Shown here one piece after another: positions 1 through 64,000 of a stretch of DNA of 64,000 nucleotides. Within the stretch, counting starts at the first letter, position 1, and the number at the start of each line of letters is the position of its first letter. Both the position numbers and the translations under genes were made by a program. The DNA is from Phoronis australis (taxonomy: Eukaryota > Animalia > Phoronida). The notes under the pieces were generated by a model. It saw nothing but the letters and a program-made list of their open reading frames with translations. It ran no database searches and was not told the origin of the DNA. The DNA lies in assembly GCA_002633005.1 (NCBI GenBank), contig NMRA01000721.1:117189-181188 (forward strand), in the 5' to 3' direction.

Positions 1-1089
1 ATTTTCCTCGCTGATAAATTATTTTATTGCTTCTAATAACTATTGTATTTACCGACATAATAAACAATATGTAGAAGTCCAGACTGGTTTGCATTGAAAT
101 TTATTCCTTTTAAATACATTAAAATAGCACTTTTAAATTTCAAATAGCTGAAGAACAGAGGAATTTCCATTTGGAAGCCTCGGTGCTGCAATGCAATAGA
201 TTTTGGTGATTTGTTTTTTTATCATGTAAAAATGAAGTGATATGTAGGCTGAAATAAGCATGGATTAAACACTATTCTGCCCTCCGCAGAGTAGGCGTGT
301 CCACCAATTGAGTGAAATCAATTGAAAAGTCTTTTGACCTAATGACTTTGTGGAAGTTAGCACGTACGCAGAGGGAGAATACCTGAGTAGTTACCAGTAT
401 TTTTCAAAATGATTGACATTTTTTAAATCAAAACAGCTTACAAAGTAAAGGAGAAACTACAGTCAAGATATTAGAAAGAGGGGCAAACACTGGAATACTA
501 AAATTTGAGAACCGGTAGAAATAATGTGGAATATACTAGAGCTCGACTCATTGGTTTACGGGTAAATCTACGCGGTGACCACTACGTTTCCAAGTGTATA
601 TTTTCACGGTCAAAAGCATTCATTGACAACACGGAACTACTACAGTGTAGTTTACACGTTTAGTGGTATTACACAGAACAAGCAAATCGTAAAACAACAA
701 TATGTAATTACAAACAAAAAGGTAGCGTAATGTGTGTGTCTGTTCGTGTACGTACGTGGGAGTGGGTGTGGGTGTTAGTGTGCATGTTTGTGTTATTTCA
801 TCTTGAAATTAGAAATGTCATTTTAGAGAAAGTCCCAAGGGATTTTTTATTTACCAGGTAAATCATAAAAACGATGGAAATGCCAACGCACAAATTTGCA
901 CCAACGGCTTCATTTTTGATCTGAAATTCCGCAACTTTGCGTTCATGCGGTATTAGATGCTGTATTCAAAATTGTGAAAATTTCATAAAAACGACTCCAT
1001 TTATTAAAACCTTAATATTATCACACAAATACTGTCAGCAATACTTTAGAATTATACACTAATCACCCGATAATTTTCATGAATGCTAC

Positions 1090-1173
1090 CTTAAGGAATT
1101 CCTTGATGTTTTCTGCATTTGATTTCTTGACCCCGCGTCCACGTCCACAAACGTCGTAAGCGGTTTCTCCAGC
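1090..1173 (-). CDS. Ankyrin gene exon 9, C-terminal capping repeat (AGETAYDVCGRGRGVKKSNAENIKEFLK)
   Basis: Acceptor ttttgttgcag; the G-x-T-A-x-D...I..FL pattern matches a terminal ankyrin repeat. The donor (gtagca) is weak, so the 3' boundary is uncertain. Confidence 0.75.
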
Positions 1174-4100
1174 CTGCAACAAAATGTTTGAATGGAAGAC
1201 GAATATTACGTAAAATTACAAGACCCGAGAATTGATCTTACATGTATGTAGACATGAACCTACTGCTACTTTCTGCTCTTTCTGAAATTATTGGCAGCAG
1301 AAATTGACTTTTAAATACTTCGTCAACCGCCGATGTAGTGCTAAAATGACCACTACATATTGAGTTATTAATGTCAATAGTTTATGCCAAATACCGATTC
1401 TTCCAAAACTGGCTGTTGCTTATTTTCATCAACACTTTTGTTGTGCTCATTAGAGACTTGAGAGGAAGCAGAATCGTTGCCATGTAAGCATACACGTGGT
1501 GATGTTAGGTTACACCAAGAAGTGCTGTAGTAGATACAGTGTACCCTGGGGATGCTGAGTTACACGAAAGACTGTTGTAGAACGCACAGTGTACACTGGT
1601 GATGCTGGGTTACACGAAGGAGGTTTGTAGAACATACAGTGTACACTGGTGAGACTGGGTTACACCAAGGAGTGCTGTAGAACATAGTGTACACTTGTAA
1701 TGCTGGGTTACACGAAGGAGAGCTGTAGAACAAACAGTGTACACGTGGTTATGCTCGGTTACACGAAGGAGTGGTGTAGAACATACAGGGTACACTGGTA
1801 TAACCAGTTAGTTGGAGATCAAACACGACGGCCTGACCGCCCCAGAGACTGGCTTTGAACGTGTAGACCCTGATGTGTATTTGATCACCAGCCAATCCAT
1901 GTTAGGTCAGGCCAACCCGCTCTTGAGTGCCGCCATCTAGTATAGGGTACCACGAGTTGGAGCACCGGTCACTGGGTTTTGCAATCCAGCAGGTGGTTTG
2001 GAAGATCGATCAATAGTTGATTTCCGCTCGTTATTTCAGACGACAGCGCCACTCGTGTTACGGCCCACGAGCAAAACTCAAAGTACATTTCACGTTAGTT
2101 ACTCCGTCATGATAATACGCTCACAAACACCTTTTCAAGCAACGTGTCATTTATGGGATGTTGATATTTTTGGTGTTCCACGGTAATTTAATGTCGTAAT
2201 CTGAGACTAGACTATTTTTGCTGAGTTACAAAACAATATGTGATATCACTGGTCCACATTTTGATCACGTGATTAGTGTATTGTTTGGATTGTTTTCTTT
2301 TACAGAGGTAATTTCTAATAACAGGGCCACCCACAGTCTAAAAGTCCATTTTTATTCCAACATGATATGTAGGCTTGGTTGATGTTACACGAAACAAAGG
2401 CACAGAGAGATTACTTGTTATGAAATAATCTGAAGAGTACATTGTAATCATTCCCATGTTGCTTCAAATCACACACAGTTGTCAAATGAAATGAAACTAC
2501 AACACTTTCCATTTTTCTACACGTTTAGTTGCAAGGTTTTTGTTGAAGTCTGCATTTTTCGGCAAGGACCTCTTCGGCAATCCATCTAGGTATGCGCTCA
2601 AATTTGTCTAGCAGCTTGTAAGTAAAAGTTGTAGAAAATCGAGGTTCACAAAGCTGGGTTTGGGGCCCCGAAATTGTTTGAAATTTAGGTGAAAAGGGAT
2701 TTTTTGAGATCAACCTCAGTGTGGAGCCAACATTCAACACCTGCGAGTGCGATGGCAGTCTCACACTATGTTAGTGCCGTTTCTCCGCTTCGCACTTTAC
2801 GATTGCCGTTCATACATGTGAGTATTTAGGCCAAAACACCTGTACACGCGGAATGATTCGCTTGTCCAAAGGACATATAATACTGTTCAAATGCCTTGCA
2901 CGTAGACACATGCGTTTTAAATGCACTTAAACGGAATGTTTTTATTTTATTTTATTTTTTCATCAAGTGTCAGTACTTTTATTTGTCTGAATGTACTGTA
3001 CGTCGACGTCTGTAATTTTGCATCGCATAAGCAAATCCATTCAAGGTGCATGGCCCTTCATACGTGCACAGGCAGAAAGCGGAACGGTAAAGATGAATGG
3101 CTGCATTCATGGTAGTTGTGCAGGTACAGTGTATTATCGATGAGTAATAATTTTAAACAGTGAGAGTATTTCATGAGCGCAGCCCGGGTGTCAGCAGCAA
3201 AGCTCGGCTAATTTCAACTTTTTGTCAAGTTGCAGAAGCTTTTGATTTAACGACAAGCTGAAACACGTGCAGCTACATTGGGAAGGTGGAATTTTCAGCA
3301 ATACAGTCAATCTGAAGAAATTTGAGTATGTTAACATATAACCACGCCCCCTTAAAATCCACTGAAATGTCTGTTGACATAGTCTGTACATCTGCAGTTA
3401 GAGATTGGACCCCGTGGGCCAGAGTGCAAGACACGAGGTAAGAATTGTTTAAATTTTCTTTAAAAAAAATGATTAAAGAACTTCAAAAATCTCGATGATC
3501 AACTTCAAAATCCTCTGTTTCCATTGATTTAAAGTACCAAGCGAACCAGAGGTTTCAGCGAATATTTCTAAGCATCTCATTACCTTTCTTGCATACTTCA
3601 CGTTTTATTCAAATTTTCAACGTAAATAAATATTTGTGTTCGAATTGAAATAAAAACTGGACGCCAAATACTGCCAAACAGGATTTTGTAAGGCTGTGGC
3701 CCCTTTTGGACATAACACGTTTGAGACGAAATGTGGGAAGACCAACATGCCGTCAGCGTTTTGACTGCAACATAACTCGACGTAGCGTTTGTCAGTGTCC
3801 AAGTCACCTGCGCATGAAGTACGAGAGACCTGATTTGTTAGATAGTGCAAATCGGTGACTCTGATTACGAGGTGGAAAAGATTTGAGTGCCGTTACAGCC
3901 TAGCTCCAGTGCACTATCATCTGCACCGCAGATGGGGACTAGCAATTACCAAATTTGGAGAAATGCGCGATTAGTTTAAGTCCAAGCACCATTTCGCAAT
4001 GTTTCATGCAAGTTGACAAAACGCTTGCTTGTCTGGCACAGGGGGTTAGTAGGTCCGGCGCGTTTTGTTGATTTGCGCTATATGCGGATTACGTAAGGAT

Positions 4101-7100
4101 TATAATGACGTGTATGCAAGTTGAAAAGGTTTCAGATTTGCAAATGAGTAATTGAAAATAGTTATACACGAATCGAAGGTTTGCAAATGAGTCTCCAATT
4201 TGTAACTAATTGGAAATAGTCATTGGTGAATCGTAGAATGTCGTCGATATTTTCAGATGGGTAAACATAAGTCAAATCCATGTGCAACGAATCATTCCCG
4301 TGTTGCTTCAATTCACACACAGTTATCAAATTAAATGAACCTACAACTCTTTCCATTTTTCTACACGTTTAGTTGCAAGGATTTCGTTGAAGTCTACATT
4401 TTTTATTAAGGACCACTTCGGCAATTCATCTAGGTATGCGTTTGTCTAGCTGTTTGTAAGTAAAATTTGTAGGATATCGAAGTTCCGAAAGCTGGATTTG
4501 GGTCCCCTTAATTGTTTAAAATTTAGGTGCGAAGCGCTTTTCTGAGATCAACCTCAGTGTGGAGTCAACATTCAACACCCGCAATGGCAATCTTACGCCC
4601 TGTTAGCGAAGTTTCTCCGCTTCGCACTTTATACATGTACCTAACAATTGCCGTTCGTGTATGTGCGTGTATTTTGGCCAAAACACCAGTACACGCCGAA
4701 TGGGGCTGTTGTCCAAATGAAATAATTTTGTTCAAATGCTTTGCACGTACAGTGTAGACGCACTTGTAGTTCCAGGTGCCTTTCATAAACGGGAAGTTTT
4801 TATTTTATTTTTTCATCAAGTGTCAGTACTTTTCATTTGACTAAATGTACGTCAATGTTTGCCATTTTGCATCTCATAAACACAATGAAGGCGCATGGCC
4901 CCAATACGCGCACACGCAGCAAGCGGAACGATAAAGATGAATGGCTGCATTCATGGTACTTGGGCAGGTACAGTGTCCTATTAATGAGCAAAAGTGAGAG
5001 TGTGGTTCGTACTTATATCAACGACAATCAGGGGTTGACAGGGGTATTTTCTTGAGTGCAGACCGGGCGTCAGCGGCAAAGCTCGGCTAAGTTTAACTTT
5101 TTGTCAAGTTTCAGAAGTTTTTAATTTAACGACGAGCTGAAACACGTGCAGCTACATTGGGAAGATGCGATTTTCAGCAATACAGTCAAATCTTGAGACA
5201 TTTGTGTATGTTAACATATAATCACGCCACCTTAAAATCCACTGAAATGTCTGTTGACATAGTCGGTACATGTTTTCCGTGGGGGCCAGTCGTGGACATT
5301 TATCGGTAAAAGGGGCAATAGCTTATTTGAAGAGAATATCAGAATCAAAGGATAAAGCAACTATAGTTGAATTTTCAATTTTGAGGCCAAGAACCGACGA
5401 CTTTTTATTTTGTATTATTGAAAACAGGGACAACACCACACTTTTCAACTGACTGATAATTCACCAGACTGCAAGCTGCTTCTTGCAGTACAGTGTCGCC
5501 ACCCTTTGAGAAGTTTAAAAAGCCTCTTCAACAAGTTTGAATTGCTCTTAAGAGTCGTTTTAATAAAGAGTGGTGTAGCATTTATCAAACTAAAAAGAAC
5601 ATCAGGGGAAAATCTTACTCCAGTATTTTTATAAAGAATCTTGTCTTATGCTTCATTCATACAGTAAATTAAGTTGTATTTCTTTGTATATGCGCATACT
5701 TTTGCGTACTTTTGTAAATTTTAATTCTACTCAATTCACTGTATCAAAATTATCCACTGCCAGACAATTTCAGTGGCGGGGTATCCCTGCAAGATTAAGA
5801 ATAACGGGATCTCAAAATAGACCTACTGTAGATCAGCCCGAGAGGTAACTGCATGACACTGTCTTCAAATTAATCAGGGTAGACCAATGAATCACGAATG
5901 AACACTGCCAGACAAACTGAGTGGCGGAGTTAACTCAGTATTTTGATTTGCAATTTACACATCTCTCATAAATTACGGTCACAGACAACTAGGAGAATCA
6001 GTCAAGATAAAGGGCACCAATCTCTATCAACATTTCCGATGATGGATGTATTTGTTGTCATAACACTCCCAAGTAATGCCTCTGATCAAGACTGTTTCAC
6101 CAGATGTATATCATATTTAAAAGTAAACCCAACTTCACCGACACATGTAGAGACTCGCACACAAAACTATATTTAGTTTAAACAACGAGGCACAAATAAC
6201 AGCAGGCATTTGGTAACATAAAGGTTACTATTTTAGAGAGTTTCGGTCAATTTTAAGGTTTTTAATGAATCAGACAAATTAGCCTGATGCCGCTTGTGCG
6301 AAGAAACATTAAAAACAGTGCATAGCACAAAATTAACAGTCCGAATGAAACCGACCTGAACCAACATATTTCGTGGCACCGTGTAAAACGAAACATGAAC
6401 ATTGAAATGATGACATACATACTTACAGCCTTAGAAGTTTTTGCAACTACATGATACAACTAATAAAACTAAACCTGATACTTTACTAACGGGAAGATAA
6501 CACCACGTCGGAAAGTTATAGCAAGGTTAAATGACATGTTCACTATTCAGGTAAAGTTATAGCAAAGTTAGATGACATGTTCACTATTCAGGTAAAGTTA
6601 TAGCAAAGTTAGATGACATGTTCACTATTCAGGTAAAGTTATAGCAAAGTTAGATGACATGTTCACTAATCAGGTAAAGTTNNNNNNNNNNNNNNNNNNN
6701 NNNNNNNNNNNNNNNNNNNNNNNNNNNNNNNNNNNNNNNNNNNNNNNNNNNNNNNNNNNNNNNNNNNNNNNNNNNNNNNNNNNNNNNNNNNNNNNNNNNN
6801 NNNNNNNNNNNNNNNNNNNNNNNNNNNNNNNNNNNNNNNNNNNNNNNNNNNNNNNNNNNNNNNNNNNNNNNNNNNNNNNNNNNNNNNNNNNNNNNNNNNN
6901 NNNNNNNNNNNNNNNNNNNNNNNNNNNNNNNNNNNNNNNNNNNNNNNNNNNNNNNNNNNNNNNNNNNNNNNNNNNNNNNNNNNNNNNNNNNNNNNNNNNN
7001 NNNNNNNNNNNNNNNNNNNNNNNNNNNNNNNNNNNNNNNNNNNNNNNNNNNNNNNNNNNNNNNNNNNNNNNNNNNNNNNNNNNNNNNNNNNNNNNNNNNN

Positions 7101-10100
7101 NNNNNNNNNNNNNNNNNNNNNNNNNNNNNNNNNNNNNNNNNNNNNNNNNNNNNNNNNNNNNNNNNNNNNNNNNTTAGTCACGTACATGTACAACTCCCGG
7201 AAACCAAGCCCAGCATTTAGTTTCAAAATAAAGGACATATTCAATACATCAGTTAAAAACTCCATTGCTATTTAGCTTATTGGTCCACTTCACAGAGTAT
7301 ATCTAATGTCTGCAACTCGTACGGATTGTCAATGTTTCCGTAAACATACATGTAGAAGTAATTGTTTGTTTATAAACTAGTCTGAAGTGGTCATATTTGA
7401 GCTTGTGCAATTTGTTATGTAATGATTTAATTATTATTAGGTGACTGAGTAAGCCCATTGAGGCTGGGGGGTGTGGTGAATAATCTGTCTTTGATATTGT
7501 ATTTACTGGTACCCTTATGTCACTATAATAAATAAATACACATGTACCGTAATCCCCGGAATACAAGGCCATGACCTCATTGTACTGTATGGCCATTCAC
7601 TCGAACTTAAGGTCACGGCTGTATAGGATGGGCCATTACTATTTTAAAGTGCTCTGTAAAACTTCCTTACTTTGCTTATAAGGCCATAAGAAACGTAGCA
7701 CAAAGACGTGTAACAGAATGCGCGTGACAATAGTATTATTAATATTAAAATAATGATGATTAAGTTAAGGAAAACAAGATACGTGTGAACACATCGCACA
7801 ACACCATACAGCACAGCTACTCCGCACCCAGACAGTGTTCAGTGTTCACCACTTTTGGAATTCGCTGCTGCAGTTTGCTTGCCAGTTTATTGTTCTTTAG
7901 AGAAGCATTATTTCATAATCTTAACCATTACATAAAGTTTTTGTCCTGATTGGTAAGCCAAAATGAACGCCATTGCCTTACATAGTACGGGTCACTTGCA
8001 TTTTAGTGTTCTAAAAATGCATTATATGTTTAGTTCCGGACGGATGTAATGTACTTCGTTTGTTCAAAGAAAATGCTTAAATATTCCACAAGCACTAGCA
8101 ATGGATCATCCGCCTTAAATTTAGTGATTTTTTCATGGTTGGTACATTTTTAGTAGTTTTCATTTAACAAAGAATTTCAAAATTGAATAAAGGTGAATGT
8201 TTGCCAAATAGTTTTTCAAATTTAACAAAACAAAAAGGAAAGGAGCCATGTTCCTACAGCTGAACACGGTTGTGGAATTGCGTGACGCAGAAACTTCAAA
8301 TTGTATAAAGAAATGACAAATAATTAAGCAAAACCAAAACGATCGAGTTATTATTCATTTGAATCAAGTCCCCCGGGAGTAGCGGAGAGTTTACTCTAGC
8401 CTAACTGAGATAAGAGACACTTCCAGTCAGAACTGAAAAGAGATAGATATCAGAGGAAAATCAAATACATTAATCAGGTACGTTAAAAATTAAACCATTT
8501 CGACTGATTTTGATTTTATCGAGCACCAGTTTGACAATAACTTTGTATTAGTCAAGCTTTCAACGACAAATGCCACACCAACGGAATAGTTCTTGTCGCC
8601 GACCATCTTCTTTTCACCGCTGTGATCTTCCGCTACTTGAAACCGATATGCGTTTTCACATTTTACAAGATCCAATAATCAAGCCGTGTTTTTATTTTAA
8701 TTTTAATTCAAGGACTAGCTCAATACACAATTTGAGAACAACATGACTGTACAATACACCCTGATAATCCATTTCAATTAGCATTAAGTAGGCAACTTCT
8801 TTAAATTTCACGTCACAGCGTCTCTTATTCTTTCCTCATTTTTCAGGCCCAAGCACATCTTCAGTTATGCGTTTTTATAAAAAGTCGCTCAAACATCCCA
8901 CTAGCAATCGAACAACGGAGTTCTTGCATCGTGATTGGTATATCTTCAGAATTTTGCATTTAAAGCAACACGTCAACGTTTACCAATTTGTACTTGAAAT
9001 GTCCATTTTACTCACGAAACCTTTTACTCCTGTTCACGACGGCCGACTCCAGTGAAATTGGCAGACCTTGTAGATTTGAAAGTCTTTGTTTTAAAATCAG
9101 TATGGACAAGATTGCACGATGTTCTGCAGGCGTTCTGCAACAGATTTGCGTGCGAACTGAGGGAGTTTCTAACCAAATATATACTCGACACATTACGAAT
9201 CAGAATCATTTTGCCTAGGCTGAATTTTATTGGACATACACAATGAGTGGAATGCAGTTGCAGACAATTTCGTGTTTGACTTCATAAAACGTCAATACTG
9301 TATGCACAAATCGGAAGCGTTCGGTGGCGGAGAATAAGAAAGACGTACAATTCCTTTACCGGGGGTCAAATTGAGCGGTAACATCAAACTTCAGTTTTAC
9401 TTCAGATTGGTACAGAATGTGCAACTTGGGAATCCAGACTCTGTGATTTATTAAAGAGTTATATAGCGGTTTCATCAAAGGACACCTATGGTCGGTATTT
9501 GGCACCTGAAGAGAGCGCACCCATCACAATGTTCCTTGTTGCTTAGTTACTGAAAAATCAGTTCTTGATTAAATCTAGGATTGTTAGTTCAAAGACGAAT
9601 GTAAGTTACGTCTTTTGTGTAGTCTATACCTGTATGACTTTTCAAAAACTTCCACACTAAATTTACATAATATAATGTTTCAATAATATGACTTTGGCCG
9701 GGTGAGGAAAGCGAAGACCTTGTTGAAAAGCGTAATCATAAAAATGAACTAGCGGTAACTTCTTAATAAATTATGAAAACAGCGATAATTTGCATTACTG
9801 TAAACAAGCGACACTGCCACCTATTTTACGATTGTTATGTTGCTAAAGAGTCTGCACTGTGAAAAATAAAAATATAACTTAGTTCCTGACAAATAGTCAA
9901 TGTTACGTAGATCACCTCCTTTCATAGTTGTCAGTGTTAGAGAAAGAAAAGCGACAACTTGATAACAAGCAGAAAATTTGGGTCTGCTAAAGGAACGAGT
10001 GAAATGATTATAGCAACAGAAGAAACTAACCTACAGCGTTTTTGTCGACCGAAGATTACGAGTGTCGTACCGCCCAAGCGCCAGAAATTTTTGAATTTAG

Positions 10101-13100
10101 TCGACTGCAAATTTAAGAGTGTCGCAAAACAATATACATTCTGTTTTTTTTTCTTTATTCTTTAATTTCTTTAAGAGAACGGAAAGTGAGCGATATATTA
10201 AAAATTGCAGGCGGTCTGATACACGTAGTACCAGGCGGGCGCAGGCCTCGCATGTGGACACATTGCACTGATCACCTGGAAATATTTTTATGCTTTATTC
10301 ATATATGGTTAAAACCGAGCTGAGGAGCTAGAAACCTGGCTCAAGGGTTTAGCAGTGTGACCTGGTGGGACTCAAACCCACGACCTCGAGTAAAGAAAGC
10401 AGGCACTTATCAACCAGGCCACACTGCCTCCTCGAGCGATATATTACGTGCTATGCTAGTTTTGCCGTGAGTTAAAAACATGAAGACTTTGACTTAGTGC
10501 ACTGCTGGAAAAATAAAAATACGACAGTTTGTCAAGAGCAGGATTGTGTGTGCATTGTACTTTATTGGTAAAGCTAAGCATAGGATTATTTATTTACCGA
10601 TATACCATACACTATAACTATAACTACTTAAAAAACTAGAATACACTAAAGTGCCACGGACTGAACACGTGATGCAAAAGCACGTTGTTTACTCAGTTTA
10701 TGAATGATAGCTCACGATTGCTTGACGACGTACCAAGGTGTGTTCGACACCTACGTGTACTTTGTATTTTACAAAGCGCTACCAACTGTACCTATATGAT
10801 TGTGACATTTTTTAATCAGATTTGTCATTTGCATTATTTACGTTAAGAGTGAGGCAAGATACTGCTAAGCTCATCAAGATGTCTAAAAACTCGTACTCAA
10901 ATATATCCGCCTAAGCCTGAAGAAAAACAAAACGATGAACATGATCAAAAGCGCACTCACCATGACTAACTAAATTCGCCGAATCAACTGCAACTGAGCA
11001 AACGAAATAGTCTGTTATTCCCTTGCGAGTTTGTAAAAGCCTAGGAAAGCGAGGATTCCACTCCTTGATTTTGTTTTTCGTTTTATCACTCTAAAATTAA
11101 CCGTTTTGGCTCTACTAAAGTCATGTTTTTGAACATGGGTAATAAATTTATAATCCTATAAAAGCCATGTTTACAAGTAAAGGCAACCTCGCCGACAAAA
11201 TGAACACCATCGAGACTCACATACCGCCATATTTTGTTTAAACAACCGAAATAGGGCATCAACCTGAACTTTTGAAACATAAAAAATACCATCTCGGTGA
11301 TTCATTTGTCAATTTCAAGGTTTTTAGTTAAGCTGAACACAGTACACATTAGCACCATTTCAATTCCTGGTTGAACTGCACATGTAAATAAAAGCTAAGT
11401 GGTCTATTTTCAGTCAGATTAGCGAAAGGAATTGTCTGATACTTAATCGAGGACATAATGAAGCAACTTTGATTTATTTTAATCAAATCTAACGGATACT
11501 TTGTTGCTGTCAAGCTATTTTGGGTGTTAGAAGAGCGATGTGACTCTCGATAAGGCAGGTGAAAAATGTACATGTATAGAAAGTAAACAAAATTGATACG
11601 CCATGTAATCTTATTCATTTTTAATAATCATAATGAATGATCCTAATCCTTGAGCCAACTGGGTGTGATCGTTATTTTTCAACGAACGTTAGTCATTTGC
11701 AGCTGGCACACCACTGGCTTACGTAAACTATTTGGTCCTTTCTTTTTTAATTTTTGCAAACTGATTTCGCTCAAGCAGATGCTCGGTCTATATCATGTCA
11801 ACTGAATTTGTCCATTCTTCTGTCACAGTAGGATTAGCCTTCAGGTATCAATATCTGTGTTGCTGATCGAATACACGAATAGTCAGATTGCCACTGACAT
11901 TTATTCGACCGCTTAAGCATATGCTGTACATGCGTGTGATATATTTACTTGTCACATTGTAATGCACTTTACTTCTTTCGAGTAAACCAAGGAAATCGTA
12001 ACCCACTGCACAACATAACAAGTGCGTTCCGTGCTTAGGAAATAAAGAAAGTGTTTCACATATACTTGTAGACGCATGCTTATGCCTTGCTTATAGGCAC
12101 AGGTGAAAATCCGTTGTATATGTGCGCATAATTATTTTTTTATACTTTTGTATTTTTTTAAATCCACGCGTTTGCGTAACTTTGTGCACATAAGGTAAAA
12201 ATGTATAAAACAGACATATTGGCTCACAAGGCAAATATTGGAATTGTGTACACTGTACATGTATAAGAAAATCAATAAAACTTTTGCTGACATGACAGTT
12301 ATTGCCTCGGCCCTAAAGCAAGCTTCACTAAATTTCCGAGTGGTGGCACCCGTCGACATCTAAGCACGACTAATGTATGCAAAGTTGAACGGACTGGCAC
12401 AAATAACATTAAATAACTGAACAGGTTTGTGTAAATGATACTTTGGTGACAATTTCAGTGAAGATAGCTAGAAAAATTTGCAAAATACAAACCGAAAGAA
12501 ACGATGATGATATATTTCATTCACAAAAATAAATTTGTAATCCAACGAACTTTGGTAGCTTTTCACTGAATGATTAGGGCAATTTGAATCTATTGTTTAT
12601 ACTTATGATAACATAAGATGTGGTCGAACAAAAACATGTTGCCACCAATCACTAACATATCTTTAGTGAACATGGAAGTAAATGTTCCGGAAATGGATTC
12701 AGATTACGTACAAAATTAAAGCTGTGTTAAAATTGAGGTGAGTATAAATTATACATGTAATGTATGTCGTGATCTAAAACTGTGGTAACCTGGACAATCA
12801 GCACTAACGTTTATACGAATATTGAGCGCTTAGATGAAGAGAACACAACACTTGAAAATTAAAGTTAAGTCGGAATGTGTTTTCAATATTTTTTAAAGTT
12901 CTGTCTTGCTACACAATGTGATTTACATTGGTGTTTTACCTGTTTGACAACTGCGACATTGACACGTTTTTCAAAAATTACTTCCAAGACTGTTCGTTCG
13001 TTAACCATTCTCAGACGCTACGTAAACTGATGTGTCACCATCACAATAAATGAAACGATTCAAATGCACGCGTCTACTGCTGTGCGTTTCTTTCAAATAT

Positions 13101-16100
13101 GCTCAAATCTTCCACACGTTCTAGCAATCGACCATCTTTATAAAATTAGCGTTGTTTGTTTCGTGATTGGCACATTTTTAGAATCTTTCCAAAAAATATA
13201 CACGACAAGTTCACCAAGTAATACCGCAAAAGTCCATTTTCGCACACGAAATTGTTTCACTTAATTCATGTCGGCTGTCTAATTCAATTCTTCCACAAAA
13301 TGTAGATTTGCAAACGTTCACTTTATGGACAACATTGGCTGCGTTCTGAGAGTAATTTGCGTGAAAGTTGATTTTTTCAGATGCCAATATTTAGAGTTTC
13401 CAACCAAATAAATATTCGATAGGTAAGGACTCACAACCCTTTTGCGCACAGCGTGTTGGACATACACGGCGTGTGGAATTAACTTCTTAAACCGTCCATA
13501 CTGTATGCATTGACTGGAAGAATTCGGACTTTGCAGTCCCGGAGAGAAAAGAAAGACGTGCCATTTCTCTCCCGTACGCCACAATGATTGTAAAGGATGT
13601 CCAACTTCGAATCCAGAAACTGCATCATGCTTTATTGAAGCGTTATATGACGGTTTCATCAAAGGACACGCGTGGCCATCAGCGGGCAAACTAAGTTAGG
13701 TGCCGTAAAAATCCGTTATTGAGTAAATATTCGAGGAATAATAAATGGACGTCAAAATCCATGTCAAATGTCAATTACGTCTATTATATGAGCTATACTT
13801 TGATATTTCCGAATTTTAACGTTTTGTTTCAATAAAATGAATTTGAACGCACGAGGAAAGTACAGGCACTATTGGCATGCGTATTAATCTGTGAAATGAA
13901 TTTCTTCATCAACTGTTAAAAACGTCGACACTTAGGATTCCTGTAGACAAGAGACACTAAGGAGTCTGCGCTGTGAAAACTAACAAAATAACAATATTCA
14001 TGACACATAGTCAATGTTATTTAGTTCAGCTACTGAATAGTTGTCAGTATTAGAGAAGGAAAATTGAAAACTTGATATAAAGCGGTAAAACTGGGTCTGC
14101 CAGAAAACGGGTGAGATAATCGTAGCAACAGAAGAAACGACCCGTTTAATCGAACTAGTCGAACGAACATTACGAGTACTGTAATGACCACAACAGCTCG
14201 AAACTTTTGTGTTTAGCCGACTGGAAATATACAGTGTATGAGTGCCATTTTCTTTAGCAGAACTGAAAGTGAGGGCTATAGCCTGGAATGTGCCGGATTT
14301 ATCATGAGTCAGTACACCTGAACATTTTCACGGTGTGCACTGCTGGAACAATCAAAAAAATACGACAGTTTGCCACGATCAGTATAACTGGCAATTGTAC
14401 TGTACTCTATCGGAAAAAAAACAAAATGACCAAAATGATTCACAAACGTATTCACTTTGGTCAACTAAAATCGCTGAATCAAGTGCAACTGAGCAAACGA
14501 AATAATTTGTTATTTCCTTGCGAGTTTGCAAAATTCTAGGAAAGCAAAGGTTCCACACGTTGGTTTTGTTTCCCGTTTTATTGATACAAAAATAACCGCT
14601 TTTGCTCTACTGAAGGCATGTTTTGTTAACTTCGGTAATAAATATATCATCTTATAAATACCATGTTTACCAGTAAAGTCAACTTCAACGACACATGTAC
14701 ACCATCGAGACTCACATACCGCCATCTTTTGTTTAAACAACGAGGCACAAATACTGGCATCAATCTGAACTTTTGAAACATAAAAATTACCATCTAAGTG
14801 ATTTATTTGTCAATTTCAATTTTTAGCGAAGCAGGCACCCATTCGTAATTAATCTATTTTTCTGCAAGATATCCCGGCATAAATTTGAATTCTTTTAGCT
14901 TGAAGTTGGCAAACTTAAATAATTGTGTTGATATTATAAGGGTACAAAACGTGTCACTTATAACAAACAGTCAGTATTCATCGCTTTGTTACTGCATGTG
15001 GCGATTATGAAGGGATTCCCAGAGCAAAATACACTGACATCACTGGCTTGCGCACAGAGCAGCAATAGCAGTTTGAATGAAAATGGCTTTCACCAACACG
15101 TTTCATGGCATATAAATAAATCAATGACGCTTCGATTAAATAACTGAAACTAAATATGTACAGAAGTGGTTTTAAAGCAAGATGTAGGTCTTTTTGATGG
15201 AATAGTTTGTTGATAAATGAACAAATCCTCAAACTCAGAGTAGCGTGTGAGCACTACCCACAAAACTGTAAAATCAGTTCCGAACATCAGGTGTATTCAT
15301 TCTCCAATGTGGTGGACCTTGGATAAGTTCCTACATCATTTTGAAGTTACTGTTGTACATTTTAAAAGCAGTACATTAGATTTTTGGACTGGTTAATGTA
15401 TGTTTGACACATGAAACTTTTGATAACGTGGCCATCAACACAAATCACGTCCATATCTATTCAAGTTGTTTCAAAAAGAAATCACGTACAACTCAAGCTC
15501 CGCATGGAAATGATGAAATACATCCTTATATCTTTAAAACATTCCGCAGCTAAACAATAAAACTTGCTTACTTAGCAAAAAGACGAGAGATCAACGAGAT
15601 GAAGCACGATGCCATATTTTTGAAACAAGTGAAGCAGACGACAGGTAAAAAGCACAGTACTGTTTCCGACAACAAAATTCACGCAAAAATCGTAAACAAA
15701 CCAGCTTCAGTGTATACACAATTTAAAGCACCTGCGCATGTATACACAGACTTTGGATTTACATGTATTGTGGATCACAGCTCGTTTTCTAAGTTCAGAG
15801 GGCTCGGCTTGGCACCGTGATAAAAGGACTTGTGCTTTCGACGGACTGCCCGGGGCTTTGCCTCAGTCACGCCCTAGATTTCAACATCATAGAATAGTAA
15901 ATCCGACCATGGCAGGAACATACACGGTTGTGTGGTGAGGTTGAAATACATGTACAGTTAAGCCATGGGGTTAAAACACATGGATAAATTGATTGCTAAA
16001 TTATCGTTATATTAAACTAGGCAAGACTAAAACCTTCCAAGATTTCCTTCCTAAACGCGCATCTGATTCCTTGCAGTGAACCGATTAAAAACCTGCTTGT

Positions 16101-19100
16101 TTTATAATTAAAGTGAGAAAATCTGAACCTGTGGCTGTTGTCTGCCGGTGAAAGCGCGTTTGGTCTGTTTTTATTTTGTGCTGAATTATTACATTGTACG
16201 TAGGAGAGAGATCATTTTGACAAGGTATTTATTACGAATAAATAGTTTTACGAACTCATATTACATTTAAAACACATTTATTGCAGTCTCAACTATTCAA
16301 AGAGTGCAACACTCTTGCAATACCTCGTTGACGGTATTGATGTCACATCCGCTTTCCCTGCACAGTAGTTTCACTACCTCTGTATGTCCACCTGCTGATG
16401 CCACGTGCAGCGGTGTGTCACCCGACTACAGTAAGTGAACAAAAATAGATAATGTTGATCAGCATTATACAGTAGTGATGTGGGTGGGTGAAAAAGTCGT
16501 CGAGTTTTATACTTTGCCAGTTGAAACTTCAACATCAGTTGCAATACTGATGAAGGGTGTGACTCAACAGGACGAGACTAAAACCTGACATTTAAACTCA
16601 GAAAAAACTTGCGCGGGATTTTTTAAAATTCCTCTGATCTGATGTAGTGGTGATTGAAAAGAGTGTTTCAAATATAACAACTTGATCTCATACATTACAA
16701 CAGATCGACATTCATTTAATGAGTGCTGTGGAAATGCAAGTAAAGAACCAAGTCACTGTGCAAGTCTAGGTGAACTAAAAACTGTTTATAATTAGTTAAA
16801 GTCGCGTGCACGTCACGTCACGTGCGGTGGAATGCAACAAAAATGTCAATCTTTAAAATGAAATCATAAATCACGATTAATTAAATCATTGAATGATTCA
16901 GCCAAGTCACATGTTGTGTGTTCATCATCCTTATGTAAACAACTAGTTCAATTAAACAACCTGTGTGTCATTACTTACCTTATTACGTACATCTACACTG
17001 GCCTTGTTGGCCAACATCACCTTCACTGTGGCTGTATGACCATACCGTGCTGCCGTGTGCAGCGGTGTCCGGCCCCACTATGTAATAAATAATGGAGATG
17101 TGTGAATGGACGATCAAAGTTTAGAGCTAATTAACATACACGGGGGAAATTGAACTTGTAAGGTGACATAAATGAAACATTACTGACCCCTCTAAGACGC
17201 CACAATACTTGACATGTAATGAATTCAAGAATCAAGTTTTACAGATTTTAAAACGTTACAGAACATGTTACAACTCTACGCAGCTTTGGTTCTTCACCAA
17301 GAAAAGCAGACGACATTGAACTTATTGATTTTGGACAATAAATTGTGAAAAATATCAACAAAATGTGTTCCTAAACATTTTAAACTATCCTTATGTTAAC
17401 AACTAGTTCAACTAAACAACCAGTGTGTCATTACTTACCTTATCACGTACATCTACACTGGCCTTGTTGGCCAACATCACCTCCACTGTGTCTGTATGAC
17501 CCTCCCCTGCTGCCCAGTGCAGCGGTGTCCCGCCCCTCTGTGTAATATATAATGGAGATGTGTGAATGGACGATCAACGTTTAGAGCTAATTAACATACA
17601 CGGGGGAAATTGAACTTGTAAGGTGACATAAATGCAACATTAATGACCCCTATAAGACGCTACAATACTTGTAATGATTTCAAGAATCAACATGAGTGCT
17701 TCAGATTTTAAAACGTTGCTGTAACAACAGAACATGCTTTGGCCGTTCTACGCAACTTTGGCAATTCACGAATGTAAAGCAGACGACATTCAATTTGTTG
17801 TGCTTTTGGGACATTAAATTGAGAAAAAGATCAAGGAAATGTGTCCCTAAACATTTTAAACTATCCTTATATAAACTATCCTTATATTAAACATTACTGA
17901 CCCCTCTAAGACGCTACAATACTTGTAATGATTTTAAGAATCAAGTGTTACAGATTTTAAAACGATACAGAACATGTTACAACTCTACGCAGCTTTGGTT
18001 CTTCACCAAAAAAAGCAGACAACATTGAACTTGTCATTGTTTTTGGACAATAAATTGTGAAAAATATCAACAAAATATGTTCCTAAACAGTTTTAATCAT
18101 CGTGTTTGTTAACAACGAGTTCAACTAAACAACATGTGTGTCATTACTTACCTCAGTACGTACATCTACACTGGCCTTGTTGGCCAACAACTTCTTCACT
18201 ATGTCTGTATGACCACCCTCTGCTGCCCAGTGCAGCGGTGTCTCGCTCGACTATGTAATATATAATGGAGATGTGTGAATGGACGATCAACGTTGAGAGC
18301 TAATTAACATACACGGGGGAAATTGAACTTGTAAGGTGACATAAATGCAACATTACTGACCCCTCTAAGACGCTACAATACTTGTAATGAATTCAAGAAT
18401 CAAGTTTTACAGATTTTAAAACGTTACAGAACATGTTACAACTCTACGCAGCTTTGGTTCTTCACCAAGAAAAGCAGACGACATTGAACTTTTTGTTTTT
18501 GGACAATAAATTGTGAAAAATATCAACAAAATGTGTTCCTAAACAGTTTTAATCATCGTGTGTGTAAACAACTAGTTCAACTAAACAACCTGCGTGTCAT
18601 TACTTACCTTATCACGTACATCTACACTGGCCTTGTTGGCCAACATCACCTTCACTGTGTCTGTATGACCACGCCGTGCTGCCCTGTACAGCGGTGTCAT
18701 GCCCATCTATGTAATATATAATGGAGATGTGTGAATGGACGATCAACGTTTAGAGCTAATTAACATACACGGGGAAAAGTGAACTTGTAATGTGACATGA
18801 ATGAAACATTACTGACCCCTCTAAGACGCTACAATACTTGTAATGATTTCAAGAACCAAGTGTTACAGATTTTAAAACGTTGCTGTATCAACATAACATG
18901 TTGTAGAATGTAGACGTCGATTGCCAGAAATTACAGAGTTCCTGCATAACTTGACAGCGATCCCGCCATGTTGTATTTCTTCACCGATTTTCTGGCTTCG
19001 TGTTTAATATAAAGTTGTAATGTTGAATGGACGATTGTCATTAAGAATAGAAAAGAGTCAACTTTAAGACCACAAATATATTGTTGACACAATTCAAACC

Positions 19101-22100
19101 TCGATGTTTCTTAAGATGCATGTACACAGTACAGATTGAAAAATACTTGTTGAAATCATGAGATATGAAAAGTGTTTTTACACACAAAATATTTATTTAA
19201 ACTTCAGATAGTCTACAGCTTTTGTAACAAAGATAACATTGTCTTAATTCTAATGTCGTCTCAAGTAGTTTCTATTACCTTGTCTTGCACGTCTACATTG
19301 GCCCCACCCTGCACCAGCACCCTCACCACCTCCGACCTGCCCCTCTCTGCTGCTTTGTGAAGTGCTGTGCGGCCCTGCAGAAACAATGAACAAGTTATAG
19401 CAAAATTTACAATCACTAATTTCACTGTGAATCCTAATTACTTGTCATGCAAAGGTTGAAATACAATTGTATACAGAATTACCAAATTTATTCTCTGTTA
19501 ACCGGGTAATATATTACTCGTGGTTGGAATAGATCATCATTTTAAAGAACAGTATATCTACCCGAATACCTGCTGCGTGTATCAATTCAAAAACACGGTG
19601 AAACTAACTTAGAAATCCAGTTTCACTCCTCCCCCAGGTCCAAAATAGTTTCTAACAAATTTAGGTCACTAACAAACAGGAATAGAATTAAGACAGAACA
19701 CCAATACATGATTAAAATGATATTGGATTAGGTTATTATTAAAATACAACTGAAGTGTGAAGTAGTTTAAGGAAAATAACACAATTAAGCAATCCTTGGT
19801 ATATGATGTGTTACTGGTTAAGAACAAGTACACAGAGAACAATTCAACTTGTTAATGACAATGGTATTGAACAAATTGCTAAGTGAGAAAACGTCCTGGA
19901 ACAGGACAAACTCTTCTCTACAAATTAAACACATTTTACCAAAACCATTCCTCTTATCAAGATTGATGTTCAGCAAAGTCAATACATCACGTAATTCCCA
20001 TTTTGCCAAAAAATGCAAACGCATTGTTCTGCTGTTCTGAGTCTCCAGACGTCGAGGCAGTGACCTGGCCAAGAGAACTGCTGCTTTTAAAAGAGCGCTT
20101 TGCCGGCCAGTTTTCGCGTGTACACGCGATAAATTGATACATTAACCTGTTCTTGAATATATTTAAAGGGGCATTTCCTTATCGCGAGGAATCAATTAAA
20201 GAGACTATGACCATGACAAATATCATGAAACTGGTTGTATCTTGAGTTTTTTGACACTCGTTTGACATTGTAAATATTGTAATTCGGCATGGACACCGTT
20301 TCCTATCTTGCATAAAAATACTGGCGCGATCGTTGATTTACCTTATTCAACATTTTATTTTTGATATTCCGTAAAGAATGAAAAGTCAAAAATATACGGT
20401 GTCCAAGACTTTCATATTCTGTATGGAACGATCACGACCTTTTTATGACAAGCAAACAAGGAATACAAAAAGGTCAACATCAACATCAGCTGCATTTTGA
20501 TGTTACGCCTCTACTTGCCGACGGTCACTTGGACCCGACCGTTACTTGGATAGAATATAGAAAACAGACGTAAAAATAACGTGCAAAAATGCAAAATTAT
20601 GTGTCATAGAGTCATATCCTCCATACCAAAAACAATGATAACATGTTGCACCGGTAAAACATTTGCCTTTTTGAAATGATCTAAATAAATCTTTTAAATT
20701 TCACTGTTTATTAAAATTACCCAAGAAGTACAATGCGTGGTGGTATATCAGTAAACTTATAAAAGAGGCATGGAACGCGAATGTTTGGCAAATATATCTT
20801 TTAAAGAAATTGTCATGAAAGTAGAACCTCGCAACGTCTAATACAGAGGAATTCATTTTCCTCTTGTTAATAAATTTACAGAAAAATCAAACATTTTACA
20901 ATTTTTGAAATACGTTTTAAGAAAAAAAACTCTGTAGTCAAAACGCATTTTCTAGTCTCACTCCAACATATGATAAATGGGCTTATGCGCTCATAGTCAG
21001 TTCTTAGAAGTCGCTTGATGTCAACGACCAAATTTTCCATATTGTAACCTTGTCCAAAACCCCATTTAGAACGACTGCATGTCAAAAAACTCAAATTGAA
21101 GAATTATACCATTATGGTGATTGGCCATGGTCTCTTTAATTGGTTTATCGTGATAAGAAAATGCCCCTTTAAATATATTCAAGTACAGGCAAATGTATCA
21201 CTTGATCGCGTGTACAAGTGAAAACTGTAGCCTATGTGAAATCGCTATTTTTAAAATCAACTCTTCGTCTACCAGTGCCACGTAGTTTCAAGACGGATAA
21301 GAGCAGAACCCTGACCCTAACCCCGATCCCTAACCCCGAACCCTAACTCTGACCATAACGACAACCACTACAAACATTAAACCCTGCGACTCGAAACTTT
21401 GATCTGTTTACCACTTTTTAAACGCGTCTTGCAGATTTGAGTATCAATTTCAGAGAGTTAAAGGAGAGGTGGGTGCTTGCCAAAGCTATTGGCGCCTTAT
21501 TGAAGATGTTCACGAGTTACAGGTGGCGATTTGTAGAGGACTTGGCGCTTGTTCCAATAAATGTCGCGTCTGATTTGCAATAGTTGGCAACTCAAAACCA
21601 GTCTGCTGAAACACCAGTCATGGCTACCGTTCGGCTATGAGTGAGCCCAGTTTTGTAATCCAAGCGTTTGATGTTATTTGTGATCAAAAGAACCAATGAG
21701 ACTCATGTTCAAACAGGCTGTTGCATGATATTTCCAAATCATGATCCTCAGCATTTACGTCGACCGTGCGTTCAAACAACGGGACCTAGCAGTGTACAGT
21801 AGAAATGCGATGCTGTCTGGGATACTGTAATTGGATAATCTCAACATATTACATAAAAATAATACGTTTTCCCATCACATAGTTTGTTAAGTTAATCGTT
21901 AAAGAATTACTGGAAACGTCGATGTTTTGTGACCTGTGATCACGTGTTCTGTTGTGGTCCAGAACGTTTTTCGGCCCTTCTGAAAATTTGCAAAAGTATC
22001 CAAAAATACTGGTCAACAAAACGCGTCAAAGATGTATTCTGCACTATTTCATACTCACACGTGACATGTGTGTTTACCACCAAGACATCAATGAGACTGT

Positions 22101-25100
22101 TCTCTGTTAGTGTTCTTTTGAACTTCATTTCGCAACAATTAAAAGATGGAAGGAGAAACGCGAATTGCTAGATGTTTGCCAGGTATCTGCCAGAAATGTA
22201 CATATAAAAACTCACTAATTATATGTTGGAAACTCCAAGCGGCATATTGCAAGTTGATACTGGTGGCCAAATCCTCAGGTTGCGTCAGACTTTGAGCCTG
22301 TGCAGTTTTATTATTGCAACATTCTAACGTGCAGAGAATATTAGCTAACTGTGACGACGCAATTGTGGTTTTAAAATAGGGACGTTCTTGTCATGGTTGT
22401 GTGGCTGTCTTTTCAAATTTCATTGTCACTTGTTTGATGAAAGTGGGTCATGAAATTAATCACTACGAGTGATTATCACCCTGCTGTAGGTACATGTAAC
22501 TAGTGAACGCTCGGGTCTGGGAATCGTACTTGTAAAGTAAGAAGAAGCGATACGTTCCAATTCTTGACCTTTAACCCGATGCTCTGTTCTAATGGTTACT
22601 AATGTATTGTGAACTCAATATATATTTCTGAACACGATTAACACGATCAAAATGGCATTGCTTGATTTAGTTCAGAAGCCATTTAAAGATCAAATATGTA
22701 TCAGGTTTTGAACATTTCAGGGAAATGAAATTCAGTGTTGACGTGCAATTGAATGTTTAACTATTAACTTCCAAAATGTCTTTTATTAGAGGCTTGGAAC
22801 CCGATAAACAAACTAACTTGAAATATTGGAAGTAATTCTCTACAACATGAACAGAATTTAGCCTGCTCACCTGGTGTTCTTAGGGTTTGTTTGTAAATAT
22901 GTTTAACTTCTGTTCATGTCAGAGCATTTTCTTTTATTTCCAAATTTCAAAAATGCCATATGTCAACACACAAGGCAAAGCACGTCTCCTTATTTGGAAT
23001 GGCAGGACATCAATGTTGCAGAAATTTAAGATGATCGATATTCTACCCTAGGATGGTGTTTATAGATGGAAATGTTAAAAAATGAGGTCTCAAAGAATTT
23101 CACATGCAAAGGGAACATCACGATTTCTTTGATGACAAGCAAACACGGAGTACAAAAAATCTACGCCTTGAACATAAGCCGCACTTTGATGTTACGTCAC
23201 GATTTGCGGACGGCCACTTGGACCACACGGTTAGTAAATGGACAAAATAAATAAAACATACCTACAGGAAGAAAATAATGCGTAATACAACATGGCACCA
23301 ATACCGAAAAGTATAATAACATGTTGAACCTTAAAACAACTGCCTGTTTGAAAAATATCTACTTGTAAATTAATTTTTAAAATTTCATCGTTTATGAAAA
23401 ATCACCCGAGAAGTACAATGCGTCACATGAACATCTGTCCATATATTACTAGAAGACAATTGGAAATCGATAATTAAATATGCATTTGGACGTCAACACT
23501 GTACTGCGTCTCACTACAATTATCAAAACCTGATACACAGTTAAGCATTAAAGATTCCGCAAGATACAAATTAAGCCACAGTCATTGTGTTCGTTTTTGG
23601 TGTGCCTGCATCTCCATCCCGCAAAAATATAAAACAAGAGCGTGAAGAAATATTGAGTTCATTAATTAACCGCCATAATGAACATACAGCTGAGACAATA
23701 GTCAAAAATAAGCGCAGGTCAAAAGTTGGTTGTACGTCTGAGACCGCCTGCACACTTTTTTAGTGGTTGGTTTTCAGTAGAAGGTTAGAATTCCGGTTTA
23801 TCCTGGGTAAGTGCATGCAGTCGTGGTTGCATTTGCCCGAGACGAAATGTCACCCCCCTTATGATATCCTATATCTGCCACCGTATATCACTATATCTGC
23901 CATTCATTCTCGACACCTTACTATAGTACTACTGTACAGACCCAACTTTTCATGCGAGCTGAGATTTTGTCTACTCGTGTCAAGTCGCAATATGCGACTT
24001 GGAATTTTCAACATAACCGTACAGAGTTTTACATGTACACCTCTCGGCAAAAACATGGCAAATATGAAGCAATTCATGTGGGTCCGACCATTATTTTGTT
24101 GTTGCCAAATTAAGTTCAAAAGGACACTAACAGAGAACGGAACTATAAATGTCTAACATTTGTAAAAATACATGTATTGCAAAAACATGAAATAATGCGA
24201 AATGGATTTTTGACGCGTTTTGTTGAAACGTATTTTTGTATAATTTTGCAAATTTTCGGATGTGCCGAGGTATATTCCGGAGCACGAGATACAACGTCAC
24301 AAAACGGTGACGTTTCCAATAATTCTGAAACGATCAACTTAACAAACTTTGTCTTGGAAAAAAACATATTATTTTTATGCTAATTGTCCTGATTATAAAA
24401 TTATAATATCCCTAATCATGGGTGGTGCAGCACTGAAGAATGTGGGGGCTATAGCAGCCAGACCCCCTGAGGAGCACCGCCCGTAGTCCATGGGTGGCGA
24501 AGCACTGAAAACAGGGGGCTACTGCTACACCCCTCACCCCTATGATGCGAAGCCTATGCAGATAGTAGATCCCATTGCGGCACAACTTAGTTTTGTTGTT
24601 TGTGCGCACGGTCGAGTCCTCGCAGCTATCATGATTCGGAATGTAAAGTAACGACCTCTTTGAACTCGCCTCCTGTTTTTTTTTTCGCAAAAGACAGAAA
24701 GCAAGTGAATTACAACCCTAAGTCCACTTATAGGAAAACGACCTCTTTTTCAGCTGACAATTTTTCAGTTTGTACATGTACAGTAACTATTGCAACTTAT
24801 TTTTTAAACAAGCAGACAAAAAATTTTCAGCAATCATTTTATTCTTCCATTCGCACACCATGCCAATTTTTTACTCCCCAGATCATGAGTCGACTATGTC
24901 ACTGAAATATGGTGTTGCATCATTTCTTGCTTTGAAACGTTTTGTAACAAGCGCCCACTGGTCTACTAATCGCCACTCTTAAGTTTTGACAAAATTCAAT
25001 AAACCGCCAACTGCTCTGGCAAGCTCCCACCATTAATTTACCTCACTGGAATTGATTTTCAACACTTCAAGATGCGTTTAATATGCGGTAACCGGACCAA

Positions 25101-28100
25101 TGTTTCGAGTCGCAGTGTAGTAAGTGTGTAATACACTGTAGTCCACGGAGACATTCTGTTACAAGCGACTGCGTGGTTTGAATTTGTCATCTACGCACTC
25201 TATAGTGGGTCACACACTGCTTTAGAACAAATTCCTTTTCAAAAAGAACCCCTCTTTTATCAATATTTAAAAGCAAATTTCCAGATTCGGTTCATGTCTC
25301 CGAAGGATTAGTAACCCCTGCGACATGCATGTTGGGATCAGGTGTCGTTTCGAGGTTAACCTATATTCTGCAAAATTATATGGCACGTACAGTGTATTCG
25401 GTCCCAAGGAGCAAAGTCGAATTACCCGGTAATGGGAAGCCGCTCGGATTGGATATTATGTCGAAGCTCCAAGGGAATTCAATGGCAGTAGAGAAAAATA
25501 CAGTTGCACCAAACAAATTTGGAATTACTAGACGACGCGGGTAAAATCATGATCTCAACATTTTCTCGACGGCCTAAAACATAATTTGGCACATTTGGTT
25601 AATTTTTGCAACCTGTATTCTTAACGGCTTGATGTGTGTCGTGAAATGCAGATATAAAACGAGTTATTATTAGTTTTGCCTTTGCCATGACCAAAATGTT
25701 AAGCATTGTCTAAAAATATGATTGCTTGGATAAATAAGTTTCGTAAACATACTGAAGCAATGATAAACAAAAACAAACAATAAGCAATGCTTCTTTTCAT
25801 GTTATCCGCTGTATTATGCGCCTTACCACGGATAATTATTGTTTATTTTTGCATAATTTCTTAATATGTTGGTACAGCATTAGAACAAAAGTTTATTTTA
25901 AGAACAACAGTAACAATGGCTTTAACATAGTGCAGAGATTAAGATCATGGGTGCATGAAAACGGAAGAATGTGATCGGTTAAAGTGTGACACATGATCCA
26001 TCATCATTCTGAATTTGTTGTCACTTTCAGAGTAAATTGTTTCCTATCTAGCCAGCTAGCTGTATGGAGACTATAGTCAAAATACAGTAAGGTGCCACTG
26101 TGTATTGAGCTCCGACAGACCTCGGAATTGCAAACAGCCCGATAAGTTACATGTATGCCCGTCACCTTGCCGTGAAGCTTGTATCAACATTAGCTAAAAA
26201 CCGGAGGGTGTGCATGCAAAATCTGGAACTCAATTGCCATTCACCTTGCCCGTCAGGGCCGTTCAAATGAAAAATACAAGACGTCAATTTCTTGTGTAAT
26301 TCACTGCATTGGTTACAAAGAAATGTATGTCGTCGTTTTGAAAGTAGTACATTCGTGACACGCGCTACTTACAGGATTTTTTCGACATCACCCATTGGAT
26401 GAAGACAACATCGCAGCAAAATTTGTTCTAAAATTCGGTTTACAGATATCAAATTCCAAAAACATACAATGAAGTGAAAACAATTCTGATCATTTGTTGT
26501 GACGTTTAACCAACATCGAGGGAGAAAGTGTGATTGAAGAATCTGGGAAAAAGAAACTGGCTAATAGGTGACGCAATATTTCATTGCGCCGAAAGTCGAG
26601 GCAAAAGTTCACACCACAATTTTAGCAGCAGAGTAATTGTAGAAAAGCAATCTTTGAAATTCCTGTAGATAATTTAGGTTACTCAAGGAAGATTTTTTTC
26701 GGTCAGTTTTTACCCACAACGGCGCAAAGTAGTATATTTAATTTAGTAAACAGCTTCGTACAAAGGCCGAGCCCAATATTTAGCGGTTCGCGTCTACTCC
26801 AAGGGGTAACAGTTATATTGATTTACGTTTCATTACAAACTTCTCCTTCTGAGAGTTTCTTTCTCACAAAAGCGGTCTTCGAATGTAGAATCTGGACTAT
26901 GGTATGTAGTGTTTGTCATATCATATTAGTTCACGTTCTTTCCGAAATTATCTATACGATTGTTTGTTTTTAAAGCAGGGGGATAATTGTGATCAGATAT
27001 AAATTCGAATGACTTATTGTACATGTACGCGTACGAGCTATTCACAGTTATAACACATAATTCAACCGATATTACAATATATGCATGCCTAAGAACGTGC
27101 TCCGAGTCAGTGACCATGTAATCAGTATGCCGTAATTTTTGTTTATCTAAATTTGGAAGACCTGCTTTGTACTTGGCCTCGGTTTATTAATGTAGGGTAA
27201 TGACAACACACGACTCTGAAAATTTTGAAAACTTAACTATTTCTTTACGCAGATACGTTTTGTCCCCAAGCGTACATTTGATGTACGACGTGGGCACCGA
27301 CTCTCTGAATGCATCAACCAAGCATATCAATTTTTGAAAATGCCCTCAAAAGTGGTCTTTTATAAAACACCGTGTTGGCCGTATTCGTCAGTGTAGAAAA
27401 GCGAAATAAACCGATTTGTACACACTGCTCAAAGCACTTGTGGACATGCATGTACGGAAACGTCAACGTCGCTGTCTTACAACGGTGTATGTGCTTGGCA
27501 TTTCTGATGAAGCGTTCTCATGCTGGATTTTTTTGAAGATTGAGCGCTGTTTCAAAAAAATGTAGGTCTTCTTACACCAGAGCACAGAAGAATTATTCTG
27601 CACCTTGGTTTATTTTCTACCATTTTTTTTCGACATCGCAATCCGGCGCTTTACCAAAGATTCACGCACGTATGCCGCGTAGAGACAAATACCTCTTCAC
27701 CACGTATTCACATCTTCGCGTTCAAAATCGTTTTATTTTACGTAATTTGTCAATATTTTATTGACAGAAAATATTTATTTTTGGAACAGCGTGAACGAAC
27801 AACTGATACATGCAACCAGCGCAGATTTTAACGTCACCGATGCACTAAAAACGGAGTGCGCAAACCTAGAATTGGTTGTAGCCCCAACAGGTGTTTTGTC
27901 ATGAATTCTCATGAAGTTAATTAAGTGCAAATTTCATCATTTCCTATGACGTACAACTATCCCAACAAAACAGTTTATGTTATATAACAATTTCGGACAT
28001 CTTGTGTTGTTGTTTACTATGCCACTGACCAGTGCCCACTCATAGTGACACCCTATATGGCAAACAGCTGTCCAGACTCCATTCATGTTTATGGTTTGGT

Positions 28101-31100
28101 TGAAATCACCGAAACTCTCAATATTGCTGTTGTTTTGCACTCAATATTGTTGTTTTGCACGCACAACCCACACACATTTCTATTCACTACATATATTGTA
28201 GCTAGAGTTAATAAACTTTGTGTGTCAGTAGAAACTCAACGACTGTGTTACTTTTTATGTTGCTCTCCATCGACTTGCTGTTGCTACCTTGTTAGCCAAC
28301 TACTGTATCTACCGTTCAACAAAGAACCGGGTAACCACAACTATACTACCACGACCATCCCCACACTAGTGGAATCCGTGTCTCCACATTGCCGATATTT
28401 CCATCAGGTTTTTACGTGTTTCATGTCACTGACTAAGTTCATGGAAATCGAGTAACCACGTGATTTCGAAGTAAGAGTCATCAAAGTCCGTGGGTTTAAT
28501 GCATACAGGACCGTGAAGTTCACGTCTGTACTGCAAGGGTTAAAGGCTAATGCCACCCGATTTAATTAGTCTTTTTGCCGTCTTAATCGGTCTATTTTCA
28601 CATCGCCTCGAATACGGTCGACCTTATCTTGCCAAGAGGTGTCGCGTTAACCTGTGAAGAAGGTGAGAAACGACGCTAGCGACGTCTGTGGTTCATATGC
28701 AGAATGAATGCCGCTATGTTGCGGTGTATCGTTCCAGCTTGTCCGAACTAAGCAGCCGCGAGGAAAGCGAGTATATCGGGTTTTTTTTACTTCCTCGAGA
28801 GTTCGAAATGCTTAGGAAGTGGCTCATGGTAGTGAAGAATGAAATGTACGCTGTAAATAGCAAGTATGAGGCCGTGAAACATCTCCGTGTCTGTGGCCTG
28901 CAGACGACGTCGACAGTGCCTCACGAATGCCCGGCTTACCAAATAACTCCATACGTTCCGTTGTCTGAGCTTGTTCACGGCGCCTCTCTAGTATTTCTTC
29001 ATCACTGTATTCCTGTTCGAATTGATAGCCTGTAAAACTTAACGATCCACCTGCGAAGTCGGGACTGATGAGCCGCTCTAGCTCGCCCGAAGTCGGGATT
29101 GCGAGTTGCCATGTTTGGCGTTTATTACTGAGCGTTCTGTTTCAAAATGAATTATTCTCACCCTAACCAATACTTATATAAAACTGAAACAAAGTCTGTC
29201 TCATTAGATGCAATTTGTAATGCCTTTGGAGTGTCTGTGAGTGCACAAAATGATTTGAAAAGCCAGCAATGAATAAATCACTGCGTTACCGGCTTTAGGA
29301 GCAATAAAACTAATTGACGGGACACCGAGGCCGTGTGAGCTCATGCTAATTTAGTGTTAGGGGAATCTTTATTTACATTTACAATACTCAAATAATGATT
29401 ATCAATGTACAACTTCTGCCCTGACGGTGCTGTGGCCAAAGCGGAACGAATTCGCGGCCCCCGACGAGTAACTTAAGAAGATTTGCAGTTTCGTGGCTAA
29501 TTCACCGACATAATCACGTGCACATTACTTTGGCTCACTGGCCAGGATAAGCGTTTTGTGTTTAGAACTCAGAAAATCACAAGTCTAAACAACACAGATC
29601 TATGTTCTCCTGTCTGTATCTCACGGAAAATACTTCGAAATTTTCTCTGAACACACCCCAAACTCCTGCTACGGACCTTATGGGCCTGCCGAACTTTGTA
29701 GCCCGGGCTACGGTGTGTCCAAATACCAATAAATCCCGTAACAGTGAGATAAAACAAAAAGTTATTGTGAGAACTCGGTGTATTTTTAAGGGTTTTACAT
29801 CGAATTTTGATGATTTATTGGTGTTAAACGATGACTCCAAGCGATAACCTGACACCAGTAACCTGTGTTGTGAACTGCTGAACAGACTGCGTTTGAAACC
29901 GATTACGTCATTGGATAATTTCAACACCTCCGTCTGCCGTCAGGTGTCAGGTAACGCAACCGCACGTGTCGTTATGGAGTAGAACTACTCGATCTAAATT
30001 GATACAAATTATGTTGTTTTTTGGGTGGATGCTCCTTTAATACTATGAAAATAAAAACCCGGAGTGAGAGCTCTTCGGTGTAACAACTGATGGGTACGTG
30101 ATAGGAGACCCGTGGAGAATTTTTAAAAACGCAAAAAATTCAGTTCGACGTAACACAAACAAAAAAAAAATTGAGCGAAAATGTTAAAAATAGCTTTGTT
30201 TACAAAATGACTACAGCCTGTATTGACCGGGAAGCAGCCAATCTAATGCAGCTTGTTAACGCCAGGAGACAAATTAAAGATCAAATGTAAAGAAAACTTT
30301 CAGGTCTTTTTGTCGAAAACTTGTTGCACTGTCAATATTTCAATGATATTACCCCTTGCCTCCAACATTCGAATCAGCGGGTGTTACTCAACCGATTTGA
30401 ACTCATGTAACGGAGACAGTAAAACTAGATTAATTTATTTGACCCTGTGCTAAGACGAATATGCATCGTCACGCAAAGTGGTACCAGCATGACAATCTAT
30501 TACGCAACTGCTACTCTAACCTAAAAATAGCAGCCCACCAACTGGTCGGCTGATGGCCAGTCGGCTAAAGTTCATTTGAAGGGTCGGCTGGGGAAGCGCC
30601 TAAGTTATGAGTCGGCACTGCGGCCGGCTTGCCGGCAAATTTGCCGGTCGACGGGCGGTCGTCGACCAATTTCCGACCAGTCGGACAAAAATTCGTGATG
30701 TGTGCTGAAGGTCAAAGTTTTCCGTATCCCGTTACATGATAAATCTTATATAAAAATGTAATAATGGTCATCTTCAATCTACCCATACCATAGTCTTGAA
30801 TGACAACTTCGTTGCGTGAGCCAGACAAAACTGGTAACACTTTCTTAGCCGGAGAAAGGCGAAGAAGGGATATTGCGAAAAAATGCAAACCAATTTTCTT
30901 ATCATCAAAGCTTAAATCAATAACACCAAGTAGCAGAATTTTAGACCAATAAGGAATTGTTTTATCAGTATTACAAAACTACCATAATTTAACTTCACCA
31001 TGTTTTGCAAGTAGGATGTAAAGCTTATTTCTAGAAAAGAATCAAATTCTTACTTCCCCGCGTCAGGTCTTCATTTACATTGGACACAACCTGCTTGATA

Positions 31101-34100
31101 TCCGCATGCAGTTTTACAAAACGCAGACAAATTCATCAAAATTGGGGTTGAAGTCTGAGTAATTTGCAGACGGGTCCACAAACGAGAGTCAGGACTTGAC
31201 TGAACTGTCCAATTTTTCCAGATCAGTATATTGCATCAATTTGCATTGAATATTTTCAAATTCTTTTGAGTTGGAAAATGATTTTTCCAGAACATTATTT
31301 AGAGTAAGATGTCCAAAGTGGGGCAAGTTACGTGTACACTAGTTTAATTAACGTCCAGACACCACCCCTAGCCTCGCAACAACTCGTTTCAAGAATAGCA
31401 TATTCTACGACAAGGTTGTATGCGCATGGCCCTGATGCCTAATATCTCTGCTCACAGCTTATTTCTAAATTAGGAGGTATTCTACAACCGCGGTTGATCG
31501 AAAATAATTAAAAATATATCATACTGCCTGACATCAAATTACCGTCAAATTACTTTCAGGAATTTTCAGCAAAGTTAGCAAAATAAAATATGAATCACTT
31601 GTTTCCGTCATAGATTAGAAACATCAGTTCAAGGATATCTTGTTCAATAATATAGTGCATGTGTCATATAAAATGCATGAAATTCTCCGATAAAGCCTTC
31701 CACCAATCAACATCAGAGCTGGGTCAGCAACAACACTTGGAAAACATGCATCAAGCGAAAGGAGTCTCCAATTTTTAGGTTTTCACGAGGCTTTCCTTAT
31801 TATGGATAAGCTTAATTTATCGCATGACTGTGATTTAGTGAGCTCTCTATTTAAGCTAGTTCGCAGTATTCCCTAACAAAGGTATCAAAATTTTCAAAAA
31901 AATATATGTTGGAAATCAATCGGAACCGGGAGATATTTTGCATTTCACATTTTTTAAGATATCCGTTACATCTTTCACAATTATTTCGTGTTCCATTTTC
32001 TTCTAACATCATGTAACTTTGGAACGACCTTTGCCGATGGGGTGGCTTGGTTACAGCCATACGGCCATGATTCTGGCTCGCAGATACCAGTACGTGTACG
32101 CCCACTGCGACTTGTTGCGACGGACAACTATAAATTAATCAGTAGCCAAGGATCACATCTTTTTTCAAGCTATAGCGCACTTCAACAGAACATCATGCAA
32201 TTAGTTCAATTTTTTTACGGAACAAACAGAATATAGAGGGATGAGGGAACATCGATATCGAAATGTGATAATAAAATATGTTATTGACTAAAAAAAAGCA
32301 AGTTCCGCAGGGGAATTTTAGTTGGAAAATCTCTTGGATGTAGTGTATTGGGAAAACAGGCACGAAAAAAACATTCAATAAACAACGACTTCAAATAAAG
32401 TTAGTTCTAAAAACCCAATTTCATTGATACTAAGTTAACCATCGGTGCAAGAAAGCTTTCCAGTCATGGATCGATACAAAATCAAAACCCAAATGTCTAG
32501 GTCGTCCCGTGGGTTGAAAAAATGAAGAGCTCTGAGGTTTTAGAAAAACCGCGTTTTGCAACTGAAAGCCATGTTTAGGTGCACATATGCTAGCTACATC
32601 GATACACTTGTCTGCAGGACTTTTTAAAGGGACATTCATTAATAACAAACAAATGATTAAAAGTTGCAGGTGTACAGTTTCGATTTGACAATCGAGTATT
32701 TCTTTCATGAGACCACCTTATGATTCCGACTGAAGCTGCAAATAGTAATCTGACGTAAATTATGAGATACAGTACCGAGTAGGTACTTGACAGAGAATTG
32801 GAAGATAATTCCAGCAGTTAATTCAAAATGACGTCATCATGAAAGTTGTAAGGTACTTCGTTCACATATGCTCAGTTGCCCTGAACAAACATCTGAGGCC
32901 GAAATTAATTTTACGATCAAATTGATTCAGTTTTTAAGGATTTGTTTACAATTATGTCTCATTTGTTTTAATGAGCTGCCATTGAGTTGAAACTGGTCAA
33001 TTTTGATGGATTTTTCAATTCCGTCTAAACTGGTTGCATTCTGATTTTTTTATTCGTTTTGCATTCTTTTTACGTGCAACTGCCGTGGATGCTGCGTTTT
33101 GGCATACGCATGTACAGTAGATATAGCATTCTATCATGGTTATAGAGAGGTTTGATATGAATTTTGTGTCGATGATTAACCGAAGTGATAGTGAATGGTG
33201 ATTCCAAATATGCCAAAAACAGCATCTGGTATGCTAGACCACTAAATAGCAACAAGTGCTAAAACTTTTAATCCCGGTGCTCTAACTGTCCTGCCATCTA
33301 TAGGGAACTTTTTAACAAGACTGTTATAATTCCTGTGAACTTCTAGGAATGAATACATCTGCACGAAAGAAATTATGAACTAAAACTGATCGTGAACGCT
33401 AGAAACCTGAATGCTATTATTGAAGACAGCGTCCCTAACACACCCTTATTTTCAGTTGTGAGAACATTTTTGGAATCCGTAAGTGAGCATACATGTATCC
33501 TATTATACTCAACTGCATGTTAAATAATAAGGCAACGACACAAATCTGGATTGAAGAGCAACATCAAAACAGAAATCAATAAAATAAATACATCCAACAA
33601 AAAACAAAAAGACTGTTGATTTTTCAACAATTAAAAATAAATCCACGGTTTGGGGACCTGCACTACGTGGTTGGACTGGTCATGAGGAGTACGGCGTCGT
33701 CATGAGCAACTTGGTGTTGGAATACAACAATGGTCGAGCAAAATTGTCCTTAAAATGTAAAAATCGATCGTACATGTAAATAAAAGCAGGTTTGCCCAAT
33801 AGCTTAAGAGTCGTGGCAAGCTCTGAAAGCTTCTCACGTTAGAGTGACCAGGAATGACTGCCTGAATTTGAAGAATAGTGGTGAAGGTTTCTTATAAACT
33901 GATGCATTACGTCGTTGATATTATACATTTCATGAGTCCACTGCGGAAGTTTCAGATACCAATGGGTTTGATTAACAAAAATAGGGAAAGAATAAACTAG
34001 TAGGCAGTAAGACAAACGACTGTCGGGACTCGCCTGAGCCAACTGTACGGACTCGACATAATTAGATTTTTGAAATTTGTCCGAACTCGCCATTCTTCTG

Positions 34101-37100
34101 GTTACTAAAAATTAGTCGAAATCTATCCATAATACATTGTTTAACTTTACAATTGCCAATTGTTTTCGAGTATTGTTGGTATTGTCAATATGTGACTTGA
34201 GAAAGATTGGATGTATTTGCAAATGGTGTATTAAAGTAAGAACGCGGATAAGACGTGTGAGGCCATTGTAATTAATCATTTATTTTATGTTTTATGTGGT
34301 TCCTCAAATATACAAGTAACGTTGATTTGTATCCTGGGCTGTAATTTTAATGCATGTGCTCTATCTCGTGAAAAGGAAATAGTTTACATTGTTTAACATA
34401 TTAATTTAGATAGTGAAAGAGGTGAGGTGTAAAAAACTCATGGTGACAAAGTATTTCCTAGTAAGGTGCGACCACTTTTACTGCTTAAACGAAAAATAGA
34501 AAAAATCAACAATTTGAACATCAGCCTAGCTAAAAGTTTTGTAAATGATACATTTCAAATTGCGATGTTCAATCACGCCTAGTAAACTGATACTTGGACC
34601 CGTAGTCAACAACATAGAAAAATAAAGCATTTAAGACTACTTAAGAAATTGTCAAAACGCGACGACTGGTATAACCTAAAGTGAAGCGATAACGTTGGAC
34701 TAACTTGTGCAAGACCAACAGTCGAGTAACTCATTTCAAAAAGAGAGGGTGGAACCGAGTCTTAAAATGGATCATTCGTCTTTGGAAATCCACCTAAGTC
34801 AATCGAAACGACAATAAACCATTTCAGCATGTCTAAAAATTTTTGGTTGAAGATACGTCTGTTTCCAATAGTAAATTCGCTAAAAAACTTATTTAAATTA
34901 TATTTGATTGCAAGGGATTTTGAGTAAACATTTGCAGTTCTAACTTCGGTACAACCTCATTTTGAAGAAACGACTGCACCTCACTATTACTTACTCCTCC
35001 ACCAAGTTCATTGCCCTTAAACAATCTCCGAAGTTGTTTAACATTGTAACTGTAAAAAGGTACGTGAAAATAACGAAATAGCATCGCCACAGATTCTCTA
35101 CAAATAAGCAACCCTACTTCGAAAACACACAACTTTCATTCAATTTATTTATACTGCATAAAACTTTGTTCGGGAATTTCGTGAGCCCAAGTATGCAAAG
35201 ACAAAATGAATAACAGTTTATCGTGCTGTAATAAAAATATCAAAATCAAACATCAAAGAAAACGGTTGTAAAAAAACGTTCTATTCAAGGTGAATTCAAA
35301 TCCAGTGATGATCAGGTTAGAGTTCATGCGTGAATACTTACCAGTTCATCCAGTGGTTGGTTGACGTTCCATCCACTGGCTAAATATTCCACGAGTTTAG
35401 TACTGTTTCCATCTTTCACGGCTGTTCTAACCTGAAAACAAAAAAGCAAAAAGATATGGTTTGTATATTAAACAGCATATATGCACTATAATGAGGAGGT
35501 CAGATTTACAAACAGCTCATGAGGTGATATGAACATTCCGGGAAGGCCAGGGTGGCCGTTGGTTCTTGATAATGCCGACCTTATGAACTACTGTCCTAAA
35601 ATTGTGACTCATGTTGATATCTGCATGGAGGAGCCCAAGAGAATAACTAATTGAAACATGTTAGTCTTCTTCCTCCTAGCATTCTCAGTTCTTACACTGC
35701 AAACCAACTTCATATTACTCCACGTGCATCATGTATCTTTACAATACATTGTATAAGGTCCAGACTTCTCGGTCAAACAAGTAGTGTATTACAATAGGAG
35801 TCTTCACTCCACCGTCTTGCAATTCTCCGCAATGGTTATCGGTCCAAAAACTAGCGCCCCAAGCGGGCAATAAGTAACACCAATTTAGTGGCGGAGTCCG
35901 CACCATGTAAACACTGATAAATTCATACATGTAAAATGGAGTTTCACGAACAATAAAATTACCGTGTGGTTGTAAATGGGTAAAACACGTAAACTCATAT
36001 CCACTTATAATCGCATGAGAAATATTAAAATGTATTTGCTTTCATTTTCTTGAAGCTCCCTTGAAAAGCCATGCGTGAGTGTGTTTAATTTTGTGAGTTC
36101 TTTATAACATTCCATACCTTCCCGGACTACACAATTTTAGTGATTGGTCATGGGGGTTCGGGGGGTAGCTACCTTCAAGTGCCAGTAAGAGGGTACAATG
36201 GAGGAGTGCAAACCAGGTAAAAACCAATGTGGTAGGAAACATTGCCACAAATTTTGATTGCTTCCCCGATCATTGACAACATGCGCTCAGGTGATGAAAA
36301 GACTTTGCCACCGGTTTGTGCAAAACTCCAAGACTTTTGCTCCCGTCAAAAACATCATGGTTTTGTTTCATGTTTGAGTTTTTAATCAGGAAAATTACAT
36401 TTGATACGTCCATGGACAACACAATTTCAATAATTCCTGTTGGGGATTCAGGACGCAGTTGCTCCCAGGATATATGGGAGGAGTGCAAAACAGATAAAAC
36501 CCAATCGGTGTGTCACAAGGTGTTGAACACCTTCTATCCTCACACAGTTTGGTTGCTATACCACTATGACCATTGGCAACATGTGTTGAAGGGGTGATTA
36601 GGCTTCAGTTGGCTCTCGTTTGTGCATGCCCGGCCCTCATGTGGTTATGTCAGCACCATCGTGGCTAATTCCAACTTTTCAAGTCATAGTACCCCCCCTC
36701 TCTCTGGTGGTTTCCTCTGTACCCAATAGTTTCAAATAAGTTCCCTATTCATTGCACCAGGCTACTAGCAATGAAGACAATTGTTTTGGGAAGTGGGTGT
36801 TACACAAGTAAGAAGACGAAAGCAAGGCAGTCCATCACTACAACAACATTGTAATCCATTCTGATGAACTCTTGCATATAATTTTAGAACACTCCATTAT
36901 TTCTTAGTTACACGCCAGTACAGGCTAAACTACCCATTCTCCCACTATAATCACAAGTACTTACAAAATCAGTTGCTAAGCTTTAAAGTGGCTCACAACT
37001 TTCAAATTGCATTAACATTAAATGTTTCATCACTCACAACCAGTCAAAATTGAGAATGAGCTGACAAAATATTTTAAGAGGTACTGAACAGCAATCAAAT

Positions 37101-40100
37101 TGTTCACTGCCCACCCAACGTCATACAGAACTGAACTAAAGACAGTAAATATTTCAGGTAAGTTACTGTAACAGCCTAACAGAGAGATCATACCTGTTAC
37201 TTAGCAACAACTCAGGTTTGTATTGATCACCGTCTTCAAAAACGTACAAAATAGTCAGCACATACATGTACATGTACACCGATAAAACAAGAAAATCTGA
37301 ACAACGTCCCCACTCCCTATACGGTGACTCGTAAACAACAGCTCTTTTCGCCAAAGAAATGCCTAAATGACACTAATTTACTCACAGAAGATTTTGTTAT
37401 CAAGCAGCAAACTGGTTCTGAATCCTAAACTCAACAAACGTGGGATAAACCAACCTAACCAGTTCTGAGAACAGTGTAGAAAAGACAAGAGCATAGATGA
37501 TGTATTTAGTCCTCAATCCATACCACAGTACAAAAATAACCCAAACGCTCCTTAATGCCTGTAAAAATACAAAAACTTACAGTTAACTCCTTCAGCGGCA
37601 AGACTCCACGTCTAAATTAACAAAGTGGGGACGTTTTTCTCTAGAAATTTTAATTTTGATATAAAATTATGCTTTAGCTTTTTCAAATAATTTAGCTTGG
37701 TTTGATCAAAATTTCAGCTATGCTTCCAGGCTTTGAAAGACAAACCTTATGAAATTGAAAAACATGTTTTGACCAAGTGACATTTTCACACTTGATGTAC
37801 GGCACTCCTTGGTCAAACTCACAATCACTGGATACGTGACAGGTAAATTAGATACCGGAATCTACGTAGATAAGCCCACCCGTTTAAACTCCCATGTGCG
37901 TTTATTTGGAAAATTATGCAAATAAACAGCAATGGGCGTTTATTTGGAGTTACAACTTTTGGTGTCAAGTTTCCAGATAGCCGGGCGTTTATTCGGGAAA
38001 TTTCCCATGAAAAGCTCTATAAGAGTAAACGTTTTGTCAAAAATCAGTTTTGTAGAGCATTTGTCTAATACAAAACTGCTGACGAACTTTGCATTTATTA
38101 ACACAAATTTTAAAAATTCATTTGGATGCAACAAATTTCAGGAAACTCACATGTATGAATATCCATTTACACGCCCCCCCCATTCCGAATAAACGCCCAG
38201 GCGTTTATTTGGTCTTAGCAAAACTTCTGATTTTCAGAATACACGGCCATGGGCTTAGCTAAGGAAATGCCGGTAATAGTCTTGTGCTCACGTTGTGGAT
38301 TTCCTTTCATTCATACATAGAATATGCCGTGACAGTGAAAGGTAATTTGACATTTTAAAAATCACCTGCTACAAACACCTTACATCAACGTGTTGTCTAG
38401 TACCATACTATAAATACGCAAACTCGGTTCTGGTATCATATCATGCTGCACATCACACCTTAAAAATTAAGAAAAACATAGATACCATCGGGTGTTGCTG
38501 AACATTTCTTCCGTGTAGTTTCAAAAATCACAATACATTACGCTTGGATGTAAAACACACTTGCTAATATATGTCATGTTAGTGGACGATGTGTTTGCTC
38601 TGAATAAGCATATTCAAGAAGACGAAGGTCACAGGCTAGACAACTTTAACCTATATTTTTTCGCCACAAAACTTTTGGTTTCCGTGCACAAAAGTGTCAC
38701 ATGACCATAGACAAAACTTTTGGATAATTGCAACAACTTGTGACATGGTTATAAAAAGACTACACCGAGACTTCTGCGGCATGAACTAAAGTAAATATTT
38801 AACAAATGACGAATTGTCATATTAGCTATAATGGTTCGTTTATTGACTACGAATAGACGTGAAATACACTTAATTATTGCGAAGTTGGGAAAGCATCTCG
38901 TGGCAATATATGACAAAGGATATCAATGTGCTAATACTCGTGTAAAGTTATAGCGAAAGAAGCAGTACTGAACGAGACATGGAAGATTTTTAAAGTGTAT
39001 TGAAATAATGTTATTTATAAATAGCTGTTCGCGCAAATTTCGCATTAAGTTACTTGTTTAACAGGGTGCAATGACTCGCATGCACTGAACAGCGGTCCAC
39101 ACATACCGGGCAACACGGTCTAAATAAACAAGAAATCAATAAGTCTTCATCAAAATAACGTTGTTATGAGTGATAGCGCTTCTGTCCAAGAATATCACAA
39201 CAGGTTTGCCTACATGTACAAAGGAAAAGGCGAAAATGTCGTTATCCATACCACGAACCCTTGGAGAAGGTCGGTGTGTATAACGTCTGAACAACTGCTC
39301 CAGTGCTAGTCATTTTACAAACACCTTTACTAATAATCGCATATCCTAGTTGTCCTCTACAATTTTTCACGATTCCCTCCTCAAAGCAAACTATAAAAAG
39401 CCTCAAGGTTTGTTTAAAGTCTAGTGTCAAGGTCTAGTGTAAGGGAAGGAAGTGTGACAAATGAATGAACTCTATTAAGGCAGAAGAATATGAACAGTAA
39501 CTTTCCAAAACATATAAGGTCGTCCAGTACAGTGTATCAGAAAATCATTAATTCCCGAAAGATTGCTGCAATGACTTGTTTGGTTCAAGTCTATGCTACA
39601 AATGGTATTGGTCCACTTCATCTTCGGGTCTGAGAACAGTAAATGGTGTATCATTCCATATTGTTTCACGTCGGATAAATTAATGTTGTCATTAAATGTT
39701 GTTAATTAAGTTTCGATCTTTATCCCTGGCTCACGAGTTATTCGGGTGTATATAATTGTGGCATTGTAATTCAGTTTCCGCCAACTATATATTTAGAAAA
39801 ATATTCACCTATATCGTTGTGAACAACCCTGGCCCTCAGGTGAACTATCCTAGTTGTACACAAACGCTTAAGCATGTCATCGCTATTTTGGTAAATCTTG
39901 TCTTCAAAAAATATGTAACTGTAAACTGCGACGACAGTTTTATGCAATTTCAGTGTAAACATGTGATGTACCTAAAAATATAACATGTGTCAGAATACTG
40001 CTGGCGACACATCGGACTCTGTATCAGTTACCCACGTTTCGTTTGTGTCAGTTTATGTCTCTATCTACCCAACTTTGCAAAGATTTAAGTCAACGTTACG

Positions 40101-40812
40101 AGCAAACTTGTCGTAGCCGTGGACATAAAGGGTTACTTTGAACTCGATCAATTTGTGTGACTTGTCGCTGAAGATATTTCAGATAGCGAGTTGTACCAGT
40201 CGGCGTTATTTGTCGGTAGGACATTCGTCTTGCCCGTTTATGCCGTTTTCATTATCAAACGATGATTTGTATTTTAGTTTCTTAAATATTACCGATAAGG
40301 TATTTTTCCATAATTACATAATTCCTAATTGATTCCCCGCATGTCGAATGGGACACTTATCAGGTTATTGCTACCGTTGTTTTGTGGTCATTGTAACATG
40401 TTTTGCTAAATTTTACAACAAATACATGGTTGCCTGAACCAAACGCTGCCATATAACTGAAACGTCATCGAACTAATGTTTCAGAGCTTTTGCTATCAGA
40501 AAATATACTATTCACCGAATTAAAATTATTTAGAATGTTTAGTGAAGAATTAGTCTGTCATTAATTTGACGCAATTTCGACCCACTAACACTTTGTAGCT
40601 ATTTAATTTTTCAGAATGTTGTATCCACGGGGCGCGATTTACCAATTACGAATTTTAACATTATATAAGTATGCTTCTGGACTAATAGGTTTGGTCTGCG
40701 AACGGTTGCACTCATTTTATGCTCCCCAGTTAATGTCAAGGACTAAGATTAACCATGTCCAATAACATCTTTCTTGGTAACTCACAGCGCTACCGAAAAT
40801 TGAACTCGCCAT
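1090..40812 (-). CDS. Spliced ankyrin-repeat protein gene, 3' partial: join(complement 40786-40812, 35342-35431, 19279-19374, 18608-18706, 18152-18250, 17439-17537, 16979-17077, 16324-16425, 1090-1173)
   Basis: Nine GT-AG bounded, all phase-0 exons join into 795 nt / 265 aa with no stop: MASSIFGSA|VRTAVKDGNSTKLVEYLASGWNVNQPLDEL|GRTALHKAAERG...|4 x 33-aa GxTPLHxAAxxGH repeats|SGDTPLHVASAGGH...|AGETAYDVCG... The ankyrin register is continuous across the junctions (e.g. PLDEL|GRTALH, INTVNE|AGETAYD). Confidence 0.85.
1490..1800. repeat. 50-bp minisatellite, ~6 copies
   Basis: Unit tacactggtgatgctgggttacacgaaggagtgctgtagaacatacagtg; ttacac recurs at 1510, 1560, 1610, 1660, ~1708 and ~1759. Confidence 0.92.
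2446..5295. repeat. Local direct duplication, ~1 kb (2446-3425 and 4290-5295)
   Basis: Collinear near-identical blocks, e.g. ctttccatttttctacacgtttagttgcaagg, aaagatgaatggctgcattcatggta, ccttaaaatccactgaaatgtctgttgacatagtc. Confidence 0.93.
6512..6681. repeat. 41-bp minisatellite running into an assembly gap
   Basis: gtaaagttatagcaaagttagatgacatgttcactattcag at 6551, 6592 and 6633. Confidence 0.95.
6682..7173. other. Assembly gap
   Basis: Run of N. Confidence 1.
8865..14838. repeat. Older direct duplication (8865-11340 and 13080-14838); third partial copy at ~6040-6260
   Basis: Shared cggtttcatcaaaggacac, tagcaacagaagaaac, tgcaactgagcaaacgaaata, caccatcgagactcacataccgccat and ctgaacttttgaaacataaaaa. 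Confidence 0.88.
10201..10433 (-). mobile_element. tRNA-derived SINE with 13-bp target-site duplication
   Basis: Minus-strand head gaggcagtgTGGCCTGGTTGataag...GGTTTGAGTCCc has Pol III A and B boxes. It is flanked by gagcgatatatta at 10188-10200 and 10434-10446. Confidence 0.85.
16324..16425 (-). CDS. Ankyrin gene exon 8 (SGDTPLHVASAGGHTEVVKLLCRESGCDINTVNE)
   Basis: 102 nt, acceptor cttactgtag, donor gtattg, canonical ankyrin repeat. Confidence 0.92.
16979..17077 (-). CDS. Ankyrin cassette exon D (WGRTPLHTAARYGHTATVKVMLANKASVDVRNK)
   Basis: 99 nt, acceptor acatag, donor gtaagt, 33-aa ankyrin repeat. Confidence 0.93.
17439..17537 (-). CDS. Ankyrin cassette exon C (RGGTPLHWAAGEGHTDTVEVMLANKASVDVRDK)
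   Basis: 99 nt, acceptor acacag, donor gtaagt, 33-aa ankyrin repeat. Confidence 0.93.
18152..18250 (-). CDS. Ankyrin cassette exon B (SSETPLHWAAEGGHTDIVKKLLANKASVDVRTE)
   Basis: 99 nt, acceptor acatag, donor gtaagt, 33-aa ankyrin repeat. Confidence 0.93.
18608..18706 (-). CDS. Ankyrin cassette exon A (MGMTPLYRAARRGHTDTVKVMLANKASVDVRDK)
   Basis: 99 nt, acceptor acatag, donor gtaagt, 33-aa ankyrin repeat. Confidence 0.93.
19279..19374 (-). CDS. Ankyrin gene exon 3 (GRTALHKAAERGRSEVVRVLVQGGANVDVQDK)
   Basis: Acceptor ttgtttctgcag, donor gtaata, 96 nt, canonical ankyrin consensus. Confidence 0.93.
20027..21310. mobile_element. Long-TIR non-autonomous element (~230-bp inverted arms)
   Basis: cttgaatatatttaaaggggcattt (20153) is the reverse complement of aaatgcccctttaaatatattcaag (21159). 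Arms span ~20027-20260 and ~21075-21310. Confidence 0.75.
20380..23425. repeat. Diverged direct repeat, ~350 bp (20380-20740 and 23065-23425)
   Basis: Shared atgacaagcaaaca, tttgatgttacg, cacttggacc, ataacatgttg and agaagtacaatgcgt blocks in the same order. Confidence 0.8.
21385..25115. repeat. ~1-kb diverged inverted repeat pair (21385-22370 / 23890-25115) around a ~1.5-kb spacer
   Basis: tgcgactcgaaac (21385) pairs with gtttcgagtcgca (25102); agtttgttaagtt (21881) pairs with aacttaacaaact (24336). Spurious ORFs on opposite strands share KFKRTLTEN. Confidence 0.85.
28544..30036 (+). mobile_element. Kolobok-like non-autonomous DNA transposon
   Basis: TTAA on both sides; termini AGGctaatgccaccc ... 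gggtggatgctCCT form imperfect TIRs; contains a THAP remnant. Confidence 0.65.
28708..28905 (+). pseudogene. Degenerate THAP zinc-finger coding sequence
   Basis: MPLCCGV...ACPN (frameshifted), then FFLLPREFEMLRKWLMVVKN...KHLRVCGL, matching THAP C..C, FP, W and VC..H motifs. Confidence 0.65.
35342..35431 (-). CDS. Ankyrin gene exon 2, N-terminal capping repeat (VRTAVKDGNSTKLVEYLASGWNVNQPLDEL)
   Basis: Acceptor tgcttttttgttttcag, donor gtaagt, 90 nt. The AVKDGN...L...G.NVN pattern is typical of a first ankyrin repeat. Confidence 0.85.
37855..38273. mobile_element. Tc1/mariner (pogo-like) MITE
   Basis: TA|CCGGaatctacgtagataagccca ... tgggcttagctaaggaaatgCCGG|TA, with internal repeated gggcgtttatt motifs in both orientations. 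Confidence 0.75.
40786..40812 (-). CDS. Ankyrin gene, putative first coding exon (MASSIFGSA)
   Basis: Minus strand reads ATG GCG AGT TCA ATT TTC GGT AGC GCT followed by a consensus donor gtgagt. Phase 0 matches the next exon and completes a plausible N-cap helix. It is short, so a chance match is possible. Confidence 0.6.
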
Positions 40813-41047
40813 GTATATGTTTTTTCGATTTGACAATTTTGAAATTATTGCATTGAGTCCACAAGGCAAAAAACGACATTCTAAACACACAAACTTTGTT
40901 ACTGCTAGGAACCAAGTAAAATGTTTGCTATGAAAGCGGGATCAACGGAAAATTACTGGCGACAAACGTGTGATATGAGTGTGCATTAAGCGGGGTGTCA
41001 CGTTTTTCCCAGTGTGTGGGTGGGTGCATATTGTCAAAGGCGACCGG

Positions 41048-41737
41048 TGGTAATAGCTTTTGGTGAGACAATAGACTGAAGACTGGTTCGATTTAATCCT
41101 TTATTAAGCTCGACCGTACCTTAACAAGCCTACTGGAACAAAAAACCTGACGTAAAGTCTGTTCTATGCTCCAGCCAGGGCAGCGAAGTCTCGATTTGCG
41201 ATGGAATTCCGAGACACGTTCAGCAACTGTTTCACTCGTTGATTCAATAACATGATGTCTCTATACCTGGCTCTCTGTTGTCTATCGCTGTAACTTCTGC
41301 TTCTCTTCAGTGCAACTCAACTCTAATCCTCTCAACTGTTTAGTTGTTACTCTTGAACTGCTTTTATGCTTATCTGACCAATGCACACCCGTGCCTGGGT
41401 ATTTATAGACTAATGCATTGCTCTAGAAATTTACACCATTTCAAGCACGTTCTAAAAATGTCCGGAATCTACCCTAATATTCTACAAACATATACTAGTT
41501 TCTAGAATATTTCAGTCTGCATTAATCAGAGTATTCTAGAAAGTTCCACACTATACTGTAGTAAACATATTACATCAACACTGTACTGGCCTCAGTCTTC
41601 TTGAAATTCCCATACTATTCGGTAGTAAACAAACTACATCGTCACTGTACTTAACTCAGGGGTTATGCCAATCAAACAGAACAACAAAACAAAACAAAAC
41701 AATACAACTAAAAACAGTATCGGTCTTTATTCTGACA
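41048..41737 (-). repeat. 3' LTR (~690 bp) of the Gypsy element
   Basis: Starts TG right after the PPT; TATAAATA at ~41400-41407 and AATAAA at ~41100-41105 on the minus strand. The CA end lies at ~41048-41062 (exact end uncertain). Confidence 0.7.
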
Positions 41738-41795
41738 ACTCACCCCTTTCAAAGAGAAAATTACTCTACAATTTTATATCACAAAATCATCTGGC

Positions 41796-41836
41796 ATATG
41801 TATATATATATATATATATATGTATATGTATATATA
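41796..41836. repeat. (TA)n microsatellite
   Basis: atatgtatatatatatatatatatatgtatatgtatatata. Confidence 0.9.
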
Positions 41837-42223
41837 ACCTTTTGCCTCTGTATCCGTCTCTAACGTGCTACTTGACATGCAGGCTCTGCTGGTCGACTTA
41901 AGGAGTCCGCACAGAAAGTTTTGAACAGCGCACACTCTTTCTCTTCTGCGAAGTAATGGCTGTTCACTCTAAGCTTTCGCGCTCGTGGTACGCCTTCAAC
42001 AGATTGGCGATTTTATTATTGCCGTTCAGATTGATTCTGTAGTCCATTAGGTTCACTCTTTCTTCAACTTTGTAAGGCCCCTTCCACTGCAGAGTATGTC
42101 TGTTGTGGTCTGTGGGAAGTAATACCAAAACTCTTGCTCTGCCTCAATCTTCGGTAGCGCCACTGCTTCCGGGTTTCTGGTAGCGAAATCTACTACTGCG
42201 AGGATGTATTTGCTTCCCTTTTC

Positions 42224-42776
42224 NNNNNNNNNNNNNNNNNNNNNNNNNNNNNNNNNNNNNNNNNNNNNNNNNNNNNNNNNNNNNNNNNNNNNNNNNNNNN
42301 NNNNNNNNNNNNNNNNNNNNNNNNNNNNNNNNNNNNNNNNNNNNNNNNNNNNNNNNNNNNNNNNNNNNNNNNNNNNNNNNNNNNNNNNNNNNNNNNNNNN
42401 NNNNNNNNNNNNNNNNNNNNNNNNNNNNNNNNNNNNNNNNNNNNNNNNNNNNNNNNNNNNNNNNNNNNNNNNNNNNNNNNNNNNNNNNNNNNNNNNNNNN
42501 NNNNNNNNNNNNNNNNNNNNNNNNNNNNNNNNNNNNNNNNNNNNNNNNNNNNNNNNNNNNNNNNNNNNNNNNNNNNNNNNNNNNNNNNNNNNNNNNNNNN
42601 NNNNNNNNNNNNNNNNNNNNNNNNNNNNNNNNNNNNNNNNNNNNNNNNNNNNNNNNNNNNNNNNNNNNNNNNNNNNNNNNNNNNNNNNNNNNNNNNNNNN
42701 NNNNNNNNNNNNNNNNNNNNNNNNNNNNNNNNNNNNNNNNNNNNNNNNNNNNNNNNNNNNNNNNNNNNNNNNNNNN
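42224..42776. other. Assembly gap
   Basis: Run of N. Confidence 1.
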
Positions 42777-45004
42777 TTTTTTCTCTCAAGATCTTTGTCA
42801 GCTTTTGAGGAATTAGTATGCTAACATATGAGTGCGTTGCTTCTTTTATGCAAACATATATACATGCTAAAAGGTGTTGCAAAACATGTAATAATGATAT
42901 TGAATTTAGACGCTAAAGATCAGTCTTGGTTCAAAGCTGTGTACTTAATACATTGATGATAGTCTTCATGCACATATAGCTAGCTGACAGGGTGTAGGTT
43001 CAAGCTGACCGGTATGTTGGAAGTAAATCATGGCTTTGCTGACCAATGGCTAGACTCGTAATCGTAATTTTACTCATTCAGTTAGCATAAGCTTCCAATT
43101 GACCTGACGCCAGAAAATGAATGACAGGTGTGTTTGACCAATCGGAATGATGCATTCTGGACATTCCTCCAGACTGCAGTTCAAGTCGCCATCTTATCAA
43201 CCAAACATTAGCGGCTGTAGGACATAACACGTTCAACTACAATGTGCATTTTAAATGGCCAAGAGATGTTGTTGTTGTAGTTATACCGACAGAGATGAAA
43301 GTCCTGTCAATTTTTGGCCTTTTCCAAAGCCTAAAAGTGATGTTGTAATGAGCAAATGGTGGATTACTTAAATCTATACTGACTGTGAGTGTTGTTATAG
43401 GCTTATTCATACATGTATTCCTTCGTAACTCCTCAGTCTCGGCCCTGTCGACTGGCTCGTGACTGTTATTTTCTCGACAAAGATTACCATTAAATGCCAA
43501 AGCGAAGGATTGAAAACATTATTCTGAGCATCGGAAAAATGCACAAAAATTACCAAAATACCGACCATTTTGGAGATACGCCGTGGCACTAAAGAAACGG
43601 CAAGCACGTACTGAGTAAATACTCAGTGCCCGTATTAGTGGTTGACGTGTACGTACATGTGTATAACTCAGAATAATACAGATTCATAGGCAAGATTCCG
43701 AGGTCCAGTCGGCAAGTATGTTTTGTTTAGTCTGTCGTCGGAGGTCACAGCCACTCTGAACACTCAAGTACTGACCGGGTTAGGCTGGTGTTGCTTCATC
43801 AAAATCACTACCTTTGGATTTTTAATTTGAATGGTCACAGTGGGAATCAGAATTTCGACTCGTTACGTCTGACTGTCTCGGCGCCGGCTCGACCATCGGC
43901 GATCACTGGACACGAAAATCTCGGCTAAACTGTTACAGATATCCCCTAATTATTTGAGTAAAACTCCCGTTTTGCTTTGAGGGAAAATTGTTATTCGTTA
44001 AGGATTTTTACTATTAATTTTAACCGCATTCGTGCAGTTTTTGTCGACACTGCTGTCAACTCTATAAGGCTCGAAGGATTCGCGTTGACTTCTGAAACAA
44101 AAGCGGGCGGTTTACATGTCAGGTGTCCTCGACGTAAATGTCCACCCTGTTCCCGTTCGAACCTTTTCTGAAGGCTGTTGCCTTCTGTCTTTGTCATGGC
44201 GAGATTCACAGGGAAGATATTCTCCGCCAAAGAAAATAGCTGTTCGCGATCAAGCACCCACTCACCCGGCGACCCAATAAGTGACATATCGGTCTTAGGC
44301 CTACCGAAACAATTCTCGAACGTTTTTTTAGCAGTTGAGGCCAGCAAGTGCCAAGCTAAACATTAAATCACGCGCTACTTGACTGCTTGGGTCAATTTCT
44401 TTGCATTCAATGCACACCTAGATCATTACATGGCATTTACTCTGGCAAATGAACTCTGATGCCAACAGACCCACGCTTACTCTCACACACACACGCATAC
44501 AAACTTCAAAACAAACGTCACGTGACAACATGAGTGTTCCTCCAGAGATTTTTCTCGTGTTGCGGGCTACAATCTAGCGCAGATTTGGAATCTTAGAGAC
44601 TCTATTTGGAAAACTTGAGGAGGATATCAGGTACTTTGATGAGTGGAAGCTGTATTCTTATTCAAGAATTCAAGCCCTATCGATGATTGCGCGACCGGCA
44701 GCTACGCATTTGTCGGCGAGATTTCGACCTGGGATTTCAGCACAATTTTCTGAGAAATGATCGTAATTTAACAACGGATTTTGATAGGAATGCGCCACAA
44801 TTTTGCAGAAAGTAAATAATAATATTCTGCACGCTTTATCTTAGCGCGTTAATGGATATAGTGTGCGTACGTTAAGAGAGTAGACCCAGAACTGGTGATT
44901 GTGCAGAGGCGTTAACCTCAAAATTTCTCATGTTGGCTTGGTTCTGGTCAAGCGCAAACAAGTTTTTTAACTACCATACGCCGTGGAGTATTTGTTACTG
45001 TTTC

Positions 45005-45245
45005 TTTCCAGGGAAATATTGTTGGGCAGTTTCCAATATACGTTTACTTTCCGCCCTCAAAATGAGCGTTGCATACTTTATTCTAGTCGGAAAGAATTCA
45101 CTAAGTTGGCCTTTGCTACTAGCTCTACCTATGTGTCTGACCAATGTTTAACTGAGTTCTTGATCCTTGGGAAACAGGTAGTAACTAAATTCTTTATCTC
45201 GCTAACTGGTATTATAGCAGCCAGGCACAAAACACTTATAACCTC
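45005..45245 (-). pseudogene. THAP-domain pseudogene (transposon-derived)
   Basis: GYKCFVPGCYNTS*RDKEFSYYLFPKDQEL...WVRHIGR...KVCNAHFEGGK*TYIGNCPTIFP: complete C2CH signature plus PTIF box, with stops and frameshifts. Confidence 0.85.
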
Positions 45246-48024
45246 CCTGTGGCCGGTTCTCCCACACGCTTGCCGACGTTCATGTACTTGTTTACCGGCT
45301 TAACCACAATGCAACATTCTGACCCATTTCCAATATGGCGGCGTTGCAACTCCGATATTGGCACTATAGAACTCTAGCACTGAAGTCCGAATTCTGATCT
45401 TGCGACTGCTGAGGTTGCTTTGTGCATGCATGAGAGTTGTTTGCATTTGTTTGTCCCTGTGGGTTTACTTGCTAAATAGTTTTTGGTTATCAAAAGTTTT
45501 CGCAACTCTACCATTTTTCAATCAAAGTGTCAAAATGCCGCAAAGAAGGTTAGTGCTAGCAACCCACAAGGAGGTGAACCGGCAACTCTATATAAATGAT
45601 TTCTTATGCCATTAGAGAAATAATGTCCCTCACAGTTTTTCTGGATTATACAGTCAAGTGTTATTTCAGAAATGTAATAATCTGTGTAATAGGTAATAGT
45701 TGGACCTTTACATTTACATTATCCAGTAAAAGATCACAACGCGGTGTCGTTTATGAAAGTTGAGATAAACTATACTTCAAGTATCAATCCAAAGTTTAAA
45801 GATGAAAGTTTTCTGATACTGATGGAAGAACATCTATCTCTAACTTTGAAATGTACCGTGGATAGGTCATCTCACTGGCTGCGATATAGGACTCTCTACA
45901 AAAGTTTAAAAATAAACTCTCAAAAATAAAGTATGTGATCTCAATACTATAAACATGACACACTTGAATGGTTCTTAATTTGCTAAAGAAAGTGGACCAG
46001 GTGAAAAAACACTATCTACATAAACAGGCAATTTCGTATTGAACACTTGTAATATAATTTTTACCTCACCATCCGACAACAAAAACGAACAACTGGACTG
46101 AAAAGCGGGACTTACGATAAGTAGCGTGCTATCTGGGTCAAAGTCAAAACGTAAGCGTAGACATTCTTTGCAATAAACAGATTTACAGACAGCTTTTTTA
46201 TACAACAAGACAATAAAATCCCTGACAGCGCTTTTTTGTTGTTGTTTTTATAGTTTAATGGAATATAGCGAGTGCCACAAACCATGTAACGTCCCGCCTT
46301 TTTTAGTCAAGCGAGAAAATATGGCGATATCAATTGGAGATTTGAAATCAGGCGTGATTTGATAACTAAAACCCTTGATCAGGCACACGGAAATTTCACA
46401 GTGCAAACACCCGGTACAAGTCTTGACGTCTTAAGCTCTAATAAAATAATAAAAGACGTAGGTCACCAGTCATAGATATCTTCACTAATTTACTTAACCC
46501 TCGCCTTAGCTTTCCATAAGTGGTGGCCCTTGGGCTTCAATCTCAATCTCCAAGGCGCGGATCTTTTTAGTTAGAACACGATCACTCAACTTCTGTTTGT
46601 TTCCACCCCGAGGTTTTCCCACTCGTCCACCTATGACGGGACTCTGGCACAGTATAAGTTGGTGGCTATCCGGCGTTCTGGCGTAGACGGGCTCGCATTA
46701 TGAGGAGAGGGTTCTACCGCAAGTTTAGGCGAAATCGAATTAGTTGATGCCTGCAATAGTATTCATCTTTCTACACTAGTGAATGTTTATTTTCAAGAAT
46801 GACATAATATTCAACTTGTCTTGAACTGAAAAAGGTATGCTTTTTAAGAGCTTCATCGCTGGTACAGGGGAAATAAATTAAAACAGTCAACTCCCGATAC
46901 CTCTTTCCATCAGAATGAATTTGATCGCATGTTATGTGTCCAGTACCTAAAACATTATCTGATAAGATGCAAGTTGAGCACTCAAGTCAGCGATAAAAGG
47001 GAAATAAATTACCACCAATCGTTTGTTTTTGCGACCGCAAGTGGATTTTGTACCTAGAAAACTCGGTTATCTTATAACGACGATCGCGCGGTGACTGGTA
47101 TACGGTGGTTTTTATATCGCTTCTAGAAAGAAAAAAAAATCTTTTGTAGGTCTGCACCACGTTGCCTTTTTATTTAAGCTTCACTACCGTTTCCTCCTAA
47201 TTTTTTAAAGTGCTAAAACATATCGTTTTAAAATTAGCATGAACCAGCAATTTCATCCAGCAAAACCGGTTAAATTGATTCTGTCATGTGGTGACGTGTC
47301 ACTTGATGCAAGCGGACTTCGGACACTGGCGCATTATATCGGTCACATGCAAAAGCATATCAATAGTATCAGTGGGATTGTCGCCTACACTCTAACATAC
47401 TCCAACTGGGGGTGAGGGAAATTTGTACGTGCGTATGAGGAATTTGATCTCTGTTGCCGGAGATTGGTCACCATTAAGGCCCTTGTGTGGAGCTTAGGAG
47501 AGCCTGATGTAGTTCACAAGCTGTATAGCAGCTACTTGTAGTAGCTATACAAAATCACGTGTTCTCAAGAACATTGCAATATCTTGTTTTATTGCGCCAT
47601 CAGGTTTACATAATTACTCGCGGTTGAAAGAAAAAGGCACTGGCTTAAAACATGTTCCACCATCTGAACGCTAACGCCGCCAGGTGTTGTGGGAAGTGTT
47701 CTCTTAAAACGAAATTGTTTTTTATCCTTAATAATTTTTCATATTCTTCTATAAGTTTTTTAATTCCATTAGTAATTCAACGGCAAAAAGTGAACCTATA
47801 ATTCCCAACAAAACTCATTTCCATCAGAGTTTCACAAACACCCGCTTGGAGAGCTGTTTCACGTGACGTGTTTGGTCGGATAAACCCAGGGTTCTATTTA
47901 AGTGTGCATACGTTCTTCAAATTGTCCGAATAAGGAAGTTTAGTGTAAAATACTTTGTCACTAGTGACACCTGTTGGAGCGTATTAAACATTAAGTGATA
48001 CCCAGTCGTCGTCATCGTTGTTTT

Positions 48025-48300
48025 TAGATAATTACAGGCATATTTTCTTGGTTTCAAATATTTTTCAAAAAAAATTATTTACAATCAACTTTACGATTAT
48101 TTTCAAGCAAATGACTTGCTACACCATGCAGAAAATGGTTCTCGTGGGGTAAGTCTACAGAACTGGTTTAGTTGAAATTTTGGATATAATTGTTAAGACT
48201 ATGGAAAAAATAAATTCCACGTGGCCATTCTAATTCATCTTTCCAAAGCTTTTGACTCTTTAAATCATTGAAATTTACTCGACAAACGGATTATATTACG
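48025..48300 (+). mobile_element. Degraded non-LTR retrotransposon RT fragment (CR1/L2/Jockey-type)
   Basis: Frameshifted DNYRHI...IYNQLYDYFQANDLL...GKSTE...ILIHLSKAFDSLNH*NLLDK, matching the NYRPIS / DLSKAFD motifs. Confidence 0.8.
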
Positions 48301-51150
48301 AATGCAAACCTTGTTTTTATTTTATTTTGAGACACCTACAAACTCCTCGTTCTACAAAAATTGTTTTATCACCACCGTTATCATTGAATTATTCAGACAC
48401 GGATTTTTGCAAGCAAATAATGACTGTAAAAATGGTTTACTTGACTGAAGGTGCTTTTTAGTGCCATGAAGTTTAACATTAATCTCCAAAATCTATCGAT
48501 TATTATTTTTTAATATTAAGAGTATTATGGATTTCACTGTTTGGTATTTACACGTAAAGTGCCTTAAGTCCTTTCAGTTAATAATCTGGTGTTAGCCAAA
48601 TTCCAATTCGGGATAACCAATCACAATCTTTAGGCATTCCCTGGTCACAGATCCTTACAACCTGGTTTCCAGTTAACCCATAAAAGCAATTTCAGTTCAA
48701 TGCATTGATTAATGTTGAGGTTAGGAGCCTCCAAAATCAGAAAAAAATACAGTTTCAACTTGCATGGGCAAAATGGAGTGGCACCAACATTTCAATGGGC
48801 CATATCTCAGAGGCTCTTCGACGCAGGCAATTGAATTTTGCAGTTAATCATTGTGCATTACGATAAACGTCTATATTTGACTTTTTCTGTGAGCAGATAA
48901 TTACCGGCTGTCATTGGTTATTCCGTACCCACATTTCCGGCTCGTAAGTTCAGGAACTTGTGCTGAACGCCACCATTTTTTCGTTGAAACTTAATGTGTT
49001 ACCGTTTGCACAAAAAGACTTCATTATTTTGTTTTTTAGTATTAACTGTTATTTTTTGTTGATATAATGTATTCATAGTTGGTAGTTAGTGGTCGTTAAT
49101 TTTTTTTGGAATGTTACGCGTACTTGTGCTTATTATGTTAAAATAGCATAGGTGTTTAGTTCCCGTTATATAGGGAGGTCAAACCATTTTTTGTCGTTTT
49201 GAATTTTTTTTATTTTGAAAAAAATACTTTGCTTTCATCGGAAAGATAATCCATTATACTGAGTTAAAATCAAAACGTATCAAAATTGGGGCAAGCAATA
49301 CAAAGTCATTACAGTTAATGTGGCGAAATTTGGGTCACTTTGGTTGGATTGGGTCGGCCATCTTGGAGGATAGCTGGTTACGAGTTTAAAACTTTGCATA
49401 AATTGTTGTTGTGAAATTTAATGAGACATATCATTACTTACAAGTGTTCTCGATTCAACAGTGTTCACTTAATTTCAGCCTCGCGTTTTTATGACTTTTA
49501 ACGATTTACTGGAGTATTTCAAAACACAAACTGTAGCATTTTTAAGCTTGTATCAACGCCTTCAACTGAGGAATTGATTTTCTTTTTCAGTACAGATCAC
49601 TTGAAGGGGTGCCTTCTTTAGTGATACATGTTTTTCATGTTCTGACCTCTGTCTACAGCAGAAACTAAAACCTTTCGTCACTCAGCTCTCTGGACATTGC
49701 CTTGATTTGAAATGTATTATTCTACTTCTGTGTGGTTAATTATTGACCAACTCATGCAATGTCAACTTCGCCTTTGTTTATCGCAGTGAGCCTCGTTTTA
49801 GATTTAAATATCCCGCCCAGTGAATCAGTAATTTCACATTACAAGAATCTCTCCTAATTCATCTATAACTTTACCAATTTTTATCTCGTGATTTGTCTTG
49901 TTAAATACAGTATTGTCCGAGTCTTGAAACTGACAAGTCTGTTTCCAAGAGATAAAAGCAGCGGACGCTACCGAGAAGAACGAGTTTGTAGTTTTTTTAA
50001 CTCAAAATAAGCCACATGCCATATCTAGGGTGCTCGATAAATGCCTCAAAGGTAAAAGTTATTGAGAATCTGGGTGCCGTCTTTGCTCAGTCTACTATAA
50101 AATGAACTCGTTTGAGTGACCTCACGCGCGAGCATTCTCTTTTGCAGTGTTTGGATCCCTGCTTTTACAACTTCATGGTATCTCACACGCTGTCACATCA
50201 GTATTCAATTGGTTCAGTTCGAGTTTTTTTCGTTGACAAACTTCAAGGTGTGTTCTCTGAATGTTCAGCATTGAGAAACGTATGCTACTGTGAGTTACAA
50301 GTTTCATGATATACCATGTGATTTGTATAGCGTGTCCTTATGGTTATAAACAATTTCAACAAATACCACCAAATGTTCAGACAAGTCGGCCGTAAGGACA
50401 CACTTGATTTTCTGACATGAAGTATAAATGGAATATAACTTAATTGAAAACAGCGAATGGCCGTGTACTTCCAGTGTCTATGTGTGAAAGTTGCTACTTG
50501 AATGAAGGATTTGAAAGTTTCACATTTTGTAATATAAATATATGTAGGCTAAATGATTATTTTATAGCCAGTGCTCCATATAATTTATTTATAACTTGCG
50601 CTGGCAAAAAATGCGTAATTCTTAGTGTTAAGCATGTCGACAGGTTTTATAACACGCAATTTTCAGATTTGCAAATATGGTTGAAAAAATCAAAGGTTTC
50701 AGGTTACTTGAGGCGAAATGCAAGATGCACGGTTACTCGAAGACTCCGGGTACCCAACGAAACCCTATCTGTTAACGCCGCTACATACGGTGTATGGCTA
50801 TCGTCAGCAATCAAACCCGTCTTCCGTTAAATTAAACCACTAAAAAACGACTGTTTTTACGATGAATTACCATTTACTTAACAATCATGTTGGGATGAGT
50901 CTTCTTAAAATAACGTGACGTATTCAATTAGACTGTTTCAAATGCCACCTTAAAAGTAACAAACTTAAACATGTGTGCCATATTAACTTATACCAAACAT
51001 TGAAAATATCCAGGTATTCAGTGTAAACACGTTGAGAACATGTTTTACACTTATGATTATAATACATTGTGAATTGCTATAATAACGACCATTTCTAAAT
51101 CCAATGTTATATTTGAAAGCCTTCATGTGTCTTAAATAGTGACAACAATA

Positions 51151-51229
51151 TTACTGCTTAGCACTCTCTACTGTCTTTTGTAAATCTTCAGATGTTTGGA
51201 TCTTTGTGGAGAACCTTTGCAGTATAAAC
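51151..51229 (-). CDS. Candidate terminal exon (FILQRFSTKIQTSEDLQKTVESAKQ*)
   Basis: Acceptor cattccttctcag; the phase-2 start completes AT|G from the 58461 exon; TAA stop at 51151-51153. Confidence 0.4.
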
Positions 51230-53949
51230 CTGAGAAGGAATGTTGTAGGGCAAATCACAATCAAGGTCTATATTCTGTGGCCACGTTTGGTGAAAAATGA
51301 ATGATGCCATATAACTTTAAAGACTGGGTTATTTTAAAGTACCATCATTCCAGGTTTGAAATCAAACCTACATGTAGTTTTACGCATGAATCACCGAATA
51401 AAATTTTATGGCCTTATGCATAGCAGCTGTATAAAAGTGTACGTGCACTACAACTTTTGGTCACAGCCTACCTCTCTCATACCAAATTCAAAAGGTATCA
51501 AATAATTTAGTAATTATAAGTACAATAATAACTAATAAAAAATACAGAATACATGTGCATACCAGTCATTCTGTGAAAATAGACACACATTTAAATATAC
51601 ATGTAGGGTTACGTACACTACACAAATGCTAATATTTCACAAATGTATTTGTAATAAAAAACCTTTTAATCTAACATTTTTAAAGAAGGAAATTGTCTGT
51701 AACCAATGTTGCTCACTTACCAAGCAGTTTGTTAATTTCACGGTATTTGTAAACATGGGGATACGTACACTACAAGAGGAGGTAAGTTCTTGTTGTATGG
51801 CATTTTATTTTTTATTTGATGATAATAAGCACCATGTTCCTATTTAAAACGCAATAATTTAATTTGCAATCACCATTTGTGTTACTGATATTCACTTGGG
51901 GGTTTACTTACACTACATTTTGTTAGCCTTTTTGGCACTTTTTCAAACACACCACAACTCAGTCAATATCCAAACTTTCAGTTTTTTAGAAATTAAACAA
52001 TTTATTGTGTTGGCTAGGATAATATATTTTGCAGTTCTTTCATTACAGAGTGTGAACTTTACTTTTTAACTTTATTTATAGTATATTAGGGTTAGAAACA
52101 CAGATTTTACAAATTTCGTAACAAGCTCCTGCTTTAAGATGAACCCTACAATTTCTTAACGATCAGGTACGACTTATATAAGTTAGTCTGAAAGTGACTC
52201 TAGTTATTGAAACAATTGCTTACTTAATAATAACATACATTTTCTATCGTTGACAGCTGAATTTTTAAAATGGCCCCTCGTAACGCTAAAATTATGAAAT
52301 TTATCACCAAAACCTGCATAAATTTCTCGAATACTTTCCGATTTTGTCTATTCCTTTTTTCAATTTGCACAACTAAATAACCATTTGCATATGAGATTCA
52401 GCTAGCGTTTCGTAAATGAACAGGACTTTTATTTTAGCCTGTAACACAGTCGATTCGCAAACATCGACCTCGATTATGATTTTCCAGTGTATACTTGTGG
52501 CATCTTCAAAATTGCACAAAGTCTGCAAAGCCCAGGCATGCAAGACATTTACATGTATTGTGAAAGTGAAGGTAGAATACAGTAGTACTAAAAACGAGTC
52601 ATGAAATCAGAGCTGAGTTGCATTGTTTTACGCGAAAATGCGCTCACAAATCCGTGTTGTAGTCGTACGCCAGTTGCTCAGGCCCTTGTTTTGAACACGT
52701 TTCATGATATGGCGATCTTCCCTAAATATCATAACGGGTATTGTTGCGGAAATTTGACATACCCGTGCGAGAAGTCAGGATGGCTTGCTTGGCCGCGTGT
52801 TGTTGCTGGCTATGACTCGCATTCACAAACTTATAATTGCACTGAATACCATTCGTCGTGAGCAAAGAACAGATAAATTTTGGACAATAAATTTTGCATT
52901 GACCCCTCAGTAAGTCCATTCACAGAATCACTCCAATATTTACCAATGGTTTAATCACTCAACATACATGTAGATGTAAAAATAAAGCATTTGTCAGAAT
53001 AGTGTAACACATGTATGTCGTGTTACCAACTTTGTCTGATGTTCTGCAGTCACTGTTAAGACGTTTAGAGCCGTACAACTGTCCATCTATATCTCCAAAG
53101 TCTAGACGTCCCTTTTCAAAAATGTTCACGTTGCCTGGGGGTTACAGGGTCAAAGCAATTCTCTGCAGCCGTGGTGAACTTGCTCAGCTTTTTACCCAGA
53201 GTAATGAGCTATGTGTTTATAATCATCTTAACAAAGACTTGGCTTGTAAAACTACATTCTGTGTTGACTCAATAGCTCTGCAACCCACGTAAAAGAAAAT
53301 CCGGCTTTTTTCACCGAAACTGTCTATTAAGCTGAGTTTCCATCGCCTATGGTCCAGCCAAAGTTGGCGGAGCAACGTCTATCCAGCGCTTTATGGGTGT
53401 GAGTTCATGTACTTTAAAAATTTATACCGGCGTTTATGAATATTAACTTGTAACACGTTCATTAGGTGATTACGCGGCCTTAACTTCAAATAACCTATAT
53501 TTTGTTATATCAAAACGCAATATGGTGAGAGACTGAGATGGTCCCTGTCGGCAAATACATCAACTACATTTAATGCAGTTGAACGTGTTTCAAACGTTGT
53601 AATTCTTGCGTGGATATTTTCTGTTTTAACTTCGACCACTTTGAGTTATCTTCAGACCAAAATGTATTAACGCGCTTCATAGACCAACCCGGTGGTAAAG
53701 TTTGCATGATCATCTATATCAAAATTCGATTTAAATTCAGTCTAAGTTATGGTCGAAGACAAATGTCCGACTCTGCAGCATTTTCCTCTTTTTTCTTAAT
53801 TTAGACAAAGTTTTGCTTCTGCTCTTTACTCTCGTAGTTCAGTTCTCATGTAACGTTCCCCAGATATTTACACCGAATGTATTTCAGTGTTTCTGAAGAC
53901 TGCCAAATCTTACGATTTCACAGCTGGCGAAAAAAGTGAATGCGAACAT

Positions 53950-54320
53950 ATTTCACCATAGGACGTGCGCGACCAGCTGGGAGAATATTTAGGACCTCTC
54001 ACAACTTCCATCACAAGACGTGTCTCACCAGCTGACAGTTGTGTAGAATCTCATAACTTTCACCAGATGGCGTGCTTGACCAGCTGAGGTTAATGCAGAA
54101 TGCCACAACTGATATCCTAAAACGTGCACGACCAGCTGAGAGTTATGTATATATAACCTCACAACTTCCATCACTGGACGTACACGACCAGCTTTTTGTG
54201 TAGAATCTCGCAATTTTCACCACAGGACGTGTATGACCAATTCCGAATTTTGTAGAATCTTACAATTCCCAGCATAAGACATGAGCAACCAAAAGAGAGT
54301 TGTGTAGAGTCCCACCAAGT
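53950..54320. repeat. Degenerate ~53-bp tandem repeat, ~7 copies
   Basis: accagct core at 53972, 54027, 54079, 54131 and 54187, with gtagaatctc and acaacttccatcac motifs. Confidence 0.75.
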
Positions 54321-55212
54321 CTTCGTTTGTGGTCGACAAGCTCCTTAACTGGTTACACTTGGTTATCTCTGCTGCGAATTCACCGAGCACATTTAAATAG
54401 ACCGTAACTTATATGATTGAAGAAAGCTAGTAAGTTGTTAAATTGCTCATTAGTTGCCATGCGATAAGTTGAAATGTGGTTTCCACATTTTTTTGAACTT
54501 AACTTTGATGCAGGTCACGTGGGCTTAACAATCAGAAGTCTATGATGCATCTCCTGCAATGAAAAATTAAAGTTTTGCCCAATTCAAAAATTCAAAAAAG
54601 ATCTAAGATGTATATGCCTAATTAAAATTTTAAGTCTCCAAAAACGTTACGGTGCTTTAAGATGGCATCAATGAAATAGAATTTTGAAATATTCTTAATA
54701 TGCGAACATTGTCGAGTCTTGCAAAAGTAACGACCCAATGTTTTATAAAAAATGGAATTTACTTAATCTTACAAAGTTTTTCGGACTCAATTATTTGATA
54801 CACGATCCCAGATGGTTTATACACAATGTAAACCTTCAAACCCACATAAACGCATTGAACAGTTTAAATTTTCCAGGGAAGATACACAGTGGTGTGAGCA
54901 TTTAAATTTCCCTGATATTTTAAAAACAAGCTCAAGTATTAAATGAAATAAGCATTATTCACATCATTCCAGTTCGAAAACAACGCAGTTAGAATTTTTT
55001 ACATTTTCCTTCGGCCCCAATACTACTCTAGCATTTGTTCCTAATAATACTATTAAAGATCATCTTCAGCTTAGCCAAAATTACCACTTTCGTAAACATC
55101 TTATGGTAGCGGATCAGATAATTTTGTCCGGTGGTTAATAATAAGTTTACCTTCATTTTATTCCTTTAAACGTTGCCTCTCTATATTTGGTTTCGTCTTT
55201 CTTTTGCATTAG

Positions 55213-55512
55213 GTGAGGACACATGCTGTTCTTAGTAAACTAACAGTTGAATGGGATGACGGTTTCAAGGAACCCCATCAGCGTAACATGTTACGATATG
55301 CAGACATAGCAACACAAGTCCAGGATAATAGTTACAGCGGTGAACTGATTCCTTTTGAGGTGGGGTGTCGAGACTGTCCGTCTTCATCTTTGTGGAGGTT
55401 CCTGAAGGTCGCTTGTGTGAACCATTCCAGCAAGGTGATCAGAGTGTGTGGACAGAAGGCTGTAGAGGGCAGCACATGGATTATGCGGGAGAATATGTCC
55501 AATATTTATTAA
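55213..55512 (+). mobile_element. 3' fragment of an RLE-type non-LTR retrotransposon (HERO/NeSL-like restriction-like endonuclease C-terminus)
   Basis: KLTVEWDD...HQRNMLRYADI...PFEVGCR...SLWRFL...AVEGSTWI resembles ELTVPWE..AHERK..KY..L...PIEVGCRG...AE..S.WIW. Confidence 0.75.
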
Positions 55513-57659
55513 CATGGACTTAGGACTTCATCGCCAGCTGCAATGCAGATACATCGACCAGATGTTGGTGGCCAAACGTGTGAAGAGATTATGAGCTTAA
55601 TGGACCGAAATCTTGAGGAATCACGGCGTTCAGCTAATGATTGCAGTTGGCTGTGGAGCACAACCATCTATCTTTGTGTATTTAATCATTCTCTTCCATT
55701 CACAATTGCAAATGGTCGTGCTGCAAAGAGTGTCACACAATTTCAACAGCATGATTACTAATTGTATGGTCGAACCGCGCATGTCATTTAAAATGAAAAA
55801 ATATACTGTACAGTTGCGTGTATTCTATGGTGAGAGCTCTGTTAAAGGAACACAGACAAAAATGTTGCTAAGCTTCATAACACAATAAACCAAGCATACA
55901 TGTACATATTCTCATTGTGTCCACTACACCTGTTATGTACAGACAATGCAACAATGCAGCCTGTAGGTGTTCACAACATCAAATTCACATACACCTGTAT
56001 ACAAATGTAAATTTAAAAACAGCTCTACCGACTTTGCGTGTGCAAAACAACATACTAATTTGGAAGCGACGTGGTTATCACGCAAAATGTGACTTCTACA
56101 GACATTGCATTTACAAGAACCACACCAGTACTCTGTGTTCATATCGATGACACGTGACCAACGACGGCTTTGCAGAGTCACCCAATATACTGCCTGCACA
56201 CACAGTCCTGACACAAACGGACTGAAATCCCAGACACTTCTGTACCGAGTTTAATCAGATAATTCTTCTACATCCAGTTCTGACCTGCACTAGCGCATAT
56301 CATTGACAAGTGCATATTGAGTTACACGCACATGTAATACCTACATCAGTCATGTTTACATATATTTTGAGTTAATTAAGGTATCTGCTGCACACCCAGT
56401 CCTGGTCTGCATGATTTTGAGTTGGGGTTAGGGGGCATTTCAATGTATTATCCAGGAATTTGCACGTCAGACATGTGCAATCCCCTAATGCCAAATCGAA
56501 CAGAGGGGATTTCAAGAAGGCCATGACCCCTCACCCCACTTATACCCCCCCCCACACTGACAGTGTGTTATCCAATTTCTTTTAGCACTATCTTCAGTAA
56601 ATGGTGTACATGTTCGCATTTTGCACATTTCTTTGGACTATATTTTTACCATTTACAATTTCCGTACTTGACCGGGTTAAAATGGGAATCTAAAATAGAG
56701 GGGGTGGGCATTAAGCTGAGCATGGGCGGTTAAAATCGAAATTTTTGAAAAGTCAAGAGTGGGTGCTTACTGCATATAGGACCGATTTCACCCTCACGGA
56801 ACTACAATAACGTCGGACGTAAAAATAGCAGTTCAAATGTACGTCAGCGGATTGAAGTAACTGACTTCGACTTTCTGAAGTGGAATAGCGCACGTGCACG
56901 ACAGAGTGGCGCCATGATCCCGAGCGTGATTGGGATTTTTATGTACCTCCGTCGCTGCTCGTCGTCTCTTAAAACTTAGGTATTCCTACATGAAGGAGTG
57001 TGTTCAGTAAGACAAGTTTCTTGAGAGAAAAGACAGATCATGCAAAACTCCGCTAGTGCGCTTCGTATTTATAAGGCAGGCTCCTGATTTTCGATTTGCT
57101 ACCTGCTAGACAATCTGTCAACCAAAGCACGTGCTAATGATTGACAGGTTTCGGTCCTTTTAAGAAAATTAAAATTCTTTAAACCTAGTTTGAAAATAAT
57201 GACGTACCTGATTGCAAAAACACCTGCTTTACCTTGATCAGCGGTGGGACTATTCCCATAGAAGACGTATACGGAACAATGCCATCTGATCTATAGCGGT
57301 TGCCACCATATACCCGCCCCAGGTCCTGTGCCTCAAATTTCCCTCCCCGACACTAATCCCCAAACCGATCTGTGCCTGATTGCCGCCCACTCTCGCACCC
57401 TGTTTCTTCGGGCTCGGCAACTCTGATAGACAGCTGGCTTCGTTCACGAGGCACGCACTCTGTGGACAGTGACAGTTATGAAAAACTCTTCAAGACATTA
57501 ACATAAAATTAACTTGGAAGAGGACATATCCCTGAGTGGACTTAAGTTCACCCTACCCTCCGTCATCCACGTGCACATTACGTTTTGCAGTCCCAATTCA
57601 GGTTACGTGTTGCCCCGACACTGTCTCTCGCAGGGTGTGCACATTCTCTAAAATTACTC

Positions 57660-58230
57660 TCTGTCGCAGGGTTTTGTCATCCTCTAGGTTTACTGTCTGT
57701 CGCAGGGTTTGGCCATCCTCTAGATTTACTGCCTGCCGCAGGGTTTGGTCATCCTCTAGATTTACTGCCTGTGGCAGTTTTTGGTCATCCTCTAGATTTA
57801 CTGCCTTTCGCAGGGTTTGGTCATCCTCTAGATTTACTGCCTGCCGCAGGGTTTGGTCATCCTCTAGATTTACTGACTGCCGCAGGTTTGATCATCCTCT
57901 AGATTTATTGACTTTCGCAGGGTTTGGTCCTCCTCTAGATTTACTGTCTGCCACAGAGTTTGGTCATCCTCTAGATTTACTGCCTTTCGCAGGGTTTGGT
58001 CATCCTCTAGATTTACTGTCTGTCGCAGGGTTTTTCGTACTCTTCATTTGCTGTCTGTGGTAGGGTTTGGTCATATCCTAGATTTACTGCCTGTCGCAGG
58101 ATTTCGTCATCCTCTAGGTTTACTGCCTGCCGCAGGGTTTACTCATCAACTATATTTACTGTCTGTCTGTCGCATGGTTTGATCATCCTCTAGGTTTAAA
58201 GTCTGTTTGTTGGTTTGTTCATCATCTAGA
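57660..58230. repeat. 36-bp minisatellite, ~15 copies
   Basis: Unit gcagggtttggtcatcctctagatttactgcctgcc; produces the 12-aa periodic ORFs. Confidence 0.95.
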
Positions 58231-58460
58231 CGTACAGTAGATCCACCACAGTTAATAAAAGGAATTTTGCATCGCAATTTTCAATAGGAAGTTTTAACGT
58301 TTTAGATTGCTCAGAATATTTCAATACTTCTCACCGATTGTGTTGGAGGTCATTTCGAAAGATATCAACTTATATTTTTACCAATTTCCAAGATTATTTT
58401 ATCGTTATAATGTTTCCACAGAGAAAACAAAAAGTAAAGTGACAGTATATAACGACTTAC

Positions 58461-58525
58461 ATGTATGCCATCTGTGTTAATTTCTGATCTATTTCCACTT
58501 TTGTGTCTCTGATAGTTCGTTGCAT
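58461..58525 (-). CDS. Candidate internal exon (MQRTIRDTKVEIDQKLTQMAY), helical/coiled-coil-like
   Basis: Strong acceptor ttttattccttgcag, donor gtaagt. It ends in phase 2, compatible with the exon at 51229. No recognisable domain. Confidence 0.45.
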
Positions 58526-61500
58526 CTGCAAGGAATAAAACTCATCGTCGGGTTTACTTGGTTCGGTAAGTTGGATAACGAAGACCGTGCAACAGGAACC
58601 GCAGTTGATGGGTTACAACTAGCGTTATACAAGTGAATCTGAACCTTTGGGAAATGCCAAGGAAACGGTGTTATTGTAGAGTAAACTTGTCACATTTAAA
58701 GCATTTCCGTACCACAAATATGAAGTATTCGGGGGCGGAAATGATGTTATTGGATTGTTGACGGCTTGAAATTCCCCTTAAAATTACTTTGAAAACACTG
58801 AAATTACGTTAAATGTGCAAAGTTTGTTGTTCTTCCTGGCCCCTGTGTACTTTGGAACATCTTCTTTATCAGTCAGATCTCATACATCAGTAAGAACAGT
58901 TTTTTATAACAAAATAGGTTCTAAATATTCGTTTGAAAATTGAAATCTTGCGTGAAAACATGTGTGACATAAAAACACGAGTTCCCAAACCCGCTTGAAG
59001 TTAAAAATGTCCTTTCATTCAGAGAGTCGCCATAATATTCCATCAAAGATGTGTCCATAGATGCCATAGAAAAAAGAAGGAAATCGTGATTTTGACCTTG
59101 AAAGAATTGTGTATCTGCGTGCATACGGCCGTTGAGAATGGATGCACCAAAATAGAGTCGCTGTGACCGTGTTTGAATTAGTGTTGGCGAATACAGCAAG
59201 CTGTGAAAAAATTATAGCTCCACAAAATCCGTGAGTTTCATCACCAGTTTGACGTTTCGCTGTATCCATCTCGCGCGCAGTATTTCTAGTTTTCATTTTG
59301 TGGTTGGTTTCATGATGTCTGATGAAAATGGCATTTTAAGCCAGTGCGCTAATATCGTACAGCTGTTACGATTATGTGTATATTTTGGGGAACGTTTTAT
59401 GCAGTTATTGCACAGACAAAGTTTAAGAAAGGGCCATCATCGTGAAATTGATTGTTAGAAGTAGTGTTAGGTTTGAACATTTTGATATCGTGAAGTAAAC
59501 ACTAATTTTTGTTTTTCAGCAAATGTACTTGTTGTCGCCTTCTATTTTGGTTATTCAAGGCTAATAGAAACGTCGCAATTTGTTTTATCACTATTTTGTG
59601 GACATCAACTTCATTTGAACTCAGGAGCACGAGTTATCGAAAACCGTTCGCTGTACTTTATTATAACTTTGCAGTCAATCTCAAATACTCCGTTTGTATT
59701 TTTATTTTCATAAGTTTACTGAAATGTTAGATAGACAAACACGTCCGCTGTTTTTAACAAAACGCCTAAACTAGCGTTACATTTTAAAAGTTAATTTGGG
59801 GATTGGAACTTAACTATATAACTAATCGAATTAATAACAACGTTTGAGAGAGGCATCTGTAAGTTTTTAGTAAAATGTTTCATTAAAATCGAAGGTATTT
59901 GTGATATGAATGTATCTTCATTAATCATGAAAAGTTGACTTACATGTAAAACTAGTGTCCATGTTATGATAACAATGACTCGTAAGTATCAAATATTTTT
60001 TTATAATCCTTGATCGTTCTTTTTTCAGAAATTATACGTATTTACTGGTTGACGTGACGTTAATATTCTTGTATTTGACTTTCAAATAACTTTCTTCAAT
60101 TAGGTCCGACATAATCTTACGTGAAGTCGTAAATCTGAGGATAACTTACATGTATGTATCAGTTATTTGAATACACATTCTGACTTGAACAAACTCTCTC
60201 TACGCTTCACTTGTGTCAGACTTTCTATCCAATTATTCATTGCGTCATCAACAAAGTAGTTGTCATATGTAGATGATTATTGGAAAAAACGTCATAAATA
60301 AATGTCATCTGGTTTCCCTTCACAACTTTTTAGTCTTATTTTGGTAGAAAAACAACAATTTATGCCTTCCATATCTGCTGAAGATCAAAGCATGAATAAA
60401 CTACATGTACGTGATTAGAGACCTGAGGTCACGCTGAACTTGTTACAAGAAAACAAATAATTGTGACTGAACTTTAAACGTTTGAAAACAAACAAATGCT
60501 GTTTTGTTATGCTAATGACAAATCTGGAACTCGTTTTAAAAAGGTGATGTGCTGTATTGTTTACCGCCCGCCGACAGCTTACAGCCTGTAGGTTTGATCA
60601 ATGTGGCAGTTTGTCAGCGTTGCGGCGTTTAGCCGTACTGTTAACAAGTCACCTAACATTATTACATTGTACATAGATGCAACCCACCACATAATCGATA
60701 CCCTTCGGACTGAGTGTTGGGTCTGTTATGGGTATACGCAGGGACATCTGCCTGACGTGAAGTTGTTAAAGCCGGTAATTTATGTTGTATCCATTTTAAA
60801 AATGAACCTGAGACTGGAAGTAGGCAAAATAAATCATTTATTACGACTGAGTAAAATACAGATTAACAAATAATGATAAATTATTATCATTATTAATACA
60901 TTTACAATAGTTGGAATGCTGTTCAACAAATATGTTAAAAATAAGAGTGTAAGAGGTACTAAGTGGGTCAAACATTACAATTATTGATCATCAAAATGAT
61001 TGTGGAAATATGCATGCGCGGAGTGATACAGCAACCCTGCACAGCGGAGCAAAAACGAAAAAGGGCTAACAGGTAACAGACAGTACAACAAAAATATTTA
61101 AGAAGTAAAATATAATATATGTTCACCATATGTCCCAAGCTCTGCTTCCACTAAGTGGAGTGCACGTTGGCGGACTAGATTAGATCATTTTAACATGAGG
61201 ACTGAGGACAAAATATTCTGCAATACCCTCAAATGCCACTCTCCGTGGTCTCTGCTTGAATTATTGCGAGCAGAAAATCCTGATCGTTATTGTTTTAAAG
61301 TTTACATTCAACTACTATTTGTTAAACGTCTTACAATAGAGGGCGCAGCTGGGGTTAGGGTAGTCCATGAGCTGGTCTGCACAATTTACCCATATTTTGT
61401 TACAACATTTAAGCCATTCAAATATATTTTATGAATAATGATGGGGCAAATGTTTATCCCTTTCAGATATATAACTGCAGTTCATTCATATTGCGAAATG

Positions 61501-61547
61501 TTATAGACCAGAGATGATCAACAAATTGTGATATTAATGAACTTAGT

Positions 61548-61705
61548 CATTGTGGAAGGAATCAAATGCTTTAAGCCTTTCACGGATTTGATCATAAACG
61601 GTGGCTTTGTGGAAAGGTTCAACTCTCTGGAGCCTTTCGTGAATATTGTGGAGGAGTTCAACTCAATGAATACTGTGGAAGGATTCAACTCATTGGAGCC
61701 TTTTA
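61548..61705. repeat. Short degenerate tandem repeat (tgtggaagg..tcaactc..ggagccttt)
   Basis: Four imperfect copies of the tgtgga(a/g)g...tcaa motif. Confidence 0.6.
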
Positions 61706-62719
61706 AACGATGTCAAAGTGGATTTGAGAAGTGTACATTTGAAACAGTAAATCGAGATCCTACTACATGTATGCGCTTCAACTAAAATACATGTGCAACT
61801 GAATGAAAAACGGTACTAATTGATTATCACCGCGCTGTAAACATCAGTCGAAGGTTGAAGGAGCTGCATCATGTTCAGCTTCAAAACATTTCAGCTAGAT
61901 ACGAACAGGTTTTTAGACGCAGATTCATGTGGAGTTCAATGTCACTGACTGGATCGGGACTTCAAGGGGATGCGTGATGTCAAGTGTGACGTTGATCGTC
62001 CACTGTATGGTCGTTGTCCCCTGATCAGAGCAACACAGAGAACGTCAGGTCAAGCTGGGACTGATGCCAGTGGTTGGGAGGTTTATACACCTGAAAAGTT
62101 GAACAACACGTTTAGCAAAATGGATTTATTAACTCAACTGTTGCCTAACGCAAACTTAGCATTTGCTAACGATTTTCTAATTCACAAACAACTATGGCTC
62201 CTTTGGTGTATCGGAAACCATCCGAGAACCGGTGACCATTTTAATTAAGAGAAAGTCTTGTTAGGTGAATGATAATATTTCATGAGCACCCTAATGAAAC
62301 AAGGCACTGTTTTTAGTATTTGTTTATTTCACTATCAGATAACAACTACGTGATAATTGGAATTACTACAGTGTTTTATAGATGTTCACTTCTGTTCGCA
62401 AATGCATCAGTTTTAGCGCTTTTCTCTAAACTCATCGTACTTGTACACACAGTTCTCTTATAAGTCACTAGATGTTGATATCTCAAATAAAATGATGAGA
62501 AATAGCATCTTTAACAACCGGCATTACTTCTTTTTCAAAACCATAATAACAGAGCTCTTCACATAAAGCTAGTACATCTGTACACGTGGCAGCTGAGTGT
62601 TCACAGGAAGTAGGTCAACATTATCTCTCATACCAAGTGCACTTATTCCAAGTGACAGTTACATCTATACACGTGGCAGCGAGTGTTCACAGGAAGAAAG
62701 TCAACATTATCTCTCATAC

Positions 62720-62892
62720 CAAGTGCACTTATATCACGTGCCAGTTCTTCCACTCGTCTCTTAATTCCGTTCAGATTGAGCAGGTCCAGCATATCGATTA
62801 ACTTGCTATAATCCCCAACTGCAATGACCGCTTGTCTCTCAAGCTGGTTGAGAAGTTCTCTAGTGTTTGTTATGTTCTGCAGTATTGCTGGT
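62720..62892 (-). CDS. Exon encoding the C-terminal two-thirds of a death effector domain (DED)-like fold
   Basis: Acceptor tgcttttttgttttcag, donor gtatga, 173 nt (phase 2 to phase 1). It reads PAILQNITNTRELLNQLERQAVIAVGDYSKLIDMLDLLNLNGIKRRVEELARDISAL, whose hydrophobic spacing (I....L...LE....I...D...L..ML..LN) aligns without gaps to the caspase-8/FADD-type DED pattern as recalled. Confidence 0.72.
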
Positions 62893-64000
62893 CTGAAAAC
62901 AAAAAAGCATTCACAAACACTTCAATCTAAAATCCCGCCTGCTCAAATAACTCTGAGTAAAGATTGCACATCACAATACCTAAACACTTTCAATGACACG
63001 AAGCAGAATGATACATAATGTCTCAGTTGAGTTTGCACTTAATGATCTTAGTTTGAGTTTCGACGTTAAGTCCCAAGTTTTCATTCGAGGTTATAGCTCG
63101 ATTCCAGGGTCCATCAGACGCAAAGGTAGGAATGTAATACCATTTTTTTACAAATCGAACTGAACTCAGGCACATAATAATTTATATTTACTTTACCGGA
63201 GCTCACACAAAAGGAGAACAGAAAATTCAATTTTTCAAATCTTACTTCGAGTACTAGAACGTTTAGATCTCAACATGAGAACTTTNAGGTGATGTGCTGT
63301 ATTGTTTACCGCCCGCCGACAGCTTACAGCCTGTAGGTTTGATCAATGTGGCAGTTTGTCAGTCGTACTGTTAACAAGTCACCTAGCAATCCTACATTGT
63401 ACATAGATGCAACCCACCACATAATCGATACCCTTTAGACTGAGTGTTGGGTCTGTTATGGGTGTACGCAGGGACATCTGCCTGACGTGAAGTTGTTAAA
63501 GCCGGCAGTTTATGTTGTATCCATTTTATCCATGAACCTGAGACTGGAAGTAGGCAAAATAAATCATTTATTACGACTGCGTAAAAGTACAGATTAACAA
63601 ATAATGATAAATCATTATCATTATTAATACATTTACAATAGTTGGAATGCTGTTCAACAAATATGTTAGAATAAGACTGTAAGAGATAGTAAGTGGGTCA
63701 AACATTACAATTATTGATCATCAAAATGATTGTGGAAATATGCGTGCGCGGCGCGATACAGCAACCCTGCACAGCGGAGCAAAAACGAAAAAGGGCTAAC
63801 AGGTAACAGACGGTAAAACAAAAATATTTAAGAAGTAAAATATAATATATGTTCACCATATGTCCCAAGCTCTGCTCCCACTAAGTAGAGTGCACGTTGG
63901 CGGACTAGATTAGATCGTTTTAACAGGACTGAGGACAAAATATTCTGCAATACCCTCAAATGCCACTCTCCGTGGTCTCTGCTTGAATTATTGCGAGCAG

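Follow-up and report, generated by a model that had tools for sequence, protein, structure and literature searches.

A tandem array of ankyrin exon cassettes

The stretch of Phoronis australis DNA that we analyzed (64,000 nt, hereafter the window) carries on its minus strand a tandem array of four exon-plus-intron cassettes (positions 16918–18900, extents from repeat families and self-BLAST), spaced 456–460 nt apart except for one interval of 713 nt. Each cassette contains a single 99-nt, phase-0 exon bordered by AG and GTAAGT and encoding one ankyrin repeat: exon 1 (18608–18706, exon A by gene order in a preliminary description of the locus), exon 2 (18152–18250, its exon B), exon 3 (17439–17537), and exon 4 (16979–17077, its exon D). 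The borders of exon 1 coincide with the rise and fall of RNA depth. A minus-strand relic unit that lacks the exon (17632–17885) is 77% identical to 17890–18096 and represents an older partial duplication of the intron.

Two diverged phase-0 ankyrin exons of the same strand, whose introns are unrelated to those of the cassettes, lie upstream (19279–19374, 96 nt, backed by RNA depth) and downstream (16324–16425, 102 nt, backed by RNA joints). All six ankyrin exons, the four of the cassettes and the two diverged ones, pass the Pfam PF00023 cutoff, and a six-frame search of the window outside its 1,046 N bases returned these six only, with no spare or inverted repeat exon in the introns. Such phase-0 borders would allow repeats to be added, removed, or exchanged without loss of frame. 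RNA covers the intron at 18900–19278 well, most of all in run X7 (up to ~160), and shows many fixed differences there; a paralog likely retains this intron or uses it as an exon.

A splice-site scan of the minus strand added two candidate cap exons with a putative link to the array: a phase-0 half-repeat that may form the N-cap (35342–35431), with weak BLAST similarity to ankyrin N-caps, and a possible C-cap exon bearing a GETAYD motif (1090–1173, donor at 1090 or 1067). Neither gave a Pfam match. The array is part of an intron-rich minus-strand gene, which likely runs on beyond window position 1.

Elsewhere in the window, a DED-like minus-strand exon with good splice borders (62721–62891) scored below the Pfam cutoff for DED (E = 0.017; 15.8 bits, cutoff 35.9). 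No homologue of it was found among 54 candidates, nor any convincing exon bridging it and the N-cap exon; it could be the N-terminal effector of the array gene or belong to another gene. It is flanked by a segmental duplicate (60542–61273 and 63287–64000, 94% identical). A minisatellite at 57620–58198 (16 copies of a 36-nt unit) is partly open as a 12-residue repeat, and 20085–25130 holds nested long inverted repeats, 72–87% complementary, that resemble a decayed foldback or MITE element. From its motif, we take 42056–44362 (minus strand) to be a retrotransposon integrase-like fragment, and 28667–29032 (plus strand) has a weak THAP-like match (E = 0.06).

Replacement changes are concentrated in five codons

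The four cassette exons segregate at 22 sites, 21 of them at codon positions 1 or 2, and no change is silent: in all six pairs, a shared residue is always written with the same codon, as had been described. The earlier comparison of exons 4 and 2 was also reproduced, with 10 differences in the first 36 nt (16979–17077 vs 18152–18250) and 4 in the 123 nt of adjacent upstream intron (17078–17200 vs 18251–18373), this pair being the most extreme of the six. Over the six pairs, the counts are 7–10 for the first 36 nt and 4–8 for the upstream 123 nt. In a formal alignment, mean pairwise divergence is 13.3% for the exon, above the 5.3% of the upstream intron (170 columns), the 7.0% of the downstream intron (45 columns), and the 4.5% of the two whole introns (356 columns).

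The claim that the introns are more conserved than the exons holds for these averages (4.5–7% vs 13.3%) but not for the exon at large, as the excess falls mostly in five codons. Codons 1, 3, 8, 11, and 12 are 50% divergent, and the remaining 28 codons are 6.7% divergent, about the intron rate (p = 0.55). Segregating sites are more frequent at codon positions 1 and 2 (21/66) than in the intron (23/215; Fisher p = 1.4e-4), and third positions (1/33) do not differ from it significantly (p = 0.22). At the intron rate, 2.6 silent sites would be expected and none would be seen with a probability of ~0.08; the lack of silent changes is unremarkable by itself, and the real signal is the excess of replacements. 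Fifteen of the 26 minimal changes lie inside the five codons (permutation p = 0.02, the five having been picked after viewing the data), and by hand arithmetic these contact codons change at ~13 times the intron rate (14 changes at 10 sites vs 23 at 215). All these selection tests count changes among four copies rather than fit a codon model. Exon 2 has eight singleton replacement sites, some of them in the framework, where it is changed at codons 2, 17, 20, and 21. A few codons thus undergo fast replacement, the background around them is young and uniform, and the introns are not specially conserved.

The variable codons align with a predicted binding surface

In PDB alignments, the DARPins 6mol and 5leb show variation among their repeats at aligned positions 1, 3, 11, and 12, and in some repeats at 8. 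The randomized surface positions of DARPins form their paratope; six positions are involved, described without numbering in the passages concerned (PMC8683736, PMC9611651), and the mapping of codons to DARPin positions derives from the PDB alignments, not from these papers. By analogy, the five variable codons are predicted to form a ligand-binding face.

Similar positions vary in some database proteins. The ANK-Roc-COR protein of Branchiostoma belcheri (P0265) has 12 near-identical repeats that are most variable at 1, 3, 8, 11, 12, and 33, and an abalone (Haliotis) protein (P0070) varies at 1, 7, 8, 11, 12, and 16. Of the 11 database proteins examined, abalone P0004 and some further ones have part of their variation at other positions, and two lack a group of similar repeats. 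P0265, P0070, and the sponge protein P0182 carry arrays of near-identical ankyrin repeats with hypervariable positions on the putative binding face; judged by protein sequence, such predicted binding-face variation is not unique to the Phoronis array.

Reads indicate an expressed multi-copy family

Reads from one DNA run and, under the same species label, three RNA runs (~18–19% of each) were aligned to 16000–19600 and to a single cassette (18578–18770); run X1, possibly the source sample, was not counted as independent. RNA was stranded to the minus strand and peaked on the exons, and most reads were only 85–95% alike. The summed contig depth on the exons was 1,000–4,000, against 20–80 for many single contigs, depth not being equal to copy number. 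These data indicate many family copies, that is, a spliced, expressed multi-copy family. In the intron just before the acceptor, a stretch of ~35 nt (18711–18745) had a summed contig depth of 20,000–34,000, against 2,000–8,000 in the exon; it may be common to many more cassettes, and short overlapping contigs inflate the sum.

In the single cassette, 39 variants reached a share of at least 15% in at least one run; the 99-nt exon holds 37 of them, and 94 nt of intron hold the other 2. The table took family reads at ≥84% likeness, hence favors similar copies and clips diverged introns, and pools alleles with paralogs. Taken singly, 36 of the 37 exon variants change the residue, and the sole silent one follows the frequency of a replacement in the same codon; 22 of the 37 sit in codons 1, 3, 8, 11, and 12.

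RNA joints connect cassette-type exons to one another and show additional residues at codons 33, 1, and 3; others connect cassette-type to downstream-type exons (22 and 13 reads). The joints listed mix alleles and paralogs and do not prove four-exon splicing of the window allele. RNA also carries tandem downstream-type exons absent from the window, which may stem from another allele or from a paralog. In the loose ends of the RNA, a related exon subtype has changes at codons 26, 28, and 30 that are silent by manual reading, and so silent change is permitted and accumulates with age.

Origin of the pattern and probable function

We consider it likely that the array consists of recent cassette copies in a multi-copy ankyrin family, subject to conversion or unequal crossing-over and to diversifying selection, and that its product is probably a recognition receptor acting inside the cell. 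What holds the cassettes alike is likely a combination of gene conversion and unequal crossing-over, and duplication and conversion of whole cassettes would reset the neutral sites. The introns and third positions would show one short age (~5%) because the units are copied whole, and only the selected contact codons would escape it, as diversifying selection likely drives, keeps, or fixes differing residues there. Homogenization of the cassette combined with selection on the contact codons had been put forward in the preliminary description, and the divergence tests, the DARPin alignment, and the read variants all support it. With four copies and four informative intron sites, recent tandem duplication and ongoing conversion are not fully separable.

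The database proteins with comparable ankyrin arrays are signaling or defense-type proteins, and the product, by analogy, likely serves within the cell as a receptor for innate immune or self/non-self recognition. No signaling domain was found in the window, either in 50 segments compared with Pfam or by tblastn of 267 proteins, so the immune role rests on analogy. NACHT, NB-ARC, and nSTAND NTPase domains were not found within the window, past position 1 of which the gene likely continues, and ROCO proteins gave no tblastn match outside the ankyrin exons, further downstream exons likely lying beyond the window. A signaling domain would lie outside the window or be unlinked.

Among the alternatives, a single burst of tandem duplication followed by subfunctionalization of each repeat position is unlikely but the most credible. 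Conversion would then not have gone on, there would have been no arms race, and each repeat would have been fitted a single time to a constant partner. Such a burst fits four copies at ~5% intron divergence, and exchange is suggested by only four informative intron sites (incompatible 2:2 groupings were found at 4 intron and 5 exon sites). What speaks against it is that the same five codons each have 3–6 common alternative letters across the family reads of three RNA samples and one DNA sample, and that, of the 37 differences that set the other three copies apart from exon 1, 30 recur among the common read variants, as do 13 of the 17 that exon 2 shows.

A targeted somatic or germline diversifier (a mutator, templated conversion, or programmed cassette exchange) that writes the variation into the contact codons is improbable. 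The variable codons do mostly have a constant third letter (NNG or NNT), with the variation at positions 1 and 2, as happens with retroelement-type diversifiers, and the deeply covered stretch before the acceptor is what a shared signal might look like; its conservation is, however, also expected from splicing signals and homogenization. A localized mutator, which the preliminary description had offered as an alternative, finds no support: between the variable codons lie silent A and CpG sites that never vary, and the silent third positions beside these codons show no variation at ≥15% in the reads. In addition, transversions are as frequent as in the introns (13:17 vs 8:15), and the DNA contigs already carry the variants. 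CpG hypermutation was ruled out, the CpG of Pro5 (CCG) being invariant, and a diversity-generating retroelement was rejected on the invariant silent adenines, with no reverse transcriptase match among the 50 segments compared with Pfam, a search that was not exhaustive.

A related speculation, for which we see a slim chance, is that ankyrin cassettes are exchanged among dozens of loci within a lifetime, with the pre-acceptor intron stretch as a handle, which would make the system a counterpart of lamprey VLRs. If this were true, an invertebrate would be making a natural DARPin-like receptor repertoire via exon-cassette exchange.

It is very doubtful that the cassettes are Dscam-like alternative exons, skipped or mutually exclusive, with introns conserved for splice regulation. 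The many cassette-to-cassette RNA joints rule out a mutually exclusive array even though all exons share phase 0, and the direct joints from cassette-type to downstream-type exons are explained equally well by reads of paralogs. Intron RNA structure was ruled out for the one intron folded, which did no better than its shuffles (z = 0.67), and intron and third-position divergence do not differ significantly. Optional exon skipping is possible on top of cassette copying and selection.

Finally, an assembly artefact or a pseudogene is hardly credible: no read or contig among those listed spans the whole array, and several letters of the window occur in none of the aligned reads or contigs, but frames and splice sites are intact in the copies, errors would hit third positions too, independent reads repeat most of the exon differences, and a collapse of the introns, raised earlier as a possible cause of their uniformity, would not yield four copies with private intron alleles.

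Comparison with known systems

Snake PLA2 and HLA class I may be cases of introns more conserved than exons, which a literature search did not confirm.

The ankyrin arrays of fungal NLRs, such as Podospora Pa_3_8560, combine near-identical ANK repeats with five positively selected positions on the concave, ligand-binding face, and concerted evolution has been proposed for them (Dyrka 2014, PMC4986451). The Phoronis array resembles them in this conserved-plus-hypervariable regime. Against the HiC criterion of ≥85% internal conservation over ≥100 aa, its repeats cover 132 aa with a mean column identity of 83% (64–79% to the first copy); diversifying selection on the binding face, a separate mark of HiC-repeat receptors, is indicated in Phoronis by the counting tests and the DARPin alignment. 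In contrast to the NACHT-type fungal proteins, no NACHT was found in the Phoronis window, and each Phoronis repeat is an exon of its own with its intron copied along, whereas the word "intron" is absent from the main text of PMC4986451. Highly conserved repeat arrays of the fungal kind are rare in metazoans (0.8%; PMC4986451, PMC13449251).

The ROCO-LRR and NB-ARC-TPR receptors of brown algae form a multigene family with one repeat per exon, exon shuffling, and diversifying selection on the ligand face (Zambounis 2012, PMC3341825; Teng 2024, PMC11378527). As in these Ectocarpus-type receptors, each Phoronis repeat occupies one in-phase exon, but the algal repeats are LRR or TPR in phase 2 and the Phoronis ones ANK in phase 0, and the inverted intronic spare exons of the algae were not found in the Phoronis window. 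The zinc-finger array of PRDM9 undergoes concerted evolution with a dN/dS of 9.9–13.9 at its contact codons (Oliver 2009, PMC2779102), a regime and rate similar to the ~13-fold excess in Phoronis; PRDM9, however, has DNA-binding zinc fingers in one gene, and Phoronis a family of exon cassettes.

Ankyrin arrays are likewise found in invertebrate signaling proteins (P0265, Haliotis P0070, the caspase-nSTAND3-ANK protein P0004, and the Ptychodera ANK-Roc-COR protein P0031), and P0265 and P0070, compared at the protein level, have near-identical repeats varying at positions that overlap those of Phoronis. No orthologue was found among 151 database proteins (best repeat identity 20/33); a frame search with a single exon gave one match at 33%, and six-frame alignment and profile searches returned generic ankyrin proteins with no orthologue. 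DARPin libraries share with the array a fixed 33-residue framework, variable surface positions, and N- and C-caps (those of Phoronis being candidates), but are synthetic and engineered.

The evolutionary regime has precedents in fungal NLRs, brown algal receptors, and PRDM9, and the combination of ankyrin repeats, an exon-plus-intron cassette, and an animal was not found described: in the literature searched, which took in few subscription papers, no publication dealt with animal ankyrin arrays that are hypervariable and built of exon cassettes. A family of the Phoronis type would be a sign that invertebrates possess a class of variable intracellular receptors not yet described. With one exon per repeat, its introns provide a built-in neutral clock, and neutral and selected sites share a 460-nt unit, which makes for a clean system in which to set conversion against selection.
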